Assembly (NCBI GenBank): GCA_040954595.2
Contig: CM082592.2
Coordinates: forward strand, 10,982,017-11,046,016
DNA length: 64,000 nt
Direction of reading: 5' to 3'
From: Balanoglossus misakiensis
Taxonomy: Eukaryota > Animalia > Hemichordata
The notes beneath the pieces are model-generated. The model saw nothing but the letters and a program-made list of their open reading frames with translations. It did not search any database and was not told where the DNA came from. This document shows, in pieces, positions 1-64,000 of the stretch (positions within the stretch are counted from its first letter, which is position 1; each line of letters begins with the position of its first letter). A program made the position numbers and the translations under genes.

Positions 1-50
1 ACCAATCTTAGCTAGAATTCTATATTTAGAGTTTGTTGGACGGAAACTAC

Positions 51-136
51 CCTTGTAAAGGTGGCTTCTATCGTTACATAAGATTGGTCGTACCTTGTAA
101 AGGTGGCTTCTATCGTTACATCAGATTGGTCGTACC
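51..136. repeat. 42-bp tandem duplication (2 copies), intronic
   Basis: ccttgtaaaggtggcttctatcgttacat..gattggtcgta occurs at 51 and again at 93 (period 42). Confidence 0.9.
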
Positions 137-205
137 TCATGGTAGTTGAACATGCTTTTGATTTCCTTTTGAAGACTAATGAAAGAACGTTGACATTTTT
201 AACAG

Positions 206-687
206 TATCAAGTGGATCAACTCCAGCACCAACGACCTCGCCGTTGCCAACAACAACCTTAAAGGAAACAACGACGATGTCCGTCACCACCCTTCAAGAT
301 ACGACGCCATCGCCAACAACTCTTCCAGATACAACGTCTTCAAGTTCGACCAAGGCTGCACTGGTGACAACGACCTCCCCGACCACCCAACAAGAAACCA
401 GTCTGTCGCCTGCCACCACAGTTGATCCTACCACGACCGTGTTTGCCACCACAACCATCACCACAACCGAATCAGTGACAACGCCATCTGCGGTAATCAG
501 AAACAAGGACGGACTGACAGAGATTCAGCGACAGGCACCGTTCTGGACAATAACCACAATTCTCGCCATCGTCGTCGCCGTCATCGTCGTCTTGGACCTC
601 GCCTGTCTTCTTGGATGCAATTTAAAATCGAAAAAAGCACAGAGGAAAAGGGAGACTTCAGTCTCAAGAATTTCTGACTCGAAATAA
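206..687 (+). CDS. Terminal coding exon of a single-pass membrane protein with a Thr/Ser/Pro-rich mucin-like stalk; gene starts upstream of the window
   Basis: Acceptor tttttaacag ends at 205. The frame gives a T/S/P-rich segment, a hydrophobic helix (FWTITTILAIVVAVIVVLDLACLLGC) and a basic cytoplasmic tail, with TAA ending at 687. Confidence 0.8.
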
Positions 688-770
688 ATTGGTTCCGAAG
701 TTACTTGGACAAAGCATCATTTACAGAAATAATTATGATTATCGTGGAACAAAGTTGTGCGATACGTAAT

Positions 771-812
771 GACAGATAGACAGACAGATAGATAGATAGA
801 CAGCTAGATAGA
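771..812. repeat. (GACA/GATA)n microsatellite
   Basis: gacagatagacagacagatagatagatagacagctagataga. Confidence 0.8.
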
Positions 813-1011
813 TGACGATGTTAAAGTGTGAATGTTTGAGTTCGGGTAGTTTTATGTGCCACTTTCCTTCCAAAATCGAAAACGCAGGGTGCCATCTTTG
901 TTCTCGCGATAAACACGTTCCAACGAGATCTAAACGCTGGTGCGTTCTATTCCACACAATGGGATACCTGTTCCGTGAAGAACTTCCATCTTCCAATTGA
1001 ACATTTGCGAA

Positions 1012-2409
1012 ATGGGTTGTTTGATGTCGAAGAGGCGCCAATCTTTCGATTTTTCTCGGGCACAAGAAGGAAAATTGCGCACGTGCACGGAAGAGGATAA
1101 ATGGCAACTACTCCATGATGCTATTATAACCGACAACGGGAAAGTTTGCGAAAAGGTTCTGAAATCTGGTTTTGAAGTCAACAGTCCGGGTTCACTTGTT
1201 CACCGTCGCTGTACACATTGTAAATGCTCCGACGAACTGAGCGAAATCGAAGCATTCTGCAAAAATGGAAGCATCAGGATTCTTCACATAGCTGCGCTTT
1301 ACAGACGACCAGAAATAATGAAACAATTGCTTGACTTCGGTGCTGATCCGAACATATATGACGACAGGGGGCGGAACCCTTTACAAGTATGTGTAATGTG
1401 TTGGCCACATTTGGGAGGAAGATACCAATCCATAGAATCTTTCGGCAACACCCCGGATGAAGATGACTTGTATAAAAGGTACTTGGAGGCGTTAAAAGAA
1501 AGATGTTTGGAGTGCATCGAACTTTTGTGCAACTACAATGTTTCGCTGCACTTCGATACAGAGGAGCGTTTCACTGCAGTGCACATGGCGTCACAGTTCG
1601 ACGCCGTTGAAATTTTGAGAATTTTTTGCCGGCATTTCACTGTCGAACAACTGGACACGCGAGAAAACGTGTTCGGTTTGACGCCAGCCATGCTAGCCGC
1701 GTTTGAAGGGCGAAGACGAGCCTTGAGAATGCTATTACAGAAAGGTGTCAACATCAATGCCAAAACGATCGGGGGAAGAACGATGGTTCATCTGGCAGCG
1801 GCGAGTGGGAGAGGAGACCCCGGGGCCAGTTGTTTGAAACACCTGCTTCGACTTGGTCTGGATTCCAACGTCCAAGATGACGATGGTTGGACACCTCTGC
1901 ATGTAGCTGCGAGACACAAAGTTTGGCCACAGATCAGGACGCTGTTAGAGTACGGAGCAAATACAGAAATTCTTTGCACAAGATCGCACACTGCCCTCTA
2001 TAACTACGTGGAATCGTTGTGTTCCAGGGTGATACCCAATGAAGGAAGATGGGATCTTCCTTTCTGGCCACTCGCAATCGATACCATCCATTCCAACGTA
2101 ACCGACGATCATCTTCAGGCACTTTTTCCGTCACTTTTGAGAATTCAAGATCTCGACTTTCAATTTTCCGATGTCTTTCAAATGTTTAGGGGAACTGTGG
2201 TCGGCAAAGATCCAGCCGACTTGAAATCGATCTGTCGTCACAGAATCCGCCAAATTTTGACAACTTCTTGGCATACCTATCCTTGTCATGAGAAAATCAG
2301 AGAACTGCCGTTGCCACGACAACTGAAAACTTTTCTCGTGGAGGATATGAGGAAACTGTTTTACGCTCTGCAAATAAGGCATGATCTCCAAGATATTATT
2401 GAATATTAG
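1012..2409 (+). CDS. ANKRD61: Intronless ankyrin-repeat and SOCS-box protein, ANKRD61-like
   Basis: ATG at 1012 (MGCLMSKRR). Ankyrin repeats (LHIAALY..LLDFGADPNIYD; TPAMLAAFEG..LLQKGVNINAK; GWTPLHVAA..LLEYGAN) and a C-terminal SOCS box (DLKSICRHRIRQIL...IRELPLPRQLKTFL). Non-repeat landmarks (LHDAI, CWP, GASCLKHLL) match my recollection of vertebrate ANKRD61. AATAAA at 2653. Confidence 0.75.
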   Translation: MGCLMSKRRQSFDFSRAQEGKLRTCTEEDKWQLLHDAIITDNGKVCEKVLKSGFEVNSPGSLVHRRCTHCKCSDELSEIEAFCKNGSIRILHIAALYRRPEIMKQLLDFGADPNIYDDRGRNPLQVCVMCWPHLGGRYQSIESFGNTPDEDDLYKRYLEALKERCLECIELLCNYNVSLHFDTEERFTAVHMASQFDAVEILRIFCRHFTVEQLDTRENVFGLTPAMLAAFEGRRRALRMLLQKGVNINAKTIGGRTMVHLAAASGRGDPGASCLKHLLRLGLDSNVQDDDGWTPLHVAARHKVWPQIRTLLEYGANTEILCTRSHTALYNYVESLCSRVIPNEGRWDLPFWPLAIDTIHSNVTDDHLQALFPSLLRIQDLDFQFSDVFQMFRGTVVGKDPADLKSICRHRIRQILTTSWHTYPCHEKIRELPLPRQLKTFLVEDMRKLFYALQIRHDLQDIIEY

Positions 2410-3034
2410 TAGTCATTACCGTTACCCCCACAGGCATTTCTTTGTCTGAGACATTGAGCCATCTCCATGTCTGAGGTTACCTATTACGATACTTCAGGTT
2501 TTACATGGCGAGCGTGGATATTGTTTGTCTGTTGTGTCCTCGTTTGTTGTTGTGTGACGTAACCCATTGTTTATTTTCCTCTGCTGTATTGTTCGCTTAC
2601 ATTTGTAATGGCGGTCTTGATGTACCACACCGTTTTCTCTCTTATTATGAACAATAAAGATTTATTTGAATGGAATCTTAACCCAAGCTATCATTTATTC
2701 CAATAGATACATGTAGGCCCTATATTGATCACATGTGTGAAACCATGCATATCATTAAATCACTAACCCATCAACAGTGCCTGTCGTTGTCGTTGAAATA
2801 AATGTTCTTCCGCCGCATGTACGACTTCAAAACTTTCGTTTAAGGGTGGGGTTTGAAGTCAAACGAAATTAATTTCATTAAAGTTTAATCACCACCCATT
2901 AGACAGGCCATAAGCCGCTTTGCAATTCAAAGGATGTGGAGGAGAGAGATTCCTTGCCAAGATTAAAGATGGCGTCCTCTATCGGCAATCATTATAAATA
3001 TTACCCACAGTTCCTAAAGATAATTTCTGTAGAC

Positions 3035-6000
3035 ATGGCGGATATCGATGAAGAAGACGAAGAGTTGGCAATACTGGTGAGTGTTTAACAGAATTACAGC
3101 TTATTGCAATGACTTATGAGGGTGAGCCTGCAGCCCACTGTTGTCAACTAATTTTTAACATGAAATATGACATTTCAATGATTAATATGAATGAACACAC
3201 AAGCGTTGGTTCCTGTCAACGTTGCCCTTGCATGAGCCTGGTTTATACGACCTGCAACCTAACAATTTTGCAGGGCGATAAAATGAATTGAATGCATACA
3301 GTAAACCACGTTCTTATCACCAAACTGGTGACAATAGAATTTCCAACTGGTATGACGTGGTCAGCATAAATTGTTTGCTATAAGTACGTCGTAATTGAAA
3401 TATAAACACAGCGAAGAGTCAAAATCAAAACAAAATCAACATGGTCAGGTCAATCCCTGAACCCCATACATGTATACAATGTACATGTATATTCGTGGGG
3501 TAGGATAAACCTGATACGACAATGGGATTAAGTGGTCACTGACACAGCACAGACAGTTGTTTGTGACAAATGCAATGGCTTTTAGGCTGTTTGTTTCACG
3601 AACAGACATGAAAATCAGCATGGATAAATTTTAACATATGATACGTGGAGTGGTGGTCAGTCACATGATATTTGCGAGTTTACCTTCGTGTATGTGAATG
3701 ATCATTGTCAAGTAGCAATGGTGTAAAACCATTAACATGCGTTCAGTCTAACCTAACACTGTTAATTAGGTTAGTTACTGTATACCTGTGAGTCTAAAAT
3801 TAAGCTATACCACTGACTTGTAGCATTACCACCATATTGGAGCCTTGTTAACCCAGTGACCTTAACAAATGAACTAAAAAAATATATTTTGTTTATTTTT
3901 CTACCTACAGAAAGAAGAATTTCAGTGGCTTCTGAAGGAAGAGGTGCACTCTGTATTAAAACATCTACGACAAGTGCTCCAGGTAAATGAGACAATTCCA
4001 TGTCATCAACATTCCCTGTTAATCAGATAATCTTTCAATCCATTACATCAAATGGAAATTCCTCAAAATTGACAACGTATGAAATTCCACTTATGTTCAG
4101 TTGCACACAAAAAAAGATATAAATACGTAGAATTCAATCATCACAAAATGGAGAGTGATATTTTCATCATGGCCAACGAACACGTGTTCACTTTGTTACC
4201 GGCTGCTTTTGTTCTATGTCAGCTGTTCCCTGCATATGCTGGATATAGTTCGACCTGCAGATCAAGCCACTGTAGATTATACCTTCATGTGTACGGTTGT
4301 CTGGTGACATTCAATACATTTCAATATTATTACTCATCATAGAACGCTTGAAGATGGGTTGGCCAGTTAGGAAAACAAGTCTTGAAACAGCTTTTTTTTG
4401 CTTAGTAACTTATAAAAAGAAATGAACACACACACATTCAAAACAGATGGTAAACATTTGGATATATCCAAAAATATATCTGTTATATCACTTTTGATTT
4501 TGCAGGAATGTTCCAAACGGTTTCTTCTACGTACTGCAGGTAGGTTGGAGGAGTTGACATTCTAGACATTCGTGATGGAAATGTAACAGTATAAATCAAG
4601 TTGTGGTCTGCGTGACTATGAATGCAATGGAGAAATAATGGCTTCAGGCTCGACGCAGATGGAATATTAATAAGCTCAGCGAGATTGAATTGCATCTGGT
4701 TTATTGAGCAGTAGAATGATTTGTGATGTATTCATGTTTAACTGTCGTTTTGTGTGCAATACACGTAACGTATTCCCTTGTACTTTTGTCTTGTCTCCAA
4801 CCTTTGTGTGCCTTTTTATCTCATCATTCATGTCTGTCGCTGCTTTATCCATTGTTTCAATTGTTTCAATCATTCATAAGCAGGTGTTGCAGCATATGTT
4901 TATGGAACAACAATCGCAAATTGAGCCTTTGTTTCATAAAAACATTCTTTGGATAATTCTTCCCTGGATAATGTCTATATACATGTATGTATATATGAAT
5001 TTACATATTTGAAAATGCTGTTATATATTACCATCCCTGCATGTATGTCATATCCATGTATGTCTGTATATCAACATGTATAATGCTGTTCCTGTTTTCT
5101 CCTTAACTTTCTGTATCAGTAAATTTATGACTTGCGTTTGAGTCTGTGTCATGTATCTACATGTTGTTGTATCTCTGTAAATGCAGGTTCATACATGATT
5201 CCTAAAATCAGTATTCCAAAAATGACAGCAACCACTATTTCAGTAATCCTACATGCACATAATAGATCATTCTGTGATTCACTAATATTTTTTTCCGGGC
5301 TTGAACAGCAGTTGCAACACCATGTGTCAAACTGGCTTCGTACTTTTCCAGAGATGATGAATCTTACCAGCCACGCTATAATAATTTCCAGTTGAAGAGT
5401 GAAATAAATGCAACTTAATTTGCAAAATATAATGTTAAGATCGAATTACTGAAAGTTGCCTGAAGGTGACTACATTGTATTACTGTATTATAATAGAGCC
5501 ACGTTGGGATGTGTCTGACAGCTGATTGAGAGAACAGGCATAAGATTTACAAAGATTTAATTGATATTTTCATCACGTACAGGGAAGTCACCGTTAGTCA
5601 AACCAGAAAAATATTTGCTGTCAAGCACAAAGTAAGTATTGTTTCCTTTTGATACATTTTAAATGCATATCACCTGATCTGCAGTTGTCAATTTTTGAAA
5701 CTGAAATGCAAATCTATAAAGGACATTTTTGCTGATGTTTTATTGGTATTTTTTTTTCCAGTGGAAATGACAATATCAAGGGAGTCATTACAGTGTTTGG
5801 AGACAATATATGTCAAGCTGTAAGTAGTGATTTCATCTTGTCAAATACAACTCAAAATGTGCAATTTTGGATCATGTCTTCAGAATCGCAAATTTGATTG
5901 ATTTTGATGACGGATATATCTTTCCTTCAGGATATCACAATACGACTACACAGACATGCGACTCAAATCTACAGAACGTTTATTAAAGAGGATATTCCAT

Positions 6001-7625
6001 GGAAGCTTCAGCAGGTGAGGTGACGTTCCAAAATTATAACATTGTTGTTTTATCCTGGCTAGACAGTATCGACAATATATGCATGTATAATATACAGGAA
6101 GTTTGAGTAACTGAGCATATGATCCCTGAATATTACATCACAGGTCCAAGATGCAGGGAACCACTTACAAAGTGCAATGGATTGTATAACCAGCAAAGGT
6201 GACCATTATGTCTTCCAGTCGGCAGAAGAAGTTGCCACGGTAAGTGCAGTGAATCTCTCTAACCCCTTCCAGCACCAAATCATGGTTTGACCCTTGCTTT
6301 TTCAATAGTATGGATCGATCCATATGCAGAGAAATAGTGGTGATAGAATAAGATGACTTGTGATCTTAGATTTCCTTATTATCACTTGTATCTCTCTGTA
6401 TACTTCATAGTTAATGGATGAATTAATGGTCTGTTTACAAAGAGCAAGGAGCAGTCTCTTAACTCCAAGGAAATATTCATTAGATCAGCTTTACAAGAAT
6501 AAAAGTATGGTAAGTGTAATATCGTCTGAAATGTCAGTTGTTTGTCTATTGGGACAGTTTCTACCATTTTATGTGATAATCATGTATTCCTTCACAGTTA
6601 GTGCAGGTAAATTAGTGCATTCTGGCAAACAAATGGATTTTATGGAAATGAAAGAGTACAGACTGCTTTTACACTGACACTTTTCCTTCTTTGACCATTT
6701 CATCTACAGAGGGCTTTCAATCCACCTCTGCCAGTGGACTCAATTATCAATTTCTATGTTCATCATAATAAACTAGTGATGTCGACATACTACTTAACTC
6801 CGGCACAGGGACTAAGAACACAGGTACAGTTATACTCTACATGTAGATTTTGCTTCTTTTCACATTTCACTGAATATTGCACTCCCTTCAGGGAGTCAAA
6901 CAAGACCCTTTAAAAAAACAATTTTATAAAAGCAGGATCAACTTGCGTCTTCTAACCAAGCCCTGCGTAATTATATGTCACTTTATATATGTTTATTTAT
7001 TTTTTAGAAACCATCAGTTGCATCAATAGATTCCAAACTTGGATCAGTTTTGTAAGTATATATTATAAGGTTTTAGGTATTTGGATGAAAATGTGTCAAC
7101 TGAGTGCTGCCATGCATCAGTTGGCATGACTGCAGTGTGTTATTGGCCAAATGTTTTACACTCAGCTTCTACCTATAAAGACAGAAGTAGGACAGTGATT
7201 GCAATGTGTGTGTTGAGCTCTAGTGGTGTGCATCATATCGTAGGACAGTTCATACTAACACAGTTTGTTGTTTACAGTGATGTAGGTCAGTACCGCTATG
7301 AAGTTGCAGCCCAATATCAAGTGGAATGCGCCGTGCCGTGGTTAAATGATGTCATCACGTTATTTACAATAGCACTACAAACATCACAGCAGCTGAAAGA
7401 TAAGGTATCTTGGTCATACATTATCTTGGCCATAGTCATTCAGTACTTGGCTAAAAAGTTAGCTCACAGTACCCCAATGATTTTAAATATACCCAATGGT
7501 GACAAGTGCAATATGGCCGAACTGTAATGACCTTGAAGAGCGCCCACTAGAGACCACATACTTCATGTGCTTTTGTCGTCTTACAGATTTCTGTATTCGA
7601 TGTCTATGGTACGGAACTAGAGTGA
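3035..7625 (+). CDS. ROGDI: Protein rogdi homolog, 12 coding exons: 3035-3076, 3911-3982, 4506-4539, 5583-5631, 5762-5819, 5931-6014, 6144-6239, 6411-6509, 6710-6823, 7008-7051, 7278-7404, 7587-7625
   Basis: All introns are GT-AG and frames join. Translation includes KEEFQWLLKEEVHSVLKHL, WKLQQVQDAGNHL, LMDELMVCLQRARSSLLTP, FNPPLPVD and [32 protein letters not shown], matching ROGDI. An in-frame upstream ATG exists at 2969. Confidence 0.95.
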
Positions 7626-10600
7626 AAGAAGAAGGCACAAGAAAAACAAAAGAGTGGTGGAATACAGCTGGAATGATCAACTGGATCCCAAGAGTATTTA
7701 GTGGATTGCAAATCAAGAATTAGATAGAAAGTCGAAAGCTCGCAATCATTAGATAGTGCACCAGTTAGTTATAAATGATTGCAGAGAAGTGATACTTGCT
7801 CCAATTTCAAAACAGTACAGTGTGTAAACCACGTTTAATCTCAGGAGTGTCTCTTCCATGTTTGTTGTGAACATAGAAAAAAAATTGTGCAATTTTGAGA
7901 ATTGTGACTATGCAATAATGTGTTGTATACCCAGAATTAGATTCATGATAGATAGTGGTAGAGAAAAATGAAAGTAGATTGAGTAGGGAGGTAGAATTTT
8001 CTGTTAGTTTTATAGGAGAAATTTCTCTGTAAATTTCAAATGATTGGAGAATTTGTTCAAGATTTTCCCCAAATATTTGTAGCTGTGTTTTTCACATCGC
8101 ATACATTTTCCAAGTGTCCAAGTTCAGTCCAATGTCACACAACTGGAAAAATGTTGAATGTCGTTTGCGAGCAGACCTGTAGTGTATTAGACATTAACAA
8201 TGTTTTGTTCAATTTTTTGCTTGTATCAGGCACCATACAATGCCTTTTTGCAACAAAAATCATAAGCAATGTGATTGAAGATATCAACATGATAATTTGT
8301 ATTCAATTTTATTTTATAATTTTCAAATGCCAATTGTTCATTTTTAATTGAAATTATATTTATTTATATATGATTTTGCTTAGTCACTAATCATCAGATA
8401 TATGCTATATCCTGAATTGGGTCAAAGTAGATGCTTTATTAGAACATAGCTTTCCTTAGGTATATGATATATGAAGTACCTTTTTTGTTCAAGAAACATG
8501 GCATTGCAAGAGTTATCATTGTGATTTTGTAAAATTATTATTGTAATTCGGATTTCAGCGGTTCATAATACAAAACTTTTCCAACTTCTGCTTGCATATT
8601 GTGCTTAAAATTTGGTGTTCCACAGACACCAGCAAGTTTGCATGATTTTGACATGCACTGACCACAGAGCTTGTAATTTGCCAAGCAGACCATTTCAGAA
8701 TTTAATTGAATAGTAAGTTAATGTGTCAAACCTCTCTGTAGCTAGCCGCAATTGAACGCATTGTCTGTCTTTGATATAGAATGGACATTAATGTACGATA
8801 TATTTTTGTACTTTAACAAACTGGTAGTGTGCTGGACATCGAAATCAGATACCATATATGGTAGTCTTGAACATTATTTCTGGCATGTAGTATTCATGTT
8901 GAGTAATCGGATACCATATATGGTAGTGTATATAACGTTATGTATGCGTGTGCTTACCTAATATGGTTTTTGCATAAATTAGGCTTTACCAAATATGGCA
9001 TTTTAAAGATGACCAATGAAAGTTTTGACCATATATGGGATTACTTCACATATCACAATTCCATATATGGTATTTGTTAGTTTTGAACTGGTTGTGTATG
9101 ATATTGTCTGCATTCATAAATGCCACAGTTATAAGTACTATTTTCCATGACGTGTAGCATATTTCCCTGTCATTTACCTCTCCCATGCACTGCACAAAGT
9201 GACAAAAATGTGCAGATTGTTTGACAAAGTGCATAGACATGTGATTTGTAATGATAAGATACGAATATTTACTCTTTTTCTCTTGTGTGGTGTTGAGAAA
9301 CCATTTTCCAGATCTGTTTTCCACAAACAACCTTTTCCATGACAAGTATTGTTATAGAATTTATTCCTTCAGCTTTGAATCATATCACCTCACTTTTCTG
9401 TGTGTGATTCTACACATGACACTGAACCATGAATTTTAAGACCAGTTTTTGTCGCAGGTCACAAGTATTTTTTCTTCATAACTTTAGCCTGGTGTTGTGA
9501 TTTAACCATGGTGACCAAGGATATACAATAGTTCCTCTTGCTTTTGATTTTGTCACCTGGAGTGTAAAATTCCTCTAAATAGGTATTGAGCCACTGTTTG
9601 TAAATATCTTGTACAGTTTTCTTTTGTATCATGTGTCAGCCAGTATGTGTTGATCAGACTTTTGTAGGGCAGGAGTAGCAAGAGCCATGTCTTCATCAGT
9701 TACACATCTTATGGTGTGTGTCATGGATATGACATGTGATTCAAGACTTCCAGTACTGTGTGCAAGTGTGAAGAAGCCAACTCACTCTGGTTTTTATCAG
9801 GTAACATTTTGCGTCAATACCACATACCTGAGATTGTACTCCCCTTGGTACAATTTGAGTTTTATATTGTATTTATTTCACACTGCACTTCTGATGTGAC
9901 TGTAATATTACATTGTGGATTTTTTTCTCACCATATCCAGTACTTACCATTTCATTGTCTGATGTCTGCCAGTGTGTGAATCTCAAAAGATGTCTTAGAA
10001 CTGAAAGGTACATAGTCACCTTTTTAGCCACAGCTGGCATGGGAAGTTGAGTGAAAAAAAAGTGTGCTAACAGTTATTCGAAGACTTAGACATGCCCTTC
10101 TAACCATATATAGGCGTTTGACAAATAAGGGTGAGTGTGTACCTTTAACAAAGCCATGTGTTTTGTGGAGCACAAGTATGACAGTATTTGTTGAAATCAT
10201 TGTGGACTTGATATACAGTGACCAATAAAACGAATATTTCCATCAGGAAAGGTTTTTGAGTTTGTCGCTTCTGATAAGTTTATTGTTTCATGTACATGTA
10301 TTGTGCTATGTATGTACTGGTTAAGTGATGGGTCCACAGCCCCTACTGGCATTTTCTGGCGGTCCCGTCTCTTTTAAGACTGATTTTTGTCCTTCAGTGG
10401 GTAGACTAAAAAGATATCACTTTGTTCAATCAATTTGTATTTCTTGTTCGCGAACTGTAATGCATGTCACACTTTCTGACTATAGGGAGAGAAGTATAGA
10501 AGTCAAGTGGATGTAGGTTTGAAAGCAAGAGGAATATACTGGTCATCAGGCGTTCACCACGGAATGAATGTAAGCAACATCGCAAACAGTGGCACAGAAA

Positions 10601-11950
10601 AGAGAGTTTGCAAATGAACCAACTATTTTTATACAACTTTCATGAGAACAGCAATCACGAAAATACACTGAAAGTTATGATTGTAGCACAGTCACTGATA
10701 GGATAATACGCCCATGTCGTGCAACCGTACATGTATTGAATCAACAACACCTGGTGTAAAAGATGACCAATCATCAAGCACACACGTTTTTCAGGTCAGC
10801 CAATGACAGTTCGAACGTGCACTGAATATAAAGATTTTCATTGGTTGAGAGTGGCCGACCAACACACGTCGTGCGCAAAACATGGGTTCACCAGGTGCTT
10901 TCTCAAATTCTTCTGAGCCATTTCATTCGTGTCACCACTTTCACGGTGAGAACATCGTGTCGGATAACCGCATTCATCGCGCAAAAAGTACGTCAAGAAG
11001 CGAAACATAAAAGCACGAAGATGTTGGCCAGGATGGCTGATTGTTCCAGCATGAGGAACTTCTACAGGAAATTTGCAGAACTGTCACGGTGGAAAGAAAC
11101 TGCCATTCATTCAGGCTGCAGAAGGTCAAGCCATCAAGCAACGAGTAAGTACAACGGCATTTAATGTTATTGATAACGTGGCATGATCACAGTTTACTCC
11201 TCCCAGAACAAGATAGCAACATGAATCCGCCCCACCATGGCACATGTGTAAACCCATGGAGAGCATCATCATTTGTTGCACACTGTCTTGTTCTGGGGGA
11301 ATATTAAACTGTAATGGTGCCTTTGTCGTTATGGTTCGTTTGTGTGGCCTTTGTCCTGCATTGGCTCTTGTGGAAGGCAATATCTAAATATTGCCTTGCA
11401 CGTGGTAGAATTTCCCAAGAAAAAAAGAGGTTTGACGAGGATAGTGTTGTCAGCAATTTGAAGAGTACAAGAAAATCTCTTCAAGTTGTCCAAACAGACG
11501 ACAACAGTATTCTACAGTTTTACTGATCACCAAGCGCCATCTATGCATTTAAAAAATATATACGTTTCCGCATCTTGCCAATTTATTTGCCAATTTCAGC
11601 CGGGGCACGCCCCATCGGGCACGCCCTATCGTCTTCCACGTGGATAGACGCCACCAACGACGGAATTGTGAAAACAACAATTTCCCAGGCGCGCAGCCGC
11701 AATGAGTGATCCCAAAATATTTGCAAGCACACACACACAGAAGCATAGATATATTTAAAGAATATGTGCCTGTATTGTTATCACTGCATCAATATGTAAT
11801 AACTGACCCTGTGGGCTTATGAAAATTTTATGAATCTAATTATTTCCTTGTTGAGGCAGTTACTGGACCGTGGAGCTTCTATAGTCTGTCTTCATTTCAT
11901 GCATTAAATTATGTTCCGATATTTCCAATACTTAATACTCTTGAGTGCCC

Positions 11951-12899
11951 GTGGCCATGGTAACACAGAGAAGTAGGATTGATATAAATGGTCGGTTTCA
12001 TTAAATGACAAGATTGCGGTCTGTGTGGATATATGTCTTTGTAATGTGATTCCATGGCAACTAGTTGTAAAGTGTCAAGTGTATTGTCATCATAATATAG
12101 CGATATTCACTGAGGCAAAATGTATATGCCCACAATTCACAGTTGAAAATCACAATGCCCGTGAGTGCTACGATGCTGTAATTTCAGTAGGGCGACTTGA
12201 ATGATGTATATAGGGTAGATTCAAAAGCTTGCACTGTACTGAAATGCGTTCCTTTCATCCATAATATCTGGAACCGACTGCGCCGCTACGCTCCATATCC
12301 CCGTCTCTAAAACAGTTACGTGACCGCCTTGTTCTTTGCTGCATTCTTGTACCGCGTGTTTTACTGTATCCATTGCACTGAAAGCCTATCTATATATACA
12401 TGTTCGCCACTTCAATATACACTTTTGTAAATTGAAGCTTTGCGGCACACAGTGTATTTACATTCATCGAGTTTCACTTTCCTGTGACATGTCTGGAATA
12501 CTAATTTGTTGTTCATGATGTCCAAAATTGGATGGGGCTCGAGAATATTACCATGATACCGTTGTTGATAAATTTGATTGGATTGGTTTTCATTTCCAGC
12601 GAATTGGTAGAGTTGTCTGTGCGTGTGAAGTCAAAACGAATTGCCTTTCAATAGAAAGTATACATAGTGACGTGGTATGGCATAGTGGGGTACCAATTAA
12701 TTCGAGCAGCGTAATACACGCATGCGCCGAAAGATCTCGAACGAGAAGGCACACCATGTGTTGCCAGGCAACTGCATCCACGACAGAATCCAATCATGCG
12801 GAGTTCGTATTGATATGATGAATAGTCTGGTCGCATCTCCCCTGGTTGCATCACAGAGAGAATAATCAATTCAAACATGGCGGCTGCTGCCATGGCAAC
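11951..12899. promoter_or_regulatory. Cluster of RFX X-box-like motifs
   Basis: GTGGCCATGGTAAC 11951, GATTCCATGGCAAC 12048, GTTGCCAGGCAAC 12760, GCTGCCATGGCAAC 12886; also NRF1-like CGCATGCGC near 12719. Confidence 0.4.
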
Positions 12900-15446
12900 C
12901 ATGACTAATGATTTCAAGAAAGCACGACTGTTGTTTCGTTGTGTTATTTTTAAATGGCCGACACCGACAAATAGATGGACCTATGTGACCATGACACTTA
13001 AGATGCTTTTACCGATACATTCTTTGATTAATTTCGCCGTAATTACGCGATTTTTATAGCTCCGAGAGTTTTCATAATTACCCGTTTCTTTGTTTGTCGA
13101 CTCATCGATTTTGGAATTAAGACTCCATTTCACCGAGATATCGATCGAAACATGAGCGAGATCTCAACAGTAAGCTTATAGCTTGCATACAACATGCCAT
13201 AGCAGCGAAGGCTGGCTCTAACCAGAGTAAACAAATGTAAACACTAGAACCCGGACAATTATGATGACTCAAACAGTCGAGTAAATTTTACACGTATAGA
13301 ATCCATATCCGTATGACGCGATTATCGAACCAACTCAAACATCATTGCATTTTACAGACTGTATTTAGACATTTCATCTGAATTCAGCTGCTTTTAATGC
13401 AATTTGCCACTGCATTAAACCATGCGCCACAAATGCTTTCCGATATTAACAGCGGAAATTAGGAAACCTTTCTTGTGCGTTTCCCCGCCGTGACGACGTC
13501 TATTTTCCGCTCTGCAGTCATTAGTGCATTAAACCACTTCCAACAGAGCAGTTCTCTGTTATCGTGACTGTATTACTCTAAAAGAGTGTACACACAAGAC
13601 AATTAAAAATTCCAAGTACTTGTTTATTTTACTCAATATGTATTGATAATATACATTTGTCTTGAGTACATAATGTACAAATTAGATTCTCCTCATAATT
13701 ATGAAAATCCAATTAGACGTGCTTATGTAAGTAAGTGATGACCTTCTGTAGTACTGCCCTATATTGGCTTCGTTTTCTGTATGTAAAATATCTCTCGCGT
13801 GTGTCAGGTAAATTTCATGTGAAATAAATACCCCCGGGGCTACACCTAAATACCTCCCACGTTGCCTGGCTAATGGGAATGGTAATGATGATAAATAAAT
13901 AACCTTTCACCCCCATTTTGATGTGTACTGTTCAAATCAAACACTGAAAACAACGGGGTTGAAAGTACAAATGATGCCGGCGAAAAGATTAAACAAAGGC
14001 ATTTGTAATTATCTTAAAATCACAGTTCAGGTACAGATGATAGAGTACATAATAGTGTGTATACATATACTGTATGTACATCGCATGCCATATTCAGTCC
14101 ATGTCTTCCCCCTTTCCTATCAATAGGAAAATCTATTCTATTTTTCTGAGAAAGATACAGGCAGCCTGGGTGTGTCTATGCCTACAGTGGCTGTTCTGCA
14201 GCTTCATCAGTCTAATGAAAATCTAACACAAAAAACACTCATTAAAGGACGGATAAAACGTGGAAGGAGAAAAATTCCTTCGTCGTTGATAATCACGATG
14301 GGTTTCGACTGACCACGAAATGATTTGCAAGGTACGTCACGTATTATTTGCGCGTTAACATTCAAAATGGCGGCCAGTCTGTTGACATGTGATCTTGAGA
14401 CTGAAAAGTGGTCAATATTGGCCTAACCAATAAAGGTTACAGTTATGTCAACGTGTCGCCTTGTGCCAATTTGTTTAGAGATCTGGGAAATCACGCAACA
14501 ATCTCAACCGAAACAAATCTCAGGGATCAAACCTTCAATACTGTTTAACAATTCCTGGCTCCTTACAGCAACGGCGTTTTCAGAATGTTAATCGTTGAAT
14601 TTTCTGAATACAAGCAGATCAGATGACTGAACCTTTTAACGACAGCGATGATGGAAACGACGTCACAATATCTGTCGAATATGGAAAATCAACACTTGTC
14701 GGGCCAAATATTGAATTCGAGGAATTTCATTTATCGCCTTGATGCTGTTTTCAGCGAACTAGGAATAACGTCATACAGTTCTGTGTATCTCTGACGTGCA
14801 TTTTTACGTTGAGGCGTCCCTTGCAAATCGTAAACACATAGTTTTTGTAAATATTTACAATCTCTGACTGATATGACTATTCTAGAAGTTATGTCATTCT
14901 TTGTACAGCGTCTTTTTATGTACTCGTTAATACACGACAATATGAACAGCGTATGTATTTGAGCGAACGATACACACCTGGTCATTTTTAACGCTCTTTC
15001 AAAAACAAATCGATCGATTTTCGAGATTGTAAAAGCAACGGGCTTACAAATCGACGTGTTCTAACAAAAACGCGTCGATCTTGTAAATGAGTCACAGATG
15101 TAAAATTTAAGGGTTTTCTCAAGGTAATTTCATCTGCCAGTGTACGCACGGTGCCATACCTTACCTTAACTATTATGACTTCGTATTTTGGTATTTGAAG
15201 AAGATTAAGAAAACTGTCGGTTTTTGGTAATTTCTTACCATGAATGCCACTATTTCAATGGTGCTCGAAGCTTACTCACGAGACTGTACTTTACCGCGAG
15301 TGATTTGCAATAATCCCCGCATATCGTAATCTTAGTAACGGGCCTTGTTGTTCGTGTCTTGCCATTTGTATGTCGGGGTGAGCTGGGGTCAAGTGAGTGA
15401 CATTTACAGCGTTCTTTGTTCAACAATGCACCTCTGCGTACGGTTG

Positions 15447-17513
15447 TCAACTCGAGCGCACTTCGGTCATTAATGGCTGCTCTGTTGTCTGGCTTTCCAT
15501 CAGGGTATCTTGACGTACCTCGTCCGTGTCGCCGCTGCTTGGGTGATCGTACTTCCCGCTGGAGCTCGCGTCTGCGCTCGAACTGGTTTCCAGTTTCGAG
15601 GCCTTGCCGCCATCCGCGGCGCTGACACGTTTGATGTGTTGCTGGGAGAACGACATTGCTAGGCGCACCTGTTGCAACCAGGGTTTCTCTTTAAACGTTG
15701 ACGCAATGGCCAAAGATTCGATGGCCTTTTCCCTGGCAGAACAACCGATTATGTCTTCGTACAGCTTAACAGTTTGTTCTGGAATGTTCTCTCCCCGTGT
15801 TCCCACGTAATAGAAAGGTTTCTGCCTGGCCTCCAAGCTCAGTACTGGTAGTTGAACTGCATTGTCCACTAGTAACTGTCGTCTCCACTTTTCACGTTCT
15901 TTTTTCTTCCTTTCGGCTTCGCTGTCACTTGTTGATTTGTCGTCTTTCAACTTTGGCAACTTTATATCCTCCTTCGGCCTGCGTCGTTTTCCCTTCGCCG
16001 AAGTTCTTATGAAGGCGCTTCTTTCGTTCGGGTTCGCCACCATTTCAATGTTGGCATCGGAATCCGAGTCAAAGTCATTAAATGGTCCTGTGAGGTCTTG
16101 ATGTGAGGAACTTTTTAACTGAACTATTGGCGGTAATGTCATCGGCCTGTCGTGGATGCTTCGACTTCGAGGCCGAAAATTCCGAATCTTGCGCTTTTCG
16201 GCAACTTGCTGGCGATACTTAGCTACAAGATTTGGCACTCGACTGTCGCTTAAACGGGGCAGTTTTGTATCCGGTGATGTTGGTGACAACAACGGTCCGT
16301 TTTCACCAGACCCCGTGCTATTCCCAGCTAAGCTGTCGTTACCCTCGAGTTCGCTGCCTTCGCTAGACTTCCGCACAAGCGCTTTGCTTTTAAACCGAAT
16401 GTGTCGCACGACACGAGGGCTGCCATTTTGGGTGCTCTCAGTGAACCCGTCCACATGAACGCCTTGCCCACAAAGAGCGCCATTTTGGCGATATGGACGG
16501 CGCATTTTAAGACTGGACTTATCATTCCCGTAGATTAACAAGACCTTATCTTTTGCCTTGTCGCACCATTTTCTAACCTGTGAGTAAATAGTTAAAGGTA
16601 AGGTTAGGGCACTGTACGTAACACTAGACCACTGCTTAGTTAATAAATACAAAGCCACCTCCCTCTGCTGCTTTCTCAGTGCAAGACTTAGCGGAGTTAA
16701 CCCGTTGCCATCTTTACAAGTGACACAACAAATATTATGATATACAAAAATTCTTAAAATCTGTAATTGCCCGTGTTCGGCAGCTTCATGGATCGGAGTC
16801 TTTTGACTGTCAATATGCGTGTATTCGCACCACTCCCTCGTTGGATGGTCGCCAACTTCTTCGTCCGAGCGAACACCTTGTTTCAACATCACCGTGGCGA
16901 GATCCATGTGTCCGTGATGGGCGGCAATAAACAACGCTACGCGGTACTGGTATTTGGCAACCATGTCTTCGGACGACATCGTCTTCAAGACTTCTGAAGT
17001 GTGACCGATGGAGGCTGCCTTCAGAAAATCGTTCCAGCCGTCCCATGTCAACATGTGAACGGTGGCTCCGAGCTCCAGGTTGTATGTGTCCAGGGTGTTC
17101 ACATCGTACATGTCTGCACCGTCCAAGGTGACCAGCCTGAAGACGGTGACGGGAATGCCACATTTGCGGACGACGAATGTTTTCAACTCGGCAACGGTGG
17201 TGGTGATCGGATTCAAGTCGTTCAGGATCTCTATCGTCTCGTCGTTAAACGCCGAGTAGACATACAGCGTCGGTTTCACCTCTTCCCGCAGACTTGCCTT
17301 CAAAGTCGCCCCGGCGTGTATCCCGATATCACTCAGATACCAATCGTCCATGAGATCCGAACCATGGTAGTTCAACACCACATATTGGCCACCTCGAGTG
17401 TCTATCTGGAAGATATCAATAGCCTTCGTTTTCAGCGATCCCACATCGTCGGCGGGTTTAACATCCAGAGAATCCCTCCTGTTCTCGAAGGTCACAAATA
17501 TCCGCATACTCAT
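15447..17513 (-). CDS. ANKUB1: Ankyrin repeat and ubiquitin domain-containing protein 1, single coding exon, 688 aa
   Basis: Two N-terminal ubiquitin-like domains (MRIFVTFE..., KPTLYVYSA...CGIPVTVFRL..MYDVNTL), then WDGWNDFL, KYQYRVALFIAA, VGDHPTREWC, KTPIHEAAEHGQLQILRIF and LYLLTKQWS, matching recalled human ANKUB1. Confidence 0.93.
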   Translation of the reverse strand: MSMRIFVTFENRRDSLDVKPADDVGSLKTKAIDIFQIDTRGGQYVVLNYHGSDLMDDWYLSDIGIHAGATLKASLREEVKPTLYVYSAFNDETIEILNDLNPITTTVAELKTFVVRKCGIPVTVFRLVTLDGADMYDVNTLDTYNLELGATVHMLTWDGWNDFLKAASIGHTSEVLKTMSSEDMVAKYQYRVALFIAAHHGHMDLATVMLKQGVRSDEEVGDHPTREWCEYTHIDSQKTPIHEAAEHGQLQILRIFVYHNICCVTCKDGNGLTPLSLALRKQQREVALYLLTKQWSSVTYSALTLPLTIYSQVRKWCDKAKDKVLLIYGNDKSSLKMRRPYRQNGALCGQGVHVDGFTESTQNGSPRVVRHIRFKSKALVRKSSEGSELEGNDSLAGNSTGSGENGPLLSPTSPDTKLPRLSDSRVPNLVAKYRQQVAEKRKIRNFRPRSRSIHDRPMTLPPIVQLKSSSHQDLTGPFNDFDSDSDANIEMVANPNERSAFIRTSAKGKRRRPKEDIKLPKLKDDKSTSDSEAERKKKEREKWRRQLLVDNAVQLPVLSLEARQKPFYYVGTRGENIPEQTVKLYEDIIGCSAREKAIESLAIASTFKEKPWLQQVRLAMSFSQQHIKRVSAADGGKASKLETSSSADASSSGKYDHPSSGDTDEVRQDTLMESQTTEQPLMTEVRSS

Positions 17514-19299
17514 ATTTTTTCCGAGGCTGAATTTCAGTGCAGGTTAAAAACACACACCCAGCTTCTGTCGATGTATAGACAACTCGTCAGACGTGACGAA
17601 AAATAAACCAGGTAGAACCGCTCCACGGTACGACTGCGGGCTCGTTGTCAAGGCAGCAGTGCTGGGTAATTTCAACGCGTAAAATTAAACATTGTGCATG
17701 TTCAGTGTTGTGTGGCTTTAACGATAACACTCCGGTTTCGCAGTTTCTCTGCAGTAGTCACTGCGCAAGATTGCGATCTGTCCTCAAACGAGCGAAGGAA
17801 AAGCAGCCAACGACAAAACTGCGGTAAACAATGTCTGCTCGGAGATGTAAACAACCCGTATACGTAATTGAATCCACACGTTGCCGGGGCTGGATCTATA
17901 TATGCTAGGCGAATGGAGATAACTGCATTGATCGCCAAGCCCCCAGTATCCTCTGCTGAAGTGACTCTTTGTTGTACAGTCGTGTATTGATCATCTGACT
18001 AGCCAATGAGAAAGTCGCTTAAGGCCATGCACATACGAATAGGTTTTAGGAGGACTTCAAATTGATCCAGTTTTTCGTACCGCCTAGCTTTGGAACTAAA
18101 CTATTGACAGAAGCCAACAAAAGCCTGTAATGACAAAGCGGGTTGGCGAACAATGAGTAATCGATCCGTGGACTAGTGGGTAAGAAGTATGAATGTACCA
18201 TTCTATAATCATATGCAGGCAGAGTCGAAATCAAATTATCATAATACATAATTAGCTGGTTGACATTTAATGCGGTATTAAGTAACCACCCCGTTTCATC
18301 ATAAATTGGATTGGAAATTGATTTACAGTAAAAAGGCCAATTAAACCGTTATTTTTTTACGATGTCGTTGTTTAGTTGTGTATGCATGAAAATCGAATAT
18401 CACCGGGCTGCCGCGTAACGGAACCGGAATACGTTATCGTGTGTAGTCCCGGAGATGAGATATTAGTAATTGGACATGATTGCGATAGGCAGCCAAGATC
18501 AGTGACATTCATCTAAATCCCCGAACAAAACCATCAAAACATTCTAATCGGCCTTATCGGAGCAAATCCGCACGTCCACAAAAACCGGGGACCGTCAGAG
18601 TTTCTGAATAATGACCGTTCTTTATGACTGCATAGCAACTAGGAACCACGCACCTCGTAGCATCGGTGAAACTATGTCGCTTCGCAGTAACGGGCCCGGG
18701 TTGTAAAATTGGGGGGGGGGGGGGCAAGAATGGCTTCAGCACTTCAGAGTAATTGCTTGGAGAGTCAACATTATGCCATTACGGCCAATAAAATATCGAG
18801 CGGGCGCCCCAGTTTAACGGTGCCATCAAGGTGAAACACCAAGCCCAAATTCCAAGTTTATGCTTTCATTCATAGCACAGCCCCAGCCCTGCATGTCAAA
18901 TAATCGGTGATTGGCTTTCAAAGCGCAGGGCCCAGGTGCCAGAACGCCCAAATTAAATCCACAAACAACGCTTTGTTTTGTCTCAGCCAATTTCTGAGGT
19001 TTCGTATAGCAGATACCCCCGGGGAAAGTTGTTTTAGTTGAACATGAGTTGCACACTATACACAGTTACTGGAAGGTTGTGAGAGAGCTCTAAGCGACGT
19101 GATTTTCTCACAATGGCCGTGCTTCGACCAGATTTTCTCTGCTGACAATTTTACATGGCACCTATTCATTATCACCGTTATATTCCTAAATATGCAGCTA
19201 AATACAGAACACTAACTTAATCCTCCTTACATTTGAATGCGTTTGTTCTTTAGTGTTTTAAAGACACATAATTAACAAAATCCATCCTCAATTGGATGG

Positions 19300-20160
19300 T
19301 AGTCAGTTCTGGTACATCATTGTCTGTATCTATTCTGTTATCAGAACTTCTTAAGCGGATTTCCTTCACTTCCAAACCCACAATAGAAACTTAAGTCCTG
19401 CTTTTCATTGATTAAATTAGTCCTCAGTCTGGGTTTTACCGTCTACAAAAGGATGTCACAACTTTGTTTCACAAAGCACGGTCACTGGTGGCTGCTGGTA
19501 AGAATGAAGTTGCGGATTATTTCTCAAGAAGTTAAGAACTTGATCAATACTTTCTATTTGGCGATTAATCTAATCTTAGATGCACGGTCGGTATTTTTTC
19601 ATGCAAAGTCCGAGCGAAGATGGTGTTACAACCCCGTTCCCAGTTTTCGGCAGGTCTCGTGTACTCTGGTTTATCAGCCATCCTGCAATCGCCGCTACTT
19701 TAGGGAAGGGGTGCCTATGTTTTGTCCAAATAAAGGCCCTGACAAATATTCCTGTCATGGGGCCGGTCATCACCTTAGCATCAAACCTGTAACTTTTGGT
19801 AATATTGGACTATTTTTTGCTTGGTCGGTTGTGAATTCTTTCGGCGTCTTTGCAAGGTTTCTTTCCTTTGTTTTTTTCTATATGACCATAGGCTATACCC
19901 CTTTACGGCAGTTACCTTATACAAGATTTACGACTTCGTGTCATATTGTACCATAAAGTAGTTTGGTTTCTACGTTAACCGGAATGCAGGCATTGGGGTC
20001 AACACAATAGCAATAAAGCCACTTGTATTATACTTATCATCTGAATGACCATGGTGATTATTCGGACATGTAGCACCTTTCAATGGATTTTTGAATTCCA
20101 GCTCCACAGAGGGGATAAGACCTTGCAGCCCAGATAGTCTATTTTCATGCATTATAACGG
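19300..20160 (-). mobile_element. Heavily decayed DDE transposase relic, possibly PIF/Harbinger-type
   Basis: Minus-strand fragments MHENRL, TSGFIAIVLTP, KEFTTDQAKNS and IAGWLIN occur in the order of the Harbinger-type motifs (SMHKxRPL, TTGYIVSVLGP, KQFTTEEANxSR, IVxALxN), with many stops and frameshifts. Confidence 0.35.
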
Positions 20161-22515
20161 GATATAAACTTCAGTAAAGAAATGCAACCGCTTCAGTCCT
20201 GTTTATTGTGAAGGGGCGATTTTGTTCATACCTGAAATGCTGTTGTTCTGTCGTGAAATTCAAAACCCGGCGCGAATGTTTGCGCTTTCAAGTATGTTCT
20301 TTACAAAAGCTCCGCTTTGTCCTTGCTTGCCCAAATGACATTACAATGAAGTAAATGAGTATACCCCCGCACAGCAAACCACAACACCATGTCGTTTGGT
20401 AGTTATGGTGGTTTGTGCTGTATTACGCTGCTACAGTCGTACGTCGCTCGATTCAAGTTGTGAAGCACCATGGTTAAAACCTGTCAAGAGCGAGGTAGAC
20501 GAGTTACAGACAGTCTGTTTTCTAACGGGTTTGGTCACAGCATCAGAGAAAAGGCCGGTTTGAAAGAAAGCATTTAGTTGGACACGGTGCATTTTGGAAA
20601 CATTATGATTGGCGCCTGAACACCAGACAACTAAGAAAAAAATGACAATATTACGTCATGTTGTGAAAACTTGAAACGCCAGGTGAAACGTCACGTGAAG
20701 CAAAGAAAACACATTTCTAATCAGAGTCGATTTATTGACCACCCAACAGTAGTCTGTTTACTCTTTAACTTTCACTTTGACTTAAAACTAAGAAACTCAA
20801 CAAGACAGGAAAGAACAAACACCGACGTTTGTCTGCAGTGAAAATGACTAACGGAGACTAACAAATGATTTTCAATTGGCACAGTTTAAGAACGCCCTGG
20901 AAAAAAACTACGAACAATACTCCTTTGACACGAAGACTTTAAAAGAGAATCGTGGTGGCAAACACTCACAACAATGATTATTGTGAGTGAGTGACCTTCC
21001 CAAGTTACCGTCTGTAGACTGGTTACATTCAGAGAGGGTGTAGGGAAACACAGGCAGATGTTAAATCTGTCTGTCACTCTCTGTGTGTGTCTTTTACGTG
21101 CGCACCTACACATCTGTTTGTTTCCTTCTCCCTCTGCAGTTGCAGGTGTGTATGTTTACATATTGTGCCTCCTTCCAGCACCTGTATTTGCCTTTACCTA
21201 ACCCAACACAATCTTCATGTCCCCCTTCGTCTCTTGTATTTACTTGTATCATTTTGGTTGTCTTTCAACACATCTCTACTACTATCTGTTATCGTTGCCA
21301 CGCAGTCAGTGCGTTATGAAGTTGCTAAGCTGCAAGCATTAATAAGTCTGTTTAGCACAGTTTCAAGATGTCAACAAACAATCGATAAGACAGGTAAATA
21401 CCCTACTCCACAGGTAGTGATAAATGTACGTGCGAAGAAAGCTGGCGAGACGTACCTTACATCATGTACATTGCGACATAAACGTAGAATACTAGTATAT
21501 CATGCAACAAAGGAAAGATTTATGTCAGATAATAGGATGCGGTTGTTGAGAGCAAGCCAACACTTGGTAAATATCGTCAGGTTAATTTAAGGTTAGGGTC
21601 ACGTTGGATGAACTGATTTTTTCATTCGTGTTCTGACCTTTGTCGCAGAAATTGATCACTCCCAAGACCTGCTGGCTCAGTTGTTGTTGTTGTTGTTATG
21701 GGTTGTGTCTCACTGTGAGTTCTGCTTTATGGACTTGAATTAGAATGTGTTCTATCTATAAAGCCTTATGTTGATCTGTATATGTTGTAAAACTGTATCA
21801 TTTGGCAGAGAATAGAGCTGTAACAAGAACTAAAATGTCTTCTTTAAAAATACGCCCCTGAGACAATTCACAGACAGAGATGTGCCTCTTGCAGCCTGCG
21901 GGTATGTCGTAGTTACGCTCTTAACGCTTTGTTGACGACGTACCATGACACAAAGTTTGTATAAAAGGTCACACACTTTGATGAACAGGGATGACGTCAA
22001 TCCACAGACACGCAACACGTGTACACAAGGTGTCTGTTCAGTTTCAAATTAACGATACAATTTGAGGGATTTACAAACACCTGTTTACATTAAAAGGTAT
22101 GCGGTCACCTATGCAAATTTAGCCACTGTGACCGATTTGAGATCACAGATGTTCACTTGGGTGTCTAAAAGAGTGCGCCACCAACAGGTCTTTAGAAGAC
22201 TCATTTTACCTACAATAACCTCATTTACATTTACTAGTTGCTTTTTATTGAGATAATATGCAAGAGAATACAACAAAAGAGTTTATAGTTTGGATCGCTG
22301 GCTGCATACATACTTCTTTCCTATCACCTAGAGTATAAATAAATCATCCATTGGCCTACAAGAGGACTCGGATTAACTTACTTGATTCATATTGTAAATA
22401 TTGTTTTCAATACCATAGTATGTCCGGAAAATTATTGTAAATTATTGACCGATTTGAGACAAGTTGGTCTCTAATTTACAACACTTGGTTCCATCTGGCA
22501 TCGCATTGCATTCAT

Positions 22516-25500
22516 TCAAAGGTCCTCATACCCACAATCCTCAAGTCCTTCAAAATCTTCCATGTTATCAGATGCACTGGTGCTGTCGCTGGTGGCACTA
22601 GCGACCTCTGCAGGATCACTGTCTGGTTGCAGGGCGACCAGGAGTTGGTAATCTTCTGCGGGATGGACGCAGGGTTTCTCCCTTGAGTCACGACGTGTGG
22701 GGCTGGATGGCACGTTAGCAACAGGGGCACGTCTGTTCAGGGCGCCATTCTCACTGGATGTTCCTGTAGCAGAGGGCGCAGTGACGTCGGCCTCTCTCAG
22801 ACACCCATGTATTGGACCACTAACTTGTCGGTTGTCTTGGCTCTGGTTGTTCAGGGCAGCTGGCTGAATTTTAAGTCCACTGATAGGGGACGAATTCGGA
22901 TATGGATAGCCAGGTATACGTTTCAGCAAAGGAACCGTGTTCTCCACATCTTCATGGTCACTCCCATCAAATGTGCTGTTGGATGCCACAGTGCTGCCAC
23001 TATTGAAAACGTCATCGTGTCCTTGCTGGACAAAATCTAGTGGCAGGTATCTTTGTGGAAGACCCTCTTTCACAGCTCCTGCTATATTCGGTTTATCGAT
23101 CTCGAGCGAGTTGCCAAGCAGCGTGTCGATGGACTCCTTGAGTCCACTATGGTTGGCCTCGCAAGACCCGATAGACTGCAGAGAGCTTTCGCTTGATGCA
23201 GCTGACACTGCATCCGCGGAGGATGTCTTCTCCGTGGATTCCAGTGGAATATATCCTTCTACAATGCACGATTCACTAGGGCCTGTCTCTTTTTCAATCC
23301 GAAAGCTTTCTGGTGGCAAATTGTCTTTCCTGGCCATATCCGATTTTCTCCTGTGCGTCACCTCTTCACTGCTGATATTCGCACGTGCAGATGATTTCTG
23401 AGGTTGGTCATCAACTTCTGCAGCTTCCATGCCATCTGCTGGCACGTGCACTTTACTTGGCACAGATTGCCCCGACAGCAGGATGTTCCTCCCACGAACA
23501 TCAGCCACTGTCTGGTATTCATCCAGTGGTGACAAGGGAGACCGAACCCTTGGAATTTGACAGGCAGCACCATTTCCACCCATCGCTTCCATTGAAATGT
23601 ACGCATCACAAACTAATTCATTAGCATTCCTCGGTCCCTTCCCAGTGACGCAGGGATCCTGCAGGAAAGTTCTCTTCGTCTCAGTTTTCGGTCGCGACTG
23701 CGGTAGAAGGGTCCTGAACGAGGCTCTTCTGTCCACCTCGTTCGCTTTCTTAACTGGCATGCTGTCGAACACCTCACGGTTCTCGTCTTGAGATATTCTC
23801 GATGGCGGTTCCTAAGGTGACATTTCACGAAGAAAGACAAATAAGGATATCAGACATTAGTGTACATCGTGATGGTTTAAGTTAAAGCACTCACGACAGA
23901 CTGGAATACGTTCTCTGAAATTTTGTGTTGAATATTCTGTACTAATACCCTTTGACTTACCTCTTCCCACAGAGGTTTTACATGACTAACTTGCTGTAGA
24001 CAGTCCAGTCTCACTGCAAATCTGTAGCAGCATACCACTAAAAGTACCATAATTATAACACCAAGTACCACTCCAATCACTATGACGACGTAAGGCCAAA
24101 CTGTAATTACAATCAAACGCACACTCGAGTTAAAACAATTGCTAGGGGGTCTCCATCACTGAAAGCGAGGTAAAATGTCAGATGGGGTACTTAATGCATT
24201 TGCAGGCGAATGATGTAATTGAATTATAAAGCTTTATCCTTACTCGCTTTTTCGTAACAAATTTCAATGTCATTGCTGACACCTGACGGGCTGTTCATCC
24301 GGTTCAAACTGGATTGTACTTGGCATGTAACTTTGACTGCGTCTGTTGCAATGTCAGTTTCACACCGCGCTGACATCAACATTTCAGTCACACCAACGGT
24401 CTGACCTTCACTGATGATGTCATCTCCAGAGTAACATTCAATGATGTACACCAATTCATCCATTGGCCCATTGGGTCTGAAAGAATGGAGTGGTATGCTC
24501 AGTGTCTTGTACCAATACATCAATGTTCATTATTACAGTGTATATCAAGATTATCAACAAGAAAATATTAGATGGTGCGTGCAATGATTAGAGTTCTCAT
24601 CATTTGATGGTCTGGGAGAAAGCAGTTTCAGAACAAAAGCTTAAAAGAAAAGATAAGCAGACGAGACATGACACTCTACCTTTCTGGTGGTAACCACGTG
24701 ACCTTTATCGTTGAGTCGTCGATCGGAGTCGCTTTCACGTCCACCGGTTGGCTGGGAACTTGTACCACAGAAAAAAAGAATTTAGTCAGATTTGAAAGGT
24801 GTGAAGCATGCCTACACGACAAGCTGTCAAAATGACATAACACTGTGCTAGAGATTTACATCTGGCACTTATAGTATGCGAGTGAAATTGTCCTATGTTT
24901 TTTTTCTATTAAATTGAATTGCACATGCATAAACACGCACCTCCTATTAATGTTGTCGCATAAACTGGATCAGAATACTCCCCGCATGGATCTGGAATCA
25001 CTGCAATGCTACAAGCCTTGACCTTGACTTCATAAGTCTCATATCCACAAAGGTCTTCTATCCTGACACGAGTGTTGGTTGTATTCACAATCTGGTCGTG
25101 GCAGTGTTTGCTATTGTTCTGTGGTTTCACTGTGATCTCATAGTGTGACACGTCATCCTCTATCGTGCCAGGCATGGACCATCTCACTGTTAACGCAGAT
25201 CCACTCACCATCTCCTCTAGAATCTCGACATCTATTGGACGTGCTGGAGCTACAGCCATAGAAAATGTCCACAGTCACATTATCATATATCTTAACATAT
25301 TATGTGGGCATGAATGAGATAATACTAATGGTGAACACGTAACGCAAACATAAAAGAAACCAGTTTGCTATATACCTCCCATGCTGGTCTTAGTCCTTGC
25401 AAATTCTGAACCAGGCCCAACTCCTATGGCAGTCATGGCTGAGATTGACACATCATATTCTGTGTTTGGTGACAGTCCTCTGATGATGTACTTCAATGGT

Positions 25501-28500
25501 AATACACTTGCTTCAACACTGTGTGGCTCCATGACTGTGACATTCACTCTGGTGATGTCATTCCCTGTACACATTATTGGCCGAGTCTGACGAGTGGAAA
25601 CATCCCCATCAACAATGTCCGTCAACTTGAACTGCTTCTGCGGTGGACACGCGGTGATTTGATAGGCCAGGATGATTCCATTTCTGTCGGAGAGGTTCGG
25701 AGGAGTCCATTTGGCTGACAAACTCGAGGGAGACTCTGGGATGGCTTGTAATGTAAGGTTGACAGGCGGTCCAGAAGGAACTGTTAAAGTTTAGAAATCA
25801 AACGCAAGGAATCAAACATAAGCTGAGATCATTATCGTTGTGGCGTCCATATTTGGATTTTTTCTAAGTCCTCTACTCAAATTGTCACATTTCCCTTTGT
25901 TAACATTCTACAATACGTCATTTGCTTGTTTCCATGTCTTACCTCCTTCCATGGTATACTGAGCGATAGTTTGTGAGTAACCACCATAACCAAACGAATT
26001 TTGGGACTGGATTTTGAACTCGTACCGTACAAATGCTTTCAAATCTTGCACGTGGTAACTTTGAACATTGCCGTCGACAGTGACACGATGCCTTTAAAGA
26101 AGAAGAAAACGTAATGACTCATTGGCTTTTAGGCGAGCAGTTTGATATGTAGATGGCACAAAACAATGTTGCATATTTTCGTCTTAATTCGGTGATGATG
26201 ATACCTACCACTGTTTCTGTTCTGTCAGTATTCCATCATCGACTGTGTATGCTAACATATAGGCAACAATGTTTCCATTGGTACTTTCTGGTGGGTCCCA
26301 TGACACAGCTATGGTGTCCTCTGAAGTAGCATTGACTGATGTAATAACAGGAGCACTTGGCGCTGTGGGAAAGTAAAGATGAAGGCTGCAGTGAATGTAA
26401 TGTATTGCCAGAACACCCATAATCAGGTACACACACATATGCATACATACAATTCACAATCTGAAATACGCAATACTTACCACTTGCTTCATCTAATATG
26501 CGAAATGATGCTGGAGGCGAACTCCCTACACTGTTGAATGCGATTACTGTCACTTGATATGAACTGTATCGGTTAATATCTGAAATGAAAACGAATGATT
26601 GTAACTTTTGGTGAGATTTAAAACCAGTTGACCTTTTGAAAATTTTGTTTCTTTTTTTTTCTAATACAATATTTCAAATGAACAACACTTAAGAAACAAC
26701 AACGTGATAAAAACCTGGTATTGTAAACACCGTTATATTTCCATCTTCAATATTCCACTTCAGTGTGTTTGTTGGGTTTCTTTCCTCTTTCACTGTTATA
26801 TTGTACCCTATGATTACTCCGTTCCTCATTCTCCTTGGCGGCAACTGAAGACAAAATTTAAAGAGCGTTACCTCATCACTCGTGTTGATTTATGATTGCA
26901 ATTTCATTTAATTATGACCATAAATAACAATTTTAATCATTATAAGGTGAAGGAGATCTAGACACAACTTTTCAATCTCAATACATATAGACTGCAAACA
27001 TACTGTCCATTCCATGGTAACATCCCTGGTGTTGTCAACGTTGGTTCTGTCGTGTGACAAGTATAACTGGACTCCTCGACTAGGAGCTGAAGTGAAGAGA
27101 AATCAGTGAACATGGAGTCAGTTTACAAGCAAATGCCAATATCAAATACTTGATGAAGTTGACCAGGAGGTGCAACTACTGGAAGGTGCTAGGGTGCATG
27201 TCGAAGGCACGATCAATGTTTACCTGATTCAGAAGTTCTTCCTGACGCAGTGACGGACCATGGACTCCAATCAGCCTCAGATATACCAGTTAACTTACAA
27301 GATACACGGAAATAGTACAATGTGTTCGCCTCCAGTCCATTAACGGTCTTGTCGTTTTTGATAGATATCATTTCTGACTGTAAAGACAAGATTTCCAGAA
27401 GTCAATGAGTCCAATATCTGCGCCCCACACTTCGGTGAATATGCAAGTGTATGTGTGATTTACTGAATCATGATGGTATGTTAACATCCGGGTGTTTTAG
27501 TATAGCAAGCCTGGTGGTGACTACGTCACGTTAAAAGCTCGAAAACTCCTGTTCGCGATGGTAGATCACTGGGGTTTTGTGACAACCAAGTGGTACATGG
27601 TATTACCTGTGTCCATCGGCCCTCTTCCCATTCTGAGTAATACTTTAGCCTGAAGTCTAGAAAATAGGAATCCTGTTTCCAATCAGATGGTGGATCCCAT
27701 TTGATATCAAGAGAGTACTGGTCTCGGTTTATCACTTGAAGGTTTTCGGGTGGGTGAGGAACAGCTGCATACAAAATTTAGAAGTCAAATGTTAAACACT
27801 GTTTTGTGGGGAGAAAACGAATATTCAAAACCCTGCAGAAATATGAAAGTTCAAAGAAGTACTCCTTGTGTTGGAGGTTGAAGACTTACTGTCTGTGTTG
27901 GGAGTGAACCAGATTTCATCACTGGTTTTGTCCAGTGCGTTGATAGCCGTCACTTTCATGCGATACTTGAAATCTAGGTTGACATCTTCGCCGAAATAAC
28001 ACGATGTTTCTTCTTTAGCCACCGAGTTGTTCGGACAAGGGCTCCATTGATTTAGACTTCCACTGTGTGGATTGACAGAAAAACGAAACACAAGAGACTT
28101 TAGTCAGTCACCAAACAGGTTCTACACATTTCGTTCTGAACTTTGTAATAAAATAAACATGAGATGATATTCGTCTAAAAATAGAAGACGTGTCAGACGT
28201 TAACTTACTATGGTCTATATGAAAATTCATATTCGGTGGGTAGGTGACTATCCAATGGATCCCACGTACACCACGTGACAACGATATTGTGAGAAACACA
28301 GGTGAAGTTGTCCACACCGGGCTCAGCTGAAAAGAAGTAAATTGTGATCACAAAGTTTCTCAGACTTGTAGATCTTTGAATTGTTTCACTTGCACATGAA
28401 AACTAAATCAAGGTCTGAACCTATAGCGTCAGTCTATTCTGTGAGTGACAGGCAAAGCCTTGTTCGAATTTCTTTCATATGTTTGAGAGAAAACCCAAGA

Positions 28501-29088
28501 AACATACTTCCTACGGTAACCACTGTGGTTGCCATGTCAACATGTCCGGGTATAGATCCCTCTACAGCGCATGTGTAGTTTCCGGTTTCATCAAGAGTGA
28601 TATCCGTCAGAGTAAGCTCCGATGTGGTCTCGTTGAGGGCAGCATAAGTGTGCTGATTCAGCCGGTTGTCATTGAAATACCAAATCAGATCTTGTGAAGA
28701 GTAGCGGTCAAATGTGTCGATCTCGGACATGCTACATGGTATCGAAATAGTGCTTCCATATTTAGCCACGATGGTTGGTGGCACTAGAAGAGACAGATAT
28801 GAGTTTAATAATTATGATGTTGTTGTTTTTGTTGTGGCAGCTGAAAATTATTTGCCCACACACTGGCGAAGACGACATACTTATTTTACAAAGATTACAA
28901 TACATTAGTTACCTTCTCCTTTCGTATTGTCCACATACTGCAAAATTAACCCCAGCTTGCAATACCATCAATAGTAAAGCAGTTGTGAATCTCCATGGTA
29001 ACATATCCTACTCACCGTGAAGTTTTAACCCGACTGTAACTCCTGCTAAGAAAAGGATCAATGTCGACGACAAAGGCCACTTCGCCAT
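22516..29088 (-). CDS. Class I cytokine receptor A (gp130/Domeless-like): signal peptide, Ig, cytokine-binding module with WSPWS, five FN3, TM, ~450-aa cytoplasmic tail; about 17 exons
   Basis: ATG at 29088 (MAKWPLSSTLILFLAGVTVG). Ig exon ~28510-28784. NFTCVSHNIVVTWCTWDP..HLPTEY (28211-28327). C..C..MKVTAINAL exon (~27889-28062). PHPPENL..WDPPSDW exon (~27607-27764). LEANTLYYFRVSC..DWSPWS exon (WSPWS at 27255-27269). FN3 exons down to 24244. TM exon 23961-24100. Last exon 22516-23811. Confidence 0.92.
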
Positions 29089-29127
29089 TTTGTTGACAAT
29101 TGCACGAGCATCAGGAAAGTCTGTTCA

Positions 29128-30021
29128 TTCCACGAATTACATCACGTGGGTCAGAGATGATTAATCCCAACAAGATAGATCTGGAAGTGTAAATGTGTAT
29201 AATATAATTAAAACGTTCTCATGTTAATATCACAAATACCATTTTTGGGGAAAGAAACATTGACGCTGCTATTAATGAAGATGTCACATTTCAACATAAG
29301 TCAGGATGTTGCCAATTTTTGGCGATTATTCATTATGCAACAAGCAACGTTATTGATTCATAATCTGCTTTGCAGTATACGAGAGGAAGTCAAACCGTTT
29401 TCGAAGTAAAGTCCCACCCACGCCAACAATCATTAATAACAGCCCAGTATACTGGGTATGAACAGGCAAATATCCACCTTGCAATACGAGACATTTGAAA
29501 TCCTCCCCCCCCCCCCTCCGCCTCGGGTTGGGATATAGCTGAGCTCAGTTCAAAGAAGAAAAGATCATCCGCTTTAGGCCTAAACCATCTTGTGGATTAA
29601 CAACAACGACGCCCCTAGCGGGTAAATTTTAAAGCAACAAATCCTACTATATAACAATTCCACGAATATCATTGGGCCCTAAAGCAAGGCTCGTATGTTC
29701 CACTTTTTCTTAGAACGCAGATAGTCTGGAGACGTCGACATTGATTGTGTAAATTGGAACAAAATAACCTCGGGAAGAATTTTCTCTCACGTAGACTGTT
29801 CTGTGACTGGAGGCCATACTACTAGTCTTTAGGCTAAGCCAACGAAGTCACAGTAGAGATATTCAAGCCAGGAAAATGTTGAAAACTGGGAGTCGAACGA
29901 ATCATGTTACAAGAAAATGCAAGAGAGCTTCACAAATACCCACGTCATTCAAAGACTGATTGTGATCACGTGATGCTGAATTCCAAGAAATCTCACTCAA
30001 CGAATTGACTGATTCTACGAA
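29128..30021. promoter_or_regulatory. Cluster of five STAT (GAS, TTCN3GAA) sites upstream of receptor A
   Basis: TTCCACGAA 29128, TTCCACGAA 29658, TTCTTAGAA 29707, TTCCAAGAA 29981, TTCTACGAA 30013; another TTCCGAGAA at 30742. Confidence 0.65.
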
Positions 30022-30949
30022 ATGCTGCCGATATAGGCTAATGATGCACGACAGTTGACATTTTCACCACTATACGTCGTTTTTCAAGCTCAAAGGTCAC
30101 TGGTTCAAGTGAAACTCCGGTGAAACTTGCAGAAAAATAATGTCGCGCGTCGTTTGCATTCGATAGATGTAATTTATTTGGTCATATGCATTGAAATTTA
30201 CCGGTTTCATGGTCCTGGCTGCCAATTTCGCGTCGAACGACCTTTCTTTCACTATAGTATACTATCGTTGTACTATACATAACTCGCGTCCTTTTATTCA
30301 TGTTCGACCTACTTCCGCGTTTTCGTCGCCCTGTTCAAGGACCCTATATGTTGCCGATGTCTGCCGAATTGACCCAACTTTGGGTATTTGTGGCTTAGGT
30401 TTCCAAATCTATAAGAAATCTGCAAGAACAAACTGACATCGGGGCAGACGTCAACCGTGTATACATCTGAGAGCGCATGCGTACGGTGTAAACAGCGAGC
30501 TGGCTGGCGTCAGTTTATTAGTATTACGCGGAAGGACGACAAATATAACATTAGTGTATAAAATGCGCTTTAAAGCTATCACTGAGTAAACTAACACATA
30601 CAACGTTATTATAGGAAATCGATAACCTACCATCTTGACGAAAATGTCAGTGTAGTGGCAAGGGACTGTAGGATCACTACTGAACGTTGATTCACCTTCG
30701 ATCAACTTGTGTACACTAAAGTTTGAAGAAACAGTCTGCTTTTCCGAGAATTGGCGAAGTGATACTCCCACCACTGACTCATTCCAACACCCCTAGCTCA
30801 TTTTTTATTCTTCGTGGGGATAAAGACACAGTCTCTTGTTATCTGGATAAACTGAACTATCTCTAAACATGGAGTATGTTGAGGGAATATGTTTCTCTGA
30901 TTGTACGGTACATGGTATCAGATGAGATGAGGGGTTGGAGTTCAACTTG

Positions 30950-31330
30950 CCCTCAAGGTACCTGTTGTCAAGGGTTTCCGTACGTTATTAAAATTCAAAT
31001 TCGAATATATTTAAATCACTTGAGAGGCTTACATAAATTTAATCTAGCAAATTTTCATAAACTTAAAAATTGAGATTGGGCGACATTTAAGTCTCTCACG
31101 TGAGCAAAGAATCTGCATATATTGTAAAAAATACCAATACTAGTAGAAGTAATTAAAGATGAAGTCAATTTTGTGTTGATTTGTCCATTATATAATGAGC
31201 TAAAGATCAGAATTCATTTCCAGGTCGTCAATTAGATATTTTGTCATCTATTTAATAAAAGCCTCATATCAAAAAGTTTCATATGGCAGTAAAAATACAA
31301 TATAGTTTAGTACATACTTACTGTATTTGG
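30950..31330 (+). mobile_element. Decayed 3' fragment of a non-LTR retrotransposon (LINE ORF2 C-terminal zinc-finger region)
   Basis: Frameshifted translation HKLKIEIGRHLSLSREQRICIYC...VIKDEVNFVLICPLYNELK fits the typical LINE ORF2 end (H.L.IE.GR....R..RIC..C...EDE.HF...CP.Y..LR). Confidence 0.7.
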
Positions 31331-32625
31331 CTTAAAAGCACCTGTACATTCGCATTGTTCGGACTGGTCTAAGGTGTGGCGGAACCCCCGAGTGATTTAT
31401 GAGCAACTGGAGTTACAGCTATGTTGGTCATGTGACTTTCAGTTTAAATTCGTAGAATTCTCATTGTTTCGCTTTCGTTATCTTGAATGAAACGCAATAA
31501 AAGCGAAAATGGGTAAACAGACGGAACAGTTATGGTCGATCATAATGAGTGATTGTGGTCTGATTCGGTACAGGTGTTGCGTACCATGGTCAGCTCAAAA
31601 CTCCAAAGCATTAATTGAGTTTGCGACCTTTCTCCAAATGTGGGGTCAAAAGTCTGCATTTTTGGTCAAATACTGTTGTCAATCTGTACATTTAGACAGG
31701 TAACTCCCTGCACTCCATCCATAGGCCTTTGGAGACCAAGTTGATTGGTCGTGTCATTGGGCACTTTTTGCCACGGGCGACCTAACAGCAGTACTGGGGC
31801 CAACTCCCGACTATCAATGAGGTATTCGCACTCCCACAGAAAGCGTGCTGTTCCTGGTTGGCTAGGGAGTTTATCTTATTATTAATCAATCCTCATATGT
31901 ACAATGTACATGTACCAACCAACAACAGTGACCACTTCCTCATGGCATCACTCCATCGGTCCGGGGTCGCTTAACTTTTAAGCCTGCATTGCTCTTGATC
32001 CACCACGTCCGTTAAGTTTGCAGTAAACTGAGAAGTAAATTGCCAGTGACAGAGTACTTGAGCTGATTGTGTATTTTGTCATTTGAGCTGAGAGGTTAAA
32101 GTACAACTTGTAGTCCACAAGGTAAGATATACCTTTACCAGGAACTGTATAGTTTCGTATTATCGTATGTAGGCCAAAACACAGGGTGGCCATATTGGGC
32201 GGGGTGTCCGCGGTCAGTGGAATACAACATCTTGGGTGCTAATTTAATACACCTTGATAGAACGACATTCAAACCATATTAGCAGTAATGGTAAACCTCG
32301 TGTTTGGAGTCTAAAAAAGCAAACGACAATGCAGTCCATGAACATTATTCCGGACCGCTATCAAGCTTTTAAGAATGGCGTGTTTCGCAGATCGTCATCC
32401 TTTCAGTTTCGATCCGATTGCGGTCTTCCTTTGTCTGTCTATCTGTCTGTCTGTATCTCTGTCTGGCTGTCTTGTCTATCTCTCTGTCTCTCTATCTCTC
32501 CCTCTTCCTCCCCTTCCTCTCTGAATTAAAATGTTCTGAAGAGAAAGACCACATATTATATGTTTTCTCCTTCCGACAGAAATCTCCGTACGCTAACGAC
32601 AAAGAATCAAAGTACTTGTCCGATA

Positions 32626-33788
32626 ATGGATACTTACGAACCGCTTGACGGGAAGAATGGGAAGAACACTCCTCCATCGTGTGGAGAACGTCGTTTCACA
32701 TGGCTGGCTTATGGCTTCCTGATAATTGTGGCAGTAACCATTTCAACAGTGACTGTTTTCGTTACCTTTAGCTGCGTGGATGAATCTCTCAAGCCGACAT
32801 CGATGTGTAAATTCTCTTCAAGGCCGGCGCTCCAACACTTCGCCGAGGTAGTAGAAATTATAAACCCACTTCTTTCCGTCATTCTAGTGACGTACGCATT
32901 GCTGCTTTACCACAGATGTTCGTGTGGATGCTTCCTTCAAATTTGTGGATCTTGCTGCAAAGGACGAAGTGGATGTTACTTACTTTCCAAACTGGGAGCC
33001 TTTTTGAGACTCATCGCCTGTTCGTATTCCTGGGCTCGATCGAGGACAGTATTGATGTTCACCGTTTGCCTGTACAACTTGGTTGTATGTATCGCCAGCA
33101 TGGTCGACTCCCCAACGGCAGTAACACCTTTTCGGTATGCCATTTTGCCTCTGGGGTTGACATCGTGGTATGTTCTCTTGGTCATTTCCAACGAAAAGGG
33201 TCCATTGTCAGCCACCTACGACAACTTCAAGGTCGATCTGTACATCCCAGTGTTGATTTTCTTTGTCGCCTGTCTCACGAACTTCGCCGAGTTCATCATC
33301 GGCACTGTGTACTTAAGTATGAAACTCTATTCCGTGATCTCAAAGACGGGGCATTCCAATGTGCTTCACGCCATGGATATTCTGGGTATGACGGCAAAAG
33401 TTATCCTAAGGTAAGATCAGTTTAGTACCTTCAAGACTTTTGGTAATACAGTCAAACCTGACTATAGTGGCCAGTCAAGGGACTTTCCTAAGCAGGCCTT
33501 TATAGACGATGGCCTTTATTTGTTTCTGCACCGGGACCGTGACAAAAGTGGCCAATATATAGAGAGGTTGCCGGCCACGAATCTTGGTTTGACTGTAGTA
33601 GTAACTGATCGTGTTTCCATTACAGACTCGATTTTACCCAATACTTCTGGCAGATGACCCAGTTCAGTACTTTAGATAAGAAATTATACCCGTATGGAGG
33701 AAAAAGGAAATTACTGAAGGATCTCTGGGAGGATTGGAGGGTCACAGAGGTCACGGTCAAAGCCGCTGAGGTTGAAACTGTTGCTTAG
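32626..33788 (+). CDS. Uncharacterised multipass (~6 TM) membrane protein, family copy 1; exons 32626-33410 and 33626-33788 (alternative ATG at 32560)
   Basis: Family motifs RYAILPLGLTSWYVLLVISNEKGPL, ACLTNFAEF, DILGMTAKVILR|LDFTQYFW, YGGKRKLLKDLWEDW; phase-2 GT-AG intron at the conserved Arg. Confidence 0.88.
33449..33595. mobile_element. Tc1/mariner-pogo-type MITE within the intron of family copy 1
   Basis: Terminal inverted repeats CAGTCAAACC ... GGTTTGACTG flanked by TA on both sides (33447-48, 33596-97). Confidence 0.75.
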
Positions 33789-34785
33789 CCACAACCGACC
33801 GGCGAAGCAAGTCCACAGACCCTCAAAATGACTGCAGCTGGTGGTGGTGGTGATGGTTCCAGTTTTTATGTGTAGGAAGTAGGTTCTTGTAGACAGAAGT
33901 CGAGAGACAAATATCTTCTGTATACTAATAGCGGATTCTTTATCATCGGGAACAAATTTTCCCCACATTTTTATTCAAGGCAACTTCGTTTATTCTTTTT
34001 TATATTTATATATTAATACTATATCAATAAAGATCAGTGGTTGTGTGCTTACATCTACATGAATATTCAAACAGATGTTTGTTTGTTTTTTGTCTATCAT
34101 TTCTATTTTACATGCTGACTTCTGGTCTCCCAGAAGCCTCAAAAAATTCGTAATCCTTAAATGTAATGACACCAGTGTCACTTGACGCATTAGTTACAAA
34201 AAGTACACTGGGACCTTACGGGATCGGAGCGTCTGTACCACAGCAGTGGACGGTACTGATGCATATATCGGTGAACCTAAAACATTTACTACGGTTTCAG
34301 TTTTGGCACGAACCCTAAGCTTTTATCTCAATTTTCGAGGACATATTGAACAGTTTGACTCTATAACCAGGTGATATAGTCGTATTCCTTTCAAATGTTA
34401 TTGATAAATTTTGACGAACAATATTAAACTAAATCACAGACGATCTAACGTCATTGGCTGTTGTTATATTTGCCTTTATGCAAATTAACAGATATTAGGT
34501 CAACATGCCATCCTTCCTGGCAAGTCGACGGAGCTTAGATGTTTCGCTATTTGGTTTTTAGTAATCACTTTGCAACAGGGAAAACAATGTAGTAGTAGTG
34601 CAGTCGCTGTCGATTTTGAATCCATGTTGGTAATCTCTATGTAATCAGCTGACCCCCCCTTCCCCCCCCCCCCGAAATATGGTCCGGCGCGCCCCTATCA
34701 CCGTCATTGTCAAAATGGGAAAATACGCGAGCTATAAATAGACATAGCAACCATACCAACTATTTACACGTAGTTAGGGAGCATC

Positions 34786-34846
34786 GGAATTCCCTATATG
34801 GGATTTCACTTTCACTTTTCTGGGAAAACGGTGATGATTCTCCGAA
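34786..34846. promoter_or_regulatory. Composite NF-kB / ISRE / GAS element about 2.5 kb upstream of receptor B
   Basis: GGAATTCCC ~34787, GGGATTTCAC 34800, TTTCACTTTC 34804, TTCTGGGAA 34818, TTCTCCGAA 34838, all within 60 bp. NF-kB GGAATTTCCC also at 36783. Confidence 0.5.
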
Positions 34847-37336
34847 CTTTACGTGACAGAACTATTGGCATGCCTATTTTGACTGCGCTCCAGAAACCAG
34901 AAGCCCACTAAATGGTGAGTTTTGAAAAACATTACTTTCATTTTCATACTGCAGAGCTGAGGCGTGAATGTCTGACGAAACGTTCGTAAACACCAACGGT
35001 ACATTGCAAGCTTGGCGCTAGTCATTCTACCACAGAAATCGCTATGTACGATGACGTGGCGCCGTACGTAGTCAGTCATTGATAAATTGACAACTGTGGG
35101 TGTTGGAACTATAATAATTGAACAAATGTTCGCCCAGATCGCTGAATAAGCGTGCATAGACATAAAGTGAGACTGTGTATAGCATACCAATAAATGTGGC
35201 ACAGGGTTGGGCGGGTGTACTTCACATTGAAAGGTCATAGGAGGACAAATTGATTCGCGGGCTTTTCATGGGGCGTATTGAAGGCTATGATGTATGCTAT
35301 GCTACATTGTGCTGGTATACAATGTACAAGTATGTGACATCATCACGCCTCAGGTTGCCTATGAGTATGACACTCCCTTCACAGTGTTGTATTTGGGGAG
35401 TACACCCCCCCCCCCACCCACTCAAGAGTGAGTAATGAAGGGAGGGATACAGATCTGCAACATCATCTGATGGTGCGGCGGGGATCCCATTCTCCTCCAA
35501 CGCCAACAGTTAGGGATTTGGGTGGGGCAATGGATCCACAGAAACCTCCCTTCTGGAAATTGGCAAGTTCAAGTGCACTTCTAGCCCCTCATATTGCCCC
35601 TGGGTTAATACATAGATGTTTGGGGGTGTCCCCTGCACATGGTTACTATATCATTAGAAATGCAATGAATATTGTATGGTTCAATATATCACTATAGACG
35701 AGACAGGCTTTTATACTAAGTGAGCCACTGTCATTCATACTCCAGTATTGTAAACAAACATACCGCCAGTATGATCAAACAAGTGCCACGTATACGGTAA
35801 TATTAAATTTGCATTTCAACTGGTGGTCGGTGGAGTGATGAAATACATAGTCTCCTGCATCTCTGATCCCAGCTCAAGTACTCATACATGTAAAAGCTGA
35901 TTATATTAATGGATAGTTTGTCAAATTGCCAGAAAAACCCTGAGTCACCCAAAATGGCTGGTTTTATAGTCATAACAGCTTTTATAAGATTATAGATTGC
36001 TTTGCAGTTGCCATAGAGACAAGTATCGGTACATGTACATCCATCATGTGGCACCATATATGTAAACACTTTATGGTCACATGATCAGTGGTTTTGCCCA
36101 GTTTATTCTTTTATGACTTTGTAGTGAAAGGTGTGCCTTTTTTATTTTCAGAGATCCGTTCTCAAACGTTGAATTTAGAAGACTTGAACTCTCCTTGGTT
36201 GACATGTACAATGGAGCTGTTCCTCAGAAAAGGAGAAGCTTTTAAAATGGAATCGCGCTGATCTTGGGTAAGTCGTATAATTATGCCTTATAACTAGCCG
36301 GATGAAGGCTGTGTTCCGTCTGTTTTCGGTCAATGGATACATTGTCACCAGGTTATGCAGAGTTCACATAAATGGCAGATGTCAGTCTCGTTTGTATGAT
36401 CACCCTCATGGCCCCTTCTTTTACTCCCTCATCCTCATGTATAGCAAAGGCAGTAGCAATGGGTTAATTTCAAAAACGCATATACATGTATATAAATGAC
36501 AAGACTGTCGGAATTAAACTGTAATTTTGGAACCAAATGAGTATGCTTTGTATTCGTTTTGCCTAATGTTGCCAAAATAAATGAAAGGGTTCTCATACAA
36601 TTCAGCAAATATCCAATAAATCATAAATTTAAGAATAGAAGGCGGCAGACAAACATGTAGGCTGGAAAACACCCTTGAAGTGAAAAAGTGGAAATCACCA
36701 GCATGATTGAATTTCACTGATCACAGTTGATACACAAGCGTCTGTTCAGTGACCTCTGACCCAGTTGACTAATGCAGAGCGTGGAATTTCCCGTTGAAAG
36801 GATATATCTGTACATGACACATTTGTGGTTTCACAATATTTATATCTTCATTTCCAGTGTTTGGGTGTTCACTGTTGTAATTCTAGGTCATAAATAAACG
36901 ACAGGAAAGGAAAATTCAACCACAACTTTGTCTCTCAGAGTCTTGTCGACTGCCAGGTCACATCATCAGATCTCACTGAAAGGATTGTTTTGTCCTAGTT
37001 TGAAAGGCATGATTGCGTTCTTTGTCGGCTAGCAGCCAGTTTTGTGTATGAATTGTTTTGCAGAGGATGTCCATTTGTCACTGGCAGGACTGGCAGGCAA
37101 AGATAAAAATAGAGTTCTGATCTCACGACTGTGACGTACATCTGCTGCTGCTTGGACGAGCGTTTGTGGGACAAACAAAGTGATCAAACCATCAAACCAT
37201 ATCCCACACCAGTCGCGGAGCTGAGGCCTTACAAATCAGCCGCACCTTTTGACAACTAAATCCAGAACCAGCTTTGTGTCACAGAAGCTTTGATTCTCGT
37301 CCATCCATCGGCCAGCTGGGGCCAATGTGCAGGACA

Positions 37337-40300
37337 ATGGGACTGATTCATAGGTTAATAATAATCCTGGTTTGGGCTGAAGTCACATTCGCCTTGAAGC
37401 TTCATGGTGAGTACATGTAAATCTGCAGTTTACTGTCTTCATCTAGATGTCATTCACAGGTGCCGTGTTTGAAGTTTGCACCTGAGTATCTTTCAGCCAA
37501 AACTCTTCAACTGCCCTCACCATAAACATTCTGGCTGCTGCCAATTCAATACCCATGGTCCTAACCATAAAAGCTAAAAATAAATTGAAATTGTGAATAT
37601 CCACTTTTTTTTTCAGTCCCACTAAACCTGGTTGCAAGAAACGGGAGTACAGTTTTGATACAGTGCAATATGGAGGAGATGGAATTTTCAGAAAACTACA
37701 CGTCAGAAGATCTGATCTGGTATTTCAAAGGCGAACAGCTAAATCCAAGTATGTTCACGGCCACTAGTGAGACCAGGTCACTACTAACACTGGAGGATAT
37801 CACATTTGAAGAATCTGGAAATTACACATGTGCAATTGAAGATAGTCTGACAAACAGTGTTACAACGGCAAGCACTGTGGTAACAGTTGGAAGTAAGTTG
37901 GTTGTGTTGATGTAATAATGTGATTGTGATGAGATGTGAGAGTTAAGATTTATACCAGTGATGATAAAGTGAGAAAGACTGCCAGCTTAAGGAACTTTAA
38001 CAACTACTGGTACTTGCAAATAATTATTGTGAAGGTTAGGCATTGAACATTATTTGTTTCTTAATTTTCAGCTACCCCTGGTATAGCCAACTTCACCTGT
38101 GTGTCATATAATATCATTGATATGTGGTGCACTTGGGATCCAGTCTACAGCGGGCTGCCAACGCAGTATGAATTTACATATCGACTCTAGTAAGTTTCAA
38201 GTATCACTTCTTTCAAGGAGCTATGACATACCGAGTAGACAGTGGAGGAAACGTCTAAGTTGTGTTTTTGTTGTGTGCATGAATTCTATGTCATTTAACT
38301 TCTGGTGTTTTCAATTCTCCACAGTAGCGACTTCAATGGATGGAAAAGCTGTCCAAACACAACTGCCAAAGGAGAGAATTCGTGCTATTTTGATATTGAC
38401 AGCAATATGGGATCTCGTCATCGAATGAAGGTGACAGCTACCAATGCACTTGGTGAAATCAGAGGGGAAAAATGGTTCAACCCAGATACAGAGAGTGAGT
38501 TTTACTTTTTACCCTCTTTTTAACCCTTTCACCGCCATTGGTTTGGTCCACCCCATTCTTCTCAATGGCAGTGCTGGACATTTCTACAGGGAACTGGGGG
38601 TGACAGGGTTGTAATTTGTGGATATTTTGTGCCATTAATTTTTTATGGAATCTTGAATATGATTGAGATTATAGTTGTAACAGTTATGTGCTCAATACAT
38701 GTATGTTGATTAGCTGCATACTGACTCTTCTGTATTTAACCATAACCAGAATTTCTCCTTTTTCAGCCATTCCGCATCCACCAGAAAATGTACAGGTGAT
38801 AACAAAGAGCAGTGACTCTTTAATGATCACCTGGATGCCTCCGTCTGATTGGTACACCAACATGCTCTTTCTTGAATATAAACTTCAGTATTCTAACGAG
38901 TGGGAAGAGGGCCGATGGTCAAAGGTAGAGATCCGACACCACAGAATAATCAATCCATGCACTCACAGACATCTCTTCCCCCCACTGTTGTGTCCTTTCC
39001 ACTGTGGGTTAATAATTCATCTGGTGTTCTTTTTTTCATATATCTCTCCAGCCATACCATTTCCTCCTGATAACGTGCGCATCTCACATCAAAGCGCTAA
39101 CTCTTTCTTGGTAGTGTGGGGAGTGCCTCGTAATTGGTATACAGACTACTACCGACTAAAGTACAAATTGCAGTATGTGAGCGAGTGGGAGACTAGTTGG
39201 TCACAGGTACCCATCATTCATGCTACATGTATAATGATCATTTTTAATGTTCTTTGGCTGTGTAAGCTTGCATGAATAACCCAACCATGTTACAGCTGTG
39301 GTCGTTCTAGTGTTGTAGCGAGTTGATTATAAAGTGTTGCAAATCCCTCTGATTCTTTTCTGAAACAGAACTTCCTGCTGGCGTAGTCTAGGCATCTTGC
39401 AACTCTTTTGAGTGGCCAGTACTGTAATGCTAATCTCACCTTGAGTGTGTGACATCTGCAATTGTAGTTACCTTACTTGTTAACTGATAGCCTGTACAGG
39501 GCATGCACGCAGGAATAACTGAATAATGCCATGGAAACACAAATGTCTGCCACAGTAACTTCTTACAAGGCGAATAAGCTAACTGATGCAAAATATAATT
39601 CCCAAATAACCATTAAATCACCTTAGAATATCTAAAAATGAAAAAACAACACAATCCTGATAATTCAAAGTACCTCTCTTTCAAACCAGCATGTATACAA
39701 TATTTAGGTCTGTCATACAATACTGGCTAACTTTTCTAAGCTTATGACTAGTTCTGCCAATGGCAGCTAATGTATACATGACAAGATATTTGTTTTCATC
39801 CATCCTCACTAATACACGTACATGTACCTGTCTCCATACTGTGTCAGAACACAAAATGGCCGCTCAGAGAAATTCAGTCACACTTTCGGTACAGGCTACA
39901 GCTTTTTGCGGTTCTTCCATTCTTTTGGTTTTGGTTTTCCTGGCAACTGCTTGTGTCTGTCCCGTTTAACCCTTTCACCCCCAGTTCCCTCTTTAGAGGT
40001 CCAACCTTACCATAGAAAACAATGGGTTTGGACTGAACCATGGTGGTGAAAGGGTTGATTCCATTGAAAATTAGACTAGAAATCAATGTTCTACCAAGAA
40101 AGACGTTTTTTCCATCTTCTAATCAGTGAATATTTCTCTTTTGATCACTTGTCATTTTGCGGGATGTTTTATAAGGATGATAAGGTATGGCTGTATTATT
40201 CGGATTTTTATTTTTCGTGTCACCAAGTTACATTTCAAAGCCACTGAATTGACACCACTGAAATGGACTAGGCTTTCTAGTACATGATCTTGAACTACTT

Positions 40301-43300
40301 GCCTGACTCTCTTAATTGCTGATTAACATACTCTGTTTACTAATATCTGCTTTCTCGGTGTCTTTATCTCAATTTCTTTTTCTCCGCTGCCAACCCTGCC
40401 TCCCTTGATGTAACAGATGTTATTCAGCCTTACCAATGAGAAGGGTGTTAATGGTCTCTTGCCCTACACAAACTATATTATCCGTATCGCTACACAGCCA
40501 GCTGCCATATTTACAGATTTGTGGAGTGAATGGGCGTATGCCACTGGACGCACATTGGAGTCAGGTATAGCCTACAGATATAGATCCTTAATTTGTTTCC
40601 TCATGTTATTTTGTTTTGCTTTTTTCTTTTCATTTTTTTTATATTATATGTGATCAGTTCCCAATTATCGACAGAAAAAGGAATTATATGGCTGTAGGGC
40701 TAGAGAGTCACACGCTGTATTATTTCCAAGTCTCTTGTCAACCGACTGCTGGAGATGGACAATGGGGTGAATTCTCTGTCTCTGCTTCCGGACGAACCAG
40801 AGAATCAGGTAGACCTGCGCAGTACAGTACATCTACACCAGTGTTCTACAGAGCACCGAATGAACATACACCCTTTCCGCAAGTCTAGTGCCCTCATGCA
40901 CCCGTCATGAATTTGTTGTTGCCCCCGGATGGCTAGAAGCTGTCGCTAATCTTTGGCAATATGAACGAAATCTTGGAGAAGGCATTTGGAACACATACTA
41001 TGTTGTGCGAATGTGGCTTTATCTGTTCCATAACACGTGCAATGTGGAGCATATTCACAGCAATGGCACACATTTCTGAACTTTGTTCTGATTACAATCC
41101 ACTTTTGTTTTACTGACAGCTCCAAGTCAAGGCGTGCAGCTGCACCTGATGCAGGAACAAGTCAACACAAACAATCCGGATTTCAGAGATGTTACAATAG
41201 CATGGATGGTATGTCCTCGCGATTCCCATTATCGCTTGGCATGTTGAGTGCTTTCTGTTGGTTGTTCGATTTTTTCAGGGTTTGTTGAGAGTTGGAATTT
41301 TTGGTGTATGTGTGTGTACATGTACATTGTATGTTAAGTGTTTGAGGAGAGATGTTGTTAGTGTTTTAAATTCCCTGTTTACTTAGCAGTATATGTTTTG
41401 TCCTTGTCTTCAGTTGCCACCAAGGAGACAAAGAAATGGCATCATCATTGGTTACAACATCACAGTGAATGATGAAAGAAACCCCGACAACACTCAGAAA
41501 TGGAATATAGAAGATGGAAATGTGACCATGTTCACAATACCAGGTAAAACGACAGCAACATTGATTTAATACTTGATCCTTGGTAGAGGTTGATCAGTGA
41601 CTTTGATGATATAGCAATCTTCTCTGTTACTCATTCATTAATTTGTTTTTTCAGATCTACACAGACTCAAGTCATACCAAGTGTCTGTAATTGCATTCAA
41701 CAATGCAGGGAAGTCACCTTCAGCTTCATTTCGCATATTAGATCAAGCAGTTGGTAAGAAATAATAACATTCATAATTTTTGTTTTCATTTTGAGAGCCT
41801 TGGTTTCAGAAGATGCGTATTCCTTGAAAATCACATTGACAATAAGGGACATGTCCAAATAACAACCTTCTTTACTTCTTTAATAACCAACAGCCCCCAA
41901 GGCTCCTATCATAACAAAGGTAAAAGCTCTTACAGAAGACACCATAGTTATGTCATGGGACCCACCAGAAAGTGACAATGGACAAATTGTTGGTTATGTG
42001 TTAGCATATGCAGCTGACGATGGAATACTGACAGAGCGAAAACAGTGGTAGGTGAATTTTCACTTTTACATGACCAGTATTTACGTCTTGCATCGTTTTT
42101 ACAGTTTAAAAAATCCAGAGACCTGGTGTATTTAATATTCTTCTGTGTTTTGCAGGAAACATATTGAAGTTGAGGGCTCTGTACGCAGTTACCATGTCAG
42201 AGATTTGGAAGCATTTGTGCAGTACGAGTTCAAAGTTCAGGGCAAGAGTTCAGTCGGTTATGGTGGCTACTCACAGACAGTTACTCAATATACCATGGAA
42301 GGAGGTAAGAAAGATAATGCAGAAAAGATCTGAAATGTTGATCCACCCTAATATGCAGTGACACTGATGTCAATATGATTCTCATTTCAAAACACTTCAT
42401 AAATCTCAATGTTTGGTTTTCACTTCTGTCACAGTTCCTTCAGGTCCGCCTTCCAACATCACTCTGCAATCCATGCCTGAGTCTCCATCCAGTTTGTTAG
42501 CTGAATGGAATCCTCCGAACCTCTCTGACAGAAATGGAATCATCCTTGCCTATCAAATCACAGTGTGTCAACCACAGAAGCAGTTCAAGTTGACGGACAT
42601 TGTTGATGGGGATGTTTCCACTCGTCAGACTCGGCCAATAATGTGTACAGGGAATGACATCACCAGAGTGAATGTTACAGTCATGGAGCCACACAGTGTT
42701 GAAGCAAATGTCTTACCATTGAAGTACATCATCAGAGGACTGTCACCAAACACTGAATATGCTGTGTCAATCTCAGCCATGACTGCTGTAGGAGTTGGAC
42801 CTGGTTCAGAATTTGCAAGGACTAAGACCAGCATGGGAGGTACCTAGCAAACTGTTTTCTTTTATGTCTGCGTTACGTGTTCACCATTAGATACTCGTTC
42901 ATGCCCACATAATATGTTAAGATATATGATAATGTGACTGTGGACATTTTCTATGCCTGTAGCTCCAGCACGTCCAATAGATGTCGAGATTCTAGAGGAG
43001 ATGGTGAGTGGATCTGCATTAACACTGAGATGGTCCATGCCTGGCACGATACAGAATGACGTGTCACACTATGAGATCAAGGTGAAACCACAGAACAATA
43101 GCAAACACTGCCACGACCAGATTGTGAATACAACCAACGCTCAAGTCAGGATAGAAGATCTTTGTGGATATGAGACTTATGAAGTCGTGGTCAAGGCTTG
43201 TAGCATTGCAGTGATTCCAGATCCATGTGGGGAGTACTCTGATCCAGTTTATGCGACAACATTAATGGGAGGTGAGAGCCAAAATAGCCATATGGTTAAA

Positions 43301-46203
43301 GGTTTACGGTCACGTGTAATGTACATATGCCCACTGTATATATGGTCAAATCTCTGATTGGCTATTTTCCGAGGGAACAGTGGTTATAGGAGATCATATA
43401 CCTTTAACCCAGAATTCACAGCTGTCATCAGGGAGTTGGGGGGGGGGCGCTTTCTGTGATAAAAGACTAACAAATATTTTTATTTTCTATATTTTATAAT
43501 AGTGTCTTTTATCTTTTGATTTTAGAACCAGGCCAACCACTGAATGTGAAGGCAGTTCCTATGGATGATTCCAACATAAAAGTTATGTGGTCACCACCAG
43601 ACAGGTACACTGCTATCATCTGTATTTAATCTAAATTTTGTATCTCCATAAGAAGTAAAATGTTAGCCATGAATTTATTGGGATGGTTCTGTGGAAAACA
43701 TGTGCAATATATGAAAATTCAACTTAATCCTGAAACCAGGGAAAGTGTGGTTGTATAATTTTGTTTCAAAGAATTTCCAGACACTCAGCTATATGCACAT
43801 TCTTGTGATTTTCTTTCAGACCCAATGGGCCAATGGATGAATTGGTGTACATCATTGAATGTTACTCTGGAGATGACATCATCAGTGAAGGTCAGACCGT
43901 TGGTGTGACTGAAATGTTGATGTCAGCGCGGTGTGAAACTGGCATTGCAACAGACGCAGTCAAAGTCACGTGCCAAGTTCAATCCAGTTTTAACCATATA
44001 AACAGCTCATCAGTTGTCAGCAATGACATTGAAATTTGTTACAAAAAACAAGGTTGGTGGAAATTGCTAGCTTATTTTATAGATTTCATTTCAGTTCACT
44101 TTTTTTGAGTGGTTTAAACATTCAGCATGAATTTAAAATATTTATTGTTTGTTTTGTTTTCACTACAGTATGGCCATACATTGCTATCATACTTGGACTT
44201 GTTGCTGGTATTGTGTTAATTGCTCTTGGACTTGTTAAATGTTACATGTGGGCCAAAACAAAAGGTCTTTGTGCAAAAGTGAGCCATGCCAAACCATTGT
44301 GGGACGCAGAGGTGAGAACAAAACATTTACATTTGTAGATCCTAAGAATTAGAACAGAAACAGCCATACTTTAAGGAGTTACACAAAGTAAATATTCCAT
44401 GTTCTTATGAGCAATATATTATAAATACAGCTTCATATTTTTCCCTCTGTTTTGTAGATTCCAAACATTATGCCTGAAAGAAATGATCGTGAAGTGTTTG
44501 ACCTGTTGCCATCTGTACAAATAAAGGACAATTTAAAAAGGAAAGAATCCAGCAGCACAAATTCTGTAGCTTCTGATGTTGGAGTGGAGGCTGACAGTGG
44601 ACAACCTCTTCTGCAGAAACCGGTAAGTGAGAGGAAGCAACCACCAACTGCAGTGAGGGTGAAAGTTGGAGGGGATGGCTACATTGCAAATGAGGCGGAC
44701 AGTATAAAAGGTGCGGTTTTTGTCAAACCAAAGCCAAGACCTCTGGCAGCAGTCAGTGATGAGTATCGTACGGTGGCTGAAGTAAATGGCAGAAGTGTTC
44801 TTCTGCCCCAAGAACGTGAAGCGAACAGAGCTGATGTTGATAGAGAAGGACTAAACAAGGCTGGAAAACTTGGCACGAAGGGAAACATGAAAGTGGAAGG
44901 TGAGAGACCTTCTGGACAGCGTTGGGGAAAGGCAAGCATGAAAAGTCCAGCAGTAGGGATCACTCAACCTTTGATTCCTGGCATAAAGAACATGCATACA
45001 GATCCTGCCCTGGATTCATATGTTCAACATGGTGCAGACTTGGGCAAGTTGCCTTTGCCAAGTGTCCCAGTCCAAATGGCGCTGGCTGCCAATGGCTTTC
45101 AAGTTGGAGAAGCAGATCGTGTAAGATCAGCGAATAAGAATATGCCTCCAGATGTGGAAAGTCTTCAGAAGCAAAAGAGCAGACAGGCACCATTCGGATG
45201 TGCGGATGCGTTCGGTTCAACTAACAACCAGCCATCCAGGCAAGTGAGGCGTACACCACTTGGAAATTCACAGGAATATCAACCACACAATTTCCAACAA
45301 GAGAGCCAGTTCAGTGGTGGTGAGCAGTCCCCTTCTACAAGTGGCAGTTCCATAGACTCTAATAATACATTTGATGCTGACTGTAAAGCAGGCGAGAAGA
45401 GTGTGGACACTATAATCCTACCAGACACAAAGGTTGCTCCAGCTGGAAAATCTGACTGCATTTCAAACCAGGACTACCTTCTCATTGAAAGCATCCCAAA
45501 GGGATCTGGACAGGAGAACGACTATGCAGCTGAGAGTAGTGTCAGTGAGACGTCTGATGGTACAGAAGATGAGAGTGACTGTGAAGATATAGATAACACC
45601 ATCACACCCTTACTGAAGTGCACTCCTGATGGTGGTCATTCAGAGCCACGATCAACCACATCCACAGAGTCGGTAAGTAGCAGCCTTGACCAACCAAATG
45701 CAAGAAAGGCCCACAAACAGCAGCAGCCATCCTCCCTTCATCAGGAGTGTCCGAGAGAGAACTGTGCTGCCACAAGCAGAAGAGACTGCCAACCTACAAA
45801 TGAGGCAAGATCCAACCAAGTGCCACCGAAAGCATCTTCACACACTTGTGAATTCCCACAGGACACTGACAATTTGAGTTGTCTGGCTCAAGATTATCAA
45901 CCCTTGGACACTTATGGACAAGACGTCCAAGAGGACAGAGAGAGCATTACAGGATCCAGTACTTATACAGACGAGGCCACAGACCTAGAAGACTTTGATT
46001 ACAGACTGTCACCGTTAAATGGAAGCCCTAGGCATGTGCAGAGGGAACCACAACCAACAGAACCAGAAATTGAGGAATATCTTCACCTGAGTTGTCTTCA
46101 AGGAGGAACCGACGGAGATGATATCAGTGTAACAAGTGACAGTTCAATGACTTCTGCCAAGTCTTCTGAAGTCCTTGATCCTGGCTATGTACCGAATACA
46201 TAG
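37337..46203 (+). CDS. Class I cytokine receptor B (paralogue of A) with duplicated alternative exons in the WSxWS domain
   Basis: ATG 37337 (MGLIHRLIIILVWAEVTFALKLH). Exons 37617-37892 (Ig), 38072-38190 (NFTCVSYNIIDMWCTWDP), 38325-38494, 5a 38767-38924 / 5b 39052-39206, 6a 40417-40564 / 6b 40658-40808, 41120-41208, 41414-41543, 41655-41753, ~41894-42048, 42156-42304, 42434-42839, 42963-43271, 43526-43604, 43820-44052, TM 44169-44311, last exon 44458-46203. Confidence 0.92.
38520..38610 (+). mobile_element. ~90-bp piggyBac-like MITE, copy in intron 4 of receptor B
   Basis: TTAACCCTTTCACC ... GGTGACAGGGTT termini; homologous to the copies at 39966 and 46907. Confidence 0.65.
39966..40058 (-). 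mobile_element. ~90-bp piggyBac-like MITE, inverted relative to the 38520 copy
   Basis: TTAACCCTTTCACC ... GGTGAAAGGGTT; its reverse complement aligns to 38523-38610 (ccatggtt..gtcca..ccatt..ggaactgggggtga). Confidence 0.7.
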
Positions 46204-46906
46204 TGTCAAAGGTCACAACTACGTATGCACTGACAGTTACCATAAGGTACATTTGAATAGCGTGAATTTCTGAAGCTGTTGTAACCCGCCTCTGCCCCCA
46301 AAAAAATTGCAGTAGAGACAACTTTAAGTAGTATTTCCAAAAGTGGCTGTAGCAGAGATGCAGGATGGTGCAGCAGTGATGTTTAAATCACAGTTTATGT
46401 GTAATATATTTTATTTGACACGTGCATCATTAATGCATCCATTAATTTGCATGATTTACCATCATGGTTAAGAATAACACAATTATGTAAGAACAAATAA
46501 TTGAATGATTAGAAGCTATAACCTGTGATATTTTCAGTATTTTTATTCTGTATGTCTGTAACCTCCATGTAACTAAGTGAAATATCTTTTCATGCAATTC
46601 AATCTTGGGGAAAACATTTAAGCAGGGTTCATTCATATTATTTGTCTTTTCAATATATGGACTCGGCATCTCTCAGTCAGCTGTTGTTTCCACGGTACAG
46701 TTGTGCCAGTACGAGTGGTCAATAACATGGACATCGTAGAACAGTAGAACCAATTGAAACACTGCCAAACACAAATCCAGGGTCCCATGCATGCTAGTTC
46801 TTTTTGATTAGTTTCAAAAGAGGGGAAAAAGAAAGTACTTTCTGCTAATCTTCAACCAGTCACACTCAAACATTCAGGTTCAAGTCTCTGAAATAACAAG
46901 TCTCTT

Positions 46907-46996
46907 CACCCTTTCACCACCATGGTTTGGCCCAAATCCATTGTTTTTATCGTAAATTTGAACCTCTCTAAAGGGAAATGGGGATGAAAGGGTTAA
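46907..46996 (+). mobile_element. ~90-bp piggyBac-like MITE; more decayed relatives probably at ~6260-6350 and ~13900-13965
   Basis: ACCCTTTCACCACCATGGTTTGG ... GGGGATGAAAGGGTTAA. Confidence 0.65.
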
Positions 46997-47699
46997 GATT
47001 AACATACTGCCACACAACAGCATTGTTTATATCTGCACATCCACTCAAAATTGAAGATACACGTAGAATTTTATTTCCTATGCATTAGTTTATTCATCAG
47101 AAAACCGTCCGTACAAGTTGCCTTACAATGTTCATCAGAAATTTGATATTCTGCCCATCAAAGAATATGTGCAAGTTCAAAACATAATTTTGGAATAGTT
47201 TTTGTTTTGTAATCTGTCAGAAATATATATTTGTACAGTGGACCATGTAATCATCAACTACCTAAGAAAAATGTGGCAAAGTAGCAAGAATATATGGATT
47301 TAATTTTTTGCAAATGCGGATTTATCTTCTAGTATTAATGTTTTATTCATAAAACCACATATTTTCTCATTTCCCAGAATTTTACAAGCATTATCAATGT
47401 CACTTTGGAAAACATATTATATTAACAAGTCGTTTACTTATTTGAACAAAGCAACATTTTGTTCAGTTTTAACTATTTTCTATGCATGTTTTAGAAATTA
47501 TACACTGCCAGAATAAAGAACTCCATATGCTTGAAATATGGTGATTATTCATGACGAAATATGCAAATATTCAGTGGTACAACAGATTCTAGCTTTATTG
47601 CTTTCTGAATATGGGATTGTTCACTGGTCTTTCCCGAATGATGTGACTGCCAATTAAAGAGATGGGTCGATGCTCTGAAAAGCCAAAGTGAGCAGGCAG

Positions 47700-49466
47700 T
47701 CAGGCTTGCTCCGCTGTCGACAATGTTCCGTAATTTTTGCGACTCCCGCGGGGCACGGACCCCTTCCCCTCTCGAATGCCACTTGGCCAATTGCACGCTA
47801 ACTGACGGTGACCGTTCAGTCCATGGCCGTCTTCTACTGTCTTCAGCTGTCTGCGCAACCCGTCACTTTTCTCCGACAGATGTGAGTCGACGCGTGAAGC
47901 GCTCTCTGTACCCATGGCAACTAAGACTTGATCTCCTGTGCGCGTGATTTCTTTAAGCTCAAATCTATTGCTTGTACTGTCGTTTGAACCAAGATTCCAT
48001 TGAGTTTTGCCAACGTATAGTCTGCACGGTGTTGCTGTCTCCTCTGTTTCTGATTCGGTTATTTGATCTGGCCAGTCTTCCCATGTATCTTTGATCAGCT
48101 TGTAACTCCCGCCATATACTTTTCTCTTCTTGCTCAAGACTGTCATGTTCCAAAAGAACATGGCAAAGTCGAACCTATAGAAAGAGTTACAGAAACCATA
48201 ATGCACGGGGTAGATAAAACCACAATAACTGACATAATCAATCAGTAACAGTTATTCCAGTTGAATAAATTCTTTCCCACGTTTCTTGAGCTGACTATCT
48301 TGTTCATGACTATCTGTCCTTGCCCAAACTTGCATACATCAATAGCAACCCGCGTTAAAGCATTGGCACAACTTCTAATTACTGTATTCTGCTTGTTAAA
48401 CGAAAAACAAAAGTTTAGTTTCTCTTTGTACAGAAAACCGGTTACGTGTGCATGTAGTTTGCCTATGTGTACAAAATATTCCATCGTGGTGTTATGTAAC
48501 ATATCTATTGCAACGCGACTTTAGGTCAAGGCCCTTTCTGAAACAATGGGCGTGGCAGTCCTTGATTACAATGTTACGTAAGCCATGGCAAGCTCCATGC
48601 ATAGACTTGACTTAATGGCGTGCACTCAAAAAAAATATTGTCTTTCATATTGATAATGTATCTGTGTGTAACAACACTCGAAATCTAAAAATGGATTGGC
48701 GATAAAATTACTTGATGAGTGCAAAATTTTAAGTGAAAATTACACGTGTATAGCGCTGAATAGACAACGTGCATATTTACCTAAGGGCGATGGTCGCTGT
48801 CATTCCGACTGCATCAAATACGTTCACTAAGTTCTCATCTTTACCAAAAGCGCTCCACAGTGGTTTGGTGATATAAACTGTCACTAGCATGAACTCCACG
48901 AAATTGGAGAGGCTGGCGAAGAGATAAACGGCCCACGAAAGCAGTCCGATGCAACAGGGTCGACGGGCGTGGTAGATCCACGTCAGTGGGCCTTTCTCGT
49001 TGGCCAGCACCAACAGCAGGAACCAGCCAGTCACTCCAATCGGCAGGAAGAGGTACCTCTCCGGGCGGTGGTGCAAGAAGGAAGAATCTTGCAAGTAGAC
49101 GAAGACGTGGTAAATTATTACTACGATGAGTATAAAGAATCGCTTCAAACACCAACCATACTGGAAGCATTTCAACACCGAGTCCCATCGGCATCTACCA
49201 GTAGGGCAGTAAACATACAACAATGCAACAAAGACTACGACCATTGCAGAGGAACACGGCCCAGCCACCGCCAAGGTTTTCGAGTAATCACTCCATTCTG
49301 TACTATTGGAGAAATCGCACTTGGCATCAGTCTCATCCGTTTCCAGGCAAGTCAATTCTAAAAATAATTGGGCGATTGAGGAAGCGGCTGTCAGGACCAA
49401 AGTGCCAGAAGTCAGTGCCCACAACAGTTTGTAGCATCGCAGTCCCGGAGAATTCTCCTCAGTCAT
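47700..49466 (-). CDS. Uncharacterised multipass membrane protein, family copy 2; exons 49466-48781 and 48174-47700
   Basis: ERYLFLPIGVTGWFLLLVLANEKGPL, ASLSNFVEF, DAVGMTATIALR|FDFAMFFW, VYGGSYKLIKDTWEDW, C-terminal NYGTL. Confidence 0.9.
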
Positions 49467-50565
49467 TTTCGGTAGGTGCCTTTTCGGTAGCTTGTGATTC
49501 CAGTTGTACAGACACTTGTATATCCGTGCTGGTAGATGAGTAAAACGATTTCTCGCTTAGTCCGTCAAGATGAAATTAGTCTGTCCAGCGCTCCCGACTT
49601 TGAAAAAAATACCATGACTAACGCCGCAGTTAAAATGAAGAAATATTCATCCCTTGTTGGCCTGTTCGCCCTCGGGCTTTCAAATGCATTCTTTTTTTCC
49701 CGACCACCTATATCACGTTTCACTGTCACGTTTCCAAAACAGTAGTTGCGTAAGCATGAACTTGACCTCGACTCAACTATTTTAGTGATGGGTGGGGTCG
49801 ATTTATAAGGCTACAAATCTTCAACGGCCCAAATGCGGTCACTCTACAAAATACCATACTTGAACTTTTTTGGCTTCACGGTTTCTGGTTTTATCATGGT
49901 CTCGTCGATCATATTTGCAAAGATCAGCAGAAAATTTACCAGAATCGAATATCCGGGCCAGGCTTAGTAACAGTCACGGTCCCCATTGCATGCATTGTCC
50001 CCATTCAACAGTTAGTCTGAGGTCAATCAGAGGATTGATGCGCGGTAATTAATTGCTATTGTTATGTAAAGTTGCCGTTAATGACTTTGTTTTGAGCCAA
50101 TCTCTTGTGAACTACTGTTGTATCTGTTGGCATACATTAACGTTTACTCTGGGACAACAAAAACTGTTACCGCCTTTGACAAATTCGAATTCGCCCCGAT
50201 GTATCGTAATTTATTCTTCTCCTTTTACAGAGAAGCTGCAACTTCGGTCCCACATACAAAGTACATGACGCCCGCACGCGACGCTGAGACCATAATTGTT
50301 CTTCATTCACAAAACAAGGTTGACGCACGTTGGAGCTATTCAAAGGCATCGGTGACCGCTGACCCCGTACGTTCCCCAACGCGGCGACAGCTAGTCAGGA
50401 ACCGAAACAAGGATGTAAGTTATTTTGTTGTTTGCATATTTCCAATTTTAGAAACCACTAAACGTGGTCATTTACTGATATCTCTGTACTGATATTTACT
50501 GTACACGTTGTACGCCCTCTTGAAAAATATCTGAACGATGATTTCAAAAGAGACCGGTCAAGCGT

Positions 50566-51692
50566 TCAAATTGAAGCAGGTGTGGTCCCTGTACTTCCAT
50601 AACGTGCATGAACTGTTGTTGTCTGCGGTGAAACTGCGTCGGGAATATTTTGCGGTAGCGTCGGCGGTGGCAGCTGCGTGCTACTGTTTGAATTTCTTCT
50701 CTCTTGTCCGCGGGCAGACCGGTCATCATACTCATCCCAGTTGTCCCAACGGTCGCGTAGCAACTTCCTGCTGCCGCCATATTCTTTATTTTTGAGGCTG
50801 AGTATCGCCATGTCAAAGAATTCGATTGTAAAGTCAAACCTGGAAGGGGACAGGAGGCTATTTTCAAATCAACTTGAAATGGATCTACTGTAATTGTATG
50901 ATATTAATTCTATATCTAGTCTTCATTCTGACTCGCCGTTTTAGCCTGTCAGCCTGAAACTATTATTATCGTAGCTTACCTCAAAGCAATAGTCACTGTC
51001 ATTCCCAGTGTGTCATAAACGTGCCCATTTTCCGAAGATATAATCCAAATCGTCTTGGTTATGTAGACAGTGACAATCGCAAACTCTGCCGCGTTTGTCA
51101 AGGAGGCGAAGAGAAACATGAAGAAAGACAAATATTTTGCTAGGCGGCGTTGTAATCCTCTTGCAGCCCAGGTCAGCGGACCGTTCTCATTGGAGATGAC
51201 CAGAAGCAAGAACCAGGTGATCACTCCAAACGGCAAGACTATGTACCGTTCACGCCCGTGGACACGATGCGCAGCGTGTTCGGACGCCGCGTATACATTG
51301 ATGTAATAAGCCACGACAAATGCAAGTGGAAGAACACGCTTCCAGAACCAACTGTAAGTGACCACGGAAAACCAACCCAGACCATCACATGTCCCTCTCG
51401 ATTTATCGCATATCACGTAATAAATAACGCACAGAGTTACCACGACCACCGATAAAACGGGTTCGAAGATCTGAATGTCTGGCGCAAACTTTTCATACAG
51501 CAACGCCGCCGTGTCGTTCGCTTTGGTCACATTGCAATTCACGTTGGCGAAGTCTTGCTTCAAACATTCGATTTCGACGCACACCTCCAGGGAGGCGAAT
51601 AGACCAGCAGCGATCAGCGAAACAGAGAAGAAAATCTCGATTATTAGCAAGAATACACCAAGGCATGTTACAGGCACTAGTATTTCCGCCAT
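50566..51692 (-). CDS. Uncharacterised multipass membrane protein, family copy 3; exons 51692-50980 and 50839-50566
   Basis: ERYIVLPFGVITWFLLLVISNENGPL, ASLTNAAEF, DTLGMTVTIALR|FDFTIEFF, EYGGSRKLLRDRWDNW, C-terminal RYGST. Confidence 0.88.
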
Positions 51693-52241
51693 GCTGTGAT
51701 TTTTTCTGGCTTCCACTGCCGCAGTGTCTGCACACAGTCCCTATATCACAGCCTGAGGGCCGTGGTGTGTGGTTCTTGCACGGTCTTCTTTGTGTGTATC
51801 GTCCGCTCTCATTAGACCGACCGATTACTGTCCTCCACGGAGAGTAAATAGACCCTGGCAGGCAAAGATATGTTTGGAAGGACCGCGGTCCAGGCACGAT
51901 TTACCTGTTTTATCATGATGTAATATGTGGGCATTCACCATTCTCATTCTCATACCACATCTTCACCAAACGATGACAAAATGAAACACTTGTGTGACGA
52001 TGTTTAAGTTTGCAGACGACTATTCCAAGGAGTTTCCAAAACGTAATTTTGCTGATCGACAATAGTCAAAAGTATGAAAAATCGGCAAGTTTACATCAAC
52101 ATGAATTGATTTAATACTTGACGCCCCCACTCATATTGGTTTAACCTCAGGTTGTATTTATTGTGGGTCAATACTGTGGGTGTACCTTTTCAGTCACCTT
52201 TTCATATACGACCGATATGTGTGGGCTAAACACTGGTGATT

Positions 52242-52945
52242 GGAAAATCCCGATGATTCATTCTGCAAACCGATTGGTTGTGCAGTTTCATGACCTGCAT
52301 ACCAATTGAATCTATCCGCCTCCCCAGCGGCATTTTAACAGTGGTGGGATTGGCCAATCAACCATTTTCCTCTATCTCATTTTAAATGTCCCTGTCGCCC
52401 AATGAGCACATTCAGTAGCAGCCACTATTCTGCAAATTTTATGATTTAATTTCAATATTTACTAATTAAAATTGCGACGCTGTGATTCTAACTGCAAGTG
52501 AACGGGGTTGCCATGATTCCCCCTACGATTTTTTAAGAAATCGACCTCCGACAAATTGAGTCATCCTCCTATCGTATTCAACTCGGATGAGATTTCAACC
52601 TTAGGTCAAGTGTTCTTTTTGTGATATACGAATATAATTAGGTGTGTTCAATAAGTCGGTCGGGTGCACAGTCGGGTGTTTGTTCGAATCGAAACTGAAG
52701 GCTCTACTTTCAGTTTTATTTTCACTTTAAAACATGTTTAATCTTGACAATTACAGGAATTTCATGTTCTCAGAATTACCCATGTCTGCCAATACGCATG
52801 CGTTATAACTTTGTGCTATAAAAAAGTACACGTCAACTGTCTGGGAATTTCCCCCAAAGTGAGTGAGTTTCTATTCAGACATGGTATGATGAATTGATGA
52901 TTATCAAAGCAGGCCAGATTGAATCGATCTTGGTTTCGTTTTAAC
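52242..52945. promoter_or_regulatory. Shared divergent promoter of family copies 3 and 4 with NF-kB, AP-1, IRF and GAS motifs
   Basis: GGAAAATCCC 52242, TGAGTCA 52557, GAATCGAAACTGAA 52686, ACTTTCAGTTT/TTTTCACTTT 52706-52728, TTCTCAGAA 52767, GGGAATTTCC 52843. Confidence 0.55.
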
Positions 52946-53055
52946 TACCCCAGGGAGCCTCTTGTAGCGGCATACATATACATGTACGTGTATCGCAATT
53001 AGTGTATATTTAGCCAGTGTGGTACGCAATAGGGTGAATCACTCACATCAGCGCG

Positions 53056-54407
53056 ATGGCCAGGGAACGTGGTTCGAATCCTCGTTGCTACAAACTGCTA
53101 TGCGTTATTACCTGGATACTTCTGTTGATAGCAGCTGGGCTCCTCATCGACGACCTTGTTTTGGAATACATCTGTCTTGATTTGGGAAAATCTTCCGCGA
53201 AGTGTTATTTTAGTGATGAGAAATGGGAAACACTAGCGGAAGTGGCTGAGGTGATTGAACCATGTCTGTCGGTGTCAATTGTAACCGCTGTTCTTGTATT
53301 GTATTGTTGCCGGTTCAAGTGTGAATGTTCATCACTGATTTTGTACCTTTGCAAGTACAGCTACGGCCTGCGACGGTTCCTTCTGCTCGTCTTGGCGATA
53401 GCTTATCTTATATTCGTTTATACCGTAGACACCCTTGTCCAGCGCCATTCGCCAAAAAGGTACATATTCCTAGCCATTGGAGTAACCTCTTGGTTTGTCC
53501 TTTTGCTGGTTGCCAATGAGCTAGGTCCATTATCTTCGATCTACCGTCACAACGGGCTATGTTGCATGGGTTTCCTGTCGTCCACGATTTATTTTTTCGC
53601 CTGTCTGACCAATTTTGCGGAGTTTGTAGTGGTGACCGTGTACCTCACCAAGACCCTGTGGTCAGTCCCCAGTACAGATGAAACTATGGTCAACGTTGCC
53701 GATATACTCGGCATGACGGTTACAATCACGCTGAGGTAAGCTGCTTTAAGTGAAATGTTTATGATAAAAGCAAGCGTGAAATTCTACCACTGCGTCTGAT
53801 GAATATAAACTGATTCTAGTTAGTTCTAGCATACTGCCCCGAGAGTGTAAGAAGTCAACTCTTCAGAAAGAAATTGACAACAAATTCGCAAACCAAGAAC
53901 TTTCTGTTTTGGTAAATTATCTAAATGTTAAATTGTGATATTTGTTGTCGTTATCCAACTTATGCTTCACTACGCATCGTTTCTAACAGACTTGACTATG
54001 CAAGTTGCTTCTGGGAATTGGCGTTTCTTAGCAACCAGAACAAAGTGTATGGAGGCAAATACAAGATACTGACAGATCCCTGGAACGACTGGCAGGAAAG
54101 TACCTCACGTCATGAAGTGACCAATTCCTCGACTCGGTGTGAAGTTCAGGTCGACATGTCTAGATCCTTACCGACAGCAGTTGATAGGCATGCATCGGCG
54201 ATGGCCGACACCGCTGTCATCGGGCAGAGCGAAAGATTCGACAGAGCGTCACCGCAAGCAGCGGCTTCATATAACGACGCAGAGGCTTACGTCGTTCATT
54301 ACTCTCGCCGGGACACCGATGACGTTGACGCGGTTAGCTTTGAAAGAAGTGGACGTTACTCGGACCGTGGAAGTTTCAAAGGCTATGGGAGTTTAAATGA
54401 GATTTGA
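53056..54407 (+). CDS. Uncharacterised multipass membrane protein, family copy 4; exons 53056-53735 and 53990-54407
   Basis: KRYIFLAIGVTSWFVLLLVANELGPL, ACLTNFAEF, DILGMTVTITLR|LDYASCFW, VYGGKYKILTDPWNDW, C-terminal GYGSL; AATAAA at 54639. Confidence 0.9.
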
Positions 54408-55004
54408 ACGCCTTTAATCAAAATTGAATTCACATCATCAGATATGTATGTTGGAAGATCATGTACATGTCTCTACAACCTACTGTATACAGATCTATCT
54501 GCGAATTGGGGATTCCCGGAGACAGTTGGAGTACGGGCTTTTCCCACAAAGCACCACTCAGCTTCATGTGACTACTTACAATGCTGACTACGCATGCGTG
54601 ATTTTGGCAATCAAAGGAACTGTATTTTAAACTGTCCAAATAAAGTTCAGTCACGCCAGTGTTGTCAGGTGTCTAGGTCTGCTTATTTACATCATTTGCA
54701 TAGATGACCGTATATACCTTCAAGACGTACTAGTATTCTATACCTCTACCGCCGTCTTATTTCCTTATAATAGTTCACAAGTACAAAACTGTAACATCAA
54801 AAAACTATAAAAAATAATTTCAATATACGCAGGCTAGAAACTTAAACATACTTTGAAAAGACAAACTTTGAAGGAACTCTGAGGACAACACAATGCGCAA
54901 ACAGAATGTTGGTTGCGTACAGTTATCTCACGGTGACCGTGATTAGCTGTAGAAACATTACAGAGTTCTGAATTCTGTAGAGGCCTTGTTGGTAAAATTC
55001 CCAG

Positions 55005-57736
55005 TTATTTTAAAAACACGAGAACAAGGAAGAGGGAGATCAGCAGAACGATAGAACGTTGTGTGCAGGCACTGGTACCAGAATCGACGTCGTTGCCATT
55101 CAAAGATGACGTTGTTGTTGGTTCCTGCGGTGTATACATCATGAACTTGAACTTAATATGATCTCCTTCGTCGGGAAAGAAACAATCAACTCCTAGAAAA
55201 AGAGGAATGTGTAAGCCGTCATTTCTCGTCAGTTTGAAAATATCTGACGAAGGATTTTGATTGCTAGTAGATTGACTCAATCATTTTCCGCTGTTTGTTT
55301 TTCATGACTGTTTTTATGGAGGTCTCTCCGCCACTGTCCACATTGAATGAACTTACCTTTATCCAGGAATTCATCTTTGTTATAAATTCCCCAGAAGAGG
55401 TTCTGGCCAAAATCACCCCAGACGTCCTGGATGGCCTCGACGTAGTGCCCAAGCCGGGAATACACACTTGTCACAAAGCTACATGATAACAATGAAGTAG
55501 ATTCACTGCACAAATCCTTCTAATAGAAAGACAATGCTTACATGATCCCATGTATGTCACATGGTCTACCCATCAGTCATGTGACCCTATAGACGATCTA
55601 CAACAGATCAGGTGATGGACGTCACATGACCGCGCGTGAACTTAGCGATCGTGCATGCTTGAGGGGACGACAACCAGTATTATTTCGGTTGTGCCGACGA
55701 GTTGTGTCATAATGAAGAGGAATGTATTCCAGAGATCTCGGTTATAACAGAGGAGTGCGATTGCTTACTTGAATTCCTGGTCGGTGTACCTCTCAAGGTC
55801 AATCATGGCTTTATAGAGACTCGTACCAAGATTGACGTAATCCATTGTATACGATCCAAGGACTTTGTCACCCTCAGTTGTGTCGATAACGGTCAACTTG
55901 AAGGAGAAATCTAGGCAAAGGAATAAAGAAAACTTACAGCTTGGGGTACATGTCCCTCCCTCCCCTTTCATTCCTCCCTCCGTCACTCCCTCAATTCTCT
56001 TCCCTCCCCTTTGGTTCTCTCTCTCTCTGGCTGAATTATTCACAACATCGACTCATTTTTTTCTGATACTTACGTTTCATATATTTCCAAATGATGTGAT
56101 CTCCATCCTTCGGATAGTACGAGTCGACCCCTGAGAAGAACATAATAACAAAACGTGGTTAGTTTCATCAAAATTTTAGTTGGATTGGTCATTACACCTT
56201 AAGAAATTAATGTTCTTCGCTAAAGACCACTTTTGAAACAACACGTTAAACTTTTCTGCAGGACGCAACGTGAAGTTGTACATAGATTGATGCGTCAGCA
56301 ATTGAGTTTCCCGACCTTGGCCTTCCCAAAGCTTAGACTCGACCCTGTCCGATTCTGGTCGACTTGAGCGAAAATTGACTGCACCGAGTTCCAACCTCTC
56401 TTCCGTTAAATATAGCGCCCTTTCTCATACCTACCTACATCCGAGAAAAAATTGAAGATGTAGAGTCCCCAGAACTGTTTGCTTTCTCTGTTCTCTGATA
56501 TGCCATTGATAGTTGTGATGTAGTGTCCAAGTCCTTCGTAGTATATAGCTTCGAAACTGATAGCAGAGAAACGTGACATAATGAATATTGAATGTGTCAA
56601 ACCAGTAGAATGTGTGACGTCATTTACGTGGATTTTTCAGACAGCGGTACTGATGTGAGACAATGACAGACACCCTACACCTATACCAGGAACATGGATG
56701 TTTTAGTTTTAAATTCCTCACCTGAATTCAGGATATTTTCTTTCCAGTTTTAACATCGCCTGGTAGAGATTTGTCCCCTCATGGATGTCCACTTCATAGC
56801 TACCCAGTCTCTTGTGTTCTGAAATTTCCTCGAAGACGGTCAGCTTGATGGAGATCCGAGTGCCATTGACTGTATCATTTTGTCCTGTAAAGGAAACCGT
56901 CCACGGTCAAAAGTATTACGTACCGAAAATGATTGACACGCCCCTTATTCCTTCCTGATTGGGTAATCCATGCTGATTGACAGCTCATACCGACAAGGAA
57001 CGATGTCGATGAGACTCGTCGACTGATTGTCTTTTTTTAAAGTTGCAGCTTTGAATTGGTACACAGGTTCTATTTTGGAATGGCAACAGGGGGCGCCATA
57101 ATGTACAACTAACTTGTGCCTCAATGTATCGACGAGCCAAAATGATCCGTCACGTATCACGTGAGGACATCCGGTCATGAATGACGTGAACCCGGACCTC
57201 ATCGAATCAAGAATTTCCATATCCACCATAATCGGACTGCAGGAGCTGCCACCTGTCAGTGTAACTGGTTGCCATCGTAACAGGGACTTCCCATGCAGTT
57301 CTTGCCCACCGCTACGAAACCGGTCCACACCGGATTTCAGTTGTATTGTCCACACAAGAACACTGCCTACCGACTTCGCTTGCCGAACAAGACATGACGC
57401 AATTTTCAACACAATTTTTTATGACATAATTAAGTCCATAGACTCGGGGCAAGTCTACAATTAAAAGCTTATTATATGCTGCGACTAAAGATAGGTGGTC
57501 ATTTCGGTATGGATTCAGTGATGAGGTTTTCTAAATAACAATTCACTTGTACCCAATAACGCCACTTTCCCTAGAAACTCAAAGTGGAAAGTGTGGATAT
57601 TCCCAACGAATTTTACGGCAAAGAATGAAACTTTTCCCTCACCTGGCGTGACTTCATAGGGCAGGGTGACATTTACGGCACAGGAAATATAGGCTACCAA
57701 CAGTGACAATGAGATGAGGCAAAACGTGGACTTCAT
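55005..57736 (-). CDS. Membrane-anchored protein with two tandem transcobalamin C-terminal (beta / DUF4430-like) domains; exons 57736-57643, 56884-56722, 56556-56435, 56130-56074, 55910-55769, 55478-55357, 55192-55005
   Basis: Signal peptide MKSTFCLISLSLLVAYISC. Domain 1: GTNLYQAMLKL..F.F....GLGHYITTINGISEN..KQFWGLY...DVGVDSYYPKDGDHIIWKY. Domain 2: GTSLYKAMIDL..LGHYVEAIQDV..LFWGIY..KGVDCFFPDEGDHIKFKF. Then a S/T spacer and a hydrophobic C-terminus (SIVLLISLFLVLVFLK*). Confidence 0.85.
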
Positions 57737-58797
57737 ATTGGTTGGCTTCGATCAGGAATGACGATTCTTTTTGACATCGGTCTATTTATATTCTTCTAAA
57801 CTTTGTTTGTGTGGAATTGTTTTCTCGACGGCATATATATAAATAGGTGTTTACGTGATCTTTATTCGTCGAAATGCGGAAGACTTGGAAATTGGCCAAA
57901 GAAAGTGACGTTGTTATCTGACACGTGAAAATCCTTACTCATATGTACGAACGGGGGTCAGTGTAGCTTGGCTAACATTGGTGTATGGGGGCGTTCATTT
58001 ATTTTAATATTATAGGGGTAGGTTGGAGATTTTACTTTTACATAATAATTAAGGTGACTCCGTCAACAAGAATTTCAGAGACTTGTCCATTAAACTGTTA
58101 TGGATAACCAAACAACCATCCGAAAATACAGAAATACACCTGATAGCATTATGGCTGACAGTTGAATTGTCAACAAGTGGTTTTTGCTGATAAACAAAAT
58201 TCCGAGCTACAACATGTTTCCCTCCAATACCCGACATCCGTCAACGATTATATAGGTCATAGTTTAATTATTAATCACAGATGCTAAACATAAAAATCCA
58301 CACGGTTTTTGAAGCCGGTTTTTATTAAGATGTCACACATATCTGTAGTTTAAAAGAGTTTAAAATGCGGATACTACTGAAATTAAACCTTGATGTTGAA
58401 AAGGGGGTGAATGGTAATATCTTGGAGCATGTTTAAGAATTGGCGATAAGTAAACGAAAGAATGACTCATGAGTTTTGATCCAAGCATGGGGCCGACATA
58501 TGAAGTTTCCTGTCACCTGACCCATCCGGGTCCTTTTAAGTTCACCACATTCCGCCAGAGCATGCGCAGGAGATCATGGCAACAGTCATTCAATTTCAAT
58601 ATCTGAGTAACTTTGCAGCGGCAATGCGGATAACATATTGAATTTCTCCGAAAAGTAGTGGCAAACAAACTTTGGGGCGTGAGAGAAGGAAATCGCACCA
58701 TTTCGGTAAAATATAACAGCGCGTTGCAGATAGCAACTGACAGCTCCACCCAAGCGCCATCAAAGCTAACGTCTGAAGCCAACTGAACATCAGAACG

Positions 58798-59304
58798 ATG
58801 AAATTTAACGTCTCCATCGGTATCCTCGTGTTGATCACTGCCGCCTGCAGTACGACGGCAAGTGTATGCGGTAAGAATGCTTGTCCTACATCATGTTTTG
58901 AAGTAAATGTTAGATATTTGCTTTGTAAGGTTGCTCTTTTGGGGATCAAAGGGTGTGCATCATAAATCGTGGCTACATGCAGAATCGGTATTTACATCTG
59001 GATCGATACTTTCTTCTGGCATATCAGACCCTCTTTCTGTCTCAGCACTTGCTGCAATGCAACACTTCACATTATCGTTACCCGTTTTTTATCATAACCC
59101 TGTCAATGCCATAGTCAATCATTCAAAAAATGAACCCACATTTTCCATTTTTCTAAACATCTTTCGAGTCGGGAGTCAAACTGACACGCGTCAGTTTCCT
59201 GATGGTAAATGCTTCCTCTTGATAAGCGTTAACCCGGCAAATGAGACATTTCCTTATACACGTCACAACACTGATTGTCATCCTGATCTGGAGCACCGAT
59301 ATAG

Positions 59305-59367
<63 letters not shown>

Positions 59368-60126
59368 CCCCCCCCCTCTCTCTCTCTCTCTCTCTCAGGA
59401 CCAGACGCGGGTGAAAATTTGCAAATAGCTTCTGCGCAAGCCTATAAGAAGGCCGTTGATTGGCTTATGTCGCAACAGAACAAACGGTACGGTTGGGATA
59501 GGGTCACACCACGCGTTGTGATGTCACTTCAGGCGAGCCAGGACAATCAGTGGATTACTGACGAAGATCTGGTTAGTCAACTGACCGTAAAGGAAATGGA
59601 GATCGAGCTGTTGGCAGCACTCAGTAATAAACCATGGTACGCTTCATGCTCGATAACGTAGCCTAACTTTTGTTTTAACGAAATTTAATAGAAAGGTGCA
59701 GATCATGGAGCTTTAATATTAAAGACACAAGTCGCGACCATTACACAATAAGCGATATACAGAATAAAGTCAAGTGATTCTCAATTATCTTCCGCGGAAA
59801 GATTATTGATTCTTATACAGTCATATAATTTATTTCTAGCGAGAACTCCCGCTCACCACGCGACCCACTCTCGGCCGGAAGATTGGCCTATCCCATCATG
59901 GCACTTCACAGTGCCTGTCGTGACGTCACCGACTTCCACGAACACGACTTGATCAATCTTATCAATCATAAAATTAGGAAGTTTCCAGAGGGAGATTTCA
60001 ACCACTTTTTCCAGTATGGCTTCGCAGTGATGGCGCTCTGCACCACTGGTAGTGAGATAAGCCAGGACTACATCGATGAAATACGGAATGGACAGAATGA
60101 CGATGGAGGTTTCACTTTAGGAACGG
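58798..60126 (+). CDS. Transcobalamin / intrinsic factor / haptocorrin family protein (alpha domain), first three exons 58798-58870, 59399-59636, 59840-60126; continues past the window
   Basis: Signal peptide MKFNVSIGILVLITAACS; AVDWL..Q..GW..TPRVVMSL; LSAGRLAYPIMALHSACRD; NHFFQYGFAVMALC (cf. transcobalamin GQLALYLLAL..C and YYQYGLGILALC); QNDDGGF. Confidence 0.88.
59305..59397 (+). repeat. (CT)n microsatellite forming the polypyrimidine tract of the exon 2 acceptor
   Basis: About 90 nt of CT dinucleotides ending in ...tctctcAG at 59398. Confidence 0.9.
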
Positions 60127-60150
60127 GTATATCAGCCTTTGTACCATTGT

Positions 60151-63100
60151 TTTCGACTTTCCAAAATTTCAAAATTTCTTCGATTTTTGATAAAAATCAT
60201 GGGTTATAGCTCATGAAAATCATCAGAAAATGACGATTTTTCGACTTTGCGAAATTTCAAAATTTCTTCGATTTTTGATAAAAATCATGGGTTATAGCTC
60301 ATGAAAATCGTCAAAAAATGACAATTTTTCGACTTTGGGGAATTTCAAAATTTGGCCGATTTTTGAAAAAATCATGGGTTATAGCTCAGGAAAATCGTCA
60401 AAAATGACAATTTTTCGACTTTGGGGAATTTCAAAATTTGGCCGATTTATGAAAAAATCATGGGTTATAGCTCAGGAAAATCGTCAAAAAATGACAATTT
60501 TTCGACTTTGGGGAATTTCAAAATTTGGCCGATTTTTGAAAAAATCATGGGTTATAGCTCAGGAAAATCGTCAAAAAATGACAATTTTTCGACTTTGGGG
60601 AATTTCAAAATTTGGCCGATTTTTGAAAAAATCATGGGTTATAGCTCAGGAAAATCGTCAAAAAATGACAATTTTTCGACTTTGGGGAATTTCAAAATTT
60701 GGCCGATTTTTGAAAAAAATCATGGGTTATAGCTCAGGAAAATCGTCAAAAAATGACAATTTTTCGACTTTGGGGAATTTCAAAATTTGTCCGATTTTTG
60801 AAAAAATCATGGGTTATAGCTCAGGAAAATCGTCAAAAAATGACAATTTTTCGACTTTGGGGAATTTCAAAATTTGGCCGATTTTTGAAAAAATCATGGG
60901 TTATAGCTCAGGAAAATCGTCAAAAAATGACAATTTTTCGACTTTGGGGAATTTCAAAATTTGGCCGATTTTTGAAAAAATCATGGGTTATAGCTCAGGA
61001 AAATCGTCAAAAAATGACAATTTTTCGACTTTGGGGAATTTCAAATTTTGGCCGATTTTTGAAAAAATCATGGGTTATAGCTCAGGAAAATCGTCAAAAA
61101 ATGACAATTTTTCGACTTTGGGGAATTTCAAATTTTGGCCGATTTTTGAAAAAATCATGGGTTATAGCTCAGGAAAATCGTCAAAAAATGACAATTTTTC
61201 GACTTTGGGGAATTTCAAAATTTGGCCGATTTTTGAAAAAATCATGGGTTATAGCTCAGGAAAATCGTCAAAAAATGACAATTTTTCGACTTTGGGGAAT
61301 TTCAAAATTTGGCCGATTTTTGAAAAAATCATGGGTTATAGCTCAGGAAAATCGTCAAAAAATGACAATTTTTCGACTTTGGGGAATTTCAAAATTTGGC
61401 CGATTTTTGAAAAAATCATGGGTTATAGCTCAGGAAAATCGTCAAAAAATGACAATTTTTCGACTTTGGGGAATTTCAAAATTTGGCCGATTTTTGAAAA
61501 AATCATGGGTTATAGCTCAGGAAAATCGTCAAAAAATGACAATTTTTCGACTTTGGGGAATTTCAAAATTTGGCCGATTTTTGAAAAAATCATGGGTTAT
61601 AGCTCAGGAAAATCGTCAAAAAATGACAATTTTTCGACTTTGGGGAATTTCAAAATTTGGCCGATTTTTGAAAAAATCATGGGTTATAGCTCAGGAAAAT
61701 CGTCAAAAAATGACAATTTTTCGACTTTGGGGAATTTCAAAATTTGGCCGATTTTTGAAAAAATCATGGGTTATAGCTCAGGAAAATCGTCAAAAAATGA
61801 CAATTTTTCGACTTTGGGGAATTTCAAAATTTGGCCGATTTTTGAAAAAATCATGGGTTATAGCTCAGGAAAATCGTCAAAAAATGACAATTTTTCGACT
61901 TTGGGGAATTTCAAAATTTGGCCGATTTTTGAAAAAATCATGGGTTATAGCTCAGGAAAATCGTCAAAAAATGACAATTTTTCGACTTTGGGGAATTTCA
62001 AAATTTGGCCGATTTTTGAAAAAATCATGGGTTATAGCTCAGGAAAATCGTCAAAAAATGACAATTTTTCGACTTTGGGGAATTTCAAATTTTGGCCGAT
62101 TTTTGAAAAAATCATGGGTTATAGCTCAGGAAAATCGTCAAAAAATGACAATTTTTCGACTTTGGGGAATTTCAAATTTTGGCCGATTTTTGAAAAAATC
62201 ATGGGTTATAGCTCAGGAAAATCGTCAAAAAATGACAATTTTTCGACTTTGGGGAATTTCAAAATTTGGCCGATTTTTGAAAAAATCATGGGTTATAGCT
62301 CAGGAAAATCGTCAAAAAATGACAATTTTTCGACTTTGGGGAATTTCAAATTTTGGCCGATTTTTGAAAAAATCATGGGTTATAGCTCAGGAAAATCGTC
62401 AAAAAATGACAATTTTTCGACTTTGGGGAATTTCAAAATTTGGCCGATTTTTGAAAAAATCATGGGTTATAGCTCAGGAAAATCGTCAAAAAATGACAAT
62501 TTTTCGACTTTGGGGAATTTCAAATTTTGGCCGATTTTTGAAAAAATCATGGGTTATAGCTCAGGAAAATCGTCAAAAAATGACAATTTTTCGACTTTGG
62601 GGAATTTCAAAATTTGTCCGATTTTTGAAAAAATCATGGGTTATAGCTCAGGAAAATCGTCAAAAAATGACAATTTTTCGACTTTGGGGAATTTCAAAAT
62701 TTGTCCGATTTTTGAAAAAATCATGGGTTATAGCTCAGGAAAATCGTCAAAAAATGACAATTTTTCGACTTTGGGGAATTTCAAAATTTGACCGATTTTT
62801 GAAAAAATCATGGGTTATAGCTCAGGAAAATCGTCAAAAAATGACAATTTTTCGACTTTGGGGAATTTCAAAATTTGGCCGATTTTTGAAAAAATCATGG
62901 GTTATAGCTCAGGAAAATCGTCAAAAAATGACAATTTTTCGACTTTGGGGAATTTCAAAATTTGGCCGATTTTTGAAAAAATCATGGGTTATAGCTCAGG
63001 AAAATCGTCAAAAAATGACAATTTTTCGACTTTGGGGAATTTCAAAATTTGGCCGATTTTTGAAAAAATCATGGGTTATAGCTCAGGAAAATCGTCAAAA

Positions 63101-64000
63101 AATGACAATTTTTCGACTTTGGGGAATTTCAAAATTTGGCCGATTTTTGAAAAAATCATGGGTTATAGCTCAGGAAAATCGTCAAAAAATGACAATTTTT
63201 CGACTTTGGGGAATTTCAAAATTTGGCCGATTTTTGAAAAAATCATGGGTTATAGCTCAGGAAAATCGTCAAAAAATGACAATTTTTCGACTTTGGGGAA
63301 TTTCAAAATTTGGCCGATTTTTGAAAAAATCATGGGTTATAGCTCAGGAAAATCGTCAAAAAATGACAATTTTTCGACTTTGGGGAATTTCAAAATTTGG
63401 CCGATTTTTGAAAAAATCATGGGTTATAGCTCAGGAAAATCGTCAAAAAATGACAATTTTTCGACTTTGGGGAATTTCAAAATTTGGCCGATTTTTGAAA
63501 AAATCATGGGTTATAGCTCAGGAAAATCGTCAAAAAATGACAATTTTTCGACTTTGGGGAATTTCAAATTTTGGCCGATTTTTGAAAAAATCATGGGTTA
63601 TAGCTCAGGAAAATCGTCAAAAAATGACAATTTTTCGACTTTGGGGAATTTCAAATTTTGGCCGATTTTTGAAAAAATCATGGGTTATAGCTCAGGAAAA
63701 TCGTCAAAAAATGACAAATTTTCGACTTTGGGGAATTTCAAAATTTGGCCGATTTTTCAAAAAATCGTGGGTTATAGCTCAGGAAAATCGTCAAAAAATG
63801 ACAATTTTTCGACTTTGGGGAATTTCAAAATTTGGCCGATTTTTGAAAAAATCATGGGTTATAGCTCAGGAAAATCGTCAAAAAATAACAATTTTTCGAC
63901 TTTGGGGAATTTCAAAATTTGGCCGATTTTTGAAAAAATCATGGGTTATAGCTCAGGAAAATCGTCAAAAAATGACAATTTTTCGACTTTGGTGAATTTC
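60151..64000. repeat. 87-bp tandem satellite, about 44 copies, running off the window, in intron 3 of the transcobalamin-like gene
   Basis: Unit tttttcgactttggggaatttcaaaatttggccgatttttgaaaaaatcatgggttatagctcaggaaaatcgtcaaaaaatgacaa; 29-aa periodicity in the ORF track; first two units diverged. Confidence 0.98.

Follow-up and report, generated by a model that had tools for sequence, protein, structure and literature searches.

Mutually exclusive exons are an established means of ligand switching in the FGF receptors. In chordate FGFR1-3, the tandem IIIb and IIIc exons are spliced in a mutually exclusive manner, encode part of the ligand-binding domain and alter ligand affinity (PMC5703972). 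Two other described systems bear on how such a choice can be enforced. One is the steric exclusion imposed by distant branch points, as reported for OGDH exons 4a and 4b (PMC7969005), and the other is the docking site-selector mechanism known from Dscam exon 6 and, with downstream docking elements, from 14-3-3zeta, Mhc and MRP1.

The receptor gene described here, receptor B, lies in a 64,000-nucleotide window of the acorn worm Balanoglossus misakiensis. Like FGFR1-3, it is a single-pass receptor in which tandem duplicated exons encode part of the predicted ligand-binding domain. FGFR1-3 are kinase receptors with one exon pair, which lies in an Ig domain, whereas receptor B, a class I cytokine receptor, has two adjacent pairs that supply both halves of one FN3 domain, probably in a 2x2 combination. 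An earlier note on this DNA likened the arrangement to FGFR IIIb/IIIc or to Dscam; the FGFR comparison is the closer, and the Dscam comparison overstates the scale. That note knew of no comparable system in a gp130/Domeless-type receptor. Our literature search likewise found no description of one, and no report of ligand switching by mutually exclusive exons in a class I cytokine receptor. The locus holds two adjacent pairs of old duplicated exons, and we think it likely that every transcript uses one of each pair. The WSxWS domain would then come in as many as four versions, which are predicted to bind different cytokines or partner receptors.

A gp130-like receptor gene and its four probable alternative exons

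Receptor B (37337..46203, forward strand) is modelled with 17 exons per transcript. The protein has a signal peptide, an Ig domain, a cytokine-binding module of two FN3 domains (D2 and D3), five further FN3 domains (a count taken from the model of a Ptychodera flava paralogue), one transmembrane helix and a tail of about 600 amino acids, the ectodomain and single helix being those of a class I receptor. It shares with gp130 the common Ig-CHD-FN3-TM layout (as described in PMC1963337) and the four D2 cysteines, has what may be a degenerate WSxWS-type motif, and gp130 is the best PDB sequence match of its profile (E 5.5e-29). The cysteines (C-x9-C-x-W and C-x10-C) are present in B and in all ten aligned rows. 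In B this motif reads WSEWA in exon 6a and WGEFS in exon 6b; the exact WSxWS form occurs in the neighbouring paralogue, receptor A, and P. flava, Glandiceps and Saccoglossus have it in their 6b exons. In predicted structures, the cytokine-receptor fold is shown for two combinations, 5a+6b (AlphaFold pLDDT 90) and 5b+6b (pLDDT 73-94 per block over D3), with Foldseek TM-scores of about 0.8 against gp130-family chains. Unlike gp130, which has D4-D6, receptor B has its five membrane-proximal FN3 domains, carries the duplicated D3 exon cassette and is without a canonical Box 1 or YxxQ. The transmembrane helix is followed by conserved residues of the type V(S/G)HxxP(L/I/V/F)W(D/E), which do not show the canonical Box 1 proline pattern. 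YxxQ is absent from the B and A tails and occurs in just one of nine tails examined; we therefore call the receptor gp130-like rather than gp130 proper.

The first half of D3 (strands A-C, including the BC loop) is encoded by exon 5a (38767..38924, 158 nt) or by its alternative, exon 5b (39052..39206, 155 nt), both on the forward strand and both running from phase 1 to phase 0. The second half is encoded by exon 6a (40417..40564, 148 nt), with the FG loop and WSEWA, or by exon 6b (40658..40808, 151 nt), with a Cys in strand F and WGEFS; these are also on the forward strand and run from phase 0 to phase 1. All four exons lie where the earlier note had placed them, with AG before and GT after, and each has one open frame encoding the peptide ascribed to it. 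Each pair consists of homologous exons in tandem, similar in length and equal in phase, that are incompatible when joined, as expected of a mutually exclusive cluster. The note had also predicted that splicing both members of a pair together would shift the frame, and all five tested paths of this kind stop, at residue 285, 350 or 351. The four one-plus-one paths give proteins of 1,490-1,492 amino acids in the 17-exon model, and among the tested paths that use these exons only one exon 5 with one exon 6 preserves the frame of about 1,490 amino acids. Two further in-frame outcomes had been missed: joint skipping of exons 5 and 6 in the receptor B model, and retention of the 127-nt intron between 5a and 5b, which is read without a stop. 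Stop-free, in-frame retention of that intron has about a 5% expectation by chance. Its product would escape decay, and would count against strict exclusivity.

The extra copies might not be alternatives at all, but pseudo-exons, or exons that enter the same transcript by way of a retained intron or of different splice sites. The in-frame read-through from 5a through the intron into 5b favours this, as does a Saccoglossus model, described below, that joins 6a to 6b. However, translation of the retained intron gives sequence of polypyrimidine type, its retention would place two first halves in one domain, and the four exons are as conserved as the constitutive ones. Identity to their own counterparts in the P. 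flava RefSeq isoforms is 60% for 5a, 65% for 5b, 53% for 6a and 48% for 6b, all within the 39-72% seen for constitutive exons 1-16 against P. flava, and it is because each exon matches its own counterpart within this range that we do not regard the four as chance. Within the window, pN (0.30-0.44) is below pS (0.64-0.85) in all six exon pairs, the in-window dS being saturated in three of the six, and every alternative exon is under purifying selection. As 12 of 13 models in related genes are also one-plus-one, we consider it very improbable that the copies are not alternatives.

Exon combinations in acorn worms and the age of the cassette

RefSeq isoform models usually rest on aligned transcripts. 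When all four exons were sought in related species, as the note had proposed, they were present among the RefSeq models of P. flava, in the gene that matches B and is closest to it, where XP_070571800-03 are 5a+6b, 5b+6b, 5a+6a and 5b+6a, respectively. A second P. flava gene has models for three of the four combinations (5a+6a, 5a+6b and 5b+6b), and a Glandiceps gene has 5a+6a and 5a+6b. The Saccoglossus cassette gene holds both 6a and 6b, and 5b is absent from the three Glandiceps models and two Saccoglossus models of the cassette gene. Across these four genes (two from P. flava and one each from Glandiceps and Saccoglossus), 12 of the 13 distinct models contain a single exon 5 together with a single exon 6. 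In the exception, Saccoglossus XP_077868244.1, 6a is connected to 6b by a linker of 7 residues that keeps the frame; as annotated, this model would count against strict exclusivity. The models of related acorn worms thus agree with the mutually exclusive use and 2x2 set that had been proposed for B. They contradict the suggestion that 5b and 6a form a coupled module, for 5b+6b and 5a+6a are both annotated in the two P. flava genes, and 5a+6a in Glandiceps as well.

It could be that all four exons are functional and only some pairings are used in B. misakiensis, or that the RefSeq isoforms partly reflect rare junctions, leaving two or three main forms. The incomplete sets in the second P. flava gene and in Glandiceps speak for such a restriction. 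All four junctions are nevertheless modelled in the gene closest to B, and single-form paralogues are annotated with differing pairings (5a+6b, 5a+6a and 5b+6b), so we hold restricted pairing to be the less probable case, if a serious one.

Trees of exon 6 separate a from b with support of 95/99 and 94/96 and put the duplication, as reconstructed, before the split of these acorn-worm genes. AU tests reject a separate exon-6 duplication in each gene for all four genes (p 0.0005-0.046). At exon 5, per-gene duplication is rejected for the 5a and 5b of the window (p 0.006); for the two P. flava genes the tests do not reject it (p 0.07 and 0.31), and the 5b clade is weakly supported (62/84 and 84/85).

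Receptor A (22514..29088, reverse strand; 17 exons, about 1,340 amino acids) lies head-to-head with B and, as had been noted, has a single exon for each half of D3: a 5a-type exon 5 (27607..27764) and a 6b-type exon 6 with WSPWS (27224..27377), both on the reverse strand. That A most resembles 5a and 6b is upheld by the tree, but not by identity at exon 6, where the DNA of A shows the same 60% identity to 6a as to 6b.

Beyond the acorn worms, three brittle-star receptors were found, each as a single model only. Long FN3-repeat proteins predominated among the matches to cluster representatives, of which 150 were listed and six new full-module ones were followed up. Frog gp130 isoforms X2-X4 were rejected as a parallel to the cassette because they differ by an insert, and none of 138 pattern matches to related loci in metagenomes was confirmed.

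Splice-site geometry and an intronic antisense stretch

If each transcript keeps one exon of each pair, exclusivity would probably be enforced in the first place through frameshift and decay of double-inclusion products. At 6a/6b a branch point lying too close to the donor of 6a would contribute. The 6a-6b intron (40565..40657, forward strand) is, at 93 nt, the shortest of 34, with an AG-free zone of 72 nt; candidate branch points lie 27 and 39 nt away from its donor. The 5a-5b intron (38925..39051, forward strand; 127 nt) has an AG-free zone of 81 nt and a candidate 41 nt from the donor, and the AG-free zone upstream of exon 6a (134 nt) is the longest among the 34 introns. A short intervening intron, a long AG-free zone and branch-point candidates less than about 50 nt from the donor are all features of OGDH 4a/4b, although the branch points in receptor B are motif-based guesses, and ordinary candidates close to the acceptor are present too.

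At 5a/5b, exclusivity is possibly aided by an antisense stretch of about 130 nt in the 5b-6a intron (40085..40215, forward strand), able to pair with the start of only one of the two exons at a time. Positions 40169-40193 are complementary to 39049-39073, the acceptor and start of 5b, at 21 of 25 nucleotides, 40091-40103 to 39102-39114 in exon 5b at 13 of 13, and 40136-40158 to 38785-38809 in exon 5a. The computed duplexes reach -54.6 kcal/mol with 5b and -44.9 kcal/mol with 5a (0 of 200 shuffles in each case). They have 25 nt of the stretch in common, so that the computed complementarities overlap and are mutually exclusive, as in docking site-selector systems. Also as in those systems, a single downstream intronic element matches both duplicates at homologous positions, which is what the duplication model set out in PMC6071210 predicts. 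What it would pair with here, however, is not an activating intronic selector but the acceptor and 5' coding half of each exon; pairing would thus mask rather than activate, and we do not count the cassette as a docking site-selector member. The stretch is a candidate for either a competing mask or an inverted relic of exon 5.

The chances seem to us evenly balanced that it is simply a decaying inverted copy of exon 5 with no part in splicing, exclusivity then resting on frameshift decay and splice-site geometry. Its reverse strand begins at CAG and reads IPYHPY, like the start of exon 5, co-linear with 5a, and it was noticed after the fact among 91 inverted pairs. A mere relic is harder to reconcile with the pattern of its matches, which favour 5b at the acceptor and over +51 to +63 and favour 5a over +19 to +43. 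Moreover, 5a and 5b are saturated at synonymous sites (pS 0.79), and in an old copy free of selection such matches would be expected to disappear.

For exon 6, no antisense element was found in the 5b-6a intron, 148 of 300 and 268 of 300 shuffles being as good. Three other structures were set aside. A hairpin that would join the 6a donor region to exon 6b looked good by alignment (0 of 200) but not on folding (z +0.45, fifth in rank among 34 introns). The hairpin spanning the 6a acceptor is not unusual (z -1.0), and the inverted 89-nt repeat around 5a-5b is a short, self-folding, mobile-type repeat with a third copy at 46908-46996.

Predicted cytokine or partner choice

The exons may be mutually exclusive and the switch still act mainly on the partner of D3 (B/B, B/A or a soluble alpha chain) rather than on the cytokine. 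As described for the IL-11 complex (PMC10662374), the key gp130 ligand loops, residues 142-147 and 164-172, are in D2, and the site-IIB contact is between D3 of IL-11Ralpha and D3 of gp130, which makes partner choice a live alternative. D2 is constant across the alternative forms of receptor B, and acorn worms have several receptor paralogues as well as a short form of 367 amino acids. Against this, F230, D275 and L277 of IL-11Ralpha, which we place in D3 by their numbering, are cytokine contacts in the same account. The BC loop ends in Phe in all six 5a-type exons and in Arg in all four 5b-type exons, and this is the clearest site that tells a from b. We therefore entertain a switch that is mainly one of partner, but think it somewhat unlikely.

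If the BC loop is set by exon 5 and the FG loop by exon 6, as we suppose, free combination would alter both D3 loops at the binding elbow. A fuller scenario, which we offer as speculative and rather doubtful, is that this free combination gives four cytokine-receptor specificities from one gene, that the choice at exon 5 is made by a single intronic antisense mask, derived from an inverted exon copy and covering the start of 5a or of 5b, that the cassette is ancestral to the acorn-worm receptor family and later duplicates froze single combinations, and that annelids arrived at a similar switch independently.

In our preferred reading, of two old exon pairs each contributing one exon per transcript, a 2x2 cassette would rebuild a whole predicted binding domain from interchangeable halves. 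The four natural variants of one ectodomain could serve as baits for acorn-worm ligands, and the splice forms can be compared directly with paralogues whose annotation has a single, fixed combination. For exon choice by masking, the antisense stretch offers a small, mutable candidate. Such a cassette would give an invertebrate deuterostome a means of diversifying cytokine signalling without new genes.

Alternative exons of a gp130-like receptor

Receptor B, a gp130-like gene (37337-46203, plus strand), carries the two pairs of alternative exons that the earlier note had placed there. Exons 5a (38767-38924) and 5b (39052-39206) encode the first half of D3, which with D2 makes up the two FN3 domains of the cytokine-binding module, and 6a (40417-40564) and 6b (40658-40808) encode its second half; all four have AG/GT ends, with lengths of 158, 155, 148 and 151 nt, respectively. 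We translated 12 splice paths through a 17-exon model. The four paths with one exon 5 and one exon 6 all gave 1,490-1,492 residues, and the proposal that including both members of a pair would shift the frame held in each of the five double-inclusion paths tested, which ended at a stop at residue 285, 350 or 351. An early stop also followed the use of 5a alone or 6b alone. Omitting exons 5 and 6 altogether (38494 to 41120) kept the frame and would leave a receptor without D3, a double skip that was seen in none of the RefSeq models examined. The 127-nt intron between 5a and 5b is in frame and stop-free if retained, a loophole in exclusivity; 776 of 5,000 shuffles of this intron were stop-free, or about 5% with frame counted. 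Receptor A, the head-to-head paralogue (22514-29088, minus strand), has a single exon for each half of D3, as had been reported.

The nearest proteins to receptor B are those of the acorn worms Ptychodera flava (exon identity 39-72%), Glandiceps talaboti and Saccoglossus kowalevskii; the identities to P. flava mark the window as coming from another species. A ten-row profile of the D2-D3 module had gp130 as its best PDB match (E 5.5e-29), and the AlphaFold model of a P. flava 5a+6b module (mean pLDDT 90) matches chains of IL-11Ralpha, the prolactin receptor and gp130 with TM-scores of about 0.7-0.8. Modelled at full length, a P. flava paralogue of 5b+6b type comprises an Ig domain, D2, D3, five further FN3 domains and a TM helix; D3 has a pLDDT of 73-94 per block, and the overall mean is 65 because the tail is disordered. 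Measured against the canonical forms of YxxQ and Box 1, neither motif was found in the tail of receptor B, and we therefore call it gp130-like, not gp130. Among Glandiceps paralogues, the tail of XP_077981990.1 has about 15 repeated DDY(L/T/S)RV tyrosine motifs, and the isoforms of another differ in their cytoplasmic tails, which are either long or very short, possibly including decoy forms.

The window also holds a family of four two-exon genes for predicted membrane proteins (32629-33767; 47703-49556 and 50547-51740, both minus strand; 53038-54404), one of them between receptors A and B. They have a common YGG..K.L..D.W.DW-type end and no Pfam match over the cut-off. Elsewhere lie an ASB-like ORF with ankyrin repeats and a SOCS-box (979-2406, plus strand), a long ORF with a ubiquitin-like domain and ankyrin repeats (15450-17543, minus strand), exons of a cobalamin-binding protein (59305-60206, plus strand) and an 87-bp tandem array of 44 copies with 98% matches (60165-64000), which continues past the window end.

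Exon use and history among acorn worms

Five isoforms of the P. flava gene nearest to B are in RefSeq, X1 with 5a+6b, X2 with 5b+6b, X3 with 5a+6a, X4 with 5b+6a and X5, a model that begins at 5b; the four combinations are already present in RefSeq, unnamed. Identity of the window exons to their own type in P. flava, versus the other type, was 60% versus 44-46% for 5a, 65% versus 51% for 5b, 53% versus 35% for 6a and 48% versus 30-32% for 6b. RefSeq models of a second P. flava gene have 5a+6a, 5a+6b and 5b+6b, and those of the Glandiceps cassette gene have 5a+6a, 5a+6b and one form with a shortened 6b. In the Saccoglossus cassette gene, one model has 6a only and one joins 6a and 6b in frame via seven residues, which we take as a putative prediction artefact. 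One exon 5 plus one exon 6, in keeping with mutually exclusive use, was the pattern in 12 of 13 distinct models, all automated RefSeq predictions. Single-form paralogues differ in their pairing: receptor A is 5a+6b, checked on the DNA, and by annotation only, one Glandiceps gene is 5a+6a and one Saccoglossus gene 5b-like+6b.

In exon-6 trees the a and b copies are separated without exception, with support of 95/99 (13 rows) and 94/96 (12 rows). The split was weaker in a 21-row tree that included brittle-star outgroups, in which Saccoglossus 6a falls apart from the other 6a copies. AU tests on a set from which nine rows for other paralogues had been dropped rejected independent duplication of exon 6 in all four genes (p 0.0005, 0.010, 0.003 and 0.046). 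For exon 5, a clade of the window's own 5a and 5b was rejected (AU test, p 0.006), the corresponding clades of the two P. flava pairs were not (p 0.07 and 0.31), and support for the 5b group ranged from 62/84 to 84/85; the duplication history of exon 5 is less clear than that of exon 6. pN was 0.30-0.44 and pS 0.64-0.85 in all six in-window exon pairs.

In a tree built from the constant parts, cassette-bearing genes occupy three of the four deep branches of acorn worms, and the two P. flava neighbours group together, apart from B and A, at odds with the exon trees. The likely cause is gene conversion between neighbouring genes, proposed because exons 12, 13 and 15 of A and B are 92-95% identical, versus 53-80% elsewhere; recent conversion is likewise likely in the stalk of these two paralogues. 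The three exons lie at 42435-44052 in B and 25780-24244 in A, which have intron stretches in common there too, and the ligand-side exons of the two receptors are 53-71% identical.

Candidate means of exclusion

Transcripts that include both members of a pair would probably be removed by frameshift and subsequent decay. Splice-site geometry is a second candidate means. AG-free zones before 6a, 5b and 6b are 134, 81 and 72 nt long, ranking 1, 2 and 5 among 34 introns (median 38). Within the 93-nt intron between 6a and 6b, branch-point candidates at 27 and 39 nt lie closer to the donor than the steric limit of about 50 nt that is given in a section of PMC7969005, and ordinary candidates near the acceptor are also present.

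A third candidate is a stretch of the 5b-6a intron (about 40085-40215) that is antisense to the starts of both 5a and 5b. When the first 70 nt of each exon are matched to the entire intron, 5b scores 30 (0 of 500 shuffles; first of 34 exons), and 5a scores 26 (10 of 500 shuffles; second, tied with exon 11, whose match falls elsewhere in the intron). Duplex energies with the stretch, which was picked after the match was seen, are -54.6 kcal/mol for 5b and -44.9 kcal/mol for 5a (0 of 200 stretch shuffles each), with 25 nt common to the two duplexes; energies for exons 6a, 6b, 4 and 7 were unremarkable. When 38700-40900 is folded, 40184-40215 pairs at probability 0.95-1.0 with the acceptor of 5b and the donor of 5a. 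The reverse strand of the stretch opens like an exon 5, and an inverted relic of that exon is an equally good reading of the stretch. A role in splicing is a tentative suggestion, which we hold slightly less probable than its opposite. As a splicing element, the stretch would resemble the downstream docker born of exon duplication that is described in part of PMC6071210; unlike that docker, it would mask the exon it pairs with. A MITE-like palindromic repeat of about 90 nt occurs in three copies (38522-38610, 39965-40058 and 46908-46996), two of which flank 5a-5b in inverted orientation.

Predicted consequences for the receptor

Exon 5 encodes strands A-C of D3 and the BC loop, and exon 6 the remainder, with the FG loop and WSxWS. 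A residue at the end of the BC loop is Phe in all six 5a-type exons and Arg in all four 5b-type exons. A strand F Cys is present in five of five 6b exons and absent from that column in four of five 6a exons; in the fifth, it is one place off its class pattern.

The nearest working analogy is FGFR IIIb/IIIc, as outlined in excerpts of PMC5703972. Full-text literature searches, which took in few subscription papers, brought up no account of mutually exclusive exons for a receptor of gp130/Domeless type; a Saccoglossus receptor is listed in a portion of PMC13203501 that leaves isoforms unmentioned. For the IL-11 complex, passages of PMC10662374 give 142-147 and 164-172 as the key gp130 loops, F230, D275 and L277 of IL-11Ralpha as cytokine contacts, and a contact between gp130 D3 and IL-11Ralpha D3. 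The exon cassette of receptor B is real, old and combinatorial; its function and the RNA mask are predictions and, by analogy with the IL-11 contacts, swapping D3 could change the ligand, the partner or both.
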